A DNA stretch of 64,000 nt from Bacteroidota bacterium (GTDB lineage: Bacteria > Bacteroidota > Bacteroidia > Sphingobacteriales > Sphingobacteriaceae), in NCBI GenBank assembly GCA_040386815.1, contig JAZKET010000034.1, forward strand, positions 61,236 to 125,235, in the 5' to 3' direction. The notes beneath the pieces were generated by a model. The model had not been told where the DNA came from, did not search any database, and was given only the letters and a program-made list of their open reading frames with translations. Positions 1 to 64,000 of this stretch are shown in pieces (the first letter of the stretch is position 1; each line of letters starts with the position of its first letter). Position numbers and translations under genes: made by a program.

Positions 1-118
1 TTACAACCTTTCCATCAGGGCTTTTTACAGTTTTTACAAGACGCTCATCTTTTTCGAATAGATTGCATGAAGTCAACAAAAGAAGCGTTGCAATTGCATT
101 AACAAATAATCTCTTCAT
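1..118 (-). CDS. 5' part of a putative lipoprotein (runs off the window start)
   Basis: Not in the ORF track. The reverse strand from ATG at 118 reads MKRLFVNAIATLLLLTSCNLFEKDERLVKTVKSPDGKVV, with an LTSC lipobox. The ATG overlaps the TGA of the upstream ORF (TGATG). Confidence 0.7.
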   Translation of the reverse strand, partial: MKRLFVNAIATLLLLTSCNLFEKDERLVKTVKSPDGKVV

Positions 119-570
119 CACGTGCAATAAATCCTAACTAATTGTACGGTATTGATAATCGCTAAAAATGCAACTCTAATCAATTGCAGATAAAAATATT
201 CTTTAAAGCCCGCTCTTTTTAGATTATAAATTATAACCATCGTCGCCACTATCAGAAAGAAAAGGCCAAACAAAAATGAGTAGATATAATCAACTACGTT
301 TAACGCGCCCGTTAAAAATACAGCCATGTTAATGGAAAAAAAAGCACCTAAACTAATAGGAAGCAAATAGTTTCCGTTATTTAAAGGGTTCTTCAGGAAA
401 ATAAACCCCAACGGAAAATATAAAATGGCCAAAAACATACCAAAGACCGCTATATCTACTCCCTCTGTTAGTTGGATGCCGTAATGAAATACTATCGATA
501 AAAGTAAAGACGCAGTAGCAATCTTTTCAATGATGCTTGCTTGCCTAATTACTTCAAAAAAACGCTTCAT
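118..570 (-). CDS. Hypothetical integral membrane protein
   Basis: 150 aa with about 4-5 hydrophobic segments; tightly spaced between the GH43 gene and the lipoprotein. Confidence 0.7.
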   Translation of the reverse strand: MKRFFEVIRQASIIEKIATASLLLSIVFHYGIQLTEGVDIAVFGMFLAILYFPLGFIFLKNPLNNGNYLLPISLGAFFSINMAVFLTGALNVVDYIYSFLFGLFFLIVATMVIIYNLKRAGFKEYFYLQLIRVAFLAIINTVQLVRIYCT

Positions 571-577
571 GAAATCC

Positions 578-2086
578 CTACCTATTCACCAAACTAAACC
601 CCTTAAACTGCCCACCCAAACTTGCATCACCTTTAAAATGCAAACCAGCGCGCGGACTGCGGTCCCATTGTGGCAGGGTGCCTGCTTTTATCGGGGTTTC
701 GGTGTTTAGTTGTTTCCAGTCTTCGGTGCCTTGTTTGTAGTAAAAGGTGCAGGTTTTATCGGCGGCTACATCAAGCTTTAACTGTACAGGTGTTTTGGCT
801 TTGGTGCTTTGCTGAGCCAGGGCAGCGTATTTATTGCTTTTCACCTGCCATAAAACTACCTCATTGTTCTGCACCCCTATGCCTACCGCAGCGTTGGCAT
901 CGCCATAAAAAGAAAGCCCTTTAAGCGCGGCGTTGCTGTTTAAAACCGTAGCTGTCATTACAAAGCTGCCGGATACCGGCCTGTTGGTTAATACAATCCC
1001 GGCTTGGTTACTCTCTTTAACTGTGCCTGACAAAGACAACACGCCCTTTTGCTGTTTTACCACAGGCGTCGAGTTACGGAAATCCCATTGCCATTTTTTA
1101 TCTACGGTTTTGGCGGTAAAATCTTCTTTAATGTTTGGCGCGGTGCCGCCCATTACTTTCTGCGCTTTAAAAGCCGGCCAGTCGTTGCCGTTTGGCCAAA
1201 CCAACTCAGACATTAAACCCTGGCGGCCGGTAATGGCTACGCTCTCTTTGTTATAGGCATGGTGAATGTAAAAATCGGCATCATTATCACCTTTAACAAA
1301 AGTGCCGTGGCCCATACATTTCCATTTGTCGTTTTCAGACAGGATAGGGTTTTTGTCATACTTCTCATACGGCCCGGCATAAGTTTTAGACCTTGCTACA
1401 CGCACATTATAGCTGCAACGCACGCCGCAGCATCCACCTGCCGAGTAGAACAGGTAATAGTAATCGCCTTTCTTTAAAATACTTTGCCCCTCTATGCCTT
1501 GTCGCTCATCATCGCGCAGCATAGAAAATGGCTCGCCTTCAATTTTAAGGCCGTCGGCAGATAGTTTGTAGCCTAATATTTCGTTCGGGCGGTTATCCAG
1601 GCCATAAGCTTTGAATGACACATACAACTGCCCGTTATCATTATAAATAAAAGCGTCGATAGCTTCTTTACCAAAGGTGATAAAGGTACCATGGTCGGTA
1701 AAACCTTTGTCCGGGAACTTTGAGGTAGCTACACCGATGTAAGATACATTGTCGCTTTTGCGGCGGGCGGTGTAATAAATGTAGTAGGTGTCTTTGATCT
1801 TGTAATATTCTGGTGCCCAGAATGAGCCATTGGTCCACTCGGGTGCTTTATCAAACACATAGCCGGCCTGGCTCCAGTTTTTTAGGTCGACCGATTTAAA
1901 GATCGGGAAATGCGGCGCCCACTCTGACGATGTGCCTACCGCGTAGTACGTATTGCCGACTTTTATGATAGAAGGATCGGCAAAATCACCGTGTATAACA
2001 GCGCCATCGTTTAACTGCGCAAGCAGTGTTAACGGCGATAATAAAACCAGTACGATATAAACGGCGATGGCCCTGAGCTTTTGCAT
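578..2086 (-). CDS. Glycoside hydrolase family 43 with C-terminal beta-sandwich (beta-xylosidase/arabinofuranosidase-like)
   Basis: Signal peptide; motifs FADPSII (catalytic base), WAPE, IDAF, IEGQ (acid), GHG, GRQ; C-terminal domain contains WQWD. Confidence 0.9.
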   Translation of the reverse strand: MQKLRAIAVYIVLVLLSPLTLLAQLNDGAVIHGDFADPSIIKVGNTYYAVGTSSEWAPHFPIFKSVDLKNWSQAGYVFDKAPEWTNGSFWAPEYYKIKDTYYIYYTARRKSDNVSYIGVATSKFPDKGFTDHGTFITFGKEAIDAFIYNDNGQLYVSFKAYGLDNRPNEILGYKLSADGLKIEGEPFSMLRDDERQGIEGQSILKKGDYYYLFYSAGGCCGVRCSYNVRVARSKTYAGPYEKYDKNPILSENDKWKCMGHGTFVKGDNDADFYIHHAYNKESVAITGRQGLMSELVWPNGNDWPAFKAQKVMGGTAPNIKEDFTAKTVDKKWQWDFRNSTPVVKQQKGVLSLSGTVKESNQAGIVLTNRPVSGSFVMTATVLNSNAALKGLSFYGDANAAVGIGVQNNEVVLWQVKSNKYAALAQQSTKAKTPVQLKLDVAADKTCTFYYKQGTEDWKQLNTETPIKAGTLPQWDRSPRAGLHFKGDASLGGQFKGFSLVNR

Positions 2087-2187
2087 AATGTAGTTTATTG
2101 GTTACCTGTATTGATAGATAAACAAATAAACACAATTTAGCCTAACAAGCAAAGTATAATCATTGCACAAACAACGCGCAAGCCTGT

Positions 2188-2211
2188 GCGACCCGATAGC
2201 TATCGGGTCGC
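2188..2211. repeat. Perfect 24-bp palindrome GCGACCCGATAGCTATCGGGTCGC
   Basis: Self-complementary, read directly. The CCGATAGCTATCGG core resembles dispersed palindromes I recall from Bacteroidota genomes. Confidence 0.75.
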
Positions 2212-2243
2212 CTCTTGAGAAATAGTCCCAATTTATATATCGG

Positions 2244-2383
2244 ATAACAGGCCGCTCCTAATGGAGCGCAAAGCTTCTTTTATTTTTTCTATAAACAGGT
2301 TGCTCCTACAGAGCTAATTATCCCATAGGGATACCCTGTTTGTAGTTGAAATGCGGTATAGTTCGACGCTCCATAGGAGCGTC
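2244..2383. repeat. REP-like palindromic element
   Basis: Short hairpins CGCTCC-taat-GGAGCG (2253-2268) and GACGCTCC-ata-GGAGCGTC (2365-2383); ctataaacagg and cctgtttgtag arms; same style as the 22.3-23.1 kb units. Confidence 0.6.
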
Positions 2384-2566
2384 CTTTTATTCATCTCGAC
2401 TATTTAACAGATACCTGCGGATGCGGATTTACAGGCACAGCCTTAACATCGTTATCGCATTTGCCAAGCAGCATGTAAATAACAACAAATATCACGATGG
2501 TTGATAAACAACCACCACCTAATTTTTTAGCGGTCCAGCCTGCTATAAGTACTTTGAAGAAATTAT

Positions 2567-2881
2567 TCATATTTTTTCTGTTTGTGTTAAAACTCCTCTT
2601 ACTAGTGCATCCAGTTCACGGTCGGCGCATTCCCAGGGCGCGTTAAAATCCAGCAGATCCGCTTTTCGGAAAATAAAATTGTACGTTTCGCCCGTAGTAA
2701 AAACGTGCTTAAAGCTCCAATTACCACGTACTGCACCCGTCGAAATGATCACCAGCTCTGATGATACCTCGCGCGGCGAAGGCAAGGCCGCCCATGCCTC
2801 TAAAAAACAACTGATACGCTCATTAAAAGCCCCGTTTGGTTCCATGTAGTAATTTCTTAACATAAGCTTAAAAAGCGGCAA
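2567..2881 (-). CDS. Small hypothetical protein (start may be the downstream ATG of MEPNG)
   Basis: 104-aa ORF filling an intergenic gap, divergent from the Crp gene; no recognisable motif. Confidence 0.45.
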   Translation of the reverse strand: MPLFKLMLRNYYMEPNGAFNERISCFLEAWAALPSPREVSSELVIISTGAVRGNWSFKHVFTTGETYNFIFRKADLLDFNAPWECADRELDALVRGVLTQTEKI

Positions 2882-2956
2882 ATGTTTTAGGGTGATATAA
2901 AATTTGTAGCAGGTATAAACAAATTGGACTTAGATGTTTTTACATTTGAACTTACA

Positions 2957-3535
2957 ATGTTTAACACCTTTAAAACATACATACAAGCGCAAGCCGACTT
3001 GAGCGACGAAGAAGTACAGCAGATGTATGACCTTGCTACGGAACGTTCGCTTCGTCGTAAGGAAATGCTTTTGCAGGAAGGTGAAATTTGCCGCTACAAA
3101 GTATTTATTGCCAAAGGCCTGCTGCGCACCTATCGCATCAAGGAAGACGGCAGCGAACACATCATCCAATTCTCGCCCGAAAACGGCTGGACCGTTGAAC
3201 CGGAGAGTTATGATAAGGTAATACCAACCGCCTACAACATTGACGCGCTTGAGGCAAGCGAGTTACTGCTATGGACAAAAAAAGACTTTGTTGATCTGCA
3301 AGAGAGCATCCCAAAACTGAAAAGCTTTTCGCAACGCGTCATATCTAATAGCACCTACATTATTCGCGAACGGGTATACAGCGCCATCAGCTCATCTGCC
3401 GAAGAAAAGTACGACGAATTTGTAAAACAACACCCCAGTCTTTTTGCCCGTGTGCCGCTGCACATGGTAGCCTCGTACCTGGGCGTATCGCGCGAAACTT
3501 TGAGCCGTATCCGCATCGCGCAAGTCGGCCGCTAA
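2957..3535 (+). CDS. Crp/Fnr family transcriptional regulator
   Basis: cNMP-binding beta-roll (LLQEGEICRYKVFIAKGLLRTY) and C-terminal HTH (VPLHMVASYLGVSRETLSRIR). The ATG at 2957 is preferred over the TTG at 2924. Confidence 0.92.
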   Translation: MFNTFKTYIQAQADLSDEEVQQMYDLATERSLRRKEMLLQEGEICRYKVFIAKGLLRTYRIKEDGSEHIIQFSPENGWTVEPESYDKVIPTAYNIDALEASELLLWTKKDFVDLQESIPKLKSFSQRVISNSTYIIRERVYSAISSSAEEKYDEFVKQHPSLFARVPLHMVASYLGVSRETLSRIRIAQVGR

Positions 3536-3544
3536 TTTAAAACG

Positions 3545-3589
3545 GTGACAAATGTCCTCGCTTTTGGCCTTTTCTCCGGGCCATCTTTG
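3545..3589 (+). promoter_or_regulatory. Putative Crp/Fnr operator GTGACAAATGTCCT plus weak -7 box CATCTTTG for the SDR gene
   Basis: Near-palindromic GTGAC-aaat-GTCCT at 3545-3558 resembles the CRP-type TGTGA-N6-TCACA site; -7-like element at 3582-3589. Confidence 0.5.
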
Positions 3590-3624
3590 TAGTGTAATTA
3601 TCTATCACTATAAAATTTAAAAAC

Positions 3625-4518
3625 ATGCGTGTATTTGTAACAGGAGCCTCGGGTTTTGTAGGCTCGGCCGTTGTAAAAGAATTAATTGAAGCAGGCCATG
3701 AAGTTTTGGGGTTGGCAAGAAACGAAGCCTCTGCTCAAAAGCTAAGAGATGCCGGTGCCGAAGTGCATCTCGGCGATCTTGATGATCTGGAAAGTTTGAA
3801 AGCCGGCGCGGCTGCCGCCGATGGTGTAATTCATACCGCGTTCATCCATGATTTTTCAAAGTATAAAGAAAGTTGTGAAATTGATCGTGGTGTTATCCTT
3901 ACCCTGGGCGAAGCTTTGGCAGGCACCGATAAGCCGTTAGTGATCACATCAGGTACCGCGTTAGTGAAATCTAACCCCATCAGCAATGAATTGGGCAAGC
4001 CGGATGTAAGCTCAGACATCGTTCCGCGTGTAGCCTCTGAAGAGGCTGCCGCTGCTATTGCCGCCAAAGGCGTTAATGTGCGTGTTTTGCGCCTGCCACC
4101 ATCAACACACGGTGCCGGCGACTATGGTTTTGTGCCCATGCTTGCCAACATCGCCAAAGAAAAAGGCGAGGCAGCCTATATTGGCGATGGTTTGAACTTA
4201 TGGCCTGCAGCACACCGTTTTGACGCGGCCCGCTTGTACAGACTGGCGCTTGAAAAAGGCAAAGCAGGCGCTAACTACCACGCCGTTGTAGAGCAAGGCA
4301 TCCCAATGCGTGACATAGCCACGCAAATAGGTAAAAAGCTTGGCCTGCCTATATCATCAAAGACAAAAGAAGAGGCGGTTGAATATTTTGGTTGGATGGT
4401 GCATTTTGCCGGTATGCACATGCCATCGTCAAGCCAGATAAGCCGCGATGAGTTAGGCTGGGAGCCGACAGACAAAGGCTTGCTTGACGATATAAAGGAA
4501 AATTACTTTAACAGTTAA
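3625..4518 (+). CDS. NAD-dependent epimerase/dehydratase (atypical SDR family oxidoreductase)
   Basis: N-terminal TGASGFVG Rossmann motif, GDL and VIHTAF; 297 aa. Confidence 0.92.
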   Translation: MRVFVTGASGFVGSAVVKELIEAGHEVLGLARNEASAQKLRDAGAEVHLGDLDDLESLKAGAAAADGVIHTAFIHDFSKYKESCEIDRGVILTLGEALAGTDKPLVITSGTALVKSNPISNELGKPDVSSDIVPRVASEEAAAAIAAKGVNVRVLRLPPSTHGAGDYGFVPMLANIAKEKGEAAYIGDGLNLWPAAHRFDAARLYRLALEKGKAGANYHAVVEQGIPMRDIATQIGKKLGLPISSKTKEEAVEYFGWMVHFAGMHMPSSSQISRDELGWEPTDKGLLDDIKENYFNS

Positions 4519-4530
4519 TCAGGCAAAATG

Positions 4531-4569
4531 AAAGCCTGCTAATAGTATTGACTGTTAGCGGGCTTTTTA
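4531..4569. terminator. Bidirectional intrinsic terminator
   Basis: AAAGCCTGCTAA...TTAGCGGGCTTTTT between convergent genes. Confidence 0.75.
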
Positions 4570-5679
4570 TTATTTCTTTAACGGGATAACCATATTCCAC
4601 GAGCGTTCTAACTGGTAAGGTTTACTGCCCGAACCGGTGGCGGCAAAAAGGTGTGTAGCCACGCCATCCTCGAACAATAAAAACGGCCTTTCAAAATTTC
4701 CCTGCCGGGTGGTGGTACCATCGTCCCATTTTACATTTCTTGAGTAGGCTTTCAGCGGGGTAGCCAGGTTCCAGTTTACCCCATCTTTTGATTTTGCATG
4801 GATACCGCCGCCTTCTTCGCCGCAAATATGGCCAAATCGGTCCTTCATGATCAATTCAAAATGATCGTTCTCATACCATACAAAGGGGTCTTCTACATCA
4901 CTATCAGCCTCGCCGGGTTTTTGAAACTGGAATATAGGTTTGTCAGACAAACGCTCATAAGGCCCGCGAAACGACTTCGCTTTTGCCGCGCCCAGTAGCA
5001 AAGGCGGATTATAGTCTTTTGATGAAGATTTATACATCAGGTAAACACTACCATCAGGCAACACTACCGGCGATGGGTTAGAGGTTATGGATGCATCCCA
5101 TTGGCCCGGCCTTGGTTCAATCACCGGTTTGTCATTCCTGGTCCATGGCCCATACACAGATTTAGACCAGGCCATACCTACCCGCTTTTTCATCCAGGCC
5201 CGTTGCGCCAGGCCGGTTGCCCAAACATCAACACCTGGCTTGGGTGGCGCATCATCATAATGCGTCCCGAAATAGTATAACACATAGTAATCGCCATTTT
5301 TAACAATACGGGCATTGTGCGTTACACAACCGTCAAAAAACTGCTTCCCGCGGGCGGGCAGCACCACTTCTTGAAATTTATATGGCCCGGCCGGTGTTTT
5401 AGAAACCGCCCTAACTATCTGCGAGTTGGTAACCCAATTGCCAAAGCCGTATTCTTTTGACCATCGCGACGCAAACATGTGATAAAGGCCATCTTCTCCC
5501 TTAACAACCGATGGATCCCACACCCAATAATCGTCCATGGCAAAACCGCCGTTTACGGGTGCAGGCAACATTCTGTCAGGCAATGAGACGTCATCCTTCA
5601 CCTCCCCGAAAAGATGATTACTAAGCAATATGCCCGCTGCCAGTCCGCCTGTTTGCTGTAAAAATTTACGCCTTTCCAT
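4570..5679 (-). CDS. Tat-exported five-bladed beta-propeller glycoside hydrolase (GH43/62/32/68/117/130-like clan)
   Basis: MERRKFL Tat signal; motifs WDPSVV, HNARI, SNPSPV, EDPFVW, ERPFL. Confidence 0.8.
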   Translation of the reverse strand: MERRKFLQQTGGLAAGILLSNHLFGEVKDDVSLPDRMLPAPVNGGFAMDDYWVWDPSVVKGEDGLYHMFASRWSKEYGFGNWVTNSQIVRAVSKTPAGPYKFQEVVLPARGKQFFDGCVTHNARIVKNGDYYVLYYFGTHYDDAPPKPGVDVWATGLAQRAWMKKRVGMAWSKSVYGPWTRNDKPVIEPRPGQWDASITSNPSPVVLPDGSVYLMYKSSSKDYNPPLLLGAAKAKSFRGPYERLSDKPIFQFQKPGEADSDVEDPFVWYENDHFELIMKDRFGHICGEEGGGIHAKSKDGVNWNLATPLKAYSRNVKWDDGTTTRQGNFERPFLLFEDGVATHLFAATGSGSKPYQLERSWNMVIPLKK

Positions 5680-5717
5680 AGGTACCTATATGAATGCTTT
5701 AAAATCTGTTATAACAA

Positions 5718-5752
5718 AACAGCCTGTAAAATTCATCACTTTACAGGCTGTT
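5718..5752. terminator. Hairpin/terminator after the heme-binding protein gene
   Basis: 13-bp perfect inverted repeat AACAGCCTGTAAA / TTTACAGGCTGTT. Confidence 0.65.
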
Positions 5753-5769
5753 GTATAATTAAGCTAAGC

Positions 5770-8373
5770 TTACTTTTTGTTGTTAGCTAAGAAAGTAACC
5801 AGTGATGCCATTTCCTCGTACGACAAAGCGTTGGCTAAGCCTTGTGGCATCATAGATGTTTCCATTTCCTTGCGGGATATGATATCGCTGGTTTTCACGG
5901 TGTAAACTTCGCCGGTGATGTTACGCATAATTACGCGGTCTGCGTTCTCATCGGTAACAAAACCCATATAGCTTTTGTTGCCTTTGGCGGTTACCATAAC
6001 AGTAGCAAAACCCTGCGAGATAGAAGCGTTAGGCTTCAAAATCGACTCGGCAATTTGCTCGCGCGTCATGATAGAACCTATCTGTCCCATAAATGGCCCT
6101 TTTGGTTTCTCGCTCTTATCCAACGTATGGCAGGCAATACAACCCTGGCGTGCAAATAAAGCTTTACCCAAGGTTGGGTCGCCTTTAATTTTGCCCAGCA
6201 TCAGCATTACATCTTCAATAGATGCTTTACCTACCTGGCCCTTTTGGTTTTTGATTTTCTCCAAGTCAACCTTTGGCTCATTGTTGGCGATAGCTTTCTC
6301 TTCAACACCAAACTCAGCAATTTTCATACGGTGGCGCTCGTTCAAATCGGTATAAAGTTGTTTGCCTGTGGCATCGGCTTTTTCCCATTGTGCTTTCAGG
6401 AAAGTTTCAATTTTTGGCGACGCGGCCCAGGTAATACCTTTATAGTACGGACCATGAGAGTCTGGGCGTGTACCCCACCACCATGAAGCATCATAAGGCG
6501 CTTCTTCGCGGTAAAGGCGAGACAAGGTAGTGATGATCTCTGTTTTAGTTTTTGCATCGCTTACTTTGCCGTAAGCGGCAATTAAACCATCAACCGCTTT
6601 TTCATTGTGCATGTTGCGTAACACCCATAAAGCCAAAGTTGAGTTTTCTGTGCCGATAGAAGCAACAGCGGCATCGGTAGCGTTTAGTTCAACCAATGAG
6701 CGTGCAGCCAGGTGAGGCAATACAATAGCTGAGTTAGGCGTAGCATGCGGACCCTCTGCAACACCTTTAGCAGGTGCTACAAATGATGCAGGCACTTTGG
6801 TTTGCAATAAAGCGGCTATAGCCTCTGTTTTACCTAATCTGCCTAAACCTATAATAGCAGCAGCCTGCACACGTGGGTTAGCATCTTTTAAAGCAGCTAA
6901 AAACGGCTCGGCAGATACTTTTGATGCCCAGGCTTTGCGGTCGGCAAGTTCACGCAGGGCAAACTCACGAATGGCGGCATCTTTTGTTAATTCAGTTAAA
7001 CTTGGGATACCGCTTTCGGCAGCTATTTGCGCGTAAGTGAATACACCTGCGGCACGGCTCTCTAAGCTCAGACTTTTATCCTGTGCTACTTTTAAAGCAG
7101 CAGCGGCGGCGGACTTTACCGGGCGCTTTAATAATTCTTGCGAAGCATTGATACGCGCAACCGCGCTGGCAGATTTTAACAGGTCGGCCAGTTTTTTCTC
7201 TGATAGCTTGGCTACGTTAGGGAAAGCTTTGTACTTCCAGTCGTTAGGTACGGCACGCACTACATAACCTTTGCTTGGGCTACCGTTATAACCGGCACCA
7301 TCCCAGGCTGACATATATAAACGGCCAGAACCATCAACATCAAGGTCGCTTATCTGCGGTAGTTTTATAAATTCTTCGTCTTTTTGGGTAAAGGTAGGGC
7401 CATCAGGCGTAACACGGTGAATGTATAGCATGCTGCGTCCCCAGTCGGCCATCATAGGCACTTTATTGAATTTAGCCGGCCAGTTTGGCTCGTCCATAAA
7501 TAAGTTACCGGTACCAGAGCCACCACCAACGTCAACTAAAGCAGGCAAAATCTCGTCTGTAAAATGCTGGAACAACAATGGGTAACCATACTCGCCAGAT
7601 TGAATATAATGCGAGAAACGGATATTCCAGCCACCGCCATCATTGGTGTTCTCGCGGGTAAACACGTTCATGAAAGGATCTATGGCCACATCGTACACGT
7701 TACGGGTACCGTGTATAAACACTTCCATCTCGGTACCATCAGGACGTACACGAACGATACCACCACCCAGCATGGTTAGTTTTTTACCAGAACGATCAAC
7801 AGCGTTATAAAAACCGAAATCGCCTACGCTTACATATATCCAGCCATCAATACCCATGCGGATACCATTGGTAGCGTGGTCTGTACCACGCTCTTGCAGA
7901 TATTTGGTGTTACTAAAGTGTTCTATCAGCGGTTGCTCAGGGCCATCAGCTACGCCGTCGCCATCTTTGTCTTCAAACACCACCAGCGACATGCCGGTAG
8001 CCAGTTTAGTTTCTTTTGAAAAATCGGTATGCAATACATACACTTTGCTGCCGCTTACAATGATACCGCGCGGGTTATCCACATCAGCAAAATTGGTATG
8101 CTTATCCAATTTACCGTCATTGTCGGTATCTATCAGTTTTACAATACGGCCCTTGCCCGGGGTTTTACCCAATGAGCCTATCATATCCACACCCACAAAC
8201 ACCTCGCCGGTTGGGGCTACGGCTAAGCAAGCCGGGCTAGGCACCAGGTCAGGGCCTGCAAACTGGGTTATGGTTAATTCGGGTGGGTTTTCAAACGCCA
8301 TCGGCTGCGGAAAAAACATTCCCCCTAAAAAAACTACAAGGGCCGATATAATACTAATTGTTGCTTTTAACAT
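5770..8373 (-). CDS. PVC-type heme-binding protein: dehydrogenase-like beta-propeller + HEAT repeats + cytochrome c
   Basis: Propeller motifs DHATNGIRMGIDGWIY, GTRNVYD and ENTNDGGGW; Ala/Leu-rich HEAT region; GDPTLGKALF..GCIACH heme motif and S-M-M-P axial Met region. Confidence 0.88.
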   Translation of the reverse strand: MLKATISIISALVVFLGGMFFPQPMAFENPPELTITQFAGPDLVPSPACLAVAPTGEVFVGVDMIGSLGKTPGKGRIVKLIDTDNDGKLDKHTNFADVDNPRGIIVSGSKVYVLHTDFSKETKLATGMSLVVFEDKDGDGVADGPEQPLIEHFSNTKYLQERGTDHATNGIRMGIDGWIYVSVGDFGFYNAVDRSGKKLTMLGGGIVRVRPDGTEMEVFIHGTRNVYDVAIDPFMNVFTRENTNDGGGWNIRFSHYIQSGEYGYPLLFQHFTDEILPALVDVGGGSGTGNLFMDEPNWPAKFNKVPMMADWGRSMLYIHRVTPDGPTFTQKDEEFIKLPQISDLDVDGSGRLYMSAWDGAGYNGSPSKGYVVRAVPNDWKYKAFPNVAKLSEKKLADLLKSASAVARINASQELLKRPVKSAAAAALKVAQDKSLSLESRAAGVFTYAQIAAESGIPSLTELTKDAAIREFALRELADRKAWASKVSAEPFLAALKDANPRVQAAAIIGLGRLGKTEAIAALLQTKVPASFVAPAKGVAEGPHATPNSAIVLPHLAARSLVELNATDAAVASIGTENSTLALWVLRNMHNEKAVDGLIAAYGKVSDAKTKTEIITTLSRLYREEAPYDASWWWGTRPDSHGPYYKGITWAASPKIETFLKAQWEKADATGKQLYTDLNERHRMKIAEFGVEEKAIANNEPKVDLEKIKNQKGQVGKASIEDVMLMLGKIKGDPTLGKALFARQGCIACHTLDKSEKPKGPFMGQIGSIMTREQIAESILKPNASISQGFATVMVTAKGNKSYMGFVTDENADRVIMRNITGEVYTVKTSDIISRKEMETSMMPQGLANALSYEEMASLVTFLANNKK

Positions 8374-8392
8374 AATTGTAAATGGTAATTTA

Positions 8393-9244
8393 TTACTGTA
8401 CTGCCACGCGTTTCTGCGACATTAATTGAGCTACCACAGTTTTCAGTTTCTGTGGGTCTTTTGCATATTTTTCAAGATCAATGATCTCTATCTTTCTAAA
8501 ATCGGTAGGGTGGCTTTCGCTTTGGATAGATATGGTACCGCTTTTTATAAACGTTCCTTCTTTTTTGCCTTTCTCCGGGTCGGTTTGCGGTTTTTCATAA
8601 CGCATTACTTCCTCGCCATTAACGTAGTGTATTACCAGCGAATCTGCCAACACCAATAACTCTACACGTACCCATTGGTCGCCATCAAAGGTTTTTGATT
8701 TTGAGTCGGTACAATGCTGTGTGATGATCTTGCCATCGCGTTCAAACTGGGTACCGGGTGTACACAGGTTTGCTGTGCTGCGATTGCCTTTGCCGGTGCC
8801 GCCTAATAATTGCGCTTCCATAGAGTTAGGGAAATCCTGGTCCTTTTTCATGGTCGCCGGGTCTTGCCCGTGAAACATGATACCGTTGTTACGGAAAGCC
8901 CATCCCGGGCCACCCTTTACCTGGTCGCCAACAAAGCGATATTCGGCAGCTAAAAGGTAGTGCGAGTATGATTTTTTATAAAAAAGGTGACCGTAAGTTT
9001 CGTCAAACTTCTCGTACTCATCATAACGGTTTTCTAGCAGGCCATTTTCAACACGGAAGGTGTTTTTCCAGTTCTCACCATACTCGTGGTAACGTATTTT
9101 CGGTGTCCAGCCTTTAAGGTTTTTGCCGTTAAACAATTGCTCCCATTTAGGGTCGGCGGCGTTATTATTATTGTTTGAGTCGCCTGTGAAAGCAAGTAGT
9201 AAACCCGAGAACAAAAGCCCCGTTAGTTTTGCGTATTTATACAT
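8393..9244 (-). CDS. DUF1080 protein (3-keto-glycoside hydrolase/lyase-like)
   Basis: WEQLFNGKNLKGW, NNGI, SMEAQL, QWVRVE, GTISIQSE, FRKIEI. The likely start is MYKYAK; the ORF track extends to 9277. Confidence 0.88.
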   Translation of the reverse strand: MYKYAKLTGLLFSGLLLAFTGDSNNNNNAADPKWEQLFNGKNLKGWTPKIRYHEYGENWKNTFRVENGLLENRYDEYEKFDETYGHLFYKKSYSHYLLAAEYRFVGDQVKGGPGWAFRNNGIMFHGQDPATMKKDQDFPNSMEAQLLGGTGKGNRSTANLCTPGTQFERDGKIITQHCTDSKSKTFDGDQWVRVELLVLADSLVIHYVNGEEVMRYEKPQTDPEKGKKEGTFIKSGTISIQSESHPTDFRKIEIIDLEKYAKDPQKLKTVVAQLMSQKRVAVQ

Positions 9245-9436
9245 TGGTATGCTATAAATGATATGGGTATTGCACAAATAAATTGGTAAGGTAAACTTAC
9301 AATAATTTTATAATTAATTGATCTAAATGCATTGCCAGCGCTACTAAACTTTAGCGCAAACGTTTGCATACTGACGATATTATTAACTAAATTGCCATAT
9401 ATCTTTACAGCTTTCTATCATATCATCGCTTTTAGT

Positions 9437-9802
9437 ATGCAACACAACGCCAAATCCCTTCGTCCGTTTATAGGTGCAAAAGATTTTGAACTGTCGCGTG
9501 CCTTTTACCGCGACCTTGGTTTTACTGAAACTGCCCTCAGCGCAGACCTATCTGTATTTAAAACCGGCACTATGGCTTTTTACTTACAGGATGCCTACGT
9601 GAAAAACTGGATAGACAACACCATGCTATTTTTAGAAGTTGATGATGTAAGCCGCTTTTGGGATGATCTATCGGCACTTAACTTACCGGCAAAATATCCC
9701 GGCGTGCGCGCAACCCCACCACGAACACTGGAATGGGGGCGCGAATGCTTTTTGCATGATCCATCTGGAATATTGTGGCATTTTGGTGAGTTTAAGGGGT
9801 AA
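9437..9802 (+). CDS. VOC/glyoxalase family protein
   Basis: RPFIGAKDFELSRAFYRDLGF and EWGRECFLHDPSGILWHFG; ATG at 9437 preferred. Confidence 0.88.
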   Translation: MQHNAKSLRPFIGAKDFELSRAFYRDLGFTETALSADLSVFKTGTMAFYLQDAYVKNWIDNTMLFLEVDDVSRFWDDLSALNLPAKYPGVRATPPRTLEWGRECFLHDPSGILWHFGEFKG

Positions 9803-9838
9803 GCCAATTCTTTCAGCTTTGAAAGAATGGCCTTTTTA
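9803..9838. terminator. Bidirectional terminator
   Basis: GCCAATTCTTTCA-gctt-TGAAAGAATGGC followed by a T-run, between convergent genes. Confidence 0.65.
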
Positions 9839-9851
9839 TTACGTAGCACTA

Positions 9852-11441
9852 TCATCCCACTACAATCTCTTGTTTTACCCAAACCTGTTGTAAAAACCAT
9901 TCATCGTGCGATACCACCAACAGCGTACCCCTATAATCGGCAATGGCGGCAGTTAATATCTCTATGTTTTGCATATCAAGGTTGTTGGTAGGCTCGTCCA
10001 GTATGATCATATCTGGCGCTTGTTGGGCTATGGTAAGGCTGCACAGCATCAGGCGCATCTTTTCGCCGCCGCTTAAGGCATGGCAAGGTTTGTCCCAATC
10101 GTTCTTAGTAAATAAAAAACGATTAAGCCTTATCTTGATATCATGCTCTTGCAGTGCGCCGGTGTTATAGTGCTGCGCCTGTTGGTAAACTGTAAGGCTG
10201 TTATCTACCAGCGAATAATCCTGATCAATGTAGATAGCATTTACAGCCGCCAAATCAATACTACCCTGTTGTGATGGCATTTGCCCAAGAATCATTTTTA
10301 TCAGCGTGGTTTTGCCCGAACCATTTAAGCCCTTTATTGTTATCCTGTCGCCGCTATATATTTCAAAGCTTAAGCCTTCTTTCCAAAGCAAAACATCCCC
10401 ATAAATTACATTTACCGCATTTGCTTTAACCAAAGTTTTTCCTTTGTGCAATGCAGAGGTATCCAAATCAACTTTCATCTTATCCCCATCAGGCAAAGCA
10501 GAACGCAATTGCGAAAGCTGCTGCGATATGGCTTCAATCTTTCCGGTATGTATGCCTTTTATTTTTGAGGTACTGCGTTCGGCACTATTGCGCATAGTAT
10601 TCATCATAATAGCAGGCATGCCGGCTTTCTCCTGTTTCCTTTTGCCGCGCGCATCCAGCTTTTGCTGGCGTTCCACAGTTTCGCGTTCTACATCACGGGC
10701 CTTACGCAAGGCTTTTTCCTTGCTCTTTACATCAGCATTTAGCGCGTCGTGGGCAATAGCTTTTTGTTCGGCATAAAATTCATAATTACCGCCATATGTC
10801 GTTATCCCATTAGGTGCAAGCTCACAAACGGTAGCTAACAGGTTAAGCAAAGCGCGGTCATGACTTACCACCACCAACGTATTATTTGTATCCTTAATAT
10901 AGTTGTACAACATTTGCCGCCCCTGCCTATCCAGATGATTGCTTGGCTCATCCATCAAAACAATATCGGGCTTATGCAAATCAATGCCCGCCAAAAACAC
11001 TTTGGTTTTTTGCCCGCCACTTAGGGTGCCCATGCTTTCGTGAGGCGCCAAATCCATCAGCCCCCATTTGGCCAGGGCTGTTTGGCAACGTTCTTCAATG
11101 GTCCAATCGTCATTTAATGCGGCCATGGTTTCATCGCTTACATCGCCGTTTAAAATTTGGGCAAAGGCCTGTAATTTATCATCAATACCCAATGCCTGCG
11201 CAATAGTAACATGGTTATACTGACCAAAAATTTGTGGCACATAGTACGGCCGGGTATCGGTTTTAACCATGCCCGCAAACGGCACAAGCTCACCGGCCAT
11301 TAACTTTAAAAGCGTTGATTTTCCGGTGCCATTATTGCCTATTAAGGCTACTTTATTGTTTTTGTTGATGATGAGATCCAAACCACGGAAAAGCACATCA
11401 CGATTGGGGTGTATATAGGTAATATCCTGTAATAAAATCAT
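9852..11441 (-). CDS. ABC-F family ATPase (ribosome-associated, possibly ARE-type)
   Basis: Two ABC cassettes (GNNGTGKS, LSGGQ, DEPSNHLD, SHDR; GLNGSGKT, LSGGE, DEPTNNLD, SHDE) joined by a charged helical linker; no TM segments. Confidence 0.92.
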   Translation of the reverse strand: MILLQDITYIHPNRDVLFRGLDLIINKNNKVALIGNNGTGKSTLLKLMAGELVPFAGMVKTDTRPYYVPQIFGQYNHVTIAQALGIDDKLQAFAQILNGDVSDETMAALNDDWTIEERCQTALAKWGLMDLAPHESMGTLSGGQKTKVFLAGIDLHKPDIVLMDEPSNHLDRQGRQMLYNYIKDTNNTLVVVSHDRALLNLLATVCELAPNGITTYGGNYEFYAEQKAIAHDALNADVKSKEKALRKARDVERETVERQQKLDARGKRKQEKAGMPAIMMNTMRNSAERSTSKIKGIHTGKIEAISQQLSQLRSALPDGDKMKVDLDTSALHKGKTLVKANAVNVIYGDVLLWKEGLSFEIYSGDRITIKGLNGSGKTTLIKMILGQMPSQQGSIDLAAVNAIYIDQDYSLVDNSLTVYQQAQHYNTGALQEHDIKIRLNRFLFTKNDWDKPCHALSGGEKMRLMLCSLTIAQQAPDMIILDEPTNNLDMQNIEILTAAIADYRGTLLVVSHDEWFLQQVWVKQEIVVG

Positions 11442-11443
11442 AA

Positions 11444-11567
11444 AATTCCTTTCGGCTAAAAGGGTGAATAATAAGAGCGTTGGGGCCTGGGTGGCGGCTC
11501 ATGTTTATTATTGCCTGAAAGAAATTATTTATTACATGCGTGCGGGTTTGTTTGCGCTGCAAAAATA
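11444..11567 (-). promoter_or_regulatory. ABC-F promoter and attenuator-like leader
   Basis: -7 box TATTTTTG (11567-11560); AUG-UAA mini-ORF (11537-11532); complementary arms 11526-11517 and 11453-11444 next to the start codon. Confidence 0.55.
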
Positions 11568-11644
11568 GAAAAATTTACCGTAAGCAAACCACACAACATT
11601 TTAACTAAGCGCATATTTGGTAACTTGCATGCTGATATAAAGCT

Positions 11645-12250
11645 ATGCGCATAGGCACAAATATTTATAAAATGTTTTTTTTGTGGGGATCTCTGGTCTT
11701 CATAACAACGTCAGCATCGGCACAAAACCGCCTGCAAGAGTTTGACGACCGGATAATGATAGACCTGGCAGAGCATCGCACACCGCAGAAAACCGGGTTC
11801 ATGATGTTCATGTCAGACACTTACCGTTACGGCGATATTGGCATACCTGCGGGCCTGCTTATTGCCGGCGTAGCCACTAACGACCGCAATATGCGCGAGA
11901 ACGCGGGCTATATTGCCAGTAGCACAGCTATATCGTGGGGCCTTACCTTTTTAATAAAACATATTGTAAAACGCCCGCGCCCCTTTGTACAAAATCTAAA
12001 AATTGTCCCGGTTTATAAAGCGGGCAGTACGTCGTTCCCTTCGGGACATACATCAACAACCATCGCCACTGCTACAGCGCTTTCTATGGCCTATCCTAAA
12101 TGGTACGTTATTGCCCCGGCATTTATGTGGGCGGGTACTGTAGGGTATTCGCGTATGTATTTAGGGGTGCATTACCCTACCGATGTTGGCGCGGGTGCTT
12201 TGTTGGGTGCGGGTACTGCGTTGAGTATGTCGTTTATGCGGGTGCGGTAG
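11645..12250 (+). CDS. PAP2 family phosphatase
   Basis: KHIVKRPRP, SFPSGH, SRMYLGVHYPTDV. Confidence 0.93.
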   Translation: MRIGTNIYKMFFLWGSLVFITTSASAQNRLQEFDDRIMIDLAEHRTPQKTGFMMFMSDTYRYGDIGIPAGLLIAGVATNDRNMRENAGYIASSTAISWGLTFLIKHIVKRPRPFVQNLKIVPVYKAGSTSFPSGHTSTTIATATALSMAYPKWYVIAPAFMWAGTVGYSRMYLGVHYPTDVGAGALLGAGTALSMSFMRVR

Positions 12251-12290
12251 GTTTTGTAGTCTGAAAGTCCGAAAGAGACTTGTCGTGTAT

Positions 12291-12384
12291 TTTGTCTGAA
12301 CCTTGATTCGCAGGATTAGAGGATTACAGGATTTGAGTTGCATCACGGCAATCCTCTAATCCTGCGAATCAAGGTTCAGACAAA
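12291..12384. repeat. 35-bp perfect inverted repeat with 24-nt loop
   Basis: TTTGTCTGAACCTTGATTCGCAGGATTAGAGGATT (12291-12325) is the exact reverse complement of 12350-12384. Confidence 0.9.
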
Positions 12385-12493
12385 TCCTATCATCCTTTTA
12401 ATCCTACAGATATTAGTTTGTAATCCAATTGTATAAACACCATCATCAAACCGTCAGTAATTATTAGCACGTATATCGCTTAGTAATTTTTAA

Positions 12494-12501
12494 TAACTTT
12501 G
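12494..12501 (+). promoter_or_regulatory. Bacteroidota -7 promoter element for the GAF gene
   Basis: TAACTTTG matches TAnnTTTG, 18 nt before the ATG. Confidence 0.6.
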
Positions 12502-12519
12502 CATGCTGTTTAAATCCAT

Positions 12520-14883
12520 ATGTTCCCGCAATTCTTCGACAAACCCTTTCGTTTACAACTATCGTTCGATAAAATTATCGAGGGCTTAGAAGATACTGCC
12601 TCAAACGATAGCGGCTGGCGTAGTATGAATGCCCATTCGTTATTAGAGCAGGTTGCCAAACACCCTGAACTACGCGACGGTCTTGTTAATGAAGAGCAGG
12701 TTGCTGTTAACGAAGAACTGATTGCCGAATTACTTGCAGACCTGTTTCCGAAAGCCTTAACGCTAAACGAAATAAAGGCTGTAAGCATTCCTTTTCAAAG
12801 CCTCATTTTTAATCATACCCAACGCTTTAAAAATATTTTGAAAGATGCGGGGTCTGATTTTGAGATCAATATCCGCGATTTTGGCGATCAGCAGTTGTAT
12901 GTAATGAGCTGCTGTATCATCCTTAATGAATTTTATAACACCAGGCTTGATTTTAGCAAGCCCATGTTTTATGATATACCTACGGCTAACGGCGTTATGC
13001 GCCATTACCGCATTTTATATAATGCCGATTTTCTGGAGATTTTAGAGACCGACAATTCGCCTAAGCTAACACAGGCAGATATTGATGAGTTGATGGATAA
13101 CTTTGACGATGTTGAACTGTGGAGGCAAAAAATACCACCGGGCAGCTACCTTATAAAAGGCTTTGGCTTAATGACTTTGGTTGATGTTACTGTTGAGAGC
13201 GCGCTGTCAACCCTTAAAAGTAATTTACTGGCCAACTATTCATCGCCAGAGGTTAAAGAAAGTTTGTTGTCAATTTTTAGGTCGATATATGGTATACCCG
13301 ATATGCGCATGGGCTTTACCTTGTTTGACAAAAACGAAGAGAAGTTTTTAAACGTACGTTTCGGGCCCGATTTTCATAGCTTTTTACTGCCCTACCAAAA
13401 GGCGCACGATACAGAAAAGATCCTGTGCGATAATTCTTTTAATTGCCTGGTGCATGAGCATCATTATTTCGCGGTGTCTGATGTGGCGCGTTATGTTGAG
13501 GAAAACCCTGAAGATAACTTCGGTAAGCATTTCCTTGAACAAGGCATTATGAGTTTCATCCTTGCACCAGTAATTAAGGATGGTGTTTTATTAGGGATAC
13601 TAGAGCTGGTATCGCCACGCATACGCGAGCTGAACAGCGTTACTGCCAACAAGCTGGATATTGTAATGCCGTTTCTGGTAGATACAGTAGACCGCAAGAT
13701 GAATGAAATGCAGAACCGCGTGCGGGCTGTCATTCAAAACTACTACACCACGCTGCACCCCAGCGTTTACTGGAAATTCCGTCGCGAAGCGCAAAATTAT
13801 ATCGAGCATAACAATAACAGTTTGGCTTACACGCTAAAAGAGATCAAATTTAAAGACGTTTATCCGCTTTACGGGCAGGTTGATATCAGCGATTCCTCTC
13901 TCACCCGTAACCTGAGTGTGAGTAATGATCTGGGGAACCACATGGCACGTTTGATCCAATTGTTAAAAGAGATCAATAAGGCCGGCAATAAACCGCACGT
14001 AACGCAAATATTGTTCGACCTTACTACTTTCTCTGACGAGTTAAAGCAGAGCATACGTGCGGATACAGAGCAGTTTATACAGCATTATATTGAGGACAAG
14101 GTGCACCCGGTGCTTACCGCCGCTGCCGTAAACGCTAATTTTAAAATACAGGTAGATAATTACTTTAAACAAGCCGATAGTTTAAAGGGCGATTTCCACG
14201 CTAACCGCCGTAATTACGATAAAACACTGTCGCTGATCAATCAAAAACTGGCTGGTATTCTGGACCATCGCCAGGCCGAGATCCAGGAGTTTTACCCGCA
14301 TTATTATGAACGCTTCAAAACCGATGGGGTTGAGCACAATATGTACATTGGCGAAACTATTGCACCTGATCGGGAATTTACGTTGAAGGATCTGCACCGT
14401 TTACGCTTATGGCAAATGCGGGTAATTGCCGAAATGGAAATTGAGCAGTATGATCTGAAAAGCTTGTTGCCATATTCGTTAGGTGTAACGTCGCTGATAC
14501 TGGTTTTCAGTACGCCGATAGCTATCCGTTTCAGAATGGATGAGAAACATTTTGATGTGGACGGCGCTTACAATATCCGCTACGAAGTAATTAAAAAGCG
14601 GATTGATAAAGCTCATATTAAAGAAAGCACCGAGCGTATTACCAAGCAAGGAAAGATCACCATCATCTACTCAAAAGCCGAAGAAGAAACAGAGTACATG
14701 GGCTATATCAAAATTCTGCAAGACGAAGGCGTACTGGCCGACGATGTAGAACATTTTGAGGTAGAAGAACTACAAGGCGTAGCCGGCCTAAAAGCCTTGC
14801 GGGTTGGCCTTATCCACCATGATCAAAACCTGCTGGCGCACCGTGCCGCAAGCTATGACAAGCTGTACGATAGGATAAGTTAA
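12520..14883 (+). CDS. GAF domain protein with a putative divergent class III nucleotidyl cyclase C-terminal domain
   Basis: GAF-like segment SFILAPVIKDGVLLGILELVS. C-terminal motifs LYGQVDISDSS, RFKTDGV, KHFDVDGAYN, GKITII and ELQGV follow the cyclase order. The cyclase call is inference. Confidence 0.8.
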   Translation: MFPQFFDKPFRLQLSFDKIIEGLEDTASNDSGWRSMNAHSLLEQVAKHPELRDGLVNEEQVAVNEELIAELLADLFPKALTLNEIKAVSIPFQSLIFNHTQRFKNILKDAGSDFEINIRDFGDQQLYVMSCCIILNEFYNTRLDFSKPMFYDIPTANGVMRHYRILYNADFLEILETDNSPKLTQADIDELMDNFDDVELWRQKIPPGSYLIKGFGLMTLVDVTVESALSTLKSNLLANYSSPEVKESLLSIFRSIYGIPDMRMGFTLFDKNEEKFLNVRFGPDFHSFLLPYQKAHDTEKILCDNSFNCLVHEHHYFAVSDVARYVEENPEDNFGKHFLEQGIMSFILAPVIKDGVLLGILELVSPRIRELNSVTANKLDIVMPFLVDTVDRKMNEMQNRVRAVIQNYYTTLHPSVYWKFRREAQNYIEHNNNSLAYTLKEIKFKDVYPLYGQVDISDSSLTRNLSVSNDLGNHMARLIQLLKEINKAGNKPHVTQILFDLTTFSDELKQSIRADTEQFIQHYIEDKVHPVLTAAAVNANFKIQVDNYFKQADSLKGDFHANRRNYDKTLSLINQKLAGILDHRQAEIQEFYPHYYERFKTDGVEHNMYIGETIAPDREFTLKDLHRLRLWQMRVIAEMEIEQYDLKSLLPYSLGVTSLILVFSTPIAIRFRMDEKHFDVDGAYNIRYEVIKKRIDKAHIKESTERITKQGKITIIYSKAEEETEYMGYIKILQDEGVLADDVEHFEVEELQGVAGLKALRVGLIHHDQNLLAHRAASYDKLYDRIS

Positions 14884-14897
14884 ACTCTTTACTTTGT

Positions 14898-14985
14898 TGT
14901 CATTTCGAAACGAGGAACGAGTGAGAAATCTTATCCTCGCGATTTGGCATCCGTATAAGATCTCTCGCTATGCTTCGAAATGACA
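14898..14985. repeat. Palindromic repeat TGTCATTTCGAA...GAGAAATCT...AGATCTCTC...TTCGAAATGACA
   Basis: 12-bp terminal inverted repeat plus inner arms, between convergent genes; may act as a terminator. Confidence 0.75.
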
Positions 14986-14998
14986 TTTTGTTTTAACC

Positions 14999-17536
14999 TC
15001 AAAATCTAAACCCAGCCGTGATATAAGGATACGCGCCCTCTTTTGAGAAACCAACCACACCCTGTATCAATATCAGCTGCGCCGGTAAAAAAAAGACACC
15101 ACCGCCATAACCCATGTGCCAGGTATCAGAGTTTTCGCCCGGCGACCATACACGGCCGACATCATCAAACCCAACCAGCCCAACAGTGCCCGGCAACAGG
15201 TACGACGTAAAATCAAACAGCTTTACTCTTACCTCAAAATTGTTAAAGGCCATGGTTTTTCCGGTGAAGCGCCACTGATAAAAGCCACGTAAATTGTTGT
15301 TACCGCCCAATTTTAATTGCTGATAGTACGACGCGTTACCTACAGTTGTGCCTATACCTGTACGGTTGCCAAACACCAGTTTATAATTATCGCCGGGATC
15401 ATACAGAAAGCTGAAGTCAGACTCTATCTGCCCATAATTATGCGCATCGGGGTTTAGTGATTTCATGGCGCTGAAACTGGTTGTCCATAAAATACCCGAG
15501 TGTTGCACAATGTTCTTATCGCGTGTGTCTAAAGTAAATGCGCCAACTATACCCACATTACCCTGGCCGGCAAACACATTTTCTTTCGGATGAGCAAGGT
15601 CGTAATCTTTCAAAAAACGGGTTTGGTTATCGTCCCTGTCGCCGTTGTAGTATTGGGCAGAGACACCAGCGCTTACCGTCCAGTTGTTATCATAAGTATG
15701 CCGCAAGCGGATATCGGCATTTATCAGGTTATAAACGTTGCGGTAATAACGAATGCGTTTGCCCTCTTCATTTACAAAAACGCTGTTGTTTCCCACACCA
15801 AAAAAGTTGCTTACAAAGTTTGGCCCCCGGTTGGTTATGTTTACTATCAGGTCGTTCTTTTTTACAGCTTGCTTAAACTCGCCCTCGTAATTTAACCACA
15901 ATGAGCTTACGCCAAGGCCATAGTTTGCCGTAAAACTTTGCCTAAACGCATACGGATCTTTCTTAAAACCCTGCTTTTGCCATACCAGTTTGGTGATAAG
16001 CTGTAAGCCGTAGTCTTTATTATAACTACCTAAAAACAGTGGCTGCAAAAAGTCATACTTAAAATTCTTGTTCAAGTATTTATTCACCATCGTATCCGTT
16101 GACAAACGGCGGCGGGCGAAACCGCTTTCAGGCAGGTTGTTCTTCTCATCGCTCCGGTCATAAATGTACCGGTTGCCGCGGCCGGTGATATTGCTGTCAA
16201 CCATAAAGTTGTCCTTATCATCGCCACCCACCATCCTGATCTTTATAGGCGAACTGTTTTTGCCATGCACCGCAAAATAATCTTCATTACCCTGCCCGTA
16301 CAGGCGCACTTCTTCGGTAACTTTAGGGTCGAAAGTGCGCTCGTAAATAACATTGTCGCGCTGGCCCTCTTTGTTTATTTTGGTGATGGTTACCTTAACA
16401 CTGCCATCCTGCTGGTTGGTGATGTCAAAATATTCGTGCTTATCTGTGCCCGGAATATCTACTTTATTTGATATAAAGCGGTAATACCTCATTGCTTGCC
16501 GCTTAAGCACATTACGGCGTGCAATCATTTTGCTGACGATCTCCTGTCCGCTTATTTTATAAATATTAGGCGGCATTAATTTTATCGCCCTGGTAATCAC
16601 CTCATCGGTAAGCTTGGTTTGTACAATATTGATCTGCTCTTCCCAATCTTTTTCATTCAGGCCATTTAAAAAGAAACGGTCGAAATTACGCGCGTTCAAA
16701 TTCCAGCGTCTTACAGAGCGGATATGATCTTCATAACTCTGAAATTTCGACATCAGCAAATGCCTTGACACCAGCCAGGGCATAACGCCTGATGTGCTGT
16801 AATACACCTGGTCCCTATCCCTTGGTATAGGCTCATAAACACTGCCTTTATCGGTTTTTATCTTCTCCCAGCGCCATTGATCCTCGTGGCGGTCCCAGTC
16901 GCCCAGCAGCATATCCAGCAGGCGGGCACGCAGCACCGTTTTCTGATTTACGCTGTTATCGTTATCCTCTTTTAATTTTTCGAAGGCTTTGTCGGTGTTA
17001 TCTGTTTTCTTCGCGTCAAGCGGCTCTCGTTCTTCAAACAAAAACACCTGGTTGGCAAAGTCTTTTCTAAACTCGCCCAGGGCAGGGTCATCGGGTACGA
17101 AAACAATCTCGGGATTAGCGTGCGGCACGTTCAACGCTTTTGCCAGCGGCGGTACGGTAACAGCAGCAAAAGGGTGTTCGGTAACTATCTGATCATCCAA
17201 AATAGAGGCCGCGATGGTTTTTCTCAGCGTTGGTGGCAACACGCGTTCAGGGTATTTCTGGATAGAACGCAGCACCCACTCCTGCCCGGTTTTATCTTCC
17301 AGACGTACAGATTTGGTTTGCATACCGCCGCCACGCTCTGTAGCTTTCAGTCCTCCTTTTTCTTTTGTGATACGAAACACGCGCATTTTAACCGGCGCCG
17401 CCCAAAGCTTGCGGTAACTTTCGCCACTATCATACCTGGGTTCAATAGCCACGGTAATGCTGTCGCCTTTTATCTGCGCAAACGTTTTTGCAGATATGGC
17501 CAAGAGGAAAATCAAAAGCAGGTAACGTTTTCCCAT
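14999..17536 (-). CDS. Omp85 (BamA/TamA-like) outer-membrane protein with an N-terminal atypical-kinase-like domain
   Basis: Signal peptide; GGGMQT, GDWDRHEDQ and PRDRDQ kinase-like motifs; GxGxDxF beta-repeats; barrel with LGGNNNLRGF lid-loop motif and terminal GFRF. Confidence 0.82.
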   Translation of the reverse strand: MGKRYLLLIFLLAISAKTFAQIKGDSITVAIEPRYDSGESYRKLWAAPVKMRVFRITKEKGGLKATERGGGMQTKSVRLEDKTGQEWVLRSIQKYPERVLPPTLRKTIAASILDDQIVTEHPFAAVTVPPLAKALNVPHANPEIVFVPDDPALGEFRKDFANQVFLFEEREPLDAKKTDNTDKAFEKLKEDNDNSVNQKTVLRARLLDMLLGDWDRHEDQWRWEKIKTDKGSVYEPIPRDRDQVYYSTSGVMPWLVSRHLLMSKFQSYEDHIRSVRRWNLNARNFDRFFLNGLNEKDWEEQINIVQTKLTDEVITRAIKLMPPNIYKISGQEIVSKMIARRNVLKRQAMRYYRFISNKVDIPGTDKHEYFDITNQQDGSVKVTITKINKEGQRDNVIYERTFDPKVTEEVRLYGQGNEDYFAVHGKNSSPIKIRMVGGDDKDNFMVDSNITGRGNRYIYDRSDEKNNLPESGFARRRLSTDTMVNKYLNKNFKYDFLQPLFLGSYNKDYGLQLITKLVWQKQGFKKDPYAFRQSFTANYGLGVSSLWLNYEGEFKQAVKKNDLIVNITNRGPNFVSNFFGVGNNSVFVNEEGKRIRYYRNVYNLINADIRLRHTYDNNWTVSAGVSAQYYNGDRDDNQTRFLKDYDLAHPKENVFAGQGNVGIVGAFTLDTRDKNIVQHSGILWTTSFSAMKSLNPDAHNYGQIESDFSFLYDPGDNYKLVFGNRTGIGTTVGNASYYQQLKLGGNNNLRGFYQWRFTGKTMAFNNFEVRVKLFDFTSYLLPGTVGLVGFDDVGRVWSPGENSDTWHMGYGGGVFFLPAQLILIQGVVGFSKEGAYPYITAGFRF

Positions 17537-17541
17537 AGGGG

Positions 17542-18405
17542 CTATTTTTTAAAAGTAAATTTCAACACGTTACCGGGCGTTATCTCATCCCCCTCGTTGC
17601 TGATGTATAAATTATGCTGATTATCAAAAGCCAAACCTTCCGGCTGTAAAAACAGCGCCGGATTAAGCGAATAGACCCCTTTTACTTTAAACGCGGCATC
17701 GGCTATCACCAATAATTTATTGATAGATGCTACAATGAACCACTCACCCGTACCTGGATTTTTTGCAAATGCCGAGGGGCGAAACGCGAATTTCTTTTTG
17801 TTTACCTGTGCTTCAATAGGCTTAGTGTCTATACTAAAGCCACCGGCTGGCGTAACCACGCCGTTAGCTGCCAGTTTAAACTTGTAGCCGGCCGTAGTTC
17901 GGACTTTATCGCCGCCACAATCTTTACACAATATATAAAGCAGGCCGGCTTTTTCATCGCCATACATGCTCTCATACTCGCCTTTGGGTAACAGGTCTTT
18001 TACCTCAACCACATTTGCTGCTGCTTCAGACCATACCTGGTTAAACGGAAAAATATATAGTGTGCCGTTACTCTTAAGCACTACAATCTGGTTGCCCAGT
18101 ATGGTAATATCTTCGTAATCGCCGCTTTTAGCAAAACGGCTGTATTTAGGCGTTTCTTTGCTGCCGGGTTTAAAGTAAAACACTTTCCCTTCTTCATCCT
18201 GTTCGGCAAACAGCATATCCGGCTTGCCATTATGAAATGTAATGCCCGATATCTCGGCCAACGCGTCAGACATATTGTCCTTTACCGGACTATTCAGATC
18301 ATACCCCGGCGGAGTAGGATAGGTCTTTTTTTCAAAACAAGCTATACCAGTTAACATGGCTAATACGATACAAATTATGGCTATAAATCCTTTTAAACCT
18401 TTCAT
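17542..18405 (-). CDS. SdiA-regulated/YjiK-like beta-propeller lipoprotein
   Basis: GIAC lipobox; EISGIT, AEQDEEG, DYEDIT, QPEGLAFD. Confidence 0.8.
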   Translation of the reverse strand: MKGLKGFIAIICIVLAMLTGIACFEKKTYPTPPGYDLNSPVKDNMSDALAEISGITFHNGKPDMLFAEQDEEGKVFYFKPGSKETPKYSRFAKSGDYEDITILGNQIVVLKSNGTLYIFPFNQVWSEAAANVVEVKDLLPKGEYESMYGDEKAGLLYILCKDCGGDKVRTTAGYKFKLAANGVVTPAGGFSIDTKPIEAQVNKKKFAFRPSAFAKNPGTGEWFIVASINKLLVIADAAFKVKGVYSLNPALFLQPEGLAFDNQHNLYISNEGDEITPGNVLKFTFKK

Positions 18406-20420
18406 GCTTTACTTTTCAAATATTGATAAACCCAGCGTTGCGATTGTACAGCAGGCTCAGTTACTTCAACAGGTACATTTTCTATTTTTTCATTAAGCCA
18501 TACGGCTTGTACGTTATCCGTTAGCTGAATGTTAATGATATCCATCACCTCCTGCTTAATCTCCTTATCATACACCGGGAAACACACCTCAACCCTACGA
18601 TATACATTGCGGTTCATCCAGTCTGCCGAACCCATAAAAACCTCGGGCTGCCCGTTATTCTCAAAAACAAACACGCGGCCATGCTCCAGGTATCTATCAA
18701 CAATCCGTTTAATGGTAATGTTTTCGCTCATCGCTTTTGCGCCCGGTATCAGGCGGCAAATGCTGCGCACAATCAACGACACCTTAACCCCTGCATTTGA
18801 TGCATCGTACAGTTTACTGATAAGCTTGCTTTCCTCCAGGTTGTTTAATTTTATGGTGATGGCCGCAGGCAAACCTTTTTGGGCATTGACAATCTCGCGG
18901 TCTATCAGCTCAAAAAAGCGTTGCTGTAAACCAAACTGCGCTACCAGCAAATGCTCAAATTTTATCAGATCTGCCGATTTTGGCTTTTCGCGTTTACGCA
19001 GAAAAATAAACAGCAACTCCACCTCGCGCAGTATGGCCTTGTTGGCTGTCATCAATATATGGTCGGTGTAAAACTCGGCCGTATTCTCATTAAAGTTGCC
19101 GGTTGATAGCAGGCCATAATATTTTATCCGGTCATTCACCCGGCGCTTTACCAGCGCTACCTTGGCATGTACCTTTAGTGCGGTTACGCTATAAATAATC
19201 TCGGCGCCGGCGGCTTTAAGGCGGTTGGCCCATTTAATGTTGTTAGCCTCGTCAAAACGAGCTTTCAACTCTATCAGCACTGTAACCTTTTTACCTGCGG
19301 ATGCGGCGTTTACCAACGCGTTAACAATCCTTGAATCTTTTGCTACGCGATACAGGGTGATATAGATCTCTTCTACCGCCTCATCCAAAGCGGCCGCGTT
19401 AAAGAAACGCAGAATGGTATCGTACGATTGATAAGGCGTATTTATCAGCAGATCTTTGCGTTCTATCTGATCAAAAATGGCTTCGTCGGCGCTTAATCGT
19501 TTATATATCGTCGGCCATTTATCGTACTTCAAATTTGCCTGACTTAGCGGGAAAGCAAACAGATCTTTCAGGTTATGATAATTGCCGCCCTCCACCAGGC
19601 TCGATGGCTCTATCGACCAGCTTTCGCAAACCATCTGCAAAATATTTTCGGGGATACCGGGCTGGTGCAAAAAGCGGGTGGCTATACCCAGATCGCGCTT
19701 TTGCAATTGTTCTTCCACCTGCTCGGCCAGGTCGCCGGGATACTCGTCTTTCAGGTCAAGTTCCGCGTCGCGGGTTATCTTGAAGGCGTAGCAGCCGGTA
19801 ACGGCCTCATCTCTAAATAGCTTATCCAAATTATAACGGATAATATCATCTAAAAACAAGATGTAGGTTTTGTCGCCCTCGTCAACCTTATAAAACCTTG
19901 GCAAATCCGGGGGGATATTTAGCACCAGTACTTTCTCTTCGTCCCCGCCCAGGGTAATTAAAAAATACAGCTCGTTATTTTGGGGGAAGAATTTCTTTTT
20001 GGGCGATAGTTTAAAGGGGCGCAAAAAGGCCATCACCTGGCTAAAAAAATAATCGTTCAGCTGGTCTACCAATTTGGCCGGAGGCGGCTGATTAATTAAC
20101 AGGTGAATGTTACTCTCCTTCAACTGCGCTATCACTTTGGTTATGCCTTTACCAAAATCATGCTGTTGCTGCATAATCAGTTTTTGCGCTACCGAAAGCG
20201 GATCATCAACCACACTGGTGGTAGTGGTTAGTTTGCCCAGCTTATCCATAGCCTGCAGCACGGGCATACGCACCCGGTAAAATTCATCCAGGTTCGACGA
20301 GAATATCGCCATAAAATTTACGCGCTCCAGCAGCGGCACATCACTTTGCAAAGCCGTTTGCAAAATGCGCCCGTTAAAGGTGAGCCAGCTAAGGTCGCGG
20401 TCAAAAAAAGCGTAAGCCAT
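18402..20420 (-). CDS. ppk1: Polyphosphate kinase 1
   Basis: DRDLSWLTFNGRIL, SSNLDEFYRVR, TLYRV, IELKARFDEANN, LKVHAK, TGNFN, DRYLEHGR, SADWMNRN. Confidence 0.97.
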   Translation of the reverse strand: MAYAFFDRDLSWLTFNGRILQTALQSDVPLLERVNFMAIFSSNLDEFYRVRMPVLQAMDKLGKLTTTTSVVDDPLSVAQKLIMQQQHDFGKGITKVIAQLKESNIHLLINQPPPAKLVDQLNDYFFSQVMAFLRPFKLSPKKKFFPQNNELYFLITLGGDEEKVLVLNIPPDLPRFYKVDEGDKTYILFLDDIIRYNLDKLFRDEAVTGCYAFKITRDAELDLKDEYPGDLAEQVEEQLQKRDLGIATRFLHQPGIPENILQMVCESWSIEPSSLVEGGNYHNLKDLFAFPLSQANLKYDKWPTIYKRLSADEAIFDQIERKDLLINTPYQSYDTILRFFNAAALDEAVEEIYITLYRVAKDSRIVNALVNAASAGKKVTVLIELKARFDEANNIKWANRLKAAGAEIIYSVTALKVHAKVALVKRRVNDRIKYYGLLSTGNFNENTAEFYTDHILMTANKAILREVELLFIFLRKREKPKSADLIKFEHLLVAQFGLQQRFFELIDREIVNAQKGLPAAITIKLNNLEESKLISKLYDASNAGVKVSLIVRSICRLIPGAKAMSENITIKRIVDRYLEHGRVFVFENNGQPEVFMGSADWMNRNVYRRVEVCFPVYDKEIKQEVMDIINIQLTDNVQAVWLNEKIENVPVEVTEPAVQSQRWVYQYLKSKA

Positions 20421-20421
20421 G

Positions 20422-21696
20422 TTAGTTAGCTAAAGGCGCGTCGTTATGCAGCGTTGAGGCTATAATATATGCCGCCACAGCAATGATCAACCCAAACATA
20501 AATATGTTATAAGCTACTCTTAAAAAGCGATACTTCCGGCCCAACACCACGCCCTGGCTGTATACGTCCTTTATCAGCGTGCCGTATAAAAAGCCTCGGT
20601 CATCCATCACTTTAAGCATGCCGGCGGTATACTCTTCCAACCCCATTTTATAAAAATTACCAAAGAATAGCAGGTTAACCTTTTTATCGTCAATATCCTG
20701 CGTAGTAAAAGTCCCTTCGGGGATAGCCGGGCGGGTAGCCAGTATCGAAAATATCATAGACAGCAAACTCACCGTCAGCAATATAAAACTCGGTATAGCC
20801 AGGAATGCGTTTTCCTCTAGCTTACGCAACACCAAACTGATAATGGCCGACAGGATAATAGAGTTAACCGTAATTAAAATATGAGCCTTATTATCGGCCA
20901 TATCGCTCAAGCGCTGGTTATTGCCCGATGTTATTCTGAACATGGTTTCAATGCCTTTGTCCGGCTTGTTTTTTTTCTCTTCTTTCTTTTTATCTTTTTT
21001 CTCGTCGGCAATAACTACTACCGGCACAGCTTGCACGGCAGCCTCGGTCTTGCTTTCTGCTTTGGTTTCCTTTGCAGCCTCTGGCTTATCTTCGGCAATG
21101 GTTTCCTGTTGTTTTTTCATTAGTTTGTCCAGGTTTTTTTTCTGCTGATCATGCAGTAACAACTGTGCGTAATCTGTAAAATAGGTATGTGTCTGTAGCA
21201 GCTCAATATTCTTCTGGCGCCAATGGTCCTTATCAATATCCAGGTGTTTTATAATATTAAACTCCTTGCGCAGCAGCTTGCTTTTGTCGGCAAAGTCATC
21301 GGTACCTAAATGGAACAGATCAGCATCGCACATAATTTGCTGCAGCTTACCGGTAGGTTTTTGAGGGATACGGGTGGCAAGAATACAATCATGCACTTTG
21401 GCAATTACCGCTTCATCAACCTTAAGGTGTTGTAAATGCGACACGGCCAGTTCGGCACCGGCAGCTTCGTGGTCGGCTTTGTCAATCAGGTAGCCAATAT
21501 CATGAAACCATGCGGCGGTTACCACCACAAAAAAATCTTCGTTGTTAAGCTGGTAATGGTTGGCAATTTGCGTGGCGGCGTCAACAACGCCTTTGGTATG
21601 TTCCAGATCATGGTACAGCAAATCGGCATCATGATGGCCGTCAAAATACCTTAAAACGTATTGCTTAACATCGCTTAATAATTGCTGATAATTCAT
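20422..21696 (-). CDS. HD-domain phosphohydrolase fused to a Pycsar-effector-like (PycTM/DUF5706) membrane domain
   Basis: HD motifs YHDLEHT, AWFHDIGY and DADLFHLG; charged linker; MADNKAHILITVN, NLLFFGNF and KYRFLRVAY with three TM helices. ATG 21696 is preferred over GTG 21720. Confidence 0.88.
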   Translation of the reverse strand: MNYQQLLSDVKQYVLRYFDGHHDADLLYHDLEHTKGVVDAATQIANHYQLNNEDFFVVVTAAWFHDIGYLIDKADHEAAGAELAVSHLQHLKVDEAVIAKVHDCILATRIPQKPTGKLQQIMCDADLFHLGTDDFADKSKLLRKEFNIIKHLDIDKDHWRQKNIELLQTHTYFTDYAQLLLHDQQKKNLDKLMKKQQETIAEDKPEAAKETKAESKTEAAVQAVPVVVIADEKKDKKKEEKKNKPDKGIETMFRITSGNNQRLSDMADNKAHILITVNSIILSAIISLVLRKLEENAFLAIPSFILLTVSLLSMIFSILATRPAIPEGTFTTQDIDDKKVNLLFFGNFYKMGLEEYTAGMLKVMDDRGFLYGTLIKDVYSQGVVLGRKYRFLRVAYNIFMFGLIIAVAAYIIASTLHNDAPLAN

Positions 21697-21721
21697 AGAA
21701 AAGGTGTTGGTGTTGCTCACC

Positions 21722-21729
21722 CAAATTTA
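21722..21729 (-). promoter_or_regulatory. -7 element TAAATTTG for the HD-PycTM/ppk1 operon
   Basis: Matches TAnnTTTG and implies a transcription start downstream of the GTG, supporting ATG 21696. No clear -33 box. Confidence 0.5.
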
Positions 21730-21841
21730 ATGTTTATATCTGTATTTTGTTTGGTGGATGGGTGTTTTTGTGGGATGAACGTTTAAACATATTTTAAAGA
21801 CGGTTTAAACCAAGCGATGTTACCTAACATATATTTCAGCA

Positions 21842-22019
21842 AGGCTGACCCAGAGGGTCAAAACCTTTGTAGCAAAAAAAGACAAAGCTGTTATGACCCG
21901 GAGGGTCTACCCTTAACGTAAGCATTGATCCCTGTAAAACCTGCACAACGGTAGCCCCGCTGGGGCAAAAAAGAAACTGTAAATTTTTCTACAAAGGTTT
22001 TGACCCTCCGGGTCAGCCT
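21842..22019. repeat. REP/REPIN-like element A (about 36-bp terminal inverted repeats)
   Basis: AGGCTGACCCAGAGGGTCAAAACCTTTGTAGCAAAA versus the reverse complement of TTTTTCTACAAAGGTTTTGACCCTCCGGGTCAGCCT (2 mismatches); internal TGACCCGGAGGGTC copy; GTAG motifs. Confidence 0.85.
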
Positions 22020-22043
22020 ATTATTGCGGTCCGGTATTATAAT

Positions 22044-22265
22044 AGGCGTGTTCGAAACATTTTAAAAGCGACTTTTAAAAGGCGTAGCCTCGACAAATAT
22101 TGTAGCCGCGGTTTTCAACCCGTGGTATACATCATCCATCGAAAGCGAGTGCCATCGGCACGGCCCGCATTATATGGATCGTGCCGATGGCACTCGTTTC
22201 TTGTGTTTGATTTTTTCGCCGGGTTGAAACCCGGCGCTACAATATGAGTCGAGCCGCTGGCTCTT
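22044..22265. repeat. REP-like element B, copy 1 (222 bp)
   Basis: Nested hairpins including GAGTGCCATCGGCACG...CGTGCCGATGGCACTC; near-identical to 22570-22791. Confidence 0.9.
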
Positions 22266-22273
22266 TATTTACG

Positions 22274-22541
22274 GCGGTCCTCGATTACAAATTCAGACCA
22301 CCTTCAGCCACTCTGCTGCTACCAAGCTGCTCCAGAGGAGCAAAATGTCGGTAGAAAAATCCTCTTAAATCTATATTTCGCGCCGTTAGGTGCGAAACTT
22401 AGGCGACCAACGAAACCCCTGATCATAGCGGATAAGTTATGTACCTACGGCACATATAAATTACTTTATATTATTTGCTACCGACATTAAACCCCTACGG
22501 GGTTATCTTCAAATGGCTAAGGGTGTTGATGTTATCGCTTC
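22274..22541. repeat. REP-like element C, copy 1
   Basis: AATGTCGGTAG...CTACCGACATT arms and CCCCTACGGGG; near-identical to 22887-23152. Confidence 0.9.
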
Positions 22542-22569
22542 GTTTTTATGTTAGTCGGGATTTATAATC

Positions 22570-22791
22570 AGGCGTGTCCGAAACATTTTAAAAGCGACTT
22601 TTTAAGAGGCGTAGCTTCGACAAATATTGTAGCCACGGGTTTTAACCCGTGGTATTTGTAATCTATAGAAGATGGAGTGCCATCGGCACGGCCCATTTAA
22701 ATGGATCGTGCCGATGGCACTCTGTTTTGTGTTTAATTTTTTCGCCGGGTTAAAACCCGGCGCTATAATATGTGTCGAGCCGCTGGCTCTT
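22570..22791. repeat. REP-like element B, copy 2
   Basis: Direct repeat of 22044-22265 with scattered substitutions. Confidence 0.9.
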
Positions 22792-22886
22792 ATTTTCAAT
22801 TTGCAAGGTTTCGAACACTCCTGATTTGCAATCCGTGTATCCCAAAGAATAAAATCACGGCCCGGGATTACAAATTCCCACTTACC

Positions 22887-23152
22887 GCGGTCCGCGATTA
22901 CAAATCCGAACCAACTTCATGACTCTGCTGCTACCAAGCTGCTCCAGCGGAGCAAAATGTCGGTAGAAAAATCTCCCACATCTATATCCCGCGCCGTTAG
23001 GTGCGAAACTTAGGCGACTAACGAAACCCTTGATCATAGCGGATAAGTTATGTACCTACGGCACATATAAATTGCTGATATTATTTGCTACCGACATTAA
23101 ACCCCTACGGGGTTACCTTCAAGATGGGTAAGAATGTTAATGTTATTGCTTC
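22887..23152. repeat. REP-like element C, copy 2 (end overlaps the CHAT stop codon)
   Basis: Direct repeat of 22274-22541. Confidence 0.88.
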
Positions 23153-25766
23153 ATTTGTCTACGGATAACAAGCCATCCCCCCAAACCGAACACAATCGCC
23201 GCAATAGCAATTTGCAAAGGCACCCACGAATTTGCCGCCGGCAAATTCACCACCTCATCTGCCCCGGTTAACACCAGCGTATCCCAATAATATGGCAGGT
23301 ACAATGCATCGGCAGACTGCGCATGGTTTAGCCAGTTCAGCTTGGCATTGTGCAGGGCGGCAGCTGTGCTTTGGCTCTTCGTTAAACCCGCGTACATATC
23401 CGCCGTAATGCGCGCCACCGCATCGTCATTAACATTCCATAACCCCGATACCGTGGCCGCGGTACCTATAGCTATAAAACCACGCGACAGGCTGATAATA
23501 CCCTCGCCTTGTGCCAATGTGCCGTCGCCGGTGCGGCAGGCGCTTAGCACTACCAGGTTAGGCTTACGGGAACGCGCCAGCAGTTCAAACAAAAACAGTT
23601 TTTCTTTACCAAAATCAAGCGTAGGTTCATGGTTGGGGCCAGATAGGTAGGCGTGCGTGCTGATGTGCAGGGCAGCCGAATTTTCAAACGACTTAAAAAA
23701 CGAAACAGTATTTACGTCGTCATCATACAAATAATTGCCTTCAACCAATTTCTCAATAGCGGCCGACTCCTGTTTTACGGCCATAATGGGTTTATCGTCG
23801 GCACTGTTATGCGTCATAAACAAACCGCTAAAACTGCCATTGTATTTAATGAGAAAGCGTAACTCACAGTTAACTGCCTGATAAGGTAGGGCCATAGCGA
23901 CGGGGCGGGTTGAAACTTGCTATCGGTTATCAAGCCATCAAAAGACAAATAACCCAAAACATCATCAGGCACAATGCACAGTTTTTCATTTTTCTTTAGG
24001 GCGATATTTGCAAACAGCGTTTTATAAATAGCGTTCGACTGTTGAAAAAACACCTTAGGCGCGTTCACCATTCCAGCCGGACCATTACGATAAAAGGTAT
24101 CTACAAAACCGGTTACCTGCTTGCGGAATTGTTTTGCCCCATCTATGCGGTTAATTGCCCACGCCGACCGGTTTTTAACTTCAATAACATACAAAGCTTC
24201 CGCCCCGAAAAAGAACTCCAATACATGCGCATCAACAGGCAATTTCTTCAATATTTCATCTGCCGATGCTACCGAACCAACGGCCGTTTCACGATATTTT
24301 TTATTGAGCAGGGCCAAATCAAACTTCAAGGCATCTATCTTTTTTTGATATTCGGCCGGGTTGTTTTCCGTCATCATCAAACGCTCATTATAGCTAATGG
24401 CGCGTTCCATATCCAGCTTGCGACGCAGGGCTGCGTCGTTCTTGCCAGCCGCCAGGTTGTGGTAGGTTTTCTGTAGGTCATCTGCCAGCGTACGCGCCTT
24501 GGTTTGTTCGCTCACCGCTAATATCAGGTTTAGATATTTTGGCTGTTTGGTTTGCGCGTAAAGGTTGTAGGCTATTTCAATGGTTTCTTCGGCCAGTTCT
24601 TTTCCCTCTTTTTGCAGGCGTTCCTTGGTTTTATTGTCGGCAAATTCCTTGCGCATTTTATCAGTAGCCAACAGCGCATAGCGCATGTTTTCAAGCGCCA
24701 AAGCAGGCTGCTTTAGCGCCATGTAGGTAAGCGCCTTTTCATGGAAGATGTCAACCAGCTTATTCTCGCCATAAATTTTGTTTGCCGGGGTGATGTTCTG
24801 CACTGTGTTAATGCGCATAATCTGCAACGCGCTGTTTAAACAATTTAGCGCGTTTTGCCATTGCCCCTGTAAACGACATATCTTACCCAGTTGTGTAGTC
24901 AGATAGGCTTTTTCGCGCTGCCTGCCGTCAGCATAATATTTGTTAAGCAATTGCAGCGCTGTTTTAAACTCAGCTTGCGACTTATTTAGCTGGTTGGACT
25001 GCAAATAAATATTACCCAACGTAGTGTGGCTGCCCGTTAAACCATAAGCAGTTTCGCTGTCTATATTTTTTCGTGTAGCGATGTTTTTAATAAGCAGGGC
25101 TTCGGCTTGCTTTAACTCATTTTTTTGGAGCAGTATATCGGCCAGGGTATTATTCAGATTAAACCGTACTTGTGGGTCTTGCACCAGTGCCAGTCCTTTA
25201 GCTACACTTTCCCCGGCGTCATCATATCGCTCAATATTGTAGTATGATATGGCCACGTTGCTGTACAGGGCGGCTACCTTATCGGCCTCGGCAGTTTTGT
25301 TAAGCGCCGCAATGGTGTTTTGCTGTATAAAAATAGCCCGCTCATAATCGCCAAGGCGGGCGTAGTTATTGCCCAGCGGCTTTACTATGTATTCGGCAAA
25401 ATCAAACGCCGCCACGTTATGCTTTTTATAAAACGAATAAGCATCCTCATAACTGTTGATAGATTGCAAAATGTCGCCGGCCTGTAGTTGGTTATAGCCC
25501 TGGGTGGTTAGCAAGGTAAGCCAGGCTATTTGTTCATCGGCAGTCTTGGGTTGTCGCCAGGCTTGTTTGCGGGTGTCTGTTAAAAACGATTGCTGATTGG
25601 GATTAGCATTTGCGTAATCAATGTTGGCGTACAGCCATTCGGTTAAATTGTCCTGTTTTTTTAGCCCATTTAATATAGATTTTTTCGGATTTTTCTGGGC
25701 AAAACTCTGCAAACTGCAAAAGAACAGGCAAAAAAAAAGGCTGATTTTCCTAGGATTGATGAGCAT
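23143..25766 (-). pseudogene. TPR-CHAT (caspase-like) protease split by a frameshift near 23840
   Basis: ORF 25784/25766-23814 has a signal peptide, TPRs and the start of CHAT (IVPDDVLGYLSFDGL). ORF 23895-23143 has the rest, with catalytic LHISTHA and VVLSAC, SLW-like SGLWNV, PYYW and a C-terminal TM helix. The two frames overlap by 82 bp. Confidence 0.8.
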
Positions 25767-25820
25767 TGGCAGGATGTACGGCAATGCTAAAATAGGGAAT
25801 TTTCGCCAGTAAACGCGGGG

Positions 25821-25975
25821 GACTCACCCGGTCGACGCTTCGCTGGACCACCCTCTCTGCGCAAGCGCAAAGAGGGTTTGGAGAGTTTTATAAATAATCT
25901 TTCTAAATCAAAAAAGCCCTCTTTCAGACGAAGTCGAAGAGAGGACAGCGCGAGCGAAGCAATACGCGGGTGAAT
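25821..25975. repeat. Long imperfect hairpin repeat upstream of the CHAT gene
   Basis: Nested arms TCACCCG/CGGGTGA, GCTTCGCT/AGCGAAGC and CCTCTCT/AGAGAGG. Confidence 0.65.
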
Positions 25976-26218
25976 TGTCGCCTCCATATCGTCGCTTTTA
26001 CCAAATTTTGGTGATTCACGCCAACTGTTTCGCTCAGTTTTTAGCATAAGCATCAAAAATCTATAACTATCTAAACAACAATACCTTAGTCCTGTAATCT
26101 TAAAGCTTTACTGCTGTTACAAACTGTTTCACTCTATTTCATAAAACAATGACATACAGTCATTTAAATAAAAACACTGTTTCATTTGTTTCACTTTTAT
26201 TGTAAATAAAACACCTTG

Positions 26219-28216
26219 CTAAAACTTCCACGTTACGTACGTACTCGCGTTTGACGTACCCGACTTAGGATCATAAAAATACCTGAAACCAACAGACGGC
26301 CCTACCCTAACCAAGCCTACCACCACATCGGCAAAACCGGTGGCACGCACGTCTGTAAAGGTTTTGGTGATGTCTTGATTCAGGGCCTCGTAATTGCCGT
26401 TGGCCGTGCCGTTAGCACCCATCAGGGTGTAGTTGATGTTGTTTTTTAAGCGGGTACTGATGTCAACCGCCAACAGCGCGCCTACCCCTGCACCGATATA
26501 CTTGTTAAAGTTGTAGCGCAGCGATACAGGCACAATATTGATGGTTGTCACCTTGGTCGACGTGGTTTGCGTACGACCGGTGATAATATAGTTCTGCTTA
26601 CCGATGGTAGTATCCTTACGTATATTATTGACTGACCGTGTGTCTGATATCTCCTTGAAATCACTCAGGTAAATCTCGGCCTGCAGGTACTTGCCAAACG
26701 GCGAATAAGGCGCTATACTGGCCCCCAACACAATGTTGCGTTGCGTGATATAGCTGCTGCCTTTGGATTGTAACGGAAAGCCTATCCCCACAATAGCACC
26801 CGGCGACAACCCCATTTTGAACCTGCCGGCCGCACGATTGGTGTAGATGGGTTCGTTCTTGTCAAACACAATATCGGCACTGGTAAAGATGGGCAGCTTT
26901 GGTGGTTTCTCTTTAAACTTGATCTTGTACTCAACAAAACCCTGGGTCGAGTCGGCATCATTAACGCCGTCTTGCTGGGTGCCCGGCAAGTATATGTTGT
27001 TAAATATAAAGTGTACGCTATCTTTACCGGTCACCGTATTCATATAGCTTTGGTTAGCATAAGCCGCGGTACCCACCGGCACTGCAGGCTTGGTGTTGCT
27101 CACCACAATGGTTGTTGGATCAAACACCGGCGACAGGCTCACCCCTATATCCACCTTCTTGGCCGGCCCCTTGCCGGTGTTTTGAAAGCGTACTTTGTAG
27201 GTAATCTCGCGATTTTGGCCGGTCAATCTGTAGTTCATTCTCGATTTCCGGATAGACATCTTATTAGGATCATGCGATGCCACGATCTGCAATTCCATGC
27301 TAAACAGCTCACGCTCAACGGCTGGATCATCCGGGATAAAAACACCCGTCAGGCGTACAGTGGCGTTGGTGTCCTGTATCATCTCGGGCGTTGTCTTAAA
27401 GTGCATAAACACAAACTGCTCTGCCCCTGCCTTAAGGTTTTCAAAGTGCCAGGCCTGCTTGCTTTTAAAATTCTGCATCTCGGCACCAATGGCTGCGGCT
27501 TCTTTGGCCAGCAGGGCTTCGATCTCTGCTTTGCTTATGCCATAGCTAGTCGAGGCATAGTACACGGCCTGCTGCTTGTTCATCGCATTAGCTAACACCG
27601 GTTCGGCTTTCAACTCTGTCTTTGTTTCCTGGTGATAGGTGCGGGTTTCGGCCAACTCGAAGTTGTCGCTGCTAAACTCCCTATCGTTATATAAAATGGC
27701 GATGGTGCCGCTTATGGTTTGCTTCAAATTCTCGGGTTTGTTGCGGTACCCCATAATCATCATCATGTCGTCGCCGGGCTTGGGCATGCAGTTGTTCTTT
27801 AACCCTACGCTGCCGCCCATCTTAAAAAATCCTGGAATAGGTGCCGCCGCCAGCATCGCTTTTGGCGCTTTAACAACTACCGGTTTAGGGCGGGTTGGCG
27901 GGCGCTTGCCATCGTCATAGTTATTGGTGGCAAAAAGGCGTACATCAAACTTGCCGCTGTCCAGGTAGGTATGCAAAGGGTCTTTCTCAAAGCTGAATGT
28001 ACCATCGCCAAACTCCCATAAATATGTGTAAAATGGGGCAGGCGCGCCGGCAACACCACGCAGGGGGCGCAGCTCTGAGCTAAACTTAGCCTGGCTGCTA
28101 TCAAGCGTATGGTTAATAATAGCGGGAACGGTATCTGCCGGAATAAGTGCGGGTTTATCTTGAGCATGTAATTGCATAGCTATGCAAACAAATGCAAGGG
28201 CAAGGAGCTTTCTCAT
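26219..28216 (-). CDS. PKD-domain exported protein with Ig-like repeats and a C-terminal outer-membrane beta-barrel
   Basis: Signal peptide; PKD motif YLWEFGDG...HTY; YKVRFQNTG and GFVEYKIK repeat-domain motifs; amphipathic C-terminal strands ending YVTWKF. Confidence 0.8.
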   Translation of the reverse strand: MRKLLALAFVCIAMQLHAQDKPALIPADTVPAIINHTLDSSQAKFSSELRPLRGVAGAPAPFYTYLWEFGDGTFSFEKDPLHTYLDSGKFDVRLFATNNYDDGKRPPTRPKPVVVKAPKAMLAAAPIPGFFKMGGSVGLKNNCMPKPGDDMMMIMGYRNKPENLKQTISGTIAILYNDREFSSDNFELAETRTYHQETKTELKAEPVLANAMNKQQAVYYASTSYGISKAEIEALLAKEAAAIGAEMQNFKSKQAWHFENLKAGAEQFVFMHFKTTPEMIQDTNATVRLTGVFIPDDPAVERELFSMELQIVASHDPNKMSIRKSRMNYRLTGQNREITYKVRFQNTGKGPAKKVDIGVSLSPVFDPTTIVVSNTKPAVPVGTAAYANQSYMNTVTGKDSVHFIFNNIYLPGTQQDGVNDADSTQGFVEYKIKFKEKPPKLPIFTSADIVFDKNEPIYTNRAAGRFKMGLSPGAIVGIGFPLQSKGSSYITQRNIVLGASIAPYSPFGKYLQAEIYLSDFKEISDTRSVNNIRKDTTIGKQNYIITGRTQTTSTKVTTINIVPVSLRYNFNKYIGAGVGALLAVDISTRLKNNINYTLMGANGTANGNYEALNQDITKTFTDVRATGFADVVVGLVRVGPSVGFRYFYDPKSGTSNASTYVTWKF

Positions 28217-28277
28217 AATAGCAGGCGTATTGGCAGGTATTGTGAATTAAAGATAAAGTTAAAATTGTAAACAACAC

Positions 28278-28310
28278 AAATAGCGATGAGTTTGAAACCC
28301 ATCGCTATTT
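28278..28310. terminator. Intrinsic terminator after the 28329-29330 lipoprotein gene
   Basis: AAATAGCGATG / CATCGCTATTT 11-bp inverted repeat. Confidence 0.7.
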
Positions 28311-28328
28311 ATTTGATTAACTGATGTT

Positions 28329-29330
28329 TTAGTAGTTATCTAAGCTATTGATTGATGCTTGTACCGCAGCCTGAGTAGTTTCGGCCAAAGTTAAAGTTAC
28401 ATTTTGGCTGGCTGATATGGTGGTTACCTGCTCTGCATAATAGTATTTACCATCTTTGATAGAGAATGAGATAAACTTACCTTCAACACCCACCGGCATT
28501 ACGTTGTCATAACTTTTTACACTGTTAGGACCTGCAATGGTATACAGTTGAGCAACTACGTTAGCACCTTTAGCGCAGAAGTAAACATAAGTTTCGCCGC
28601 TGTATGAGTAGAATGAAGCAAGGGCGCCTGGGTTGTTAACCAAACTAACAGTTACCGTAGTTTTAGGGTTATTATAGCTATAGAAGATATCGGTATTTAC
28701 CCAGCCGGTTGTGCCAAAACTAAAGGTAAAAGTGTTATTTACGCTGGCAACTTCTTTACCACCACCCTGGCCATTAGCGCCCTGACGCGGTGCAGCCCAT
28801 GCCATTTGCGCATCCTGACCTTCAACCAATGGTTTGCCGCCCTGGTCTACACCTTCCCATAGCTGGGTTACACCATCGCGTTTAGCCGGTATGGCAATTT
28901 CCATTGGGGCGCCCAGGTTACGGTCGACACTTACACCTTCAGATTTTACATCTACATATATAAAACCGTCTGATGCCAGGGGCGCGCCGCTAATGTGATT
29001 GGTATTGCTACCCAGCATCATTACCGAGCTGCGTTTTAAAACTTCTATAACTTGCACATCAACCGGGCCAGTTACTGCTACACCGTTAATTTTTAATGAG
29101 CCCGGGGCAAAGGTAATTTTGGTACCGCCTTTAAATGTTGCTGTTTGTGGCAGGCTTGAGGCGTTAATTTTCACAGTTTGTACTTTAGGGCCATTGTTCT
29201 TTAAAAAATCCCTTGAGGTAGCATCCGGGTTGATCCTTACAAAAGGTGATTTCTGATCTTTAGTGCATGATACTAATGATAATGCTAATAATGCTACTGC
29301 TGCTACTGAGGTTAAAATTGACTTTTTCAT
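28329..29330 (-). CDS. Hypothetical lipoprotein
   Basis: LVSC lipobox then TKDQ; conserved-looking SDGFIY and GWVNTD; beta-rich. Confidence 0.8.
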   Translation of the reverse strand: MKKSILTSVAAVALLALSLVSCTKDQKSPFVRINPDATSRDFLKNNGPKVQTVKINASSLPQTATFKGGTKITFAPGSLKINGVAVTGPVDVQVIEVLKRSSVMMLGSNTNHISGAPLASDGFIYVDVKSEGVSVDRNLGAPMEIAIPAKRDGVTQLWEGVDQGGKPLVEGQDAQMAWAAPRQGANGQGGGKEVASVNNTFTFSFGTTGWVNTDIFYSYNNPKTTVTVSLVNNPGALASFYSYSGETYVYFCAKGANVVAQLYTIAGPNSVKSYDNVMPVGVEGKFISFSIKDGKYYYAEQVTTISASQNVTLTLAETTQAAVQASINSLDNY

Positions 29331-29409
29331 GATTTCTGGTTTTTATGTTTTTTATTGCTTACTCTGTTTTGGCTTTTCAGCATCTGCCGTTTTTATCGTT
29401 GTTTGTAGG

Positions 29410-29438
29410 TATATCAGCGGCAGCTAAACTTTGTTACC
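29410..29438 (-). promoter_or_regulatory. Putative ECF-sigma promoter GGTAAC-N17-GATATA
   Basis: Reverse strand reads GGGGTAACAAAGTTTAGCTGCCGCTGATATACC, about 80 nt upstream of the lipoprotein ATG and divergent from the ECF gene; AAC-containing -35 with a 17-nt spacer. Confidence 0.5.
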
Positions 29439-29520
29439 CCCTTATCTGAAAAAAAATTAAAAATATTTTCATTTAGTGCTGTTTTAGCTATAAAAAAACA
29501 TCAGTAACAATAAAAATTAT

Positions 29521-29625
29521 GGCGTTGCCTGCGGCCCAGGCTGTCCGTTTATACGCCTGCAGGCATTAGGCGCGGCCGGCGCTGAGGCCCTCGCGTGGCC
29601 GGTATTCACTGCCATCCTTAACGCG
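29521..29625. repeat. GC-rich structured element (dispersed repeat or ncRNA) in an AT-rich intergenic region
   Basis: Abruptly GC-rich block bounded by GCGTT...AACGC, with several short complementary arms. Confidence 0.45.
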
Positions 29626-29697
29626 GCCAGCGCGCATCCACATTGGCCGATATCAAACCATTAAAAAATTATTTGTATTTTCAAGCCACCTATTTTA

Positions 29698-30251
29698 TGA
29701 CAAAAGCACCTCACCCAGACCAGCGCTACATTACCGCATTGTTAAACAATGAGGTAGCCGTTATTGACGAGGTTTATAAAAGCAGTGCCCGCCAGGTTAA
29801 ATCATACATATGCTTTAATAATGGCAATGAGGATGACGCTGCCGATATTTTTCAGGAAGCTTTAATAGATATATACAACCAGGCAAAAAACAAAGGCCTG
29901 CAGCTTACCTGCCCCTTTAATGCTTTTGTTTTTATGGTGTGTAAGCGCAAATGGTTTAATGAATTAAAAAAAAGATCATTATTACCGGTAACAAATAACG
30001 AGAACGATTTATTACATAGCAGCGAGGATACTTTTGCCTTAGCCGAAGAACTGGAGCAGCAGACAGAGCAACAAAATAAGTTTTTAGCTGCCTTTGAGAA
30101 ATTGGGCGACAGGTGTAAAGAAATTATCGAATGGAGCATGAAAGGCGAAGCGCAGGAAAAAGTGGCCGAAGCTATGGGTGTTACTTACGGGTACCTGCGC
30201 AAAAAGAAATCGGAGTGTATGGCTTCGCTAATTAAATTGGTTCAATCGTAA
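29698..30251 (+). CDS. ECF (sigma-70 family) RNA polymerase sigma factor
   Basis: Region 2 DDAADIFQEAL and CKRKWFNEL; region 4 LGDRCKEII...EKVAEAMGVTYGYLRKKKSEC; ATG 29698 preferred. Confidence 0.92.
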
Positions 30252-30266
30252 AATAGAAATAAGGCA

Positions 30267-31022
30267 ATGGAAGAGGATAGCATTTTACAGGCATCGCGGT
30301 ATGTTGATGGAGAGATGGATGCGCAGGAGCAGCAGCAGTTTGAATTGCTGTTACAAACCGACGTACAGCTTAATGAATATGTAGCGCAATATCAGCAGGC
30401 AACGGCTGCCCTTAAAGCACACTTTGCGCCCGATGAAAACCGTAATGCGCTTAAACAAACCATAGTCACTTTAAATGCCGAATACTTTAAGCCTGAGGCT
30501 AAAGTGGTATCTATGAAACCACCGTCAAAAGTAATGTCGTTCAATAACTACGTCCGTTGGGCATCGGGCATTGCAGCCTTATTGTTAGTGGGCTTATTGA
30601 TATTTAACCCATGGCGCAAAAGTTTGTATGATGAGTATAATACCGCTACCACCATGTCCATATCAGAACGGGGCGCGGGTGCGCAAACCAACCTGGAGAA
30701 AGCTGCATCGTTTTATAACAATAAAGATTTTAATAGTGCAGAGCCATTACTGGCAAAAGAATATACAACCGATACAGATAACAGCCTGGTTGCCTATTAT
30801 TATGCCATAACACTTGTACAAGATGGAAAAACGGCAAAAGGACGTGATATATTAGAAAGTTTGTATAAAGGAGAGTCTGCCTTTAAATATGATGCGGCTT
30901 ATCAGGTGGCATTAAGCTTCGTAAAAGAGAAAAATAATACCGAAGCTAAAAAATGGTTAGCACTGGTGCCTGCAGGCACATCAAACCACGTTAAGGCCCA
31001 AGAGTTAAGCAAGAAATTGTAA
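30267..31022 (+). CDS. Putative anti-sigma factor: N-terminal anti-sigma helix bundle, single TM, periplasmic TPR domain
   Basis: RYVDGEMDAQEQQQFE (zf-HC2-like, Cys-free); TM WASGIAALLLVGLLIF; TPR-like YYYAITLV and AAYQVALSF; 15 bp after the sigma gene. Confidence 0.8.
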   Translation: MEEDSILQASRYVDGEMDAQEQQQFELLLQTDVQLNEYVAQYQQATAALKAHFAPDENRNALKQTIVTLNAEYFKPEAKVVSMKPPSKVMSFNNYVRWASGIAALLLVGLLIFNPWRKSLYDEYNTATTMSISERGAGAQTNLEKAASFYNNKDFNSAEPLLAKEYTTDTDNSLVAYYYAITLVQDGKTAKGRDILESLYKGESAFKYDAAYQVALSFVKEKNNTEAKKWLALVPAGTSNHVKAQELSKKL

Positions 31023-31031
31023 GCTAATAGC

Positions 31032-32093
31032 TTATTTAAAGATCTCGGTAATTACTTTGCCTTTGCTGTATTCCATTTTAAAGTTAAGTAGCTTGGCAAC
31101 TGTAGCGCTAATGTCTATCTGCTCATAAGCAGTATGTACGCCAACACCCTTTTTAAAATCAGGCCCTATAGCAAAAAACTCAATGTGGCGGCAATCATCA
31201 CAACCATCGCCATGATCCATAAAGCCAGTTGATACGCCGTTTGAATGGCGGCCATGATCATTGGTAACAATCAGCGTAGTTTTATCTTTATAGTGCTCAT
31301 CGCCCTGTATTAACTCATAAATTTCTTTGATATACGCATCTGTCGATTTAATGCCCTCAATATATTTATTCCACTGGTTACCATGTGCAAAATAATCTGG
31401 GTCTTTAAAGTTTACCAGCATTAAATTAGGATGATAGGTCTTCATTACATTAGCAGTGTGCGCCATGGTAGTATCATCATAACGGTAACCTGTAAACGAG
31501 CCATTTTTACCACAATCGGTTTTAGGCAAATACTTTCCAGCCCACCCGTCCTGCTTGCAATTACCTAATATCTGAAGCTTATCTTTTGAAGTTATTATCC
31601 AGGCTTTCTCGGCAGGTTTACCGGTAGCTTTTAACCAGCTTTGAAATATAGAAGGATACTGCGGCATGTCCTGTCCCCAGTTTTCCAAATCTTCATAATT
31701 ACCGGTGGAAATGGCATCATGGCCAGAGTCGGTGTTAGTGGTACCATTGTTTTTAAAGTTTCCTAACATCACGCCCTGTCCCCATAAATTGTAACGCTCA
31801 GGTATATTTTGCTTTGAGTGATCGCCCCAGGTTTCACTGTAACGCGGGCCATCAATTACAACTATGATAACGTTTTGTGTTTTGCAGCAAACTTCAGCTT
31901 TCTTGGCCGCATCAGTTGTTGTTGTAGTACCAGCAGAAATTTGCGTGGCAGTAGCTTGCGACGAACTATGCGTCATGGTTGAATCTGATAACCGGTTGCC
32001 GAGGGCGTCTATCTTTGATTCCTTTTTACAGGCGACCAAAGCACACACCAGCGCAAATACTAAAGGCAATAAATTAGGGGTATTAATTCGCAT
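31032..32093 (-). CDS. Alkaline-phosphatase-superfamily lipoprotein (phosphodiesterase/sulfatase-like)
   Basis: LVAC lipobox; IVVIDG, TTNTDSGH, DPDYFAH and TNDHG metal/nucleophile motifs intact. Confidence 0.85.
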   Translation of the reverse strand: MRINTPNLLPLVFALVCALVACKKESKIDALGNRLSDSTMTHSSSQATATQISAGTTTTTDAAKKAEVCCKTQNVIIVVIDGPRYSETWGDHSKQNIPERYNLWGQGVMLGNFKNNGTTNTDSGHDAISTGNYEDLENWGQDMPQYPSIFQSWLKATGKPAEKAWIITSKDKLQILGNCKQDGWAGKYLPKTDCGKNGSFTGYRYDDTTMAHTANVMKTYHPNLMLVNFKDPDYFAHGNQWNKYIEGIKSTDAYIKEIYELIQGDEHYKDKTTLIVTNDHGRHSNGVSTGFMDHGDGCDDCRHIEFFAIGPDFKKGVGVHTAYEQIDISATVAKLLNFKMEYSKGKVITEIFK

Positions 32094-32187
32094 TCTAGTT
32101 TGTTAATTGGGTTGTGTATACAAGTATACAATTCACATTCCAATGTAACAAGAAAAATACAAAATTTATTTTTACAGCTAATACGCA

Positions 32188-32224
32188 CAAAAAAGGGCGT
32201 TTTTATGTAAAACGCCCTTTTTTG
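32188..32224. terminator. Intrinsic terminator after the CotH gene
   Basis: 16-bp perfect inverted repeat CAAAAAAGGGCGTTTT / AAAACGCCCTTTTTTG. Confidence 0.8.
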
Positions 32225-32287
32225 TATGCTAAAATATACGGTCTGAAATTCCTCAATATGACCCCAAATTACCCTATTGGGGTTGCA

Positions 32288-33871
32288 CTAGAAATTGCTG
32301 ATATAATCGTCCACCAAATCAACCTGAGCGCTGTACCAATCACTTATGAAACTGGCTTCGCTGTTTAAATCTTGGGGGATATTGCCCCAAAGCACTCTTT
32401 CGCGTGCAAACGCTTTTGTGCTGCCCAAAACTTTTCTGTAAGCCTCAATACGTTCGCTAACTTTTGATTTACCCAATTGATCTGTTTTTAACTGTTGCCA
32501 ACGTGTCTTTACCAGGCCTTTAAAATTAGCCGGATTTAATTTAACCAGGCGCGCAAACAAATTGTTATTGCCGTAGCCAATAATTGAATTTGGAGCACGC
32601 CCACCAGTTGCATACCTGCCTATTGAACCGTCAAGATCCCATACAGAGTAAAAGAACTTGTTAGCCACGCGCGAATCGTAAAAACTAAAGAATGTATTTT
32701 TATTTTGATTATCGGTAGCCCGGGTAATATTCATAAAAATGAAATAATCAACCATGTTGTTAATATCAACCTTGTTTTTTACCTGGTTTATAAATTCATC
32801 ATCGGTTGAATTTAATATAAAGCTAATCTCGTCATATAAATAACCCCAGTTTGGCGCCGGTGTATCGCCCAGTTCAGGATATTCCAGCTCCCAGCCTACC
32901 CAGGTAGCGCTGGCATTGTTAAATGGCGACAGTCCATAAAAATCGGTTTCATTGGTCCAGTCATTCGCCTTATACATATTGCCGTACTGCTTTTTAATTT
33001 TAAGCTGTTTGCGGTCAAGTTTTTCGGTTAGGCAATAAACGCCCATGTATTTATAATTTACAAAAACCTCGGCCATATAGCCGCGCGTACCGTTAAGTGC
33101 ATCAGGCTCGCTGGCAATGTGGGGTACGTTGTTAAAGCTATTCCAAATATCAGTGGCTAAACGGTTACGCATGCGCGACTGATCGACATACATAGCATCC
33201 AATATCCAGTTATTATCATCGCGCAAGCCTAATAACGATTTGTCTATATCATTGCCAGACGCGTCAACTAAATGTACAGAATATGATTTTTTTGGATAAA
33301 AACGAGACGTAGCACCACGCACAGAGACTGAGGTATTTGCAGATATTTCAAGCTGGCTCTTTTGTGCCTGGTAGTTAGGGTTAACTAATTTAAACGCCCC
33401 TGTTATGCGTTCATCGCCAATTGCAGCACCGGTATTTATTGTCACCATTGGCAATCCTGTAATTATCATGTGATAATTTGTTGCCAGGTTTATGCTATTA
33501 ACAGCCTTAACAACAATCTCCTGGTCGGCCTTAAGGGTGTAAGAAACGTTGCTGCCATTTAAAACTTTTCTGTCGTCAAGATAAACTGCTTTAGTGGTAA
33601 CAGTATCAAAGCTTATGGTAAAGCTTGTTAATTCTGCACCGACGGCAACCGGGTAATAAAAGGTATTCTGTGTAGAATCATACGCGCACGATGCTCCATT
33701 TATTTTAAAATTTTTAAGTTGAGCAGATAATACCGGTCCGGTCGGCGTTGTTTTACCACCGTTACTTCCGGTATTAACGTCAAGCTTATTATTGTCAAAA
33801 TATGTTTTTTTACAGCCTGTGCTTACCAAAGCTAAAAGTAGTACGCCGTAAAATAAATGTTGCATTTTCAT
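32288..33871 (-). CDS. CotH-family kinase lipoprotein
   Basis: STGC lipobox; RGATSRFYPKKSY, WILDA, YMGVYCLTEK, DNQNKN and WDLDGSIG. Confidence 0.9.
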   Translation of the reverse strand: MKMQHLFYGVLLLALVSTGCKKTYFDNNKLDVNTGSNGGKTTPTGPVLSAQLKNFKINGASCAYDSTQNTFYYPVAVGAELTSFTISFDTVTTKAVYLDDRKVLNGSNVSYTLKADQEIVVKAVNSINLATNYHMIITGLPMVTINTGAAIGDERITGAFKLVNPNYQAQKSQLEISANTSVSVRGATSRFYPKKSYSVHLVDASGNDIDKSLLGLRDDNNWILDAMYVDQSRMRNRLATDIWNSFNNVPHIASEPDALNGTRGYMAEVFVNYKYMGVYCLTEKLDRKQLKIKKQYGNMYKANDWTNETDFYGLSPFNNASATWVGWELEYPELGDTPAPNWGYLYDEISFILNSTDDEFINQVKNKVDINNMVDYFIFMNITRATDNQNKNTFFSFYDSRVANKFFYSVWDLDGSIGRYATGGRAPNSIIGYGNNNLFARLVKLNPANFKGLVKTRWQQLKTDQLGKSKVSERIEAYRKVLGSTKAFARERVLWGNIPQDLNSEASFISDWYSAQVDLVDDYISNF

Positions 33872-34342
33872 ATGCAGGTGTCTGTGATTAAGTGTGTTAT
33901 CGGCTATTAACCCATGTAATTAAAAACTACATTTTATATTTGAGAATGTTTTATCGGCCAACTATACATTGTATTGATAAACAAGCTTGTTACAATATTT
34001 AAGCTACTTGTTAAACCCTATTAGTATCACTTTATAGCAAAACATTACCATCGGGTTAAAAGCGGCTGTAGTCCATTTAGTGATGTTGCGTTAACAGAAC
34101 TAACCAAATAGGGTAATTATGAAAACCAGTACAACTATCTGAATATCAGACTATTAATAAATTAAAAAGTTTAATCTCCATAATAAAAGCTGGTTTAGGG
34201 GCGGCTTTTACCGGTGATCTGTGCTGTTTATAACGCTTAGGGGAAGCAAGATACAGCTGTAATTAATTAGGTTTAAATATCGTTATTTTATTTAGCAAAG
34301 TTAAAACTGATATGATCTGTAACATCATATCCTATAATAATG

Positions 34343-35548
34343 TTACCGTAACAATTTTGTGTTGTTAAACTTTAGCCTTATAAAACGCGGGCGGTACATA
34401 TTAGGATCTGCCTGCAGATCTTTCAAAAAATCTGTCGAATTCAAATTATAAGAAATAATCAACTCGCCAGGTTGCGAAAGGATGGGATGGCCTTTTGCAT
34501 TGTACACAAAGTAATTTTTGCCGGTAATGTCAGCACTGCAATCCCATATCTTGATAGTTGGCCCGAAAGGTCCATATGGTGTTTTACCAATGCGTAAGCC
34601 TATATCTTTTGTCATGGTGCCTACCTGAAATATCATTGCATAGCGCCCATCGGGCAGGGCAGATACGCTTAACTCATTAGATACCCAATCTGCTATTTTA
34701 TCTGCCTTATTAATATTGTGTACCCAAATTTTGCCGTCCCAATAAGTCCATTTATCGTAACTATCAAAATCTGCCGGCAAAACGCGTGCAACTAATACAT
34801 TCTTCCATTTGCTAACTACGCCATACACATAAATGTAACCGTCGGGGTTTGGCGCCCCAGACGTTTTGGTATTAACATATACAGCCGCACCAAATGAGCC
34901 CATGCCCTCGCCTTTATCTCCTATATAAAAGGGCGTGTCTTTCTGTTGCTGTCTAATGTATGGTGGCTTATCTCCAGCCGGAATTTTAATCAAAACGTTA
35001 CCTACTTCCTTAAACCCAAAGGCAGCTTCACTAACATTTGTTATGCGATAACCAAATATGTAAAGGCTATTATTTAAGGCCTGATTTACAAAACCATCTC
35101 CTAACCAAAAATAGTCTTTAGGCCCTGCCTGTATAGTTTTCGGTATAAAAATCGATTCAGGCTTACCATCCTTTGTTTTATCCCAGTAATAAGTCATTGC
35201 CGTGCTCATCGGTTTATTACCCTTCAGTATACCCACCGAGTTATGTACCATCACCGCGCCAGGCTGAAGCTTGCCGTGCTTTATGGTACCTATCATACTA
35301 TCGCTAAATATAAACAGCACCTTGCTGGTTGTTTTGGCGGCACTATGCTCAACGCCATCTAAGGGGATAGTAAAAATCCCATCGCCGCCAAACCAGCCGG
35401 TATAACGGTTAAAAAGGGCGTTCCAATCAGCAGCAGGCTCAACTGTGTAGTCAAGTGTTTCCGGTTGGATGGGTAACCGTTTATCCTGAGCCAAACCCGT
35501 AAATACTAAGCAAAAGTAGCAACACAAAAAAAGACCACTCCTTTTCAT
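34343..35548 (-). CDS. DUF4185/DUF5005-like secreted beta-propeller (possible glycosidase)
   Basis: Signal peptide; GWFGGDG, FIFSDSMIG, VHNS, YNAKGHP, YRPRF. Confidence 0.7.
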   Translation of the reverse strand: MKRSGLFLCCYFCLVFTGLAQDKRLPIQPETLDYTVEPAADWNALFNRYTGWFGGDGIFTIPLDGVEHSAAKTTSKVLFIFSDSMIGTIKHGKLQPGAVMVHNSVGILKGNKPMSTAMTYYWDKTKDGKPESIFIPKTIQAGPKDYFWLGDGFVNQALNNSLYIFGYRITNVSEAAFGFKEVGNVLIKIPAGDKPPYIRQQQKDTPFYIGDKGEGMGSFGAAVYVNTKTSGAPNPDGYIYVYGVVSKWKNVLVARVLPADFDSYDKWTYWDGKIWVHNINKADKIADWVSNELSVSALPDGRYAMIFQVGTMTKDIGLRIGKTPYGPFGPTIKIWDCSADITGKNYFVYNAKGHPILSQPGELIISYNLNSTDFLKDLQADPNMYRPRFIRLKFNNTKLLR

Positions 35549-35761
35549 TTAATTACCAAGCGTATACATTTGTTAATAAAGTAATTATACTAAAATATTG
35601 ATACAGACAACGAAACTTTCTATATTGCAGTACGTATAAATGCATGGTAGTTGTAGAAAACCCCCTTTCACTATTACCAATTATGCAGATACGCATGTAT
35701 CAAATCTAAAAGTCCTATACCAAGGCTAAGTATTATTTGTTGGATCTAAACCTTTTGAATT

Positions 35762-35992
35762 ATGCCAAAATACTATTTTGACAGGCTTGACTTTTTACAT
35801 AGTTTAATAAAAAAAAGGGCCACCGGAGCGCCAGAGCAGTTAGCAAAAAAACTAAATGTAAGTGAGCGCACCACTTTTGAATACATCGAAATTTTAAGAT
35901 CGTTAGGGGCTGATATTAAATACAGTCGCGACCGTCAATCTTATTACTATACTTTAGACGGCAGCTTCGATTTTCATTTTAAGCAAACCTAA
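35762..35992 (+). CDS. Small stand-alone winged-HTH protein
   Basis: TGAPEQLAKKLNVSERTTFEYIEILRSLGADIKY; 76 aa. Confidence 0.85.
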   Translation: MPKYYFDRLDFLHSLIKKRATGAPEQLAKKLNVSERTTFEYIEILRSLGADIKYSRDRQSYYYTLDGSFDFHFKQT

Positions 35993-36054
35993 GCCGGTTT
36001 TACCCCAATAAGAAGCTAAATGCAGTATCAACACTGCTTCAAATTATAGATAAA

Positions 36055-36091
36055 GAAAAAGCCCGACCATTTTTAATGCCCGGGCTTTTTC
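36055..36091. terminator. Bidirectional terminator ending the Sus operon and the HTH gene
   Basis: GAAAAAGCCCG / CGGGCTTTTTC inverted repeat. Confidence 0.8.
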
Positions 36092-36111
36092 TCTATCTAT
36101 TTTAGATTATT

Positions 36112-37254
36112 CTATCTAAACAATTGGAATTCTGACAACTGTAATAAACCGTCACCCCAGTTAGCTGTAATGTTCAATCTAACCATGCTGTATTCTTTTG
36201 GATCAGCAATTGGGAAGTAGAACAGCTTTTTGAAGCCTTGTGAATCACTTGTTGCACCTAAGTCAGTGTTAGTATCTCTGAAGTTTTTAGCCATTGTAAT
36301 AGCGTCCATCTGAGTCCAGGTACTACCACCATCGCTTGAGCCTTCAAGAGTCCATGATTTCGGATCCCTTGCTTTTGCGTCATTTGCACTACCGATAGCA
36401 TATAATTTAATTTTCTGAGGAGTCAAGAAAATGAATACGCATCTTAAAGGATAGGTGAATGTACCGAATGAACCACCTACCAGGAATTTGGTATCAACGT
36501 TACCGTCAACCAACTTCGAAGCGTTCTCGTTAGCATTGCTAATGTTATCCTGGCTTGGGGTCCAGCTTAAACGGTTACCCGTTACGTTCTCAACCAAACC
36601 ATCAGTAGTTACGTTACGTGTAACAGTTACAGTTGAACCTTTATCAGTAACAACTTTCAACGTTACACTGTTGAAAGTGTTCACGAAAAAGCTTTTCTTA
36701 ACTGCAAAGTTATCAGCTACTAAACCTTCTATAACAGTAGTTTTTGCTGCAGAAGTAAAAGAAGCAGCATCAACAAAAGTCCATGTAGCTTTTACAGGGG
36801 TAGCTTTTACCGTAAGTGAAAATCTAACCTCTGCACTGTTTGATGTAGTTACACCAGTTTTAGCCGCAGCAATTTGGCAAATAGCATCCGGAATAATTGG
36901 AATATTAGTGTATTTATGCGAAATATTACCCGTTGATGAAGTAGCTTTCAAGTCTACCTGATAGTTCCATTTCGGATTAGCACCAGGATCGCCTGTTGTT
37001 AAATAAATGTGTTTTGGGTTATCAGCAACGCTTACAGAATCATCACCAAATCTCCACTCTAATTTAGTGTAGTTTTTTGATAAATTCTGGAAGTTAAAAG
37101 TAAACCCGTCATTTGCATCCGGAGTAACTGTATAATTCGACACGGGATTAATAACCGCAGAATCAGCTCCAACTACATCAACTTTCTTTGAACATGAAGA
37201 GATCACAGCTCCCATGCAGAAAAGTAGTCCAAGTGGTTTAAAAAATTGTTTCAT
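36112..37254 (-). CDS. PKD + discoidin (F5/8 type C, CBM32-like) lipoprotein
   Basis: ISSC lipobox; WRFGDD PKD motif; LVDGNVDTKF, SANDAKARDPKSWTLEGS, LQLSEFQLF. Confidence 0.82.
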   Translation of the reverse strand: MKQFFKPLGLLFCMGAVISSCSKKVDVVGADSAVINPVSNYTVTPDANDGFTFNFQNLSKNYTKLEWRFGDDSVSVADNPKHIYLTTGDPGANPKWNYQVDLKATSSTGNISHKYTNIPIIPDAICQIAAAKTGVTTSNSAEVRFSLTVKATPVKATWTFVDAASFTSAAKTTVIEGLVADNFAVKKSFFVNTFNSVTLKVVTDKGSTVTVTRNVTTDGLVENVTGNRLSWTPSQDNISNANENASKLVDGNVDTKFLVGGSFGTFTYPLRCVFIFLTPQKIKLYAIGSANDAKARDPKSWTLEGSSDGGSTWTQMDAITMAKNFRDTNTDLGATSDSQGFKKLFYFPIADPKEYSMVRLNITANWGDGLLQLSEFQLFR

Positions 37255-37286
37255 ATCAATGTTTAATTTAATATACGTAAACTAAA

Positions 37287-38771
37287 TTAGCTCTTTCTTG
37301 TGAAAATAGTGCCTCTAAAATCATGAGAACCTGTGTTCATAAACACTTTAAAGATATGGTAACCTTTTTTCAAAGTTACATCTGCTTTGTGTTCTAACTG
37401 GTTACCATACGCACCGGTATTTCTAACTGATATTTGCGTTGGAGTTAACAACACGTTATCTAAAAACGCAGTTACTCTGCCGTTAGTATTATTTGACCCT
37501 AATAACAACGCCATATCATACACACCGTCTTCCTCTACATTTACGCTCCAGGTTAGGTATTCGTTGTTACCAACCCATCCTACTGCGCTTCTTGGCGAAT
37601 AATCACCGGCAACGTCAACATAGTCAGGTAAGCGCCAGTTACCGTCACCTTCTTTAGTATTGTTATCATTGTAAGCAACGCCTTGGCCACCAAGGTCATA
37701 ATAAGCAGCGTAAATTGGGGCTGACACCGCACCAATTGCACCTTTAACTACGAAAGGTGTACCATAATATGGTCTGAAAAAGTTAGGATCGATTACAAAA
37801 TAATAAGTCTTACTCTCTTTTTCACTTACCTTATATTTAGTAGGGTTTTTTAAAGTGAATGCAACTGTTGGATATTTCAATGTTGGCGCACCAGCAGCAG
37901 GCTGTACCGCTAAAAGGACATTGATCTTAGTGGTGAAAGTAAATACCGCAGTGTTTGTGCCTGCTTGTATTTTGATTTTAGGATCAAATGATATTGAATT
38001 TTGCGCATAAGTTTGAGAAGTAGACAATCTACCAGAGTTGATATACTTGGTAACACTATCCTGCGCAAATACTGCGTCAACTGTCACTTCTGAACCCGGA
38101 TCGCCTTGTAAAGTAACTGGTACGCTAACAGTAACGTTCTGTGTAGTTAAAACGTAATTAGCCGGGCTGGAAACAACATTTACTACGTTTGAAGTTGCGC
38201 CTGCAGCCCCAAAATAAATTTCATGTACGGAAGTTGGATCTAACAACTCGCCCGTCTTTACTGTAAGTATAGTCGCACTTTTACCGGCTGCAACAGCATT
38301 GCTTTTGCCAACAGTACCAATTTTGATAACGGCAGCCAAAGTTTGGCCGTAAAGTACCTCCATTGCAGATCTGCTAACTACGATATTTGTTGTAAAACTA
38401 GTTACACCTGCAGGGATATTAAGTTGCGGAAGTACAGCCGCGCCACCAACCGGGAATGCAACAGTACCTACCGGCAAAGTTCCGTCAGTAATAAGTTTTG
38501 CAACAGTATCAACATTTGTAGACAAACTAACAGTAAACGCTGTTGTTGTAGGAGCAGAAAAGGTAATAGTATAAGGTATAGTAAGCTCAGCGCCGGTAAG
38601 CGTGTAGGTACTACCCTTTACTATATCAATTTTCGAGCTTGCGGATACACTTACTTTTCCGTAGGACTGACTACCAACCACGTCAGCTAGTTTCTCGTTT
38701 TTACACGATACGCCTAATGTAACAATTAAACCTAAAACGGCTAATTGTACGTGACTAAATATTTTTTTCAT
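37287..38771 (-). CDS. SusE-like lipoprotein: two Ig-like (DUF1735-type) domains + CBM6-like domain
   Basis: GVSC lipobox; C-terminal YDLGGQGVAYND, VGW...EYLTWSVNV and TGAY CBM6-like motifs. Confidence 0.75.
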   Translation of the reverse strand: MKKIFSHVQLAVLGLIVTLGVSCKNEKLADVVGSQSYGKVSVSASSKIDIVKGSTYTLTGAELTIPYTITFSAPTTTAFTVSLSTNVDTVAKLITDGTLPVGTVAFPVGGAAVLPQLNIPAGVTSFTTNIVVSRSAMEVLYGQTLAAVIKIGTVGKSNAVAAGKSATILTVKTGELLDPTSVHEIYFGAAGATSNVVNVVSSPANYVLTTQNVTVSVPVTLQGDPGSEVTVDAVFAQDSVTKYINSGRLSTSQTYAQNSISFDPKIKIQAGTNTAVFTFTTKINVLLAVQPAAGAPTLKYPTVAFTLKNPTKYKVSEKESKTYYFVIDPNFFRPYYGTPFVVKGAIGAVSAPIYAAYYDLGGQGVAYNDNNTKEGDGNWRLPDYVDVAGDYSPRSAVGWVGNNEYLTWSVNVEEDGVYDMALLLGSNNTNGRVTAFLDNVLLTPTQISVRNTGAYGNQLEHKADVTLKKGYHIFKVFMNTGSHDFRGTIFTRKS

Positions 38772-38843
38772 TTGTTTAAATTTTAACTAGTAGGTTAAGT
38801 AAGCGAGAGGCTGCATTTAAAGCAATCTCTCGCTAAAATATTC

Positions 38844-40760
38844 TTAATTAGCAATCCAAACTTTGCCATCTAACGCCCATGAAGTTTGACGAGCAATGTT
38901 AAACCAACCCAAAATTTGAGCAGGGATGTCTGAATTCTTTGGAACTCTCAAACTCAAATCGCTGGCTGCTGGCGAGCAAATTAAATCAGTAAATGCAGTC
39001 CACTGATAACCGCTCATCAACGGAGGAGTGGTGCCGCTAGCTGGTGGAATTGCAGTGTTAGCTTGAGATTGATTTAATGTCATATCAGCTACACCGAATC
39101 TGTCTTTTAATACGGTACCATTACCTTCATTGATAGGCCAGTAGCCTAACAAGAAACTATAGAAAGGGTGGCTTCTGTCTATGCTTTGATCACAAGCATA
39201 CTGTCTTACAACAGCATCTGGCAAAGCGGCTTTGAAAACTTTGAATTCTTTTAATTCAACATCTATCTGTCCAAAAGAGTTGATAGCTTCACCACCATCT
39301 ATCTCGTTTCCACCAGTCCAACCTAAACGTAAGAACGAGTTATTGTCAAAGTTCGAATTTGCAGGTATCACATAAGGAATTGTAGATGGATTAGCAAGAG
39401 AACCACTGTTTTTGTTAGATATACCCGGAACACCGTCAGTATATAATCTTACTTGTCTATTACCATTCGGAGTTCTTTCCACAACAGCTGTCAAATCATG
39501 CCAGGTATCACCGGTAAAATCAACACCTAAAATTTCTTCATTTAAACCAGTCGCACCAGATGTATTACCTATTAGCATTACACGCCAGGTGTTACGGATT
39601 AAGCACAAATTCCACCCGCGCGAGCCGCCATTATTTCCCCAATTGGTGATAGGCGCAGGGTTCAGCATAGTATGACTAGGCGTACCTTGCTTGCCCAAAA
39701 AGCCTGGCCATTGGTAGTAATAGTCGCCTCTTGAAACGTTATACGGATTTTTACGTTTTTTTATCTTTACAGAAATAGTAAAGCTTGAAGTATCACCAAA
39801 ATTAAACGCTGTAGATAAGTTTGTACCTAATGCGTCTGTACCTCGTACTTCGGCTACACCTTTATGAGGCCATCCTCTAAATCTTACCGCATTACCTACG
39901 TAAGAGTTACCTACAAAAGGCTTAGCGATAAAAGTTGGGTTATAACTTGCGTTATAAATTATAGTAAAGGTGTTAGCATTTGTGTTACTAAATACGGTTT
40001 TATCATCCTCGCCCACACCTAAAGTAAACGGACCGCCTCTGTTTGAACTGATAATAACCAACCAGTTTTCTTTCGTGAAAGTAGCTCTTGATTTAACAGA
40101 AGCTAAAATAGCGCCAACCTGAGTATCAAAAGCAGCAATAGCGTTTTTGTAACCCACGCTGCTGTTGTCAAATTTATCGGCTAAACCAGCTGCTTGTACA
40201 GCAGAAAACTCACCAACCACCAAATCAGCAGCATCTGTTTTCAGAAAATCAACCATACGGGTTTTAACAGCCTCGTCATTGGCCAAATTCTCAGAAACGT
40301 CAGCTCCGGTAGTTAAATTGGTCTTAAACGCAACTGATGACGCAAACGACGCGATACGCGTGTCCTTGTTTACAGACTTTATCCTATCAAATATAGTCTT
40401 GTAAGTTGCCAGGTTATTACCCGCAAAGTCCTCGGTTAAAACATTGTGTTTCTCTTTTTTTACGCCGGTAATCATATCAGCCCAGTTAGTTGCATTGGTC
40501 TGCGTAGCGTCTGACAATGAATTCCAGGTGTAAATTGAATTTGGTATTAGAGATTTAAGCGTAGGGATTGCTGCATCTCTAACCTGAGTACCTCTGGCGC
40601 CATCTACAATGATGTAAAGCACTTTAGGCTTTAGAAAAACGTCCTTGCCATCCGGAATCGGCGCCGGAGCAGGTATTTCTTTATCAAAACCGTGATTACA
40701 TGCTGATAGGGCCACTACCAAGAGAGACATACCAAGCAGTTTGGCTTTAAATTTTTTCAT
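38844..40760 (-). CDS. DUF4983-like lipoprotein: degenerate alkaline-phosphatase fold + LamG-like domain
   Basis: LSAC lipobox; VLYIIVDG and WADMITG; LamG motifs FTISVKIK and WHDLTAV; C-terminal LLGYWPINEGNG. Confidence 0.75.
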   Translation of the reverse strand: MKKFKAKLLGMSLLVVALSACNHGFDKEIPAPAPIPDGKDVFLKPKVLYIIVDGARGTQVRDAAIPTLKSLIPNSIYTWNSLSDATQTNATNWADMITGVKKEKHNVLTEDFAGNNLATYKTIFDRIKSVNKDTRIASFASSVAFKTNLTTGADVSENLANDEAVKTRMVDFLKTDAADLVVGEFSAVQAAGLADKFDNSSVGYKNAIAAFDTQVGAILASVKSRATFTKENWLVIISSNRGGPFTLGVGEDDKTVFSNTNANTFTIIYNASYNPTFIAKPFVGNSYVGNAVRFRGWPHKGVAEVRGTDALGTNLSTAFNFGDTSSFTISVKIKKRKNPYNVSRGDYYYQWPGFLGKQGTPSHTMLNPAPITNWGNNGGSRGWNLCLIRNTWRVMLIGNTSGATGLNEEILGVDFTGDTWHDLTAVVERTPNGNRQVRLYTDGVPGISNKNSGSLANPSTIPYVIPANSNFDNNSFLRLGWTGGNEIDGGEAINSFGQIDVELKEFKVFKAALPDAVVRQYACDQSIDRSHPFYSFLLGYWPINEGNGTVLKDRFGVADMTLNQSQANTAIPPASGTTPPLMSGYQWTAFTDLICSPAASDLSLRVPKNSDIPAQILGWFNIARQTSWALDGKVWIAN

Positions 40761-40872
40761 GTTATATCTTTTAATTTAGTTCGTTTATGTTTGGTTATGC
40801 TGAAAAGCATCTGCGTTAGCCACAGGGTAACGCTAATTTAACAATATTATTATATTAACAAAAAATAATATC

Positions 40873-42507
40873 TTATAATTCAAGCTTTACTCTGATAAGG
40901 TTACGTCTAACTTTACCATCAAAGTTACTGAAGCTACCCATAATTAACAAGGCACGCTTATTATCAGCTGATTGCATTTCGTAAGTATCTCTGATTGCAC
41001 CTGTCAGGTTACCGGTTGTGTTAAATCCATCGGCTAAAGTACCATCAGAATTCAAGATACAAAAGCCATTTCTGATAATACCGTCATAGGTTCTGAAACC
41101 ACCGCCTACTACGATCAAGCCATCAGACAAAGTTTTGGCATAAGTAGGTATACCACCACCAAATACTTTAGGTGTAAATGTATTATCAACAGAGCCATCC
41201 TCATTTAATCTAACCATATATTGAGACGCTTTACCTGCAATAGTGTTAAATAAACCTACGGCTAAATATTTTTTAGTGGCAGCGTCATATGACACAAAAC
41301 CTATAACCTGATCTGCGCCAGCGCCAACGTTAAATGATCCGTCAGGAGAACCATCCTCAGCATTTAATCTGATAATTCTACCTGCAGCCGCACCATCAAA
41401 AGTGGTAAACTGACCGTAAATTAACAGCTTACCTGCAGTACCGCCAGCGTGCATAAGAGAACGGATAGGGCCGTTAGCACCAATTTTACTCTTACCAAGC
41501 TGATTTTTATAACCAACAGCGTTTGCATCAAAACGCCAGGTTTTGTCAAGCGAACCGTCTTCGTTTAGACGTGCAATTGAACGAACATCGATACTATCTG
41601 TAACTGTACTATCCTTATAATCAAAAGTGTATTGATCATAACGACGAGAAACGTAGTAGTTAAAGTCGCCGGTAATAATCATTTTATTAGTACCAACCGG
41701 GTAAATTTCATGGATACCACCAGTTGTACCACCGTTAAATGCTGGTACAAATTTGGTTTTGTTTGTATACGTTAAAACCTGCGTAGTATCTACCTGGCCT
41801 GATGTATTTATCCTGGTAATTCTGCTTATACCACTACCTTGTTGAGCATAGCCGGTTAAATCACCAACTACATAGTAGTAAGGGCCAATCTGAGCCATAT
41901 CCCAAAGCGTACTGTTAGCTGCCGTTCCTGCCAAAAGCGATCTGTCCCAAGTTCCGTCAGGGAAAATTCTAACTATTCTGTTTTGACGTGAAATATTACC
42001 TTTACCATCATAGCTTTGGAAAGCGCCTAATAATATCAGGTTTGAAGTTAACGGCACTGGAAATGCTTTAAATACCGCGTTATCAGCACCCGATACTGCT
42101 ACAAAGGTAGGGTCGATATTAACTCTACCTAAAACAGTAAATTGTGGACCAAATACTAATTGGCCGTCCACAACAAAAGACGTAACACCTGTACTGGCAT
42201 TACCCGGCACTTTAACAATAATATTTGACTCAGTTACATTAACAATTTGAGCTTCCTGACCATTAAATAAGAATTTTAATACTTTCTTATCATAGTGGGT
42301 TTTCGCGCCAGTTACGCTAATTGTAACTTCTGTACCCGCCAAACCTTCGGCCGGTACAGGTAGTTGCTGGGCATTTACTGAGATACCCAGAGCTGCTTTA
42401 CCACCTGCATAGGGATCATTAAATACGGTAGTTTGCTTTTTACAGCTTCCCATCAGCATGCCCGCTACTACCAATAATAAACCAGTATATTTAAGTTTCA
42501 TAATCAT
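40873..42507 (-). CDS. DUF5008-like lipoprotein with IPT domain and delta-60 (DUF5122) beta-propeller repeats
   Basis: MGSC lipobox; repeated R-L-N-x-D-G-S-x-D-x-x-F and GxFxxY/F motifs. Confidence 0.78.
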   Translation of the reverse strand: MIMKLKYTGLLLVVAGMLMGSCKKQTTVFNDPYAGGKAALGISVNAQQLPVPAEGLAGTEVTISVTGAKTHYDKKVLKFLFNGQEAQIVNVTESNIIVKVPGNASTGVTSFVVDGQLVFGPQFTVLGRVNIDPTFVAVSGADNAVFKAFPVPLTSNLILLGAFQSYDGKGNISRQNRIVRIFPDGTWDRSLLAGTAANSTLWDMAQIGPYYYVVGDLTGYAQQGSGISRITRINTSGQVDTTQVLTYTNKTKFVPAFNGGTTGGIHEIYPVGTNKMIITGDFNYYVSRRYDQYTFDYKDSTVTDSIDVRSIARLNEDGSLDKTWRFDANAVGYKNQLGKSKIGANGPIRSLMHAGGTAGKLLIYGQFTTFDGAAAGRIIRLNAEDGSPDGSFNVGAGADQVIGFVSYDAATKKYLAVGLFNTIAGKASQYMVRLNEDGSVDNTFTPKVFGGGIPTYAKTLSDGLIVVGGGFRTYDGIIRNGFCILNSDGTLADGFNTTGNLTGAIRDTYEMQSADNKRALLIMGSFSNFDGKVRRNLIRVKLEL

Positions 42508-42554
42508 TATATTAATTTCAAAAAATCCTTTTAAATATAAATTTTTTGTGTGAT

Positions 42555-43346
42555 TTATTTATTCAAGATAACGTCATCCTGGAAATCCATCCACATACCG
42601 AAATACTCCGCCATCCATTGATCCAGGCGAATATCACCCAATCTGGTTGTGTTTGGTACAAACTGAGCAAGTACGTGCACAACACCATTTGTAGGTTGAA
42701 CGTCTGACGTTGCTACAGCAGCGGATGAAAAATAGTACGCGCTTGGATTTGAAGGATCAACCACAGCAGCTATACACAACTGACGGTAACCGGCATATCT
42801 TACAGAGTTTGCTGAGTTGTAAACAACACCAACGTTAAGAAGATCGCCGTTATATCCGTAGTAATAACCTCCTGGATATAATGGTCGCAAATCGAAATCC
42901 AATTGAGGAAAGTCTTTCATCAGATACTTGCCTTTCATAATATATCTTTGCAAGTATTTTCTCCAAATCACTGGAGGGATATCAGAAAGTTGTTTAATGG
43001 TATCCTTATTCAAATTGAATAATCTCTGGTTAAGACGGTTTTGTAAAAGTGGAATATTACCGTTTACAATACCGATGGTACGTCTTACAACCTCATCTGT
43101 AGGAGCAAAAAATGTAATATTCTCTTTTGAAAACGCATCTTCCATACCTGCAAGTTTGATTACCTGAACAATAGTATCAAACTTAACTGGATTAGATTGA
43201 AGATATTGCAATACTGTACCGTTAAATTTAGGCTCGGCCAGACCGCCGTCTTGATAATACTTGTCTTTTGAACAAGACGACACTGTTATAGCAAGTACTA
43301 CTGAACAAACTATAAGTGTAATGTATTTTTTTGTAAAGTTTCTCAT
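42555..43346 (-). CDS. Fasciclin-domain lipoprotein
   Basis: VSSC lipobox; TFFAPTD and TNGVVHVL. Confidence 0.85.
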   Translation of the reverse strand: MRNFTKKYITLIVCSVVLAITVSSCSKDKYYQDGGLAEPKFNGTVLQYLQSNPVKFDTIVQVIKLAGMEDAFSKENITFFAPTDEVVRRTIGIVNGNIPLLQNRLNQRLFNLNKDTIKQLSDIPPVIWRKYLQRYIMKGKYLMKDFPQLDFDLRPLYPGGYYYGYNGDLLNVGVVYNSANSVRYAGYRQLCIAAVVDPSNPSAYYFSSAAVATSDVQPTNGVVHVLAQFVPNTTRLGDIRLDQWMAEYFGMWMDFQDDVILNK

Positions 43347-43359
43347 TTGCTTAATAAAA

Positions 43360-45003
43360 TTATTCTAAACCAGAGCCTACCCAATATGAATTTAAGCTCA
43401 TAAGCGGGTTGTTATTTAATGCAGATACGTCAATTGGCCAAGTCCAACCACCTCTTGCATACTTATCTGAAGTCAGATAGTTATCTGTATACAGTCTGTT
43501 TGTAAGTCTTTTGGTACGAACAAGATCGAAATAATGCGATCCTTCACCCATTAACTCTTTAGCACGCTCATAAAAGATAGCGTCTTTTAAGCCATAAGGC
43601 TCGCCGTTAGGATTTGGAAACTCAGGAGATGTTGCTCTTTTTCTAACAATGTTTAATAATGTGGTTGCGTCTGCATCTTGATTTAACTCTGCAAGTGCTT
43701 CTGCACGTAACAAAATCGCGTCAGCATAACGGAAAATCATAAACGTGTTATCTGGCAAACCATTTACTGAACCTGCGCCACCGTCAATAGGGCTGTTGGT
43801 TGCAAACTTTTTCATTTGGAACGTTTCAGCGTTTTGGTTAAATGGCTCATCAAACCAAATAGCAAGACGGTTATCTTTTGTATCTGGATATAACTTTTTC
43901 ATATATTCAGCTGTAAGAACAACTGGACTGGTACGGTTATCGTACTCTGGCAATTTGTAAGGGAAGTGTGTAAACGCATCACCTATTGGCGCCAATGCAA
44001 ATGGAATGTTATTTGGATTGTAGTTGACGCTATTAAATAATTCAAACAAACCTTCTTCAGAACGACCTTTCATTACCACAGCCCACTCGCTTAACGATAA
44101 CAGTCTTGGAGCACCAGATACCTGAGCTTCATCCATTAATTCTTTACCAAGTGCAGCGGTTTCTTGATAATAAGCAGTTTTACCACCTAAATCAAAACCC
44201 GCATTCCACATGTTCATGTTCATTAATAAACAAATTACTGCAGACTTACTTGCTCTGATAGAACGGTTTGATGGATCTGTTACTGTAAGAGGAAGATCAT
44301 TTTTAGATGATCTCATATCCGCAATACATTTTTTGATCACCGAAACCATGTTTTCTCTTGGTAGAGGGTCTTTTTGGTAAGCGTTAGTGTAATAAACAAC
44401 GTCACCATATAACCTTACCATAGTAAAGTAGCAATAGTTACGTATAAACTTAGCTTCGGCAATATACTTTTTGGTTTGATCCTGGTTTAATGAAGGGATA
44501 CCTTCCTGAAGTTTATCAACCAAAATGTTTGCGGCTTGTATTACTCTATAATACTCGCCCCATTTTGTAAGTGCCGAAAATCTGGTAGGGTTGGTTACAC
44601 CAGCGTCGTCTCTTTCTGCTACCGCAAATAATAAATATCTGTCGCTACGGGTACCGTTAACTTGAATATTAACTAAACCCGGCGTAGTACCAGAGTTTGG
44701 AATTCTGTTTTTATGTCCGCCTAGAAGTGCCACATCTCCTCTAACAGCACGGGCGCCGCTACCACTCGATGAGGGAATAGCCTCACCTGAACGGAATTCG
44801 CCAGTTGCACCTGCTGTATTGGTCTGCACATATTTATCATATAGCTGACCATACATGTCTGTGATATTGGCTTCAACGTCTTGTACAGACTTGTAATAGT
44901 TATTTCCGGTTACCTTATCTATAGGGGTGATATCCAGAAATTTCTTACAGCTGTATTGTGAAGCAACCATCACAACCAGTAAGCAAATAATAATCTTTTT
45001 CAT
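43360..45003 (-). CDS. susD: SusD/RagB family lipoprotein (second pair)
   Basis: QYSC lipobox; EAKFIRNYCYFTMVRLYGDV, FRYADAILLRAEALAE, ERAKELMGEG, YFDLVR. Confidence 0.93.
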   Translation of the reverse strand: MKKIIICLLVVMVASQYSCKKFLDITPIDKVTGNNYYKSVQDVEANITDMYGQLYDKYVQTNTAGATGEFRSGEAIPSSSGSGARAVRGDVALLGGHKNRIPNSGTTPGLVNIQVNGTRSDRYLLFAVAERDDAGVTNPTRFSALTKWGEYYRVIQAANILVDKLQEGIPSLNQDQTKKYIAEAKFIRNYCYFTMVRLYGDVVYYTNAYQKDPLPRENMVSVIKKCIADMRSSKNDLPLTVTDPSNRSIRASKSAVICLLMNMNMWNAGFDLGGKTAYYQETAALGKELMDEAQVSGAPRLLSLSEWAVVMKGRSEEGLFELFNSVNYNPNNIPFALAPIGDAFTHFPYKLPEYDNRTSPVVLTAEYMKKLYPDTKDNRLAIWFDEPFNQNAETFQMKKFATNSPIDGGAGSVNGLPDNTFMIFRYADAILLRAEALAELNQDADATTLLNIVRKRATSPEFPNPNGEPYGLKDAIFYERAKELMGEGSHYFDLVRTKRLTNRLYTDNYLTSDKYARGGWTWPIDVSALNNNPLMSLNSYWVGSGLE

Positions 45004-45024
45004 ATCTTCTCTGTATAAATTGAA

Positions 45025-48000
45025 TTAAAAATTGACATTCAGACCTAAAGTATAAGTACGTGGGTTTGGATATGCCCCGTCAATATCTTTACCTAAGTTA
45101 TTAACGTTTTCAACGTTAGGACCTGAGTAAGGCGTAAATACGGCCAAGTTACTTGCTGTAAACGTAGTTCTGATTGCGTTAAGACCTAAACGTTTTACAA
45201 GATCTTTAGGTAAGTTGTAAGACAACGTTGCCTGGTTTATCTTAAAGTAACTACCATCTTCTTGCCATAAAGTCTGCTCACCTCTAAAGTTATTCATGTA
45301 TTGCTCATGAGCATAGTTGTAAACGTTTGCATAGGTTGCTGTTGCATCACCTGTACCTCTCCATATACGAAGGTCGCCTGGAGATGGTACGGCATTAGTA
45401 CCAAAAGGGTTGCTTAGCGCTACTAAACGTTGTGCTAATGAGTTATTTAATACAGAACGTACAGCAGTGTATGAACAGTATACGTTCAAAGAAAATTGTC
45501 CGTAACCAATAGTGTTGCTGAAACCACCAGTAATTAATGGCTGAGTGTTACCAGAAACACTTCTGTCTCTAACATCAATCACATAGTCACCATTTAAATC
45601 TTTCAATCTCGCATCACCACCCTGGTAAGAGTTAAGTGGGTTGTTGCCTACTAAGTTTCTCAATCTTACACCTGTAACTGGGTCAACCGGTACTTGTGCT
45701 GTAGTAGCATAAACACCTTCGTTAGTAAACAAGTAGTTAGATAATGAGTTACGACCAACACGTTTTGCTAAGAACTGACCTGAAACATCAAGACCGTTTG
45801 AGCCAGAGATATCAATGTACTGACCGTTAAAGATAGCCGGCAATTTAACCAACACGTCATAGTTTAACGCGCCGTTAACGTTCATTGTCCATTTAACTTT
45901 AGCGCTTTGTTTAAGCGGACGAATGGTTAAAGCTAACTCATAACCGTAGTTAGAAATAGCACCATCGTTACTTTGGAAGCTACCAAAAGCTAACACGTTT
46001 GAAAGGTTGATTGATACAAGGTCATTAGTAACCGCTTTATAGTAGGTATCAAATGTGATATCTAAGTGGCTGTTAAATAAAGTTGCATCAAAACCTAAGT
46101 TGTACTGAAGTACTTTTTTAGGTAATAAGTTCGGGTTAGGAACTCTACCAAAATCGATACCAACACGCGCCTGGTTGTTATAGAAACCATTTGGATTGTA
46201 TCTACCATAAATGTCTACCAAGTTACCGATAGGGTAAATGTTCTGACCAACACTTAATCTTAAGTCAGCCTGATCAAGCCATTTTGAAGTATGGTTTGCA
46301 ATCCAATCTTCCTTAGTAATGTTCCATCTAAAACCAACTGAAGGGTTTTTAGTATATGGATCAACCGGACCGTTTGCTGATGAACCATCCAAACGATAGG
46401 TAAGGTCTAATACGTATTTCTTTTTAAAGTCATAAGTGAATGCAAATGCATATGAAGCTGTTCTTAAATCGTAGAAGTTGTCCAATACACCTGCACCTCT
46501 TGATAAGTTACCATCGTAACCACTTGGGCCTTCGTACTGATCGTTTGGAGTACCTGTGATACGAGTGTAGCTTTGTTGTCTTTTCTTAACATAGATCTCA
46601 TTGAACACGTTAAAGAACAAATTGTGTTGACCTAATGATTTAGTATAAGTAAGGTTGTTTCGATTGTATAATTCTGAAGAATATCCGTAAAAATTGTCAA
46701 TTCTGGCAAACTGTCCGTTTGCCGCTGCTGGTAAAAACTTATCTTGAGTTTCAATCTCATAAGTATAGTTACCGTTTGTTTGCAAACTTAAACCTGGCAA
46801 TAACTCATAAGTAGCGTTTAAGTTAGCACTTAAGTTTTTAGGACCAGAGCTCTCTCTGATGTTTAAGCTTGATAATACATCGCTTGTAGCTAACAGGAAT
46901 GACGGGCCCGGCTGCAATGTTGATTTATTACCGTTTGCGTTAACAACAGTTTGTAATACCTGGTTACCACTACCTGACCTAATTCTAGCCATTGAAGTTC
47001 TGATTTGGCCAAAGAAGCTCAATTTAGAAGAAGGTTTAAACTCCATGTTCATGTTCATACTGTAATTCTCGAAACCGGTTTTTTCAATCAAACCTGATTG
47101 TGAGAAATACTTCAAGTTAACTTTATAGTTAAATCTTGCATCACCACCATCTAACGCGATGTTGTGAGTAGTATTAAATTTATTAGCATAGAATATACCT
47201 TGCCAGTTAGTTGAGTTATTATAATATGCATTCAAACTATCTGAAAGGAACTGAGTGTTACTTAGTCTATATTTATCATCGTTGATACCGTATTTGTTAA
47301 TCTGTCCAACTTTAAAAGATCTCTCAGCCGCACCACCTAAAGTTTCGCGTAGTTTAGGTACTGCTGATAAATAAAACATCGCAGAATATCTGATAACCGG
47401 AACTTTTGATTTACCTCTCACCGTTTGGATCAAGATTACACCGTATGCACCTCTTGAACCGTACAATGCAGTTGCAGTCGCATCTTTCAAGATCTCCATG
47501 CTCGCGATATCCTCTTGAGGAATCAATGAAAGCGGGCTTACGCCTGGACCTTGTTGATCAAAACCAAACTCAGAAGCTTTATCAGCATCCAATGGTACAC
47601 CGTCAATTACATATAAAGGTGATGTTGGTTGCAAGAAAGCAGCGTCGCCAGTACCAGTTGTAGCAATCGTAGATAAACCACGAATGTTTACAGAACCACG
47701 CATACCCGGTGCACCTGTGTTATTTTGAATGTTCAAACCTGCTACTTTACCTTGTAGTAATTGCTCAACGTTACCCACCGGGTTGTCTTGAACCTCTTTA
47801 CCGGTAATGATATAAGATGAACCTGTTGTTTGATCACGGTTACGTTTAACGTAACCACGAATTACAACTTCGTTAGCTTGCTTAGCGTCCGTAGTCATGT
47901 TAATGTTAACGGTAGTTTCGCCAGCTGCAAGTTTATGACTTTCAGATTTATAGCTTACAAACGTAAATGTAAGTACAGAGCCTTCATCTACGGTAACGGT

Positions 48001-48195
48001 GTACTTACCGTTAATATCCGCTTGTGTTTTACCCCCTTCGGCCTGAGTGCCAATAGTGGCGCCTGTTAATGGCTCTTTTGTTACTGCATCTAAAATGGTA
48101 CCTTTTACGGTCACCTTTTTAACTTGCGCCATCAAATTCTGGCACATAAGAAGGCAGCAGAAAAACATTAACGGCCAAATAATTTGTTTTCTCAT
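45025..48195 (-). CDS. susC: SusC/RagA TonB-dependent transporter (second pair, with N-terminal extension domain)
   Basis: CarboxypepD_reg-like N-terminal domain; LQGKVAGL, SPLYVIDG, ILKDATATALYGSRGAYGVILI; ends YPNPRTYTLGLNVNF. Confidence 0.95.
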   Translation of the reverse strand: MRKQIIWPLMFFCCLLMCQNLMAQVKKVTVKGTILDAVTKEPLTGATIGTQAEGGKTQADINGKYTVTVDEGSVLTFTFVSYKSESHKLAAGETTVNINMTTDAKQANEVVIRGYVKRNRDQTTGSSYIITGKEVQDNPVGNVEQLLQGKVAGLNIQNNTGAPGMRGSVNIRGLSTIATTGTGDAAFLQPTSPLYVIDGVPLDADKASEFGFDQQGPGVSPLSLIPQEDIASMEILKDATATALYGSRGAYGVILIQTVRGKSKVPVIRYSAMFYLSAVPKLRETLGGAAERSFKVGQINKYGINDDKYRLSNTQFLSDSLNAYYNNSTNWQGIFYANKFNTTHNIALDGGDARFNYKVNLKYFSQSGLIEKTGFENYSMNMNMEFKPSSKLSFFGQIRTSMARIRSGSGNQVLQTVVNANGNKSTLQPGPSFLLATSDVLSSLNIRESSGPKNLSANLNATYELLPGLSLQTNGNYTYEIETQDKFLPAAANGQFARIDNFYGYSSELYNRNNLTYTKSLGQHNLFFNVFNEIYVKKRQQSYTRITGTPNDQYEGPSGYDGNLSRGAGVLDNFYDLRTASYAFAFTYDFKKKYVLDLTYRLDGSSANGPVDPYTKNPSVGFRWNITKEDWIANHTSKWLDQADLRLSVGQNIYPIGNLVDIYGRYNPNGFYNNQARVGIDFGRVPNPNLLPKKVLQYNLGFDATLFNSHLDITFDTYYKAVTNDLVSINLSNVLAFGSFQSNDGAISNYGYELALTIRPLKQSAKVKWTMNVNGALNYDVLVKLPAIFNGQYIDISGSNGLDVSGQFLAKRVGRNSLSNYLFTNEGVYATTAQVPVDPVTGVRLRNLVGNNPLNSYQGGDARLKDLNGDYVIDVRDRSVSGNTQPLITGGFSNTIGYGQFSLNVYCSYTAVRSVLNNSLAQRLVALSNPFGTNAVPSPGDLRIWRGTGDATATYANVYNYAHEQYMNNFRGEQTLWQEDGSYFKINQATLSYNLPKDLVKRLGLNAIRTTFTASNLAVFTPYSGPNVENVNNLGKDIDGAYPNPRTYTLGLNVNF

Positions 48196-48224
48196 TGTAT
48201 ATTAGTTTTTAGTCATTAGGGTTT

Positions 48225-49397
48225 CTAATCGTTTTCAAACTTAGGGTTGGCGGTTTTAAAGTGGAATACGATTTCCCAATCACCCTTTTCGAAAATTGCG
48301 AAATCAAGAAGGATCTTTCCTGTTTCCCTCTGGCCACCAAAGCCCAGACGTGTGAAACTAAATTCAGCATGTGCCAAGTTTCCACCAGTTTGGTTAGTAA
48401 CACCTCCTACGGTATATTTAGAAGGGATTCTAGCCAACGGGATAGGGTAAGCTACGTTGTACTCCATGTAGGTGTGTGCCGCATTCAGGAAAGAACCTGG
48501 CTGCGTACCATCCGGAGTGAATCCATGAACCTGATCAAGCCATTTTGTAGCATTAAATCTAGAAGGATCAATAGCTACTGAGTCCTTATCTAAAAACTTA
48601 AATCTTAATCTGTGACCGATAGCTGCAGCGTCTCCGGTTGGGTCTGTAAATTTGCGAATGTATAGATACACAATACCGCTGGTATTGTTACGACCATCCA
48701 TAACCAGGTTATTGGTTGCGTTACGTATATTCTGTACGGTAGCAAAGTTACGTACCAGTTGGCCACCACCCGGAAGGGTTTTATTAGGCATACCTGTAAC
48801 CTTATTATAGTCATCATTAGGAAGATATGGTTGATCCCTTTGCGGAATAATAACCAAATTCTTAATAGTTCTTGTGCCGCCGCTGTTAGAAATTTTCACG
48901 TCGAAATAGTTTTGATCCTGCGGAAACACAACCGAGTCGGCTGGTCTAACCAAAGCCGGTGTTGCTGTGTACCACAAAACAAAATCACCATTTCCTCTCG
49001 CTTCTAACAAACGGTGGTTTTCAAGTTTTCTTTTTGCTTCAATTTGGGCAAGGCTTGTTTCCTTACCGGTATATTCGCTTGTCCATACTAACGTTGGCTG
49101 TACGGTAAGCAGGTATTCTGCCGAATTACCATCTCCCTTCCTTGGGTTCTTTATCTCAAAAGTCATCGGGAAGCTAGAGTTAGCCGCGTTAAATATGTTA
49201 CCGCCATTTAAAATGGTAGTTCTACCTAAAATTGGCCTAAATTCTTTTGCAGTATAGTCAGCCTGACCGCTTAAATAATTTTTCTCATCAGGCAGATTAA
49301 ATATCTTTCTGCAACCAGAGAAAGCAATTACAGATGCTAACAATACAAAAGTTTTATATCTCATTGTGTTCTGCATAACATGGTTTACTTTAAACAT
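48225..49397 (-). CDS. DUF5007-like lipoprotein
   Basis: FSGC lipobox; ILGRTT, RFKFLDKD and YNVAYPIP; located between the fasciclin gene and susC. Confidence 0.7.
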   Translation of the reverse strand: MFKVNHVMQNTMRYKTFVLLASVIAFSGCRKIFNLPDEKNYLSGQADYTAKEFRPILGRTTILNGGNIFNAANSSFPMTFEIKNPRKGDGNSAEYLLTVQPTLVWTSEYTGKETSLAQIEAKRKLENHRLLEARGNGDFVLWYTATPALVRPADSVVFPQDQNYFDVKISNSGGTRTIKNLVIIPQRDQPYLPNDDYNKVTGMPNKTLPGGGQLVRNFATVQNIRNATNNLVMDGRNNTSGIVYLYIRKFTDPTGDAAAIGHRLRFKFLDKDSVAIDPSRFNATKWLDQVHGFTPDGTQPGSFLNAAHTYMEYNVAYPIPLARIPSKYTVGGVTNQTGGNLAHAEFSFTRLGFGGQRETGKILLDFAIFEKGDWEIVFHFKTANPKFEND

Positions 49398-49408
49398 TTC
49401 TTTTTATA

Positions 49409-50662
49409 TTACAATTGCTCTCTGTAGTTCATAGTCCACTCCGAAATTTGGAATAGATCGTCCAAAGATGAACCTGTACCAGTAAGCAAAATACGCATTC
49501 TGTAACCTTTGTAAGCCACAGTGTTAGGGAAATCAAATATCTTTTGCTGATAGTTTGTAGTCCAATCCTGATCTTGACGTATGTCTAACTGAACCCATAC
49601 AGCTGTCGTGCTTTCCGGATCATCAAGTGTACCGTCAATAGCAAATGCTCTTGGATCACGTCCTCTGTACGTTTTAGAGTCATTGGCGCTTGTCATTGTA
49701 TAGCAATTTGCTACTCTGCCAACGTTTACACCCGCAGCGTTTTTAGGTGTCCAGTATAAAGTTGGATACTGTGAATTTTGAACGCTAACTCTAGATATAA
49801 ATTTAGTTAAAACACTACCGTCAAATAGTCTAATCAAAGTTTCACCTGGCGAAACACCACCGTCGGTATAATTTAAACCTGAAGGGAATGTTACTTTAAA
49901 CGCATCAGTTTTAAAGTTAAACACAGATGGCGGAGGTGGAACGTAGGTTAAACGCGACACAAACTCATCAAAACCAAAGGTGTGATCTGGTCTTAATAGG
50001 TGAACCATACCATTCTTTGTTTTAATGTTAACAGAAGTGGTTGTGGTTTTTGACCACTTAGATGTAAATAAACTTCTTTTTGTGTTTGCAAATTCAATAA
50101 TCTCTGAACCACCATTTTGATAGCCTTGAGCATCAGCATACACACGCTGACCGTGCATTGGGAAACCACCGCGAACCGCAAGGATAAACTGTCCGTCGCC
50201 AATTGCAAAATCATTAGCGATAAACTGCTTACGGATAATGTATCTTGATACTAGTGTATCTAACATAATACTATCCTGTTTAGCTTTTGCTTTTTGCTTT
50301 GGATTAACCAGCAATTTATCACCGGCAGCTAATTGCGTAAGGTAAATAGCTTGTTGGCCTGCAGCTCTACGTACAGTGTTTAAGTTAGCAATAGCTATCT
50401 GGAAACTACTGTTTGACGGAGCAAACAAGGTAACGTTACTATCTGTTAAGGTTTTTGCGATACCCATTTTATCAACAAGTAATAAAAGGGAATCATAAAC
50501 ACCTACTTTGCTTTTTAAGTACTGGTAAGTATTCAAAGAAGCTGAAGTGGTAACCAGCTGTTGCTCGTAATATCCTTTCTCCTTCTTACAACCTGTTTGA
50601 AATATCATAGCAGCAACACTTAGTGCAGCTATATATTTTCCTAATGAATTTAATGTTTTCAT
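49409..50662 (-). CDS. Fasciclin + discoidin-like lipoprotein
   Basis: QTGC lipobox; TLFAPSN and NGMVHLL; C-terminal SAND...RDP...YKGYRM...FQISEW. Confidence 0.82.
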   Translation of the reverse strand: MKTLNSLGKYIAALSVAAMIFQTGCKKEKGYYEQQLVTTSASLNTYQYLKSKVGVYDSLLLLVDKMGIAKTLTDSNVTLFAPSNSSFQIAIANLNTVRRAAGQQAIYLTQLAAGDKLLVNPKQKAKAKQDSIMLDTLVSRYIIRKQFIANDFAIGDGQFILAVRGGFPMHGQRVYADAQGYQNGGSEIIEFANTKRSLFTSKWSKTTTTSVNIKTKNGMVHLLRPDHTFGFDEFVSRLTYVPPPPSVFNFKTDAFKVTFPSGLNYTDGGVSPGETLIRLFDGSVLTKFISRVSVQNSQYPTLYWTPKNAAGVNVGRVANCYTMTSANDSKTYRGRDPRAFAIDGTLDDPESTTAVWVQLDIRQDQDWTTNYQQKIFDFPNTVAYKGYRMRILLTGTGSSLDDLFQISEWTMNYREQL

Positions 50663-50682
50663 GTCTCTATGCGCTTTCTATA

Positions 50683-52272
50683 TTACTTCCAATATGAATT
50701 TTGTGTTATCAGCGGATTTTGAGCTAAAATCTCTTTTGCAATTGGCCAGAAAATACCACCTGTGTTTATCAATTGCATAAACTGAGGGTTATTTTGCTTG
50801 ATCTTTTCATATCTGATTTTGTCATACCAACGCTGACCTTCGCCCATAAACTCTTTTTGACGCTCTTTAAAGATAGCTTCAATAACAGAACCGTTTCTGG
50901 CTGCGTTATAAGTCAAATAATCATTGGCATCATTGTTTGTGATACCTACCTGGTCAACATTATATCTTAACTTCCTAACAAGGTTTAGATCTGATATAGC
51001 AGATGTTGTTTCGCCAAGTACGGCGTAAGCTTCAGCTCTTAACAAGGTAACGTCCTCTAAACGTGTAAGCAAAATAGAGCTTGAGTATATCCTGAAAGTA
51101 GGATCTTTCTCGCCACCCATAATTACTTTGATTTTAGCAAAAATTGGATATCTACCCTGGAAGTTAGCAAAATAACCTGGTCTGGTTTGTGCATCAGCAT
51201 AAGTAACACCAGTTGTATCGATGTTAAAACGAGCATCATTAGTTTCTTTAAAGATTGATAATATCGAATCTTTAGTAACATAAATGTCAGGCACGTTTTT
51301 ATTTACAATAGGAGCAGCTAATGTTAACGACTCAATATTACCGGTAAATGCAGCGTCCTGGTTATCCCAAATAAAACCAAAAGCAAACATTTGGTTCGGG
51401 TTAGCACCATTAGCTGTTTTGTAAAACAAGCCATTGCTATTGGTTAATGTTGCTGTATTTGTATAACCATAACCAAGGCCTGTTCTGGTAGCAGCCTCTG
51501 TTAATACAATACGAGTGTATTTAATAACGTCAGAGTATTTACCTTGCCATGCAGCAACGTGTCCAAGCATTGCGTAAGCACCTAATTTGGTGATCAACGC
51601 GCCGCTCCATCTTCCTTGTGACTGATTGTAATACTGACCAGGCTGTTGCAGGTCATTGTTACTGTACACATACGGTAATTCTAATGCTGCGGCTTCCATT
51701 TCAGACTGTGCGTAAGATAATACAGCATTCTGGTTGGATCTTGCTCTGTTCTCAAATGTTCCGTCACGTGAAGTAAGGATCAATGGAACATCGCCCCATA
51801 TTCTGGCCATGTAGAAATACGCAAACGCTCTTAAGAATCTAACTTGAGCAATATCAACCTGCATGTTATTTGAGGTGTATCTTGCATCTTTTTTCTTAAC
51901 CTCACCGATACGCTCAATGAAAGTGTTAGCGGCATTTACGATAGCGTAAAATCTTCTCCAGTTAGAAAGTTGATTTACAACTGGGTATGCTGCATTAAGG
52001 TCGTTTTTAATAATGGCTTTCAAATCCTGGCGAATAGGGCTTTCAAAGCTTCCCATACGTACGTCGCCGTATATCCAGTGGCCATTATTGTCGGCTAATG
52101 CCGCTCTGGTTAACCCGTATACACCCATAATGCCGGCACGGGCATCTTCTAATGTATTCCAATAGTTAACCTCATTTACAACGCGTGATGAAGCAACATC
52201 TAATGATTTTTTACAGCTATTAGTAGCAATAAGGGTAAAAAAGATCAGACTTAGCAAAACTATTTTTTTCAT
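50683..52272 (-). CDS. susD: SusD/RagB family lipoprotein (first pair)
   Basis: TNSC lipobox; RFLRAFAYFYMARIWGDVP, LLRAEAYA, ERQKEFMGEGQRWYD. Confidence 0.93.
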   Translation of the reverse strand: MKKIVLLSLIFFTLIATNSCKKSLDVASSRVVNEVNYWNTLEDARAGIMGVYGLTRAALADNNGHWIYGDVRMGSFESPIRQDLKAIIKNDLNAAYPVVNQLSNWRRFYAIVNAANTFIERIGEVKKKDARYTSNNMQVDIAQVRFLRAFAYFYMARIWGDVPLILTSRDGTFENRARSNQNAVLSYAQSEMEAAALELPYVYSNNDLQQPGQYYNQSQGRWSGALITKLGAYAMLGHVAAWQGKYSDVIKYTRIVLTEAATRTGLGYGYTNTATLTNSNGLFYKTANGANPNQMFAFGFIWDNQDAAFTGNIESLTLAAPIVNKNVPDIYVTKDSILSIFKETNDARFNIDTTGVTYADAQTRPGYFANFQGRYPIFAKIKVIMGGEKDPTFRIYSSSILLTRLEDVTLLRAEAYAVLGETTSAISDLNLVRKLRYNVDQVGITNNDANDYLTYNAARNGSVIEAIFKERQKEFMGEGQRWYDKIRYEKIKQNNPQFMQLINTGGIFWPIAKEILAQNPLITQNSYWK

Positions 52273-52316
52273 TTCATCTATTTTAAACGGTATTCAATAT
52301 TTTGTCTACGCTCTTA

Positions 52317-55316
52317 TTAAAAGTCTAATTTAACTCCGACTAAGAAAGTTCTTGGAATCTGTATTCCGTAACCGTTGTCATAGCCTGTATAGCTAGCTAA
52401 CTCTGGGTCTTGACCGGTATACTTTGTTAATGTAAATACATTATTTACACTACCATAGATATAGAATTTCTGTAAGTTAATGTGCTTCACTTTGAATTTG
52501 CTTGTCAAATCATATCCTAATGATAATGTACGAAGCTTAATGAATGAAGCGTCTTCTAAGAATAACGACTGATTAACCTGGTAAGGAGCAACAGAACTTG
52601 CCGGGTTGTATAGAGGGTATTTTGAATAGTCGCCTCTTTTCTCCCAATAAGTGATCTCTCTGGCAGAGTTGATGTCATTTAAACCTTCACGGTTGTAAAA
52701 ATCAAATCTGTTAGCCATCTCCTGGTTCATTAACTTACGACCAAGGTTGTAGTAGAAGTTTAAACCTAAAGTCCATTTTCCGTAAGTAAAATCGTTATTC
52801 CAACCACCCGATACCGTAGGTAAAGCATGACCTTGTAACGTTCTGTCAGCATCAGTTATAGCGTTATCGCCATTAACATCCTGCCATCTTGGATCGCCTG
52901 TTTTTAAAGCAATACCATTGTAAGCCATTTTCTTACCGGCTACTGTTGGCACTTCAGAGTCGTTATTGTAAATACCCTGGTTATTTAATAACCAATAGCT
53001 ATCAACAGATGAACCTACTTTCAACATTCTGTCGCCAATTACCAATTGGTTTAATCCGCCTGGTAAAGCTGTAAGCGTGTTTTTGTTTAGGTTAACGTTT
53101 AATGAAGTTGTCCATGATAATTTGCTGTCAGAAGGTAGTATTACACCTGTAACAGTTGCGTCTATACCTGTGTTGCGGATAGCCATACCGTTTCTGATAA
53201 CAGAAGTATAACCATACTCAGCAGCTGAAGGAACACCTAATAACATGTTTTTGTCATGTTTGTAGTAAGCGTTCAAGCTTAAGTATAAGCGCTTGTTAAA
53301 TAAAGCCGCATCTAAACCAAGGCTAGCCTGATCTGTGTAAGCCCATTTAAGGTTGTAAGGAACGTAACCTGCAGTGTACGGACGAGTTAACGCAGCTATA
53401 CCGTTATAACCCGGAGTAATTAAGTTACCGGTATAACCAATAAACGCGGTGTACTGAGGTCCTTGAGAATAATTGTCAAAATTCTCAAATCTTCCCATTC
53501 TGCCAATGCTACCACGTAGGTTTAAATCAGACACTGAAGGGGCATCAGATAAGAACTCTCTTTTCAAATCCCAACCTGCTGTTAATACCGGTGAGTAGTA
53601 CCAACGGTCTGTTGGTTGTTGGTTTGAAGAAGCATCAGCTCTTAACAATAAAGATAGGTTGTAAGTACCTTTGAAAGAGTAATCAACTTTACCGTAGAAA
53701 GAAGTAAGGTTGCTTCTGGTTTTATCTAAGAATTTGTATACCAACTGGCTTCTGAAAACTGTTGGATTTAAATAACCAGGGTCACTTGGGTTTGAAACCA
53801 ATAAGTTTAATTTAATAAAGTCGTTGCTACCTTTATATGCATAACCATAAGTATATCTATGGAAATCATATTGGAAAGAGTTACCTAAAGTAAATTCAAA
53901 CTTGTTATCGGCATTGATATCATGGCTGTAAGTAGCAATGTTATCAATAGTACCGCGTTGGTTGTAGCCAAAATAGTTTGATGCATAGTTAGTTGTTTGC
54001 AACAAAGTTCTTGGGAAGAAAATATCACGGTAGCCTTCGTTATAATCAATAGCTAAGGTGGTGATAAATTTAAATTTACCTAAATCAACAGCAAATTTTG
54101 CGTAGCCGTTAACAAGGTTGGTTTTGTTATTGTCAAAGCCACCACCAAATTGATCTAAGTACTGTTGGTACTTAACTTTGTTTGGCGTTAACGGTGTGCT
54201 TAGATCTGGTATGTAGTTAACTTGCGCTAACCTGTCGCGTACGTTTTTGTTACGTGCACGTACAATACGGTTACCGTTTACCATTGCGCTAAACGCTAAC
54301 CATTTTAATGGTTTCATGTTGATCAGGAAACGGGTATCGTAACGGTCCATATTGGTTTTATCAGCTACACCACCGTTTTTAGTGTTACCTAAAGAGAAAC
54401 GGAAGTTAGCCAACTCATTACCACCACTGATACTGGCGTTAACGCTATATATAGCACTGCTGCCATAATAAAGGTCATTCCAGTTTGAAGAGCCGTAATA
54501 ATCGTTACTTAATGAGTCGCTCAAGAATAATGGATAGTTGTCATTTTCAGAGAATGAACCATTAGCAGTATACTTGTTGTAAAACTGTCTTCTGAAATTG
54601 TTTTCAAATCTACCATTGATAGTAGTTACAGAGCTTGGTGTAGCAACACCTGCGTAGGTATCAAAAGTAATTCTTCTTCTGGTACCTGCTGCTTTGGTTG
54701 TTATTAAGATAACACCGTTTGCAGCTTTAGGGCCATAAAGAGCAGTACCATCTAAACCTTTTAATACCTCAACAGATTTGATGTTTGCAAAGTTGATACC
54801 TGCTAAAGTATTTGTTGCCGGGCCAATTTTGTCAAACTTGTACTGCTGGATATCAAATGCGTAAGGATGTTCCTGTACCATTTGTACACCGTCAATAACT
54901 ACAAGTGGTTGTGTTGCGTACAACTCACGTGCAGATAATAGCGGCTGAGACGTTCCATGTATAAACATGTTTTGAACGGTTCCTGGCTCGCCAGATGGTT
55001 CTTGTACATACAAACCAGCCGCAGCTCCTTTTAAGTATTGCTGTAATGAAACAGCCGGGAAAGTTGATAGTTTATCAACATCGGTATCATTTGTCTTAGA
55101 CTTCAGTCTTTTCGAAATAATAGCCTTAGCCGGCACAACACCTACCGGTATTGTATCAATAGCTGTCGAATCAATAGCAGCTTTACGGGTTGAGTCTTGA
55201 AAGCCCGCGTTTAATGAGCTATGGTTCGAGACACGTGCGTACATAGCTGTATTGCCATAGGAGTACGTTGTTGTACATAGCACACCAAGGAAAGTTATAA
55301 TTGCAATAATGCGCAT
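52317..55316 (-). CDS. susC: SusC/RagA TonB-dependent transporter (first pair, lacking the N-terminal extension domain)
   Basis: PLVVIDG and EVLKG...LYGPKAANGVILITTK plug motifs; ends IPRTFLVGVKLDF. Confidence 0.93.
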   Translation of the reverse strand: MRIIAIITFLGVLCTTTYSYGNTAMYARVSNHSSLNAGFQDSTRKAAIDSTAIDTIPVGVVPAKAIISKRLKSKTNDTDVDKLSTFPAVSLQQYLKGAAAGLYVQEPSGEPGTVQNMFIHGTSQPLLSARELYATQPLVVIDGVQMVQEHPYAFDIQQYKFDKIGPATNTLAGINFANIKSVEVLKGLDGTALYGPKAANGVILITTKAAGTRRRITFDTYAGVATPSSVTTINGRFENNFRRQFYNKYTANGSFSENDNYPLFLSDSLSNDYYGSSNWNDLYYGSSAIYSVNASISGGNELANFRFSLGNTKNGGVADKTNMDRYDTRFLINMKPLKWLAFSAMVNGNRIVRARNKNVRDRLAQVNYIPDLSTPLTPNKVKYQQYLDQFGGGFDNNKTNLVNGYAKFAVDLGKFKFITTLAIDYNEGYRDIFFPRTLLQTTNYASNYFGYNQRGTIDNIATYSHDINADNKFEFTLGNSFQYDFHRYTYGYAYKGSNDFIKLNLLVSNPSDPGYLNPTVFRSQLVYKFLDKTRSNLTSFYGKVDYSFKGTYNLSLLLRADASSNQQPTDRWYYSPVLTAGWDLKREFLSDAPSVSDLNLRGSIGRMGRFENFDNYSQGPQYTAFIGYTGNLITPGYNGIAALTRPYTAGYVPYNLKWAYTDQASLGLDAALFNKRLYLSLNAYYKHDKNMLLGVPSAAEYGYTSVIRNGMAIRNTGIDATVTGVILPSDSKLSWTTSLNVNLNKNTLTALPGGLNQLVIGDRMLKVGSSVDSYWLLNNQGIYNNDSEVPTVAGKKMAYNGIALKTGDPRWQDVNGDNAITDADRTLQGHALPTVSGGWNNDFTYGKWTLGLNFYYNLGRKLMNQEMANRFDFYNREGLNDINSAREITYWEKRGDYSKYPLYNPASSVAPYQVNQSLFLEDASFIKLRTLSLGYDLTSKFKVKHINLQKFYIYGSVNNVFTLTKYTGQDPELASYTGYDNGYGIQIPRTFLVGVKLDF

Positions 55317-56105
55317 AACAGATAATTAAGTATTAACTGATTAAAAAACTGTTTATTAATTGTTGTATTCTAGTAGGAATTTCTAATAGCCAAAAACAGC
55401 ACAACAACCCTAAAAAAGGCTGTCAAACAAGTATTTCCGGAAATTAGAATAAAAATCTATTTGGCTGCTTGAACTATCAGAATTTAGCCGAACGAAAATC
55501 TGCACCAACTTGCGTCAGTCGATTATCATCCAGAAATTGATAGTAAGTAATGCCAGGAGGATTCACTCCAAAGGGTTTTTGTAAATTTTTGATCATAGCA
55601 TGGTTTATAATAGTTAAATAATGATTTGTTAGGGCAATAAAATTAAAATTGGTCGTATTCGTAATTGGTTGCAAATGAACGTAACATTGCTGTTATTAAA
55701 CATTCACTTTGACAATGATACAAAATTAAATCTGATATATTCCAAATATATTTTAAAATAATCTCATTTTTTGGAGCATAAAAGAGACATAATTTGGCAT
55801 TTGTATTTAATACTGGACAAACCAACTATGATTGCACTCATAACAATCATAAATTCTGTAGGTTAAACTATACCTACCAAATAAAATTAGTCACATTAAA
55901 CCTTTTCTTAACCCTGCTGTCTATAGCTAAACAATTTAACCAAGCAATTAAACTATAGCCAATTGTAACCTTTGTACTACCTTTCTCAACTTTCAATAAA
56001 ATTGCGTTGCTTTGCACCTGTTAACTGCTCAGTAAATACCAAGTAACTCGCTTATATGTTCGATTGAGAAGCGACTCCCTATTGTATATTATACCTATAC
56101 CTAAT

Positions 56106-58841
56106 ATGATAAAAATAAAACGCCTTTATATTAAAATCGGATTATTCTGTTCGCTTTTCCTGCTTTTCGCTTTCGTGCCTAAAGCCGACGACCCAATTGA
56201 TAAGCTGGTAGCAGCGCTTCAAAAATGGACAGACACCTATCCGCAGGAAAAAGTATACCTGCACATGGACAAGCCTTATTATGCATTGGGCGATACCATT
56301 TGGTTTAAAGGCTACATTACTATAGGCAGCAGGCACCAGCTTTCTAAACTAAGCGGGGCATTGCATGTTGATTTTATAACAGACCAGGATTCAGTAATAC
56401 GTTCGCTTAAATTACCCATCATATCGGGCATGGTTGTAGGCGAGTTTAATTTAAGCGATGATTTTAAAGAAGGCAGCTACCGTATACGCGCCTACACACA
56501 ATGGATGCTTAACGCCGGCGACGAATACTTTTTCGACAAAACATTCACTGTAGGCAGTATTGGCAGCAATGTAGTGGCTAAAGCCGATTATCAGTATAAA
56601 ACCGTTAACAACAAACCCATACTTACCGCAGTATTAAATTACACCGATGATGATGGCCGCGCGCTTGCCGAACGCAGCATTAAATATCAGATTGTTATTG
56701 ACAAAACGGTAATGGATACCAAAGTTACCAAAACCGACGCCCTGGGTAGCTTGATGATAAATATTGCTAATGACAAACGCGCAAATTTAAGCGGCGCTTA
56801 CATACGTACTATTATTGAAGATAAGGATAAGCAGCCTGTCATTCGCGATTTTCCTATCAAAGCCGGCTTGGTTCAGTCTGATGTTCAGTTTTTCCCTGAG
56901 AGCGGTAACCTGGTTGCCGGGGTATCATCGCGCGTTGCTTTTAAAGCTATTGGCGTTGATGGCACAGGCACGCCCATAAAAGGCAGCGTTGTTGATCAGG
57001 CTAATGCCGAGGTAGCGCAAATTGAAACACTACATGCCGGTATGGGCAATTTTTTGATGCGCCCCGAGGCTGGCAAAACATACACAGCCAAAATCAGTTT
57101 TGCAGATGGATCAACAAAAACCGTCGCCTTGCCAAAGGTGGTTGACGAGGGTTATGTACTGGGTGTTTACCAACCTAATAAAGACAGTATCCTGGTAAGA
57201 ATTGGCGCATCGGCAAATATGGTTGCTGCCGGACAGGATATATTGTTTATTGCACAAACCAGTGGCGAAACTATTTTTGCCACCCCGGTAAAAATCGCGA
57301 AAGCATCTACATCTATATGGTTAGAGAAAAAATCATTCCCTAGCGGTATTGCACAGTTTAATTTGTTTGATGCCAATGGGCAACCGTTAAATGAGCGTGT
57401 AGCATTTATCAGAAGCAATGACGTAATGCAGCTATTGGTAAAATCATCTAAAGCCACTTACAAAGCCAAAGAGCCAATTGCCGTATCGCTGGAAGCTAAA
57501 GACAGTAAGGGTGCCGGCATACCGGGCAACTTCTCTGTAGCTGTAATTGACGAAACCAAAGTACCGGGCGGCGAAGATGTAGAAAGCACCATATTTTCAA
57601 ACCTGCTGTTAACATCAGATCTTAAGGGTTATATTGAAAAGCCTAATTATTACTTTGCCAAACAGGGCGACGAAGTTGATCGTGCTTTAGACAACCTGAT
57701 GCTTACCCAGGGCTATAGCCGTTTTACCTGGAACAAATTGCCTGTATTAAACGCAGCCAAGCCAGCCTATGAGCCAGAGGACCTTGGGGTTAAAATATCA
57801 GGAAAAGTTTATAAGCTGGCTAGCAATAGTGTAATTGCGGGGGCTACTGTAGATATGATCTCGATACGTGCCGGCATTAACAAAACCGCTACTACCGATG
57901 CCGAGGGCCGTTTTAGTTTTGGCCCCATACTATTGCAAGACAGTATTAAGTTTGCCGTACAGGCTAAAAACGGCAAAAGCGACAAGGTTAAGATTATGAT
58001 TGATACCCTGCCAAAAGTAAGAATAGGCATTAACCCTAATTTTGGCGATGTAAGCACCAATGTAAGCGCCACACTTAGCGCCTACTTGCAAAATCTTAAA
58101 AAGCAGGACGAGTTTTATGAAAAAACCGGACAGCTTGATAAAGTGCAACGCCTTAGAGAGGTACGTATTAAAGCTAAACGGGCAAAAGCCGAATCAAACC
58201 TAACGCCGCAGGGCATGTTTCAGATACCTGAAGTATCGGCCGATAAGGTGGTACGTTTCTCTGAGTACGAAGCCGACATGTGTCTTAATCTTTCTATGTG
58301 CTTACAAGCCAGGTTGCCGGGTGTAAGGGTTGAATCAAACCTTGGCTATACTACCATGACAGACCTGCGCGGCTCAAAACTGGTGCTAATACTTGACGGC
58401 CGTAAAATTACCAGCGCTGATGAAGTTTCAGAGATACTGGAAGGCAGCGTACCGCCTACCGATGTAGCCAAAATATTATTGGTAAGAACTAACGAAGCGA
58501 TTAAAAACACCTTAGGTGGCGACGGCGCCGGTTATATATTGATTATAACTAAACTGGGCACTGCGCGTAAACTGTATATACCCAACATTGCCAACGTAAC
58601 ACCTAAAGGCTTTAATAAAGTGCGCGAGTTTTATATGCCTAAGTATACTACCGCTAACGCTACACAAGCCGATTTACGTACTACCATTTATTGGGACCCA
58701 CGTATTAAAACAGACGCGAATGGAAAAACCGCCTTTACCTATTTTAATGCCGACGGCCCCGGCACCTATAAAGTGGTGGTTGAAGGCATAAATGCTGCGG
58801 GCGAATTAGGCAGACAAGTTTACAGATATACTGTAAAATAA
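56106..58841 (+). CDS. Exported MG2/macroglobulin-like protein with CarboxypepD_reg-like and TonB-plug-like domains, no barrel
   Basis: QEKVYLHMDKPYYALGDTIWFK, QFFPESGNL, DNLMLTQGY, plug-like LPGV...ILDG...GYILIITK, RTTIYWDP; ATG 56106 preferred. Confidence 0.82.
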   Translation: MIKIKRLYIKIGLFCSLFLLFAFVPKADDPIDKLVAALQKWTDTYPQEKVYLHMDKPYYALGDTIWFKGYITIGSRHQLSKLSGALHVDFITDQDSVIRSLKLPIISGMVVGEFNLSDDFKEGSYRIRAYTQWMLNAGDEYFFDKTFTVGSIGSNVVAKADYQYKTVNNKPILTAVLNYTDDDGRALAERSIKYQIVIDKTVMDTKVTKTDALGSLMINIANDKRANLSGAYIRTIIEDKDKQPVIRDFPIKAGLVQSDVQFFPESGNLVAGVSSRVAFKAIGVDGTGTPIKGSVVDQANAEVAQIETLHAGMGNFLMRPEAGKTYTAKISFADGSTKTVALPKVVDEGYVLGVYQPNKDSILVRIGASANMVAAGQDILFIAQTSGETIFATPVKIAKASTSIWLEKKSFPSGIAQFNLFDANGQPLNERVAFIRSNDVMQLLVKSSKATYKAKEPIAVSLEAKDSKGAGIPGNFSVAVIDETKVPGGEDVESTIFSNLLLTSDLKGYIEKPNYYFAKQGDEVDRALDNLMLTQGYSRFTWNKLPVLNAAKPAYEPEDLGVKISGKVYKLASNSVIAGATVDMISIRAGINKTATTDAEGRFSFGPILLQDSIKFAVQAKNGKSDKVKIMIDTLPKVRIGINPNFGDVSTNVSATLSAYLQNLKKQDEFYEKTGQLDKVQRLREVRIKAKRAKAESNLTPQGMFQIPEVSADKVVRFSEYEADMCLNLSMCLQARLPGVRVESNLGYTTMTDLRGSKLVLILDGRKITSADEVSEILEGSVPPTDVAKILLVRTNEAIKNTLGGDGAGYILIITKLGTARKLYIPNIANVTPKGFNKVREFYMPKYTTANATQADLRTTIYWDPRIKTDANGKTAFTYFNADGPGTYKVVVEGINAAGELGRQVYRYTVK

Positions 58842-58862
58842 ATACATTGAAAAGGATATTTG

Positions 58863-58894
58863 AAAGCGGGTTGCCAAAGCGCCCGCTTTTTTAT
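58863..58894. terminator. Terminator between convergent genes
   Basis: AAAGCGGG / CCCGCTTT inverted repeat followed by a T-run. Confidence 0.7.
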
Positions 58895-58948
58895 TTTAGG
58901 GCGATTAGGATTTGCCAATGATAGTAACCTTAATGCCCCGGCAAATTT

Positions 58949-59863
58949 TTAATTAAGCTGTGATTTTAATACCGCCTGCCGTTTACCACTAAACAAATGA
59001 TGCGCGTTAAATATCAGCACCGATATAAATATAAGCGAGTATGATATGATCTGTATTTGGCTGATATGTTCTTTGTAGAAGATGCCGGCCAATGTAAAAC
59101 CTATAATTGGGTTGATATTTAATAACATACCCAAAGTTGACGAATTAAGGCCCTTCAACGCGAACAGATTTAAAAACAGTGGAATGATGGTGAATGCTAC
59201 AGCTATAATCTCTATATACAAATAGAATTTAAATTCGGCAGGCAATGGGCCACCCAATGCCGGGTAAAACGGCAATAGCATTACAGCCGATAGGACGATA
59301 TGAAAGGTAAGTACAATAAACTTATCAAACCCTGCATTTTTACGCTGGCTAACCAGGTAGGCGGCATAGCTAAAACCCACCATGGTGCTGTAAAACATAT
59401 CAATAATATTAGCGTACGATAGCAGCACACAAGCCACCAAACTTAAGCCAATGGCGCCCCATTGCAGCTTAGTCAATTTTTCGCGCAAAATGGCCCAGGC
59501 CAGTAGCGTGGTTAATATAGGGCAAACCAAATAAGCCAGCGACGCGGCTTTTATGCTGATATGATTTAATACATATATAAACGAGAACCAGTTGATGTTA
59601 AGCAAAATACTACCACCAATGTTCAGTAACAATATCTTACGTTTTCTGGCAACAGGCAGTGCTTTGTAGATAGCAATAGTATCTTTAACCGTTTGACGCT
59701 TAAATAACGCCACAATGATCAGCATCAAAATAGCGCAGCTAAATACCCGGTAAAATAAAATATCAGCAGACGGATAAGCGGCCAGCGGTTTTAGCACCAG
59801 GCTAAAAAAGCCCCAGGTTGCATAAGCTGCAATAGCCGACAGGTAGTATCTAGTATTATTCAA
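58949..59863 (-). CDS. rarD: EamA/DMT transporter, RarD-like
   Basis: About 10 TM helices; AYATWG..., DILFYRV, NWFSFIY, ASLAYLVCP and NINPII match the RarD pattern. Confidence 0.75.
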   Translation of the reverse strand: MNNTRYYLSAIAAYATWGFFSLVLKPLAAYPSADILFYRVFSCAILMLIIVALFKRQTVKDTIAIYKALPVARKRKILLLNIGGSILLNINWFSFIYVLNHISIKAASLAYLVCPILTTLLAWAILREKLTKLQWGAIGLSLVACVLLSYANIIDMFYSTMVGFSYAAYLVSQRKNAGFDKFIVLTFHIVLSAVMLLPFYPALGGPLPAEFKFYLYIEIIAVAFTIIPLFLNLFALKGLNSSTLGMLLNINPIIGFTLAGIFYKEHISQIQIISYSLIFISVLIFNAHHLFSGKRQAVLKSQLN

Positions 59864-60084
59864 AGCCTTATTGTAAACGTGTATACAGGGGCAAATATCT
59901 AAAAACGTAACGGGGTTATTGACATGGGTTTGTTAAAATTGGTTTGATATGATTTCTGTAATAAAAACCAGGCAGAAACATCAACATAACAAAGGGTTTT
60001 GAAACTCATGACTATGGCGTTAAAATTATGCTCAAATAAGTTGCAAGAACAATAACCCAAATAGCTAATTCAAAAAAGTAATAT

Positions 60085-60092
60085 TAGCTTTG
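60085..60092 (+). promoter_or_regulatory. -7 promoter element TAGCTTTG for the TlpA gene
   Basis: Matches TAnnTTTG, 35 nt before the ATG. Confidence 0.55.
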
Positions 60093-60127
60093 ATAAAACC
60101 ATCACCAACAGGCCTAAATTTTTTATT

Positions 60128-61933
60128 ATGTGTAAACTTTACAGCTTAATTTTTTTTCTGGTATCGTTTAACTGTATTGCTCAAAAAAGGGCTCAAAACT
60201 TCAGCACGGTTTACGGCCCCAAAAATACAGATCGGCTGGAAAACCTGATATTGCAACCTAAAGTTCCGGTTGTTAAAGGCATTATCCGCAATATTCCCGA
60301 TTCGCTTAAAAACCAAGCCGACTTACTTTCACTTCGTTTAAATACGCTTGATGTTGACGGATATTATGAAAGACCTATAAAACTATCCGCTACAGGAACC
60401 TTTACGTTTAAACCCGATTATGCATGGCCGCTTCAAAAAATTGAACTGGTTATAGGCGAGCTAAGTAACAAAAGTATTTATATTTCAAAAGACCAATATG
60501 TTGATATAGATTTTGACAAACTTGAAAACAACAAACCCGGTGCTGTAATTTATAAAGGTGCCGATGCAAGCTTGAATAATTTCATAGACCGTTACAATCA
60601 GTTTAAGAACAACTACAATTATAAAACGCGTTTGAAAAGCCGTATTGATGCCCTGCTATTTAAAGACACTTTATCGGCGGGCTTTATACCTGGATGGCTA
60701 CAATTGAAACGCGAAACAGACAGCTTGCAGGCAAGCTACTTCGCCACCGACAAATCATCCGCACGTTATGGATGGATAATAAATAATGAATTATTGACAG
60801 AACAATACGCAAGTCTGCTAAGCTTTCACGCTAACCGTAATTTGGAGTTTGATGATAGTCTTTGGGTATCGGTAAATAAGTTTTACCCCCAGTTTTTAAA
60901 TCAACATGTCCCTGGTTTCTATAAGGCCCTGCAAAACTATGTGGTTTCAAAAAGGCAAAAAGACATCAATCTTGATTTCGGAATATCGAGGTTTGAAGCC
61001 CTGCTAAAACACAACGATACTAAAGAAACGGACAAACCCGCAATTAAAGAAGCTTTATACTTATTAGATAGCTTTTTTAAAGGCGAGAAAGCCGGAACAA
61101 GCACCCAGGAAGATGCCGAAAATTTAAATAAAAAAGCAAATGCTGTGCTGAAGAGTTACGATGAGTTTAACAAGAACTATATTAAAATATTTAATGAAAA
61201 ACTTCAGCGGCAAACTTATTACGACTATTTACGTCAAAATTTTAAGCCTAACAGAGCTGATATATTGATTGCGCAAAGTATGCCTAATTTGGTACAAGCA
61301 GGTATAGATAAATTTAATGAAGATTACACCAGGGTTATCCCCCAGATAAAATCGACATTCGTACAAAAGTTTATGAACAGCTATGTTGCCCGAATTAATA
61401 AACTACCGGTAAACGTTAATGCTCTTGCAAAAACAGCGACAAATATGGCTGCTGATACTTTACACTACAGTTATAACAAAACCACGTTGACCAATGGTAT
61501 GGTACTGTACAATAATGACAAGCCCGACGGTATAAGCATTTTTAAACAACTAACAGCTGATTATAAGGGCAAGGTACTTTTGATAGATATGTGGGGTACG
61601 TGGTGCCAACCTTGTATTGATAGTTTTACCGAATCCACTCAATTACGGGCTAAAACCGATAGCAACGTTGTATTTATTTACTTGTGTAACACTTCGCCAA
61701 AAAAAGACTGGATGATGCGCGTTGCCAAACACAACTTACAAGGCATCAACATTTGGCTTACACAAAAACAAACAGCCCAAATGGAAAAGATCTTTAAACT
61801 AACGGGCTATCCAAGCTATCTGATAGTTGACAGGGGTGGAAAAATTCATTACGATGCAGATGCCCGCAAACTATCAGAAGCATCGTTAAAAGGCAACAAT
61901 AAATTAAATGAGTTGGCAAAAACTACTGATTGA
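60128..61933 (+). CDS. TlpA-like disulfide reductase/redoxin with large N-terminal region
   Basis: C-terminal GKVLLIDMWGTWCQPC and GYPSYLIVDRGG. Confidence 0.88.
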   Translation: MCKLYSLIFFLVSFNCIAQKRAQNFSTVYGPKNTDRLENLILQPKVPVVKGIIRNIPDSLKNQADLLSLRLNTLDVDGYYERPIKLSATGTFTFKPDYAWPLQKIELVIGELSNKSIYISKDQYVDIDFDKLENNKPGAVIYKGADASLNNFIDRYNQFKNNYNYKTRLKSRIDALLFKDTLSAGFIPGWLQLKRETDSLQASYFATDKSSARYGWIINNELLTEQYASLLSFHANRNLEFDDSLWVSVNKFYPQFLNQHVPGFYKALQNYVVSKRQKDINLDFGISRFEALLKHNDTKETDKPAIKEALYLLDSFFKGEKAGTSTQEDAENLNKKANAVLKSYDEFNKNYIKIFNEKLQRQTYYDYLRQNFKPNRADILIAQSMPNLVQAGIDKFNEDYTRVIPQIKSTFVQKFMNSYVARINKLPVNVNALAKTATNMAADTLHYSYNKTTLTNGMVLYNNDKPDGISIFKQLTADYKGKVLLIDMWGTWCQPCIDSFTESTQLRAKTDSNVVFIYLCNTSPKKDWMMRVAKHNLQGINIWLTQKQTAQMEKIFKLTGYPSYLIVDRGGKIHYDADARKLSEASLKGNNKLNELAKTTD

Positions 61934-62107
61934 TTAGCCTCTCACTCTCTTTTAAAATCCCAGGCTTAGAAGAATAAGATAGTCACCAGACTACTTGTTA
62001 TGCGCTATAGTTAGAGACTATTGGAAAATTAGGCCAAATGCTATTGATATGGGTTTATTAAAACTGGCTATCGAATATGATTCTGGAATAAAACTGGCAT
62101 ATTGCCA

Positions 62108-62142
62108 AAAGGCTTTGTCTTAGCAGCTAAGACAAAGCCTTT
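62108..62142. terminator. 17-bp perfect inverted repeat after GH125
   Basis: AAAGGCTTTGTCTTAGC-a-GCTAAGACAAAGCCTTT. Confidence 0.7.
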
Positions 62143-62164
62143 AAATATCAAAAGCATAATACGC

Positions 62165-63574
62165 TTATGCCAATAAATGTGGTTTGTTTTTGTAAGTCTC
62201 CCACAAAAACTCGCCAAACAAAGTGTTGGCCCAGGCAAACCAAGGGCGGCTGAATTTTTTAGCATCGTCTTTGTGGAACGACTCGTGCATAAAGCCGGTA
62301 CCGGCGTTGCTGTTTTTCAATATTTTGATACACTGCTTTATCTCGGCATCATTAACGCTGGTTAAACCACGAATAATAACGCTTAAAGGCCATATACGGT
62401 CTTTACCCGCGTGCGGGCCACCTATGCCCTCGCCTGCCGCGCCTTTGTAAAAGAACGGGTTGTTTAACGATAACAACAGCTTACGGGTATTTTGATAGAT
62501 AGGATCTTTAACAGACATGGCATCCAGATAAGGCATACCTAATAACGACGGCACGTTAGCATCGTCCATTAAATTGTAGCTGCCGTAACCATTAACCTCA
62601 AAGGCATAAACCTTACCGTACGTTGGGTGATTAATGATAGCATGTTTTTTCAAAGCTGTTTCAACCTCAAGGGCCAAAGCGGTAAGCTCGGCAGCCAGTT
62701 TGGTGTCTTTGGTAATGGCGGTTATCATGGCCGCTGCCTGGCGCAAGCTGGTTACCGCGAAATAGTTTGATGGCACCAAATAAAGGTAAATGGTTGCATC
62801 ATCGCTTGGGCGGAATGCCGAGCAGATCAATCCGTTTGGACGCACCGGGTAACCGTAACCATCCATAGGTACGCCGTCTGTAGCCCATGATGTTTTACGC
62901 TGAAACCTGTAAGGACCGGGATTTTGCTTGCGCTGTTGCTCTTTAAAAGTTTTTAAAGTAAGCTCAATTGCCTCTTTCCATTTAGCGTCGAAAGGCGTGG
63001 TGTCGCCGGTTACTTTCCAGTAACGGTGTGCCAACCTAATTGGATAACAAAGCGAATCAATCTCCCATTTACGCTCATGGATGCCGGGCTGCATTTTAGT
63101 TTCGTCGTGCGCCCACTCGCCTACCTTGTTTGGGTCGTTATAAAAAGCATTAGCATAAGGGTCTTTTAACACACATTTTGTTTGGTGATTAATAACGCCT
63201 GCAACCAGTTGCTGTAATTTTTTGTCTTGCTTAATAAAGTGCATGTATGGGTATACCTGCGCGCTGCTGTCGCGCAGCCACATAGCGTCAATATCACCGG
63301 TAATAACGTAGGTATCGGGCTTGCCACCCTGCTCGGTATAAGTTACCGTTGTGTCTAACGTGTTAGGGAAACAGTTGTTAAACAACCAAACAAGCTCTTT
63401 ATCTTTTACATTTTTGGTAAACTCTGCAATTGCGCCTTCAACAGCAGTGCTGCTAAAGTTTCTGTTGGCTACCCTAACTACAGGATAACCCGCCTGGGCA
63501 AATGTAGGCACCTTGCTAAGCAATACTGATGCGCCCAGCACGCCGGTGGTTTTTAAAAAATTTCTTCTTTGCAT
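62165..63574 (-). CDS. Glycoside hydrolase family 125 (exo-alpha-1,6-mannosidase-like, DUF1237), Tat-exported
   Basis: QRRNFLK Tat motif; FPNTLDTT, TGDIDAMWLRDSSAQ, ERKWEIDSLCY, MDDANVPSLL, GGPH, FSRPWFAWAN. Confidence 0.95.
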   Translation of the reverse strand: MQRRNFLKTTGVLGASVLLSKVPTFAQAGYPVVRVANRNFSSTAVEGAIAEFTKNVKDKELVWLFNNCFPNTLDTTVTYTEQGGKPDTYVITGDIDAMWLRDSSAQVYPYMHFIKQDKKLQQLVAGVINHQTKCVLKDPYANAFYNDPNKVGEWAHDETKMQPGIHERKWEIDSLCYPIRLAHRYWKVTGDTTPFDAKWKEAIELTLKTFKEQQRKQNPGPYRFQRKTSWATDGVPMDGYGYPVRPNGLICSAFRPSDDATIYLYLVPSNYFAVTSLRQAAAMITAITKDTKLAAELTALALEVETALKKHAIINHPTYGKVYAFEVNGYGSYNLMDDANVPSLLGMPYLDAMSVKDPIYQNTRKLLLSLNNPFFYKGAAGEGIGGPHAGKDRIWPLSVIIRGLTSVNDAEIKQCIKILKNSNAGTGFMHESFHKDDAKKFSRPWFAWANTLFGEFLWETYKNKPHLLA

Positions 63575-63843
63575 ACTGTGTTTAAGTTTAAATATCAAAG
63601 CCACAAAACCACTTGAAGAAGTTTAGCTGCCTTTTATTTACAGACTTTATTTTGTTATTTGTATTAGGATTAATACTTTGGTTAATACTTCTTCAATACT
63701 ATAATTTTTACCGCACTTAAGCAAATTATATTTTAGCCGCCGCCGCCTAAACCATTGATTATTTTACCGCAAGTACTGGCATATTAAAATAGCAATTGTT
63801 TGCTTAAAATTGCTAACTTGTATAAACAACCCTAATTAAACTA

Positions 63844-64000
63844 ATGAGTAGCAAAACTAATTTAAAACTTGCCACAGACTTTGTACGCGCTGTTGAAGCC
63901 GGCGCCTTCGGCGATGATTTAGACCAATTTTACCATGCCGATGTGGTACATACCGAGTATCCAAACGCGTTGGCACCACTGGTAACTACCCGTAACCTAA
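63844..64000 (+). CDS. 5' part of a SnoaL/NTF2-like protein (runs off the window end)
   Basis: Reads MSSKTNLKLATDFVRAVEAGAFGDDLDQFYHADVVHTEYPNAL..., with no stop before the end. Confidence 0.65.
   Translation, partial: MSSKTNLKLATDFVRAVEAGAFGDDLDQFYHADVVHTEYPNALAPLVTTRNL

What the first reader, a model, noticed from the sequence alone, without database searches (positions are those of the whole stretch)
12520..21720. Candidate undescribed cyclic-nucleotide system: GAF-cyclase + HD-PycTM + PPK1 + SdiA propeller + kinase-Omp85
Seen: the putative cyclase gene converges on a four-gene operon whose first gene fuses an HD phosphohydrolase to a three-TM DUF5706/PycTM domain. Established: in Pycsar anti-phage systems a class III cyclase (PycC) makes cCMP or cUMP, which activates PycTM membrane effectors, and HD domains include cyclic-nucleotide phosphodiesterases. 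Inference: the locus would supply a writer (GAF-cyclase), an eraser (HD) and a membrane reader (PycTM), linked to polyphosphate synthesis and to surface proteins. It could be a Pycsar-related signalling circuit for phosphate or stress physiology, or a non-canonical defence system.
Basis: partly seen in the sequence, partly recalled or inferred. Interest (0 to 1): 0.88.

Follow-up and report, generated by a model that had tools for sequence, protein, structure and literature searches.

The report
Cryptic cyclase, HD-PycTM, polyphosphate-kinase module
A gene set conserved in Bacteroidota pairs a "GAF protein" that hides a nucleotide-cyclase fold with a membrane protein (an HD hydrolase joined to a Pycsar-type pore module), a dedicated second polyphosphate kinase and outer-membrane phospho-enzymes; this points to an undescribed everyday cyclic-nucleotide circuit, not a phage-defence island.

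Summary
At 12520-21720 a 787-aa gene converges on a tightly packed four-gene operon: HD-PycTM, PPK1, a lipoprotein propeller and an Omp85-like protein. Sequence searches do not recognise the 787-aa protein as a cyclase (Pfam, NCBIfam, PADLOC, PDB profiles and hhalign were all negative). A confident AlphaFold model of its C-terminal half matches class III nucleotidyl cyclases almost exclusively: 46 of the top 47 PDB hits.

Comparative genomics ties the parts together:
- 23 of 24 sampled Bacteroidia genomes with the cyclase-like gene also carry HD-PycTM, and 19 of those 23 have both within 15 kb.
- In Flavobacterium and Chryseobacterium the HD domain is fused to the cyclase-like protein instead. 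It is followed in one operon by a stand-alone PycTM, a Metallophos-Omp85 protein and PPK1.
- Paralogues of this HD domain are fused or adjacent to canonical class III cyclases in 18 of 40 sampled loci, and fused to PPK1 in 5 of 40.
- The window's ppk1 is a second, module-specific paralogue. The canonical ppk-ppx pair lies elsewhere in the genome.

The gene set is shared across several families and its synteny is conserved, which argues for housekeeping signalling rather than defence. Enzyme activities, the product and the "kinase" label of the Omp85 protein remain untested. Earlier follow-ups of this scan reached the same core reading on other genomes. New here are the PPK1 paralogy, the HD-PPK1 fusions and the HD-family census.

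The parts
11645..12250 (+). PAP2-family membrane phosphatase, 201 aa. It lies directly upstream of P787 in most Mucilaginibacter. It is a lineage-specific accessory of the cluster.
   Evidence: PF01569 E 6.6e-23. It is next to P787 in 25 of 80 P787-centred loci, all of them Mucilaginibacter or close relatives.
12520..14883 (+). P787: a 787-aa cytoplasmic sensor protein annotated elsewhere only as 'GAF domain-containing'. It has a phytochrome-like N-terminal module, a GAF domain, a long signalling helix and a cryptic cyclase-homology domain.
   Evidence: No Pfam, NCBIfam or PADLOC family. AF2 full-length model, mean pLDDT 79.7. The top PDB match is 6fht, a phytochrome-cyclase chimera, aligned over 842 columns at E 3e-6.
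13240..13629 (+). GAF domain of P787 (residues about 241-370).
   Evidence: Weak GAF and GAF_2 hits at residues 330-372. An orthologue reaches GAF_2 E 1.9e-4. A profile hit to GAF protein 3rfb. Foldseek hits to phytochrome PAS-GAF modules.
13843..14817 (+). Cryptic class III cyclase-homology domain of P787 (residues about 442-766). It contains a helical-bundle insert of about 130 aa (residues 459-589, DNA 13894-14286) after strand beta1.
   Evidence: AF2 model of residues 405-787: pLDDT 87.4, pTM 0.83. In Foldseek against PDB, 46 of the top 47 hits are class III cyclases (Cya2 2w01 E 7.7e-5; CyaC 1wc1 TMt 0.56; the Pycsar cyclases 8jsf and 8jsz are among them). Residues conserved in at least 97% of 110 homologues cluster at D455, T601-D602-G603 and F678-D679..G682..N685..R687..K692-K693-R694.
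14999..17536 (-). Exported 845-aa outer-membrane protein. It has a signal peptide and an unassigned 'X' domain (residues about 25-590, DNA 15767-17464) with invariant GGGxQ, GDWDRHxDQW and PxPRDRDQ motifs. A C-terminal Omp85-like barrel follows (residues about 593-845, DNA 15002-15760). Most relatives carry an extra N-terminal calcineurin-like metallophosphoesterase domain.
   Evidence: NCBIfam Omp85_fam E 2.3e-23 on residues 593-845. Paralogues hit PF01103 and PF00149. X-domain invariants come from alignment A3. The X domain has no Pfam or PDB hit. This is the most constant neighbour of HD-PycTM outside the genus: 27 of 35 loci.
17542..18405 (-). 287-aa lipoprotein with a probable SdiA-regulated or phytase-like beta-propeller.
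   Evidence: The N-terminus ends in a ...LTGIAC lipobox-like sequence. PF06977 at 19.8 bits, below the cut-off of 21. The orthologue L018:6256-7146 reaches 28.3 bits plus a weak Phytase-like hit. It is conserved downstream of PPK1 in the genus.
18402..20420 (-). PPK1-b: a second, module-specific polyphosphate kinase 1 paralogue.
   Evidence: TIGR03705 E 1e-202. The genome has another PPK1 on contig C113, followed by a Ppx/GppA gene. Copies at 56-88% identity occur only in the 19 genus genomes that have HD-PycTM. The 38-41% identity copy is in all of them.
20422..21720 (-). HD-PycTM: an HD phosphohydrolase domain (residues about 25-140, DNA 21301-21648), a charged linker, and a 3TM PycTM / pJV1-spdB3-type module (residues about 273-426, DNA 20443-20904).
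   Evidence: PF18967 E 8.6e-35; PF01966 E 5e-6. PADLOC PycTM E 1e-16. H37, H41, H73-D74, H84-E85 and D132/D134 are conserved in at least 95% of 121 homologues. Three TM segments.

Best explanation
The locus encodes a core-genome nucleotide second-messenger circuit built from Pycsar-like parts.

Writer. P787 is a dimeric sensor enzyme. A phytochrome-like N-terminal module plus GAF domain controls, through a signalling helix, a very divergent class III cyclase-homology domain. That domain makes a cyclic mononucleotide whose base is unknown.

Reader and eraser. The signal is read at the inner membrane by the 3TM PycTM module of HD-PycTM. This module is a homologue of the pore-forming Pycsar and Pucsar effectors. 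The fused, catalytically intact HD domain hydrolyses or senses the signal, which would make the response transient rather than lethal.

Output. The output is tied to phosphate and polyphosphate handling at the envelope. HD-PycTM is translationally coupled to a dedicated PPK1 paralogue. It is co-inherited with an exported propeller lipoprotein and with an outer-membrane Omp85-type protein that carries phosphoesterase and unassigned domains.

Shown here: gene order, domain content, fold similarity, conserved residues, co-occurrence, and the domain fusions.

Inferred: catalysis by P787, the nature of its product, HD activity on that product, ligand gating of PycTM, and what crosses or happens at the membrane.
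For: 1. Fold. The AF2 model of the C-terminal half (pLDDT 87.4, pTM 0.83) gives class III cyclases as 46 of the top 47 PDB matches. The full-length model best matches a phytochrome-cyclase chimera over its whole length.

2. Conserved residues. Residues conserved in at least 97% of 110 homologues, down to about 27% identity, cluster at the end of beta1 (D455), the beta2-beta3 hairpin (T601-D602-G603) and the start of the helix after beta5 (N685, R687, K692-R694). These are the places where class III cyclases hold their two metal aspartates and their transition-state Asn/Arg.

3. Co-occurrence. 23 of 24 P787 genomes have HD-PycTM, against 38 of 301 overall (Fisher p 2e-23, not corrected for phylogeny). 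In 19 of those 23 the genes lie within 15 kb. The two genes are directly convergent in Flavobacteriaceae, with no ppk1 between them.

4. Rosetta-stone fusion. About 90 protein clusters of roughly 967 aa in Flavobacterium, Chryseobacterium and Kaistella fuse P787 to the HD domain. In two genomes that gene heads one operon: fusion, stand-alone PycTM, Metallophos-X-Omp85, (a 288-aa gene), PPK1.

5. HD family census. Of 40 systematically sampled paralogues, 14 are fused to PF00211 cyclase domains and 4 have a cyclase within 5 kb. One is HD-cNMP_binding-SpoIIE and 5 are HD-PPK1 fusions. In Mucilaginibacter a REC-cyclase converges on an HD gene followed by, or fused to, a YitT membrane protein. This has the same layout as P787 and HD-PycTM.

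6. HD site. The HD metal ligands are conserved in at least 95% of 121 HD-PycTM homologues.

7. PPK1-b. It is present in 19 of 19 genus genomes with HD-PycTM and not found in the 5 without it (one of these is only 58% complete). The canonical ppk-ppx pair is elsewhere.

8. Housekeeping distribution. The module is found in most species of the genus with conserved synteny, and identity falls with taxonomic distance.
Against: - No sequence method links P787 to cyclases: Pfam, NCBIfam and PADLOC, PDB profiles, hhalign probability below 1%.
- Foldseek E-values are modest (7.7e-5 to 1e-2) and TM-scores are 0.4-0.56.
- I assigned the catalytic residues from secondary-structure register and spacing, not from a residue-level superposition. 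The canonical Arg four residues after the Asn is a Glu here (E689).
- 15 of 38 sampled HD-PycTM genomes lack P787, and one whole family has HD-PycTM with none of the partners. So HD-PycTM does not need this cyclase.
- The most constant partner of HD-PycTM is the Omp85-type protein, not P787.
- No cNMP-binding site in PycTM modules has been defined. The Pucsar preprint could not place cGMP in PucTM.
- There are no expression or biochemical data.
Confidence: 0.6

Rival explanations
1. This is a phosphate or polyphosphate envelope pathway with no cyclic-nucleotide signal. The cyclase-like domain of P787 is a pseudo-enzyme, or a different nucleotidyl- or phospho-transferase. The HD domain acts on polyphosphate, nucleoside polyphosphates or another phosphoester. 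PycTM is a channel or anchor for PPK1-b. The periplasmic and outer-membrane phosphoesterases process the product.
For: - There is no sequence similarity to cyclases.
- The canonical Arg position is a Glu.
- All accessory genes are phospho-enzymes: PAP2, Metallophos, a phytase-like propeller and PPK1.
- HD-PPK1 fusions exist.
- HD-PycTM with Omp85 and PPK1 occurs without P787 in several families.
Against: - The structural neighbours are almost exclusively class III cyclases.
- Acidic and Asn residues are invariant at the expected catalytic spots.
- 45% of sampled HD paralogues sit with canonical cyclases, and one is fused to a cNMP-binding domain.
- PycTM relatives are cNMP-activated effectors (PMC11224242; bioRxiv 10.64898/2026.08.12.744502).
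Confidence: 0.22
2. This is a non-canonical Pycsar-like anti-phage abortive-infection system. P787 senses infection and makes a cNMP that opens the PycTM pore and kills or arrests the cell.
For: - The PycTM domain matches Pfam and PADLOC defence models.
- The partner has a cyclase fold.
- Cyclase plus 3TM effector is the Pycsar/Pucsar design.
Against: - A full-length orthologue is present in 19 of 24 other genus genomes, with conserved synteny to ppk1-b and envelope genes.
- The module is found in at least seven families, and identity tracks taxonomy.
- P787 has no PycC hit in PADLOC.
- A fused, intact HD domain would erase the signal.
- The operon partners are metabolic or envelope enzymes, not defence genes.
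Confidence: 0.08
3. The genes are neighbours only because they share regulation, for example a phosphate-stress regulon. There is no direct signal passing between P787 and HD-PycTM.
For: Orientation and order vary between lineages. In the window, P787 is on the opposite strand, three genes away from HD-PycTM.
Against: - The HD domain is physically fused either to PycTM or to P787 in different lineages.
- The pair stays adjacent in Flavobacteriaceae after every other partner has moved.
- The cyclase/HD-membrane-protein layout recurs with a canonical cyclase.
Confidence: 0.05

Closest known systems
Pycsar and Pucsar anti-phage systems: a PycC or PucC class III-type cNMP cyclase with a PycTM or PucTM 3TM 'pJV1-spdB3' effector (PMC11224242; bioRxiv 10.64898/2026.08.12.744502).
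   Same: - A cyclase-fold enzyme is genetically paired with a 3TM membrane protein of the same Pfam family. PF18967 matches over its full length, and PADLOC PycTM models match.
- In Flavobacteriaceae the two genes are direct neighbours.
   Different: - The cyclase is not recognisable by PycC or PF00211 models and carries large sensor domains.
- An HD hydrolase is fused to the effector, or to the cyclase.
- The module is shared across several families, syntenic, and embedded with ppk1 and envelope phospho-enzymes.
- Nothing suggests a role in phage defence.
Sensor-linked class III adenylyl/guanylyl cyclases, such as Synechocystis Cya2 (2w01), P. aeruginosa CyaB (3r5g), Spirulina CyaC (1wc1), and the phytochrome-cyclase chimera 6fht.
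   Same: - Overall layout: sensor (PAS-like plus GAF), signalling helix, C-terminal cyclase-homology fold.
- Conserved acidic residues at the beta1 end and the beta2-beta3 hairpin.
   Different: - No detectable sequence similarity.
- A helical insert of about 130 aa after beta1.
- A K-T-D-G hairpin instead of K-T-I-G-D.
- No Arg four residues after the conserved Asn.
- Unknown product.
Canonical cyclase-HD fusion proteins of Bacteroidia (PF00211 plus PF01966). Some sources annotate them 'class 3 adenylate cyclase/predicted metal-dependent HD superfamily phosphohydrolase'. I found no study of them.
   Same: They use the same HD subfamily, 31-35% identical to the HD of the window protein. It is placed C-terminal to a cyclase domain, exactly as in the P787-HD fusions.
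   Different: The cyclase domain is canonical. There is no PycTM, Omp85 or PPK1 partner in the loci I looked at.
Writer-eraser pairings of other second messengers (GGDEF-EAL, GGDEF-HD-GYP, and 'trigger' phosphodiesterases of c-di-GMP signalling). Cited from my own knowledge.
   Same: The logic is the same: a degrading or sensing phosphodiesterase domain is fused to the synthase or to the output module.
   Different: Different folds and a different messenger. No activity has been shown here.
Type Vd / PlpD-like Omp85 proteins, which have an enzyme passenger plus an Omp85 barrel (Omp85 survey PMC4104836).
   Same: An exported enzyme-type N-terminal region, Metallophos in most relatives, joined to a C-terminal Omp85-type barrel.
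   Different: No POTRA or patatin domain was detected. The large X domain has no known relative. That survey does not mention a phosphoesterase passenger.

Membership tests
Class III nucleotidyl cyclase (PF00211 Guanylate_cyc) | Significant sequence match to the family model | tested here: not met
   No PF00211 hit even at E 10. PDB profile searches were empty of cyclases. hhalign against 30 local cyclase domains gave probability below 1%.
Class III nucleotidyl cyclase (PF00211 Guanylate_cyc) | Cyclase-homology fold | tested here: met
   In Foldseek against PDB with the model of pLDDT 87.4, 46 of the top 47 matches are class III cyclases, with probabilities mostly 0.9-1.0 and TMt up to 0.56.
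Class III nucleotidyl cyclase (PF00211 Guanylate_cyc) | Two metal-binding Asp (beta1 and the beta2-beta3 hairpin), plus substrate and transition-state residues (Lys, Asn, Arg) | tested here: inconclusive
   D455, D602 and N685 are conserved in at least 97% of homologues and sit where the predicted secondary structure puts beta1, the hairpin and the following helix. The D602-to-N685 spacing of 83 equals the canonical spacing as I recall it. However, there is no residue-level superposition, and position N+4 is Glu, not Arg.
Class III nucleotidyl cyclase (PF00211 Guanylate_cyc) | NTP to cNMP + PPi activity | not testable with these tools
   Needs an enzyme assay.
Pycsar / Pucsar defence system | PycTM/PucTM-type 3TM effector | tested here: met
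   PF18967 E 8.6e-35 over positions 1-107 of 107. PADLOC PycTM E 1e-16. Three TM segments.
Pycsar / Pucsar defence system | PycC/PucC-type cyclase recognised by defence-system models | tested here: not met
   P787 has no PADLOC hit at E 0.1. The Pycsar cyclases 8jsf and 8jsz appear only as weak fold matches at ranks 38 and 46.
Pycsar / Pucsar defence system | Patchy, island-like distribution typical of defence genes | tested here: not met
   A full-length orthologue is in 19 of 24 other genus genomes, with conserved synteny. The module is shared across families, with identity tracking taxonomy.
Pycsar / Pucsar defence system | Protection against phage | not testable with these tools
   Needs plaque assays.
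HD phosphohydrolase superfamily (PF01966) | H...HD...D metal-binding motif set | tested here: met
   PF01966 E 5e-6, above its cut-off. H37/H41, H73-D74, H84 and D132/D134 are conserved in at least 95% of 121 homologues. They align with those of HD hydrolase 2pq7.
Cyclic-nucleotide phosphodiesterase (functional class) | Hydrolysis of a cNMP | not testable with these tools
   There is only association evidence. 18 of 40 paralogues are fused or adjacent to PF00211 cyclases, and one is fused to PF00027.
Polyphosphate kinase 1 (TIGR03705) | Full four-domain PPK1 scoring above the equivalog cut-off | tested here: met
   674.9 bits against a cut-off of 465.85. All four Pfam PPK domains are present.
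Omp85 superfamily | C-terminal 16-strand Omp85 barrel | tested here: inconclusive
   The window protein scores Omp85_fam E 2.3e-23 but 83 bits, below the cut-off of 200. Its paralogues pass PF01103 at 40-45 bits against a cut-off of 24. No POTRA hit.
   No Pfam or PDB match, either for single sequences or for a 36-sequence profile. Only the motif order is suggestive: GGGxQ...R, DRHxDQ, RDRDQ.
SdiA-regulated / phytase-like beta-propeller (PF06977) | Match above the Pfam gathering score | tested here: inconclusive
   The window protein scores 19.8 bits against a cut-off of 21. The orthologue L018:6256-7146 scores 28.3 bits.

The most novel reading that the evidence does not exclude
The module is a trans-envelope polyphosphate or phosphate machine gated by a new second-messenger enzyme family. 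The dedicated PPK1-b would feed polyphosphate, or phosphate derived from it, through the hexameric HD-PycTM channel. Gating would be controlled by a cNMP made by the cryptic GAF-cyclase and reset by the HD domain. In the periplasm or at the cell surface, the PAP2, the propeller and the Metallophos/X-domain Omp85 protein would process or anchor the product. This would be a bacterial counterpart of the eukaryotic VTC synthesis-coupled translocation principle. It would also mean that a Pycsar-type 'suicide pore' descends from, or was domesticated into, a regulated housekeeping channel.
Probability: 0.15. Interest if true: 0.92.

Novelty: new variant of a known kind. Interest (0 to 1): 0.8.

Why it matters
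- PycTM-type 3TM proteins are known only as cNMP-triggered abortive-infection effectors. Here the same module sits in a conserved housekeeping gene set with its own signal-degrading domain. This would show how a defence effector and a physiological channel are related.
- The 787-aa 'GAF domain-containing protein' family has more than 1,300 clusters at 50% identity. It would be a new, sequence-invisible branch of class III cyclases, which would enlarge the known cNMP signalling repertoire of Bacteroidota.
- A widespread HD subfamily, found in 189 of 301 sampled Bacteroidia genomes, would be identified as the missing cNMP phosphodiesterase or sensor of the phylum.
- The repeated physical linkage of that HD domain, and of the whole module, to a polyphosphate kinase would give a testable handle on a long-standing question: how bacteria regulate polyphosphate synthesis.

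Tried and rejected
Searches that led nowhere:
- Sequence routes to a cyclase assignment for P787 all failed. Pfam at E 10, NCBIfam, PADLOC, phmmer and two profile searches of PDB. hhalign of the domain, with and without its helical insert, against a 30-sequence local cyclase alignment gave probability below 1%. Its only local alignment was in a register that contradicts the predicted helix, so I rejected it.
- A profile search of 1.8 billion representatives returned only same-architecture family members among the 150 hits listed. It gave no bridge to canonical cyclases.
- The X domain of the Omp85 protein has no Pfam hit in any of 36 members and no PDB profile hit.
- Rfam on 11000-24000 gave only spurious miRNA-like hairpin hits. 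There is no tRNA upstream of the operon.
- Promoter and terminator scans were not above the shuffled background.
- The paper PMC8208144, on a Riemerella metallophosphoesterase, is not held. The OMP76 paper and the Omp85 survey were irrelevant.
- Literature searches found nothing on HD-PycTM, DUF5706 fusions or an HD-PPK link.

Weak result and correction:
- The mirror-tree correlation of P787 and HD-PycTM identities (r 0.64) is weak evidence, because kinship and the two P787 paralogue types confound it.
- My early note of '23/24 genus genomes' counted HD-only paralogues. The correct figure for full-length HD-PycTM is 19 of 24.

Full report
**1. What is in the window**

ORF listing reproduces the finding's coordinates exactly.
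- P787: 12520-14883 (+), 787 aa.
- Omp85-like protein: 14999-17536 (-), 845 aa.
- Propeller lipoprotein: 17542-18405 (-), 287 aa.
- PPK1: 18402-20420 (-), 672 aa.
- HD-PycTM: 20422-21720 (-), 432 aa.

The four minus-strand genes are separated by a 1-nt spacer, a 4-nt overlap and a 5-nt spacer, so they form a translationally coupled operon. P787 converges on the operon with 115 nt between the stops. A PAP2 phosphatase gene (11645-12250, +) precedes P787.

Domain searches gave the following.
- HD-PycTM matches PF18967 over the full model (E 8.6e-35) and PF01966 HD (E 5e-6). It also matches PADLOC PycTM models (E 1e-16).
- PPK1 is an unambiguous TIGR03705 member (E 1e-202).
- The propeller sits just under the PF06977 cut-off. 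An orthologue passes it.
- The 845-aa protein has a signal peptide and a C-terminal Omp85-like barrel (NCBIfam E 2e-23, below its cut-off). Its paralogues pass PF01103.
- P787 has only a faint GAF hit (E 0.03) and no cyclase hit in any sequence library.

**2. Is P787 a cyclase?**

Sequence methods say nothing. PDB phmmer and two profile searches found no cyclase. hhalign against 30 canonical cyclase domains from related genomes gave probability below 1%.

Structure prediction says yes at fold level.
- The full-length AF2 model (46-sequence alignment, pLDDT 79.7) best matches 6fht. That entry is a phytochrome PAS-GAF-PHY module joined to a class III cyclase. It aligns over 842 columns (E 3e-6). 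Phytochrome sensory modules follow.
- I then built an alignment of the C-terminal 383 residues from 54 loci fetched by the search for related loci.
- That model is confident (pLDDT 87.4, pTM 0.83).
- 46 of its top 47 PDB neighbours are class III nucleotidyl cyclases. They include Cya2 2w01 (E 7.7e-5), CyaB, CyaC (TMt 0.56), soluble guanylyl and adenylyl cyclases, and the Pycsar cyclases 8jsf and 8jsz. Rank 47 is a DNA polymerase. No GGDEF domain appears in the 50 listed.
- The domain carries a helical bundle of about 130 aa inserted after beta1.

Conservation points the same way. Across 110 non-identical homologues, down to about 27% identity, the residues conserved in at least 97% cluster at three places:
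- D455, S459 and R463, at the end of beta1;
- T601-D602-G603, in the beta2-beta3 hairpin;
- F678-D679, G682, N685, R687, E689 and K692-K693-R694, in a strand followed by a helix.

This is where class III cyclases hold their two metal aspartates and their Asn/Arg pair. The D602-to-N685 spacing of 83 equals the canonical one as I recall it from mammalian adenylyl cyclase numbering.

This mapping is an inference from secondary-structure register, not a superposition. The residue four positions after the Asn is Glu, not Arg. So the fold is shown and catalysis is inferred.

**3. Are the genes linked beyond chance?**

*Within the genus (Mucilaginibacter, named).* A full-length HD-PycTM orthologue is present in 19 of 24 other genomes. 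In 20 fetched loci, most of the 18 genus loci keep HD-PycTM followed by PPK1 and then the propeller. Omp85-type genes (two paralogue types), P787 (two types) and PAP2 lie nearby, in varying order and often co-directional.

*In an even sample of 301 Bacteroidia genomes.*
- HD-PycTM occurs in 38 and P787 in 24.
- 23 of the 24 P787 genomes have HD-PycTM, and in 19 of those 23 the two genes are within 15 kb.
- Fisher p is 2e-23. This overstates the case because relatives are not independent, but at least seven families are involved.

*Around 35 HD-PycTM genes outside the genus.*
- The most constant neighbour is the Omp85-type protein, in 27 of 35 loci. It usually carries an N-terminal calcineurin-like metallophosphoesterase domain (Pfam).
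- P787 is present in 16 of 35 and PPK1 in 9 of 35.
- One family has HD-PycTM alone.

*In 80 loci centred on P787.* HD-PycTM is present in 71 and the Omp85-type gene in 72. In marine Flavobacteriaceae the layout is P787 convergent on HD-PycTM, with Metallophos-X-Omp85 divergent from it and no ppk1.

**4. Rosetta-stone fusions**

The representative search with the cyclase-domain profile found 1,303 clusters, almost all about 790 aa long. One hit of 968 aa proved to be P787 plus a C-terminal HD domain. That HD is 32% identical to the HD of the window protein over 200 residues (E 8e-30).

About 90 clusters of 962-981 aa occur in Flavobacterium, Chryseobacterium and Kaistella. The next-best relatives of their HD domain are HD domains fused to canonical PF00211 cyclases.

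In Flavobacterium pectinovorum and Chryseobacterium sp. FH1 the fusion gene heads a single co-directional operon: fusion, stand-alone PycTM (205-208 aa, about 50% identical to the window's PycTM part), Metallophos-X-Omp85 (about 1,221 aa), a 288-aa gene in Chryseobacterium only, and PPK1.

So the HD domain hops between the cyclase-like protein and PycTM while the gene set stays together. This is the strongest evidence that the parts act together.

**5. What the HD domain family is associated with**

The HD subfamily (E at most 1e-15 to residues 1-215) is found in 189 of 301 sampled genomes. I fetched 40 non-PycTM members, picked manually at roughly regular steps down the ranked list.
- 14 are fused to a class III cyclase domain. 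The architectures are REC-cyclase-HD, cyclase-HD, HD-cyclase, and Reg_prop/Y_Y_Y-cyclase-HD.
- 4 have a cyclase gene within 5 kb.
- 1 is HD-cNMP_binding-SpoIIE.
- 5 are HD-PPK1 fusion proteins of 888-1,148 aa, all from one genus.

In Mucilaginibacter itself a REC-cyclase converges on an HD gene that is followed by, or fused to, a YitT/DUF2179 membrane protein. This is the same cyclase/HD-membrane-protein layout as P787 and HD-PycTM.

The HD metal ligands are conserved in at least 95% of 121 HD-PycTM homologues.

The family is therefore tied both to cNMP synthesis and to PPK1. This fits a cNMP phosphodiesterase or a 'trigger' sensor domain, but activity is untested.

**6. The polyphosphate link**

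The genome has two PPK1 genes. The better-scoring one, on contig C113, is followed by a Ppx/GppA gene and is the canonical pair. The window copy is only 41% identical to it.

In the genus sample, copies 56-88% identical to the window gene occur in all 19 genomes that have HD-PycTM. One of these is a contig-end fragment. They were not found in the five genomes without HD-PycTM, one of which is only 58% complete. The 38-41% identity copy is found in all.

The window ppk1 is thus a module-specific paralogue.

**7. Signalling or defence?**

- A full-length orthologue is present in most species of the genus.
- Synteny with metabolic and envelope genes is conserved.
- Identity declines with taxonomic distance.
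- An intact eraser domain is part of the module.
- P787 does not match any PADLOC model.

All of this argues for housekeeping signalling. PycTM/PucTM are described only as phage-defence effectors. I found no paper on HD-PycTM, on this GAF protein or on an HD-PPK link.

**8. What remains open**

- The product of P787, what its GAF domain senses, the substrate of the HD domain, and what PycTM conducts.
- The role of the exported X domain, which has invariant GGGxQ, GDWDRHxDQW and PxPRDRDQ motifs.
- 15 of the 38 HD-PycTM genomes lack P787. Other cyclases, or no cyclase, may serve there.
- No transcript data could be obtained.

**9. Relation to earlier notes of this scan**

After I had reached the fold result, look-ups showed earlier work. 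Follow-up agents on Flavobacterium, Dyadobacter and other genomes had already reported three things: the hidden cyclase fold, its linkage to HD-PycTM, and a core-genome reading.

My results agree with theirs. I re-tested those claims independently on this genome. New here are the PPK1-a/PPK1-b paralogy, the HD-PPK1, HD-CNB-SpoIIE and HD-YitT architectures, and the 40-locus census of the HD family.

**Verdict**

This is a new variant of the cyclase-plus-3TM design, with a sequence-invisible cyclase family, in a housekeeping context that involves polyphosphate and the cell envelope.

Noticed in passing
window 21721-23142: A 1.4-kb stretch without ORFs lies upstream of the HD-PycTM operon. It consists of two tandem copies of about 526-612 bp (85-98% identical), packed with GC-rich hairpins. 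It looks like a REP/MITE-type repeat array. Rfam gives only spurious miRNA-like hits and there is no tRNA.
   Followed up: partly
G000 contig C113:20479-22482 (locus L194:6456-8504, minus strand): A second, better-scoring ppk1 is directly followed by a Ppx/GppA gene (L194:5560-6453). A DUF520 gene is its divergent neighbour on the other side. This is the canonical ppk-ppx pair, which makes the window's ppk1 an extra paralogue.
   Followed up: yes
L198:4995-7685, L203:2877-5624, L214:4983-7673, L217:2916-5582, L222:2913-6359: HD-PPK1 fusion proteins of 888-1,148 aa in one other Bacteroidia genus. They use the same HD subfamily as HD-PycTM. I did not check whether this is their only PPK1.
   Followed up: partly
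L204:4980-7001: A 673-aa protein with the architecture HD, cNMP_binding (PF00027), SpoIIE (PP2C phosphatase). It combines an eraser, a reader and an output domain in one chain.
   Followed up: no
L184:3859-5328, L212:1813-3273, L190:2218-3688: HD fused to, or followed by, a YitT_membrane plus DUF2179 protein. It sits beside a REC-class III cyclase of about 345 aa: convergent in three Mucilaginibacter loci, co-directional in two from other genera. This is a second cyclase/HD-membrane-protein pairing with a canonical cyclase.
   Followed up: partly
L018:7712-11389 and relatives; window 15767-17464 (-): The X domain between the Metallophos domain and the Omp85 barrel has invariant GGGxQ..S.R, GDWDRHxDQW and PxPRDRDQ motifs. 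It has no relative in Pfam or PDB, so it appears to be an undescribed exported domain family.
   Followed up: partly
L235:590-1171 and 18373-18907; L236:2591-3172: Small cNMP_binding (PF00027) proteins lie within 8 kb on either side of the fused-type operon in Flavobacterium pectinovorum, and upstream of it in Chryseobacterium sp. FH1. They could be further readers of the same signal, or the proximity could be coincidence.
   Followed up: no
window 9852-11441 (-) and 23143-25784 (-): An ABC-F ATPase lies upstream of PAP2. A CHAT protease gene that appears split from a TPR gene lies beyond the repeat array. Other first-reader notes cover these, and I did not study them.
   Followed up: no

What the first reader, a model, noticed from the sequence alone, without database searches (positions are those of the whole stretch)
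12520..21720. Candidate undescribed cyclic-nucleotide system: GAF-cyclase + HD-PycTM + PPK1 + SdiA propeller + kinase-Omp85
Seen: the putative cyclase gene converges on a four-gene operon whose first gene fuses an HD phosphohydrolase to a three-TM DUF5706/PycTM domain. Established: in Pycsar anti-phage systems a class III cyclase (PycC) makes cCMP or cUMP, which activates PycTM membrane effectors, and HD domains include cyclic-nucleotide phosphodiesterases. Inference: the locus would supply a writer (GAF-cyclase), an eraser (HD) and a membrane reader (PycTM), linked to polyphosphate synthesis and to surface proteins. It could be a Pycsar-related signalling circuit for phosphate or stress physiology, or a non-canonical defence system.
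Basis: partly seen in the sequence, partly recalled or inferred. Interest (0 to 1): 0.88.

Follow-up and report, generated by a model that had tools for sequence, protein, structure and literature searches.

The report
Cyclase–pore–outer-membrane kinase module of Bacteroidota
A widespread, apparently undescribed gene set in Bacteroidota pairs a hidden cyclic-nucleotide-making enzyme with a membrane pore of the kind used in anti-phage suicide systems and with an outer-membrane kinase; its conservation suggests routine envelope signalling rather than defence.

Summary
All five genes are real. The GAF protein has no cyclase hit by sequence, but its AlphaFold model (pLDDT 94) carries a class III nucleotide-cyclase fold (Z about 12) with both metal aspartates invariant. 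The Omp85 protein carries a CotH/PI4K-like kinase (Z 14.6).

Linkage is far beyond chance. In 41 genomes of the genus, the GAF protein and PycTM are each present in 35, are missing from the same six, and lie within 10 kb in 33. The genes stay together in at least ten gene orders. In Chlorobiaceae, Balneolaceae and Ignavibacteriales, unrelated ordinary class III cyclases sit in the same neighbourhood, sometimes fused to PycTM.

The conserved core is cyclase + PycTM (with or without HD) + kinase-Omp85.

It is not Pycsar: no PycC, no defence context, strong purifying selection, and PycTM is the most conserved part. Best reading: a non-defence cNMP circuit that gates a PycTM pore and is tied to envelope phospho-enzymes. 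No activity has been shown, and HD as phosphodiesterase has only weak support.

The parts
11645..12250 (+).
   Evidence: Pfam PAP2 E 7e-23; in 17 of 20 genus loci; within 10 kb of PycTM in 16 of 78 genomes from 7 families
12520..14883 (+). GAF-class III cyclase-fold protein, 787 aa: N-terminal region of unassigned fold, GAF, split cyclase domain
   Evidence: AF2 model, pLDDT 94; fold searches; alignment of 142 sequences
13183..13728 (+). GAF domain (residues 222-403)
   Evidence: VIA Z 14.7 to 3k2n, rmsd 3.0 over 168 residues; profile hits to solved GAF domains
13843..14829 (+). Class III cyclase fold (residues 442-770) with a helical insertion of about 130 aa (459-588); invariant D455, D602, R694
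   Evidence: Z 12.0 AnPycC 8jsz (rmsd 3.8, 209 aligned), 11.7-11.9 Cya2 2w01 (rmsd 3.0-3.3, about 185), 11.3 CyaB and CyaC; conservation
14999..17536 (-). Signal peptide, atypical kinase, Gly/Asp-rich beta linker, Omp85-type barrel (845 aa; no metallophosphoesterase domain)
   Evidence: C-terminal Phe in 112 of 124 homologues
16466..17389 (-). CotH/PI4K/CtkA-like kinase domain; invariant Gly-rich loop, K94, D213, D240
   Evidence: Z 14.6 PI4KIIalpha (rmsd 4.7, 257 aligned), 14.2 CotH (rmsd 4.0, 242), 12.4 CtkA; conservation in 50 sequences
17542..18405 (-). SdiA-regulated/phytase-like beta-propeller, predicted lipoprotein (Cys23 after a hydrophobic stretch); accessory
   Evidence: near PycTM in 29 of 78 genomes from 10 families; 13 of 20 genus loci
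18402..20420 (-). Polyphosphate kinase 1, a dedicated second paralogue; accessory
   Evidence: TIGR03705; a second copy elsewhere in the genome is 40% identical; the module copy was not found in five module-less relatives
20422..21720 (-). HD phosphohydrolase fused to a three-TM PycTM domain
   Evidence: metal ligands H29, H65, D66, D124 (424-aa numbering) conserved in 59-60 of 60

Best explanation
A non-defence second-messenger module that spans the envelope. (1) The cytoplasmic GAF protein is a very divergent class III cyclase, probably making a purine cNMP, most likely cAMP. The fold and catalytic residues are shown computationally; activity and product are inferred. (2) The PycTM domain oligomerises into an inner-membrane pore gated by that cNMP; this is inferred from the hexameric PucTM structure. 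(3) The fused HD domain hydrolyses the nucleotide locally, so opening is brief and not lethal; this is inferred and weakly supported. (4) The output serves the co-encoded envelope phospho-enzymes: the Omp85-anchored kinase (usually with a calcineurin-like phosphoesterase), a propeller lipoprotein, PAP2 and sometimes a dedicated PPK1. The gene linkage is shown; the direction of coupling is inferred. My odds per step: functional module 0.9, active cyclase 0.75, non-defence 0.7, HD is a cNMP phosphodiesterase 0.5.
For: Cyclase fold and invariant D455, D602, R694. Unrelated Pfam-positive cyclases fill the same neighbourhood: cyclase-TolB-TPR in Balneolaceae, membrane-anchored cyclase in Chlorobiaceae and Ignavibacteriales, cyclase-PycTM fusions in L140 and L141. 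Two deep GAF-cyclase clades within one genus both sit beside PycTM (one clade rejected, p-AU 7e-6). Matching presence and absence in the genus. At least ten gene orders. The same HD subfamily lies near or is fused to ordinary cyclases in other contexts (L125-L130). PDEase_I is weakly hit by 14 of 60 members. dN/dS 0.04-0.075 for five genes; synonymous sites are saturated for the cyclase. PycTM is 60-77% identical across the genus, above PPK1 at 53-64%. No defence genes among the immediate neighbours. No phage copy of HD-PycTM and only non-mobilisable plasmid copies.
Against: No biochemistry. Profile-profile comparison finds no significant link to ordinary cyclases, and the catalytic register is read by eye: the position four residues before R694 is Ile/Val rather than the usual Asn, and the hairpin is two residues short. 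The best solved HD matches are YedJ-like or uncharacterised; class I phosphodiesterases reach only E 0.08-0.4. HD is absent from most Balneolaceae loci. 31 of 109 GAF-cyclase loci have no PycTM in the DNA held, including a clade of 11. Many kinase-Omp85 genes stand alone.
Confidence: 0.5

Rival explanations
1. A non-canonical anti-phage system: surface components sense infection, the cyclase fires, and PycTM depolarises the cell as in Pycsar or Pucsar.
For: PycTM family match; cyclase-PycTM fusions; exchange of cyclases and loss as a block in 6 of 41 genomes.
Against: Present in about 85% of the genus, with the GAF protein in 12 of 13 genomes of family f3; PycTM is the most conserved part; strong purifying selection; no PycC match; no defence neighbours. 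Immune cyclases are reported as fast-evolving (10.64898/2026.08.12.744502).
Confidence: 0.17
2. Primarily a polyphosphate or phosphate-handling module: PPK1 makes polyP, HD-PycTM trims or passes polyP or phosphate, and the cyclase is only a regulator.
For: HD-PycTM lies near PPK1 in six families, once with SixA between them; a dedicated PPK1 paralogue is missing together with the module; weak Ppx-GppA_III hits in 3 of 60; many phosphatases nearby; a loose parallel in the CotH + VTC + membrane-protein genes of the Streptococcus pel operon (10.1101/2024.04.20.589940).
Against: PPK1 is near PycTM in only 9 of 78 genomes and in 4 of 80 GAF loci; none in families f3, Chlorobiaceae or Balneolaceae.
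Confidence: 0.18
3. The GAF protein is a pseudo-cyclase, or makes a different nucleotide signal, on a cyclase-like fold.
For: No sequence-level link to cyclases; altered Asn position and a 130-aa insertion.
Against: Both metal aspartates and the arginine are invariant in 142 sequences; ordinary cyclases are interchangeable with it in the neighbourhood.
Confidence: 0.12
4. Passive synteny of unrelated genes.
For: One order dominates among the Flavobacteriaceae loci.
Against: At least ten orders in one genus, joint absence, and three unrelated cyclase types recruited.
Confidence: 0.03

Closest known systems
Pycsar (PycC + PycTM) and Pucsar-TM
   Same: Class III cyclase fold paired with a PF18967 three-TM protein; the top cyclase structure match is AnPycC. 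PucTM forms a hexamer with a channel of about 15 A (10.64898/2026.08.12.744502).
   Different: The cyclase is not PycC, has a GAF domain and a large insertion, and is interchangeable. The effector is fused to HD. The two genes are 5.5 kb apart and convergent here. It is near-core and slowly evolving, and linked to an outer-membrane kinase.
'Metallo' Omp85 subfamily (Heinz and Lithgow 2014, PMC4104836)
   Same: Homologues have PF00149 plus an Omp85 barrel, as that subfamily does.
   Different: The passages read call it a metalloprotease and mention no kinase domain or gene neighbourhood; this copy lacks PF00149 and keeps the kinase.
CotH / PI4KII / CtkA / HipA / Fam20 atypical kinases
   Same: Fold and catalytic Lys and Asp residues.
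   Different: Fused to an Omp85 barrel; substrate and side of the membrane unknown.
GAF-regulated class III cyclases (for example cyanobacterial CyaB1; own knowledge) and class I HD phosphodiesterases
   Same: GAF upstream of a cyclase; HD motifs of the YH..H, HD.G, I.AT, ADx type.
   Different: No detectable sequence similarity to ordinary cyclases; phosphodiesterase similarity is only marginal.
CotH + VTC + membrane-protein genes in the Streptococcus intermedius pel operon (10.1101/2024.04.20.589940)
   Same: An exported CotH-like kinase encoded with a polyP polymerase and a small membrane protein.
   Different: Non-homologous polymerase and membrane protein, no cyclase; an analogy only.

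Membership tests
Pycsar | Cyclase of the PycC family | tested here: not met
   No PADLOC PycC hit at E 0.1, although the ordinary cyclases do hit PycC models weakly
Pycsar | PycTM or PycTIR effector | tested here: met
   PF18967 119.8 bits against cut-off 27.2; PADLOC PycTM E 1e-16
Pycsar | Cyclase and effector adjacent in one operon | tested here: not met
   Convergent and 5.5 kb apart here; adjacent but mostly convergent in Flavobacteriaceae loci
Pycsar | Patchy, fast-evolving, in defence context | tested here: not met
   35 of 41 in the genus; dN/dS 0.04-0.075; no defence neighbours
Pycsar | Makes cCMP or cUMP; protects against phage | not testable with these tools
   K600 and D679 read by eye as an adenine-type pair; inference only
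Class III nucleotide cyclase | Fold | tested here: met
   Z 11.3-12.0, rmsd 3.0-3.8 over 180-210 residues, covering nearly whole cyclase chains
Class III nucleotide cyclase | Two metal-binding aspartates | tested here: met
   D455 (end of first strand, consensus DIRGSS) and D602 (hairpin) 100% conserved; placement read from motif and secondary structure
Class III nucleotide cyclase | Transition-state Asn and Arg four residues apart | tested here: inconclusive
   R694 invariant and N685 96%, but nine apart; no coordinates available to superpose
Class III nucleotide cyclase | Head-to-tail dimer and enzymatic activity | not testable with these tools
   Needs biochemistry
Class I cNMP phosphodiesterase (PDEase_I) | Family profile match | tested here: inconclusive
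   14 of 60 members hit weakly, best E 7e-4; PDB phosphodiesterases E 0.08-0.4
HD superfamily | H...HD...D metal ligands | tested here: met
Metallo-Omp85 | N-terminal PF00149 domain | tested here: not met
   Absent in this copy and not found in this genome with the module's profile; present in most homologues
PI3/4K-CotH-like atypical kinase | Fold with catalytic Lys and Asp residues | tested here: met

The most novel reading that the evidence does not exclude
The PycTM oligomer is a cNMP-gated inner-membrane conduit that supplies a phosphoryl donor (ATP or polyphosphate) to an Omp85-anchored kinase outside the cytoplasm, so that Bacteroidota run a regulated kinase/phosphatase cycle on envelope lipids, glycans or proteins. 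Pycsar effectors would then be defence offshoots or relatives of a housekeeping channel.
Probability: 0.2. Interest if true: 0.95.

Novelty: new variant of a known kind. Interest (0 to 1): 0.8.

Why it matters
It exposes a large cyclase family that sequence annotation misses (over 1,000 clusters at 50% identity with E up to 1e-10). It suggests that most 'Pycsar effector' annotations in Bacteroidota are not defence genes: in a 61-genome sample, most PF18967 hits are this subfamily. It offers a physiological role for PycTM-type pores and a testable answer to how a kinase beyond the inner membrane could obtain its phosphoryl donor. The module occurs in culturable species such as Flavobacterium johnsoniae (L055) and Chlorobium limicola.

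Tried and rejected
Pfam, NCBIfam, PADLOC, PDB sequence search and hhalign gave no cyclase signal for the GAF protein. Complex prediction of the cyclase-domain dimer with ATP and Mg returned no answer and is not used either way. A search for longer PycTM fusions found none, which is weak evidence. Kinase-Omp85 loci without PycTM showed no recurrent replacement membrane protein. Promoter and terminator scans were at chance level. Ten literature searches found no description of the module. The original Pycsar paper and Burroughs 2015 could not be retrieved, so an earlier mention there is not excluded. Recurrent Flavobacterium neighbours (NA37, pRiA4 ORF3, a 352-aa protein) look like local synteny. 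The N-terminal 220 residues of the GAF protein remain unassigned; they were not folded alone.
Full report
Observation. The five ORFs exist as described. The four minus-strand genes are separated by 1, -4 and 5 nt, and the GAF gene converges on them 115 nt away. The closest named homologues are from Mucilaginibacter. HD, PycTM and PPK1 pass curated cut-offs, and HD-PycTM has three hydrophobic segments. The propeller and Omp85 calls are weak here but clear in homologues.

The cyclase. No sequence library calls the 787-aa protein a cyclase, and hhalign against ordinary cyclase profiles is not significant. An AF2 model from 142 diverse homologues has pLDDT 94. Residues 222-403 are a GAF domain (Z 14.7). 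Residues 442-770 match class III cyclases: AnPycC Z 12.0, Cya2 11.7-11.9, human soluble guanylate cyclase 11.9, CyaB and CyaC 11.3. About 130 helical residues are inserted between the two catalytic aspartates, which probably explains why sequence methods miss it. D455, D602 and R694 are invariant; D679 is 99%, N685 96% and K600 80% conserved. By eye, the stretch before D602 resembles the adenylyl-cyclase EKIKT motif and D679 the adenine-reading aspartate (own knowledge), which suggests cAMP. The register is uncertain because the hairpin is short and the Asn-Arg spacing is nine residues, not four.

The kinase. The model of residues 21-490 (pLDDT 91.6) matches PI4KIIalpha (Z 14.6), CotH (14.2) and CtkA (12.4), with an invariant Gly-rich loop, K94, D213 and D240. 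A beta-rich linker with three Gly/Asp motifs precedes the barrel. Most homologues have an N-terminal calcineurin-like phosphoesterase, the 'Metallo' Omp85 type of PMC4104836. This copy lacks it, and in Chlorobiaceae a separate phosphoesterase gene often sits beside the short form.

Linkage in the genus. Of 41 genomes, 35 have the GAF protein and 35 have PycTM; the same six lack both, and 33 of 35 have them within 10 kb, the two exceptions lying on different contigs. Five of the six (99-100% complete) were searched further: no kinase-Omp85, no propeller, and only the distant housekeeping PPK1. In 20 loci the genes stay together in at least ten orders: HD-PycTM 20, GAF-cyclase 20, kinase-Omp85 19, PPK1 18, PAP2 17, propeller 13. 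The genus uses two deep GAF-cyclase clades (27-33% against 49-83% identity), both beside PycTM.

Linkage in the phylum. In 201 genomes, the GAF protein is found in 30, all of which also have the PycTM subfamily, 19 within 15 kb. PycTM and kinase-Omp85 occur together in 69 genomes, PycTM alone in 9, the kinase alone in 12, neither in 111 (my count). Within 10 kb of PycTM in 78 genomes: kinase-Omp85 54, any cyclase 48, both 45, propeller 29, PAP2 16, PPK1 9 (lower bounds). For one gene in 4.2 Mb the chance is about 0.5%. Kin are not independent, so the weight lies on independent recruitments. Balneolaceae place a cyclase-TolB-TPR protein between Omp85 and a PycTM-only gene, and two have cyclase-PycTM fusions. 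Chlorobiaceae and an Ignavibacteriales genome use a membrane-anchored cyclase. Among 80 further GAF loci, 61 have HD-PycTM and only 4 have PPK1.

The HD domain. All metal ligands are conserved. The best solved matches are YedJ-like; class I phosphodiesterases appear only at E 0.08-0.4 and PDEase_I weakly in 14 of 60 members. The same subfamily is fused to a cyclase in L128 and, as an HD-YitT fusion, lies beside or close to a cyclase in five other loci. A phosphodiesterase role is plausible but open.

Defence or not. Against defence: high prevalence, PycTM more conserved than PPK1, dN/dS 0.04-0.075 against the nearest relative, no defence genes among the neighbours scanned, no phage copy of HD-PycTM and only non-mobilisable plasmid copies. 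The Pucsar preprint describes immune cyclases as fast-evolving and PucTM as a hexamer with a 15 A channel; its text contains neither 'Bacteroid' nor 'GAF'.

Verdict. This is a real, phylum-wide module whose core is cyclase + PycTM + kinase-Omp85. It works like the Pycsar/Pucsar cyclase-pore pair but fails membership on the cyclase family, the operon layout and the evolutionary pattern. The most likely reading is a non-defence cNMP circuit that gates the pore and serves envelope phospho-enzymes (0.5). Rivals are polyphosphate handling (0.18), defence (0.17) and a pseudo-cyclase (0.12). Caveats: all functions are inferred; lone GAF-cyclases and lone kinase-Omp85 genes exist; two key papers could not be read.

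Noticed in passing
window 21780-23130: Nested REP/REPIN-like palindromes form two composite units of about 530-610 nt upstream of the operon; one unit recurs at about 20 sites on 18 contigs of the genome.
   Followed up: partly
window 23143-25784 (-): A TPR-CHAT gene is split into two overlapping ORFs within the CHAT domain: a probable frameshift or assembly error.
   Followed up: no
window 17426: The kinase-Omp85 lacks nine residues, in frame, relative to its nearest relative L197, just before the kinase domain: a strain deletion or an assembly artefact.
   Followed up: partly
L125:1813-3273, L126, L127, L129, L130: An HD-YitT membrane fusion with the same HD subfamily lies beside or close to a class III cyclase (receiver-cyclase in L125): a second cyclase-HD-membrane module.
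   Followed up: partly
L140:8245-9315, L141:8348-9436: Direct cyclase-PycTM fusions in Balneolaceae: small single-gene test objects.
   Followed up: partly
L146:495-12496: HD-PycTM, SixA and PPK1, followed by two tandem GAF-cyclases and a phytase-like gene.
   Followed up: no
L195:9995-12316: A lone GAF-cyclase in Haliovirga (Fusobacteriota); Atlas clusters also list Thermodesulfobacteriota and Cyanobacteriota, so the cyclase family extends beyond the module.
   Followed up: no
L266:6126-11151: Three tandem kinase-only paralogues without a barrel.
   Followed up: no
window 28000-56000: GC falls from about 0.45 to 0.38 over a long, mostly minus-strand gene run: possibly an acquired island; not annotated.
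   Followed up: no
H1 (MF360958) and an Atlas cluster: Phage HD proteins resemble this HD subfamily weakly; a lead only.
   Followed up: no

What the first reader, a model, noticed from the sequence alone, without database searches (positions are those of the whole stretch)
12520..21720. Candidate undescribed cyclic-nucleotide system: GAF-cyclase + HD-PycTM + PPK1 + SdiA propeller + kinase-Omp85
Seen: the putative cyclase gene converges on a four-gene operon whose first gene fuses an HD phosphohydrolase to a three-TM DUF5706/PycTM domain. Established: in Pycsar anti-phage systems a class III cyclase (PycC) makes cCMP or cUMP, which activates PycTM membrane effectors, and HD domains include cyclic-nucleotide phosphodiesterases. 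Inference: the locus would supply a writer (GAF-cyclase), an eraser (HD) and a membrane reader (PycTM), linked to polyphosphate synthesis and to surface proteins. It could be a Pycsar-related signalling circuit for phosphate or stress physiology, or a non-canonical defence system.
Basis: partly seen in the sequence, partly recalled or inferred. Interest (0 to 1): 0.88.

Follow-up and report, generated by a model that had tools for sequence, protein, structure and literature searches.

The report
Hidden cyclase paired with membrane effector
A soil Bacteroidota bacterium carries a conserved gene cluster that pairs a previously unrecognised cyclase-fold sensor enzyme with a membrane protein of the kind cyclic nucleotides switch on in anti-phage systems, wired here to cell-surface phosphate enzymes and polyphosphate synthesis rather than to phage defence.

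Summary
All five genes are real, lie at the stated coordinates, and carry the stated domains. Two of the domain calls show up only at the level of fold.

- **Cyclase:** the 787-aa protein has no Pfam cyclase hit. Its high-confidence model has a GAF domain followed by a complete class III cyclase fold, split by a ~130-aa helical insert. Asp455 and Asp602 are invariant.
- **Kinase:** the N-terminus of the Omp85-like protein has a CotH/PI4K-type kinase fold.
- **Other genes:** HD+PycTM and PPK1 are solid by sequence.

**Linkage is far beyond chance.** 60 of 80 orthologues of the cyclase-fold protein across Bacteroidota sit beside an HD-PycTM gene. 31 of 40 HD-PycTM loci in Sphingobacteriaceae hold a homologue of the cyclase-fold protein.

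It is the cyclase-fold protein, HD-PycTM, a secreted metallophosphoesterase (missing in this genome) fused or adjacent to kinase-Omp85, and a propeller lipoprotein. PPK1 is a lineage-specific second paralogue; the canonical ppk1-ppx pair lies elsewhere in the genome.

**Best reading:** a housekeeping, Pycsar-like second-messenger pair that controls envelope phosphate and polyphosphate physiology, not phage defence. The chemistry is untested: the product, the sensing step and the HD substrate are all inferred.

The parts
12520..14883 (+). 787-aa cytoplasmic sensor-enzyme: N-terminal domain (aa 1-220, fold not tested alone), GAF, signalling helices, class III cyclase-fold domain
   Evidence: AF2 model from 128 relatives: pLDDT 94, pTM 0.84. 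Over 1300 relatives, annotated only as 'GAF domain-containing' or hypothetical. Single copy in the own genome.
13183..13728 (+). GAF domain (aa 222-403)
   Evidence: VIA Z 14.6-14.8 to 3k2n, 168 of 177 residues aligned. Family profile against PDB GAF chains, E 2e-4.
13840..14820 (+). Class III cyclase-homology-like domain (aa 441-767). Strand beta1 with invariant Asp455/Ser459 is separated from the beta2-beta3 hairpin (invariant Asp602-Gly603) by a ~130-aa helical insert (aa 459-590; 13894-14289)
   Evidence: VIA-wide: uridylate cyclase 8jsz Z 11.9 (212 aa), Cya2 11.4 (183/201), CyaB 11.3 (183/196), CyaC 11.2, AC C1 10.5 (182/189), Rv1900c 10.2 (164/167). Invariant residues in 128 sequences. 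No PF00211 hit in 58 members.
20422..21720 (-). HD phosphohydrolase fused through a Lys/Glu-rich linker to a PycTM (pJV1-SpdB3 type) 3TM module; probable start at 21696
   Evidence: Pfam HD and PF18967; PADLOC PycTM and CBASS 2TM effector models. H37, H41, H73-D74, D132 and D134, plus many polar 3TM-module residues, are conserved in at least 95% of 97 orthologues.
21319..21612 (-). HD catalytic core (aa 37-134)
20455..20904 (-). PycTM/3TM module (aa 273-422)
   Evidence: PADLOC PDLC02364 covers positions 21-154 of 160; PF18967 covers 1-107 of 107.
18402..20420 (-). PPK1, a second paralogue dedicated to this operon
   Evidence: TIGR03705, 675 bits. It is 40% identical to the genome's other PPK1, which sits next to a ppx gene. 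It follows HD-PycTM in 30 of 40 Sphingobacteriaceae loci.
17542..18405 (-). Lipoprotein, SdiA-regulated/phytase-like beta-propeller family
   Evidence: Lipobox LTGIAC read in the sequence. Pfam 19.8 bits, just below cut-off. hhalign 98.9% to the Flavobacteriia neighbour family, one member of which passes the cut-off. Found in 33 of 40 and 40 of 80 surveyed loci.
14999..17536 (-). Secreted protein-kinase-like domain (aa 22-356; 16469-17473) joined to an Omp85-like C-terminal barrel (aa 593-845; 15002-15760)
   Evidence: Signal peptide read in the sequence. AF2 model pLDDT 87.5. CotH Z 14.2, PI4KII-alpha 13.9, CtkA 12.6. Foldseek CtkA E 5e-6. Invariant GGGxQ, DWDRHxDQW and PRDRDQ motifs. NF047779 E 2e-23.
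11645..12250 (+). PAP2 phosphatase just upstream of the cyclase-fold gene on the same strand; possible accessory part
   Evidence: Pfam PAP2, E 7e-23. The same neighbour occurs in L003, L004, L006, L043, L049 and L058.

Best explanation
The locus is a chromosomal, vertically conserved second-messenger module of Bacteroidota.

**Proposed mechanism.**
- A cytoplasmic sensor-enzyme (N-terminal domain, GAF, then a highly diverged class III cyclase-fold domain) makes a nucleotide-derived signal from an NTP when its sensor domains are occupied.
- The signal acts on the neighbouring inner-membrane protein. Its 3TM module is the one that Pycsar/Pucsar cyclases activate. Its fused HD hydrolase either degrades the signal or is the regulated output.
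- This pair is genetically tied to an envelope module: a secreted kinase-like domain on an Omp85-type barrel, usually with a metallophosphoesterase, plus a phytase-like propeller lipoprotein.
- In Sphingobacteriaceae a dedicated PPK1 paralogue is added.
- The circuit most likely tunes surface phospho-ester processing and polyphosphate storage, not phage defence.

**Shown:** folds, domain identities, conserved catalytic-type residues, gene linkage.

**Inferred:** that a cyclic nucleotide is made, that the 3TM module senses it, what the HD domain hydrolyses, and the phosphate role.
For: **Cyclase fold.** Every C-terminal hit in an unbiased search of 48,161 chains is a class III cyclase, at Z 10.2-11.9, covering most or nearly all of each catalytic domain.

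**Conserved residues.** Asp455, Ser459, Asp470, Asp602, Gly603, Lys692, Arg694, Lys697 and Arg706 are invariant in 128 sequences down to 28% identity. A collinear, though non-significant, hhalign alignment puts Asp455 on the first metal-binding Asp of canonical cyclases.

**Partner.** PF18967 and PADLOC PycTM match. This 3TM family is the recurrent effector of cNMP cyclases and forms a hexameric cylinder (bioRxiv 10.64898/2026.08.12.744502). The HD catalytic residues are conserved in 97 orthologues.

**Linkage.**
- 60 of 80 orthologues of the cyclase-fold protein from Flavobacterium, Flagellimonas, Mucilaginibacter and others have HD-PycTM within 10 kb, nearly always directly adjacent. 53 have the metallophosphoesterase and 50 the Omp85 protein.
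- 31 of 40 HD-PycTM loci in Sphingobacteriaceae hold an orthologue or a 27-31% paralogue of the cyclase-fold protein, in different orientations.
- The same association occurs in distant relatives L159, L160 and L165.

**Phosphate theme.** The following recur around the pair: a PPK1 paralogue, metallophosphoesterase, PAP2, His_Phos_1 and phytase-like propeller.

**Housekeeping character.** The cluster is syntenic and the cyclase-fold gene is single copy in the own genome. It was found in 13 of 33 sampled genomes of the same class and in 5 genomes from other classes of the phylum.
Against: - There is no sequence-level support for cyclase membership. PF00211 hits 0 of 58 members at E <= 1. hhalign against 30 Bacteroidota cyclase domains gives P 0.06-0.18.
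- Asp602 sits two residues off the canonical Gly-Asp position, and the Asn-Arg spacing differs, so the catalytic geometry is unverified.
- The HD domain resembles uncharacterised HD hydrolases, not known cyclic-nucleotide phosphodiesterases.
- 20 of 80 orthologues of the cyclase-fold protein have no HD-PycTM within 10 kb, and several distant relatives stand alone.
- PPK1 is absent from the cluster in Flavobacteriia (4 of 80 loci).
- Related genomes are not independent samples.
Confidence: 0.45

Rival explanations
1. Trans-envelope phosphoryl-donor or polyphosphate conduit. The dedicated PPK1 makes polyphosphate at the membrane. The hexameric HD-3TM cylinder passes it, or a nucleotide, to the periplasm or surface. 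There the kinase-like domain on the Omp85 barrel uses it, and the metallophosphoesterase and propeller trim it. The cyclase-fold protein gates the conduit.
For: - HD-3TM and PPK1 are separated by 1 nt here and are adjacent in 30 of 40 family loci. They are linked again, with His_Phos_1 between them, in L159.
- The operon PPK1 is an extra paralogue beside a canonical ppk1-ppx pair.
- A kinase fold outside the cytoplasm needs a phosphoryl donor.
- The related PucTM forms a hexameric cylinder.
Against: - PPK1 is not in the cluster in Flavobacteriia (4 of 80 loci).
- No evidence shows that 3TM cylinders conduct polyanions.
- The side of the outer membrane on which the kinase-like domain sits is unknown.
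- The reading is wholly inferential.
Confidence: 0.12
2. Non-canonical anti-phage defence. A Pycsar variant in which a GAF-regulated cyclase senses infection and activates the HD-3TM protein to kill or arrest the cell.
For: - The PycTM module matches PADLOC Pycsar and CBASS effector models.
- The cyclase fold is tied with a Pycsar uridylate cyclase as best structural match (8jsz, Z 11.9).
- The cyclase-effector adjacency mirrors Pycsar/Pucsar.
Against: - No PADLOC hit for the cyclase-fold protein or the other genes.
- The cluster is syntenic across orders, with identities that track relatedness, and is mostly single copy.
- Its neighbours are a polyphosphate kinase and envelope phosphoesterases, not defence genes.
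- Prevalence is about 40% of sampled genomes of the class, which is high for a Pycsar-type system (my knowledge, not measured here).
Confidence: 0.1
3. The cyclase-fold domain is not a nucleotide cyclase. It could be a pseudo-enzyme, a regulatory scaffold, or a palm-type enzyme with another reaction on a phosphorylated substrate. The linkage would then reflect a shared phosphate regulon without a second messenger.
For: - No sequence similarity to cyclases.
- Non-canonical placement of the second Asp and of the Asn/Arg pair.
- A large helical insert inside the fold.
- A dense set of phosphatases around the locus.
Against: - Sixteen invariant, mostly charged residues concentrated on the cyclase-fold elements argue for catalysis.
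- The partner carries precisely the module that cNMP cyclases signal to.
Confidence: 0.2

Closest known systems
Pycsar / Pucsar (cNMP cyclase plus PycTM/PucTM 3TM effector)
   Same: A class III cyclase-fold protein is encoded next to a protein with the pJV1-SpdB3/PF18967 3TM module. The logic is the same: writer plus membrane receiver.
   Different: - The cyclase-fold protein matches no PycC or PF00211 model.
- It carries N-terminal sensor domains (GAF) and a 130-aa insert.
- The 3TM module is fused to an HD hydrolase.
- The genes are convergent or sit inside a conserved 4-6 gene envelope/polyphosphate cluster.
- The distribution looks vertical, not island-like.
Sensor-linked class III cyclases (phytochrome- or GAF-linked cyclases such as CyaB1/Cya2; soluble guanylate cyclase)
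   Same: Sensor domain, signalling helix, then catalytic cyclase-homology domain. Whole-chain Foldseek hits to 6fht and sGC; domain-level Z 11-12.
   Different: Sequence has diverged beyond profile detection. Strand beta1 is separated from the rest of the fold by a helical bundle. The catalytic motif spacing is altered.
Type Vd autotransporters and Omp85 proteins with N-terminal enzyme passengers (PlpD-like; from my knowledge)
   Same: N-terminal enzyme domain(s) followed by an Omp85-type barrel. In relatives a metallophosphoesterase is fused in front, giving ~1200-aa proteins.
   Different: The passenger is a CotH/PI4KII-like kinase fold (with or without the metallophosphoesterase), not a patatin lipase. 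No PF01103 hit. Topology is untested.
CotH / PI4K type II / CtkA atypical kinases
   Same: Fold match at Z 12.6-14.2 over 228-271 residues. The catalytic loop DRHxDQW resembles the PI4KII loop as I recall it.
   Different: Gln replaces the usual catalytic-loop Asn. The domain is exported and tethered to an outer-membrane barrel. Substrate and donor are unknown.

Membership tests
Class III nucleotidyl cyclase (PF00211 cyclase homology domain) | Sequence match to the family profile | tested here: not met
   No hit for P0001 at E <= 10. 0 of 58 family members hit at E <= 1. hhalign against 30 Bacteroidota cyclase domains gives P 0.06-0.18.
Class III nucleotidyl cyclase (PF00211 cyclase homology domain) | Catalytic-domain fold | tested here: met
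   Residues 441-767: Z 10.2-11.9, rmsd 3.0-3.9, 164-212 residues aligned, covering about 82-98% of each cyclase chain. Every C-terminal hit in the top 50 of 48,161 chains is a class III cyclase.
Class III nucleotidyl cyclase (PF00211 cyclase homology domain) | Two metal-binding Asp, on beta1 and on the beta2-beta3 hairpin | tested here: inconclusive
   Asp455 (end of beta1) and Asp602 (hairpin turn) are invariant in 128 sequences. Asp455 aligns with the canonical Asp. Asp602 lies in K-T-D-G rather than K-x-x-G-D. No residue-level superposition was available.
Class III nucleotidyl cyclase (PF00211 cyclase homology domain) | Transition-state Asn/Arg pair and synthesis of a cyclic nucleotide | not testable with these tools
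   Asn685 and Arg687 are about 95% conserved, but the spacing is N-x-R rather than N-x-x-x-R. Activity needs a biochemical assay.
Pycsar | PycC-type cyclase | tested here: not met
   No PADLOC model matches P0001 at E <= 0.1.
Pycsar | Effector with the PycTM 3TM module next to the cyclase | tested here: met
   PF18967 E 8.6e-35. PADLOC PycTM E 9.8e-17. Adjacent in 60 of 80 loci.
Pycsar | Stand-alone defence operon that confers phage resistance | not testable with these tools
   The context argues against it: the pair is embedded in a conserved envelope/PPK1 cluster and is syntenic across orders. Phage assays are needed.
Polyphosphate kinase 1 | Equivalog model above the curated cut-off, with all four PPK1 domains | tested here: met
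   TIGR03705: 674.9 bits against a cut-off of 465.85. PP_kinase_N, middle, C1 and C2 domains are all present.
HD phosphohydrolase; cyclic-nucleotide phosphodiesterase subtype | H...HD...D metal site; similarity to known phosphodiesterases | tested here: inconclusive
   The metal-site residues are conserved in 97 orthologues, so HD membership is met. The best solved relatives are uncharacterised HD hydrolases (2pq7, 3b57, YedJ; E 7e-9 to 6e-8). Class I phosphodiesterases appear only at E >= 0.03, over the motif alone.
Omp85 / BamA-TamA superfamily | C-terminal 16-strand barrel profile | tested here: inconclusive
   NF047779: E 2.3e-23, 83 bits, below the cut-off of 200. No PF01103 hit at E <= 0.01. 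Atlas neighbours are named BamA/TamA family.
Protein-kinase-like fold (CotH / PI3-PI4 kinase / HipA branch) | Bilobal kinase fold with a catalytic-loop Asp and a metal-binding Asp | tested here: met
   Z 14.2 (CotH), 13.9 (PI4KII-alpha), 12.6 (CtkA), 11.2 (HipA). Invariant D-W-D-R-H-x-D-Q and D-R-D motifs in 57 sequences. Kinase activity is untested.
SdiA-regulated / phytase-like beta-propeller | Pfam PF06977 above the gathering score | tested here: inconclusive
   P0004 scores 19.8 bits against a cut-off of 21. Its family is homologous (hhalign 98.9%, E 4e-17) to the Flavobacteriia neighbour family, whose member L051 scores 30.3 bits.

The most novel reading that the evidence does not exclude
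The cluster is a cyclic-nucleotide-gated trans-envelope phosphoryl-transfer machine. A new, sequence-orphan branch of class III cyclases controls a hexameric HD-3TM conduit. The conduit delivers polyphosphate, made by a dedicated PPK1, or a nucleotide across the inner membrane. This fuels an extracytoplasmic CotH/PI4K-like kinase displayed on an Omp85 barrel. It would be a bacterial counterpart of coupled polyphosphate synthesis and translocation.
Probability: 0.1. Interest if true: 0.92.

Novelty: new variant of a known kind. Interest (0 to 1): 0.72.

Why it matters
- It would add a large protein family to the class III cyclases: more than 1300 clusters at 50% identity, currently labelled only 'GAF domain-containing' or hypothetical. 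No sequence profile detects this membership.
- It would show that the PycTM 3TM module, known only as a suicide effector in phage defence, also works in a conserved housekeeping circuit.
- It ties second-messenger signalling in Bacteroidota, where such signalling is poorly charted, to polyphosphate and cell-surface phosphate chemistry.
- It exposes an exported kinase-fold domain on an outer-membrane barrel whose phosphoryl donor is an open question.
- The system occurs in genetically tractable Flavobacterium johnsoniae (locus L053), so it can be tested directly.

Tried and rejected
- **Sequence routes to 'cyclase' all failed.** These were Pfam at E 10, NCBIfam, PADLOC, phmmer and profile searches against PDB, and hhalign against 30 Bacteroidota cyclase domains with and without the helical insert (best P 0.059). 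Only the fold shows the cyclase.
- **Homodimer test gave no verdict.** The test used the cyclase-fold half (residues 405-787, two copies) and scored 0.00. It counts neither for nor against.
- **PDB sequence searches** for the Omp85-like and propeller proteins found nothing useful.
- **Literature searches** found nothing on this cluster. Terms tried: DUF5706, Pycsar with polyphosphate kinase, CotH/VTC/polyphosphate, and Omp85 with metallophosphoesterase. A Riemerella metallophosphoesterase paper cited in PMC10281475 could not be opened.
- **A 1383-aa 'fusion' in G185** is an artefact of long open frames in a high-GC genome.
- **The metallophosphoesterase** was not found in the own genome with one query; the genome is 93% complete.
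- **Cluster look-up** of distant relatives gave no organism names, so the range outside Bacteroidota rests only on an Atlas lead.

Full report
ORF listing gives five genes at exactly the stated coordinates. A 787-aa gene on the plus strand (12520-14883) converges across 115 nt on a minus-strand run of four genes:
- HD-PycTM, 20422-21720
- PPK1, 18402-20420
- a 287-aa lipoprotein, 17542-18405
- an 845-aa secreted protein, 14999-17536

The four are separated by a 1-nt spacer, a 4-nt overlap and a 5-nt spacer, which is operon-like packing.

Sequence profiles confirm three of the calls:
- PPK1: TIGR03705, 675 bits.
- HD: E 5e-6.
- PycTM PF18967: E 8.6e-35, full length.

The other three are weak or absent by sequence. 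They give only a sub-threshold SdiA-regulated hit, a partial Omp85 match, and nothing at all for 'cyclase' or 'kinase'. The genome's one canonical PF00211 cyclase is on another contig.

**The 787-aa protein.** It belongs to a large family: 1385 cluster representatives at E <= 0.001, annotated at best as 'GAF domain-containing'. An AlphaFold2 model built from 128 relatives down to 28% identity is very confident (pLDDT 94, pTM 0.84).
- Residues 222-403 are a GAF domain (Z 14.6-14.8).
- Residues 441-767 superpose on class III nucleotidyl cyclases. In a search of 48,161 representative chains that does not depend on Foldseek, the hits were:
  - uridylate cyclase 8jsz, Z 11.9
  - Cya2, Z 11.4 (183 of 201 residues)
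  - CyaB, Z 11.3 (183/196)
  - CyaC, Z 11.2
  - a eukaryotic guanylate cyclase, Z 10.9 (179/183)
  - mammalian AC C1, Z 10.5 (182/189)
  - Rv1900c, Z 10.2 (164/167)
- No other fold family matched this region in the top 50.
- The fold is interrupted. Strand beta1 (443-456) is followed by a ~130-residue helical bundle before the beta2-beta3 hairpin (595-610).
- Invariant residues sit on the catalytic elements: Asp455 and Ser459 at the end of beta1, Asp602-Gly603 in the hairpin, and a conserved R-x-D-E-K-x-F-D-V-D-G-x-Y-N-x-R-Y-E-x-x-K-K-R-x-D-K stretch.
- Sequence similarity to cyclases is not detectable. PF00211 hits 0 of 58 members, and hhalign is non-significant though collinear, placing Asp455 on the canonical first metal-binding Asp.

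So 'GAF-cyclase' is right as a fold statement. Catalysis is plausible from the conservation, but the product is unknown.

**The other proteins.**
- *HD-PycTM.* The HD metal-site residues and many polar residues of the 3TM module are conserved in at least 95% of 97 orthologues. The HD domain's nearest solved relatives are uncharacterised hydrolases. Phosphodiesterase similarity is marginal.
- *PycTM module.* PADLOC shows that the C-terminal 150 residues equal a whole PycTM or CBASS 2TM effector. A 2026 preprint describes this pJV1-SpdB3 3TM family as the recurrent partner of antiphage cNMP cyclases and shows that PucTM forms a hexameric cylinder.
- *Omp85-like protein.* Its N-terminal 335 residues, modelled at pLDDT 87.5, have a protein-kinase-like fold closest to CotH (Z 14.2), PI4KII-alpha (13.9) and CtkA (12.6) (Foldseek). 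The GGGxQ, DWDRHxDQW and PRDRDQ motifs are invariant.
- *Lipoprotein.* It is homologous (hhalign 98.9%) to a Flavobacteriia neighbour family that passes the SdiA-regulated threshold and weakly hits Phytase-like.

**Linkage.**
- I started from HD-PycTM in 150 genomes of the same family and fetched 40 loci. Of these, 31 hold a homologue of the cyclase-fold protein, either an orthologue at 43-53% identity or a paralogue at 23-31%, in varying orientation. 30 hold PPK1 directly after HD-PycTM, and 33 hold the propeller.
- Most loci also carry a secreted calcineurin-like metallophosphoesterase, either separate or fused in front of the kinase-Omp85 protein to give ~1200 aa. It is missing here and in several loci of the same genus.
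- Starting from the cyclase-fold protein, 80 orthologous loci across Flavobacteriales, Sphingobacteriales, Chitinophagales and Cytophagales give HD-PycTM in 60 (nearly always the convergent next gene), the metallophosphoesterase in 53, Omp85 in 50 and the propeller in 40. PPK1 appears in only 4.
- Two unrelated genes would fall within 10 kb of each other in a 4-Mb genome about 0.5% of the time. Relatives are not independent, but the linkage survives rearrangement and paralogue replacement.
- Distant relatives repeat the theme:
  - HD-PycTM, His_Phos_1, PPK1, then two tandem cyclase-fold genes (L159)
  - PPK1, two cyclase-fold genes and a Phytase-like gene (L155)
  - a divergent HD-PycTM/cyclase-fold pair (L160)
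  - a full core in another class (L165)
- Others stand alone.
- The family was found in 18 of 121 sampled genomes of the phylum. That is 13 of 33 in the same class and 5 in other classes.

**What it most likely is.** The conserved unit is a writer/receiver pair built like Pycsar (a cyclase-fold enzyme next to a PycTM-module protein), plus an envelope module: a metallophosphoesterase and kinase fold on an Omp85 barrel, and a propeller lipoprotein. Phosphate enzymes collect around it repeatedly. The PPK1 here is a second paralogue, 40% identical to the genome's canonical PPK1, which sits next to ppx elsewhere. A PAP2 phosphatase precedes the cyclase-fold gene in this genus.

I therefore read it as a housekeeping second-messenger circuit for surface phospho-ester and polyphosphate physiology (confidence about 0.45). 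The rivals are:
- a conduit model in which the HD-3TM cylinder exports a phosphoryl donor for the exported kinase fold
- a non-canonical defence system
- a non-cyclase role for the diverged fold

Defence is disfavoured by synteny across orders, mostly single copy, metabolic neighbours, and the absence of any defence-model hit for the cyclase-fold protein.

**Novelty.** Full-text searches found no paper on this cluster. Databases auto-label the HD-3TM protein 'Pycsar system effector family'. The components are known kinds. What is new:
- a sequence-orphan branch of the cyclase fold
- the HD fusion
- the envelope and polyphosphate context

I class it as a new variant of a known kind.

**Untested caveats.**
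- Possible identity with the little-studied class V adenylate cyclase of Prevotella.
- Possible overlap with Pfam 38.1 PF27174.
- The fold of residues 1-220.
- All of the biochemistry.

Noticed in passing
window 21721-23142: A 1.4-kb gene-free spacer upstream of HD-PycTM is a tandem duplication (period ~526-613 nt, 84-98% identity) of hairpin-rich modules. A ~190-nt palindromic module has at least 15 further copies on other contigs of the genome, so it looks like a MITE/REP-type element.
   Followed up: partly
window 23143-25784 (-): A TPR ORF (23814-25784) and a CHAT ORF covering only the C-terminal two-thirds of the CHAT profile (23143-23895) overlap by 82 nt on the same strand. This is probably one frameshifted TPR-CHAT gene.
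   Followed up: no
G000 contig C113:18500-24500 (L166): A second PPK1 (682 aa, 40% identical to the operon copy) is directly followed by a Ppx-GppA gene. This is the canonical ppk1-ppx pair, which makes the operon PPK1 an extra paralogue.
   Followed up: yes
L019:12745-13845 and about 1200-aa ORFs such as L005:6208-9834: A secreted calcineurin-like metallophosphoesterase is a core member of the cluster in relatives, either free-standing or fused in front of the kinase-Omp85 protein. It was not found in this genome with one query.
   Followed up: yes
L155:5446-10496 and L159:10001-15064: Distant relatives carry two cyclase-fold paralogues in tandem, near an ECF sigma factor, His_Phos_1, PPK1 and a Phytase-like gene.
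   Followed up: partly
window ~28000-56000: GC content falls from about 0.45 to 0.36-0.40 beyond ~30 kb. This may be a compositionally distinct region.
   Followed up: no
window 2924-3535 (+): A Crp/Fnr-type ORF with a cNMP_binding domain lies 9 kb from the cluster. It is one of eight such domains in a genome with only one canonical class III cyclase.
   Followed up: no
P0001 family (Atlas; L155, L157, L159 gene tables): Relatives are tagged with PF27174 'YeeD' from Pfam 38.1. That family is not in the local Pfam copy, so I could not establish what it covers.
   Followed up: no
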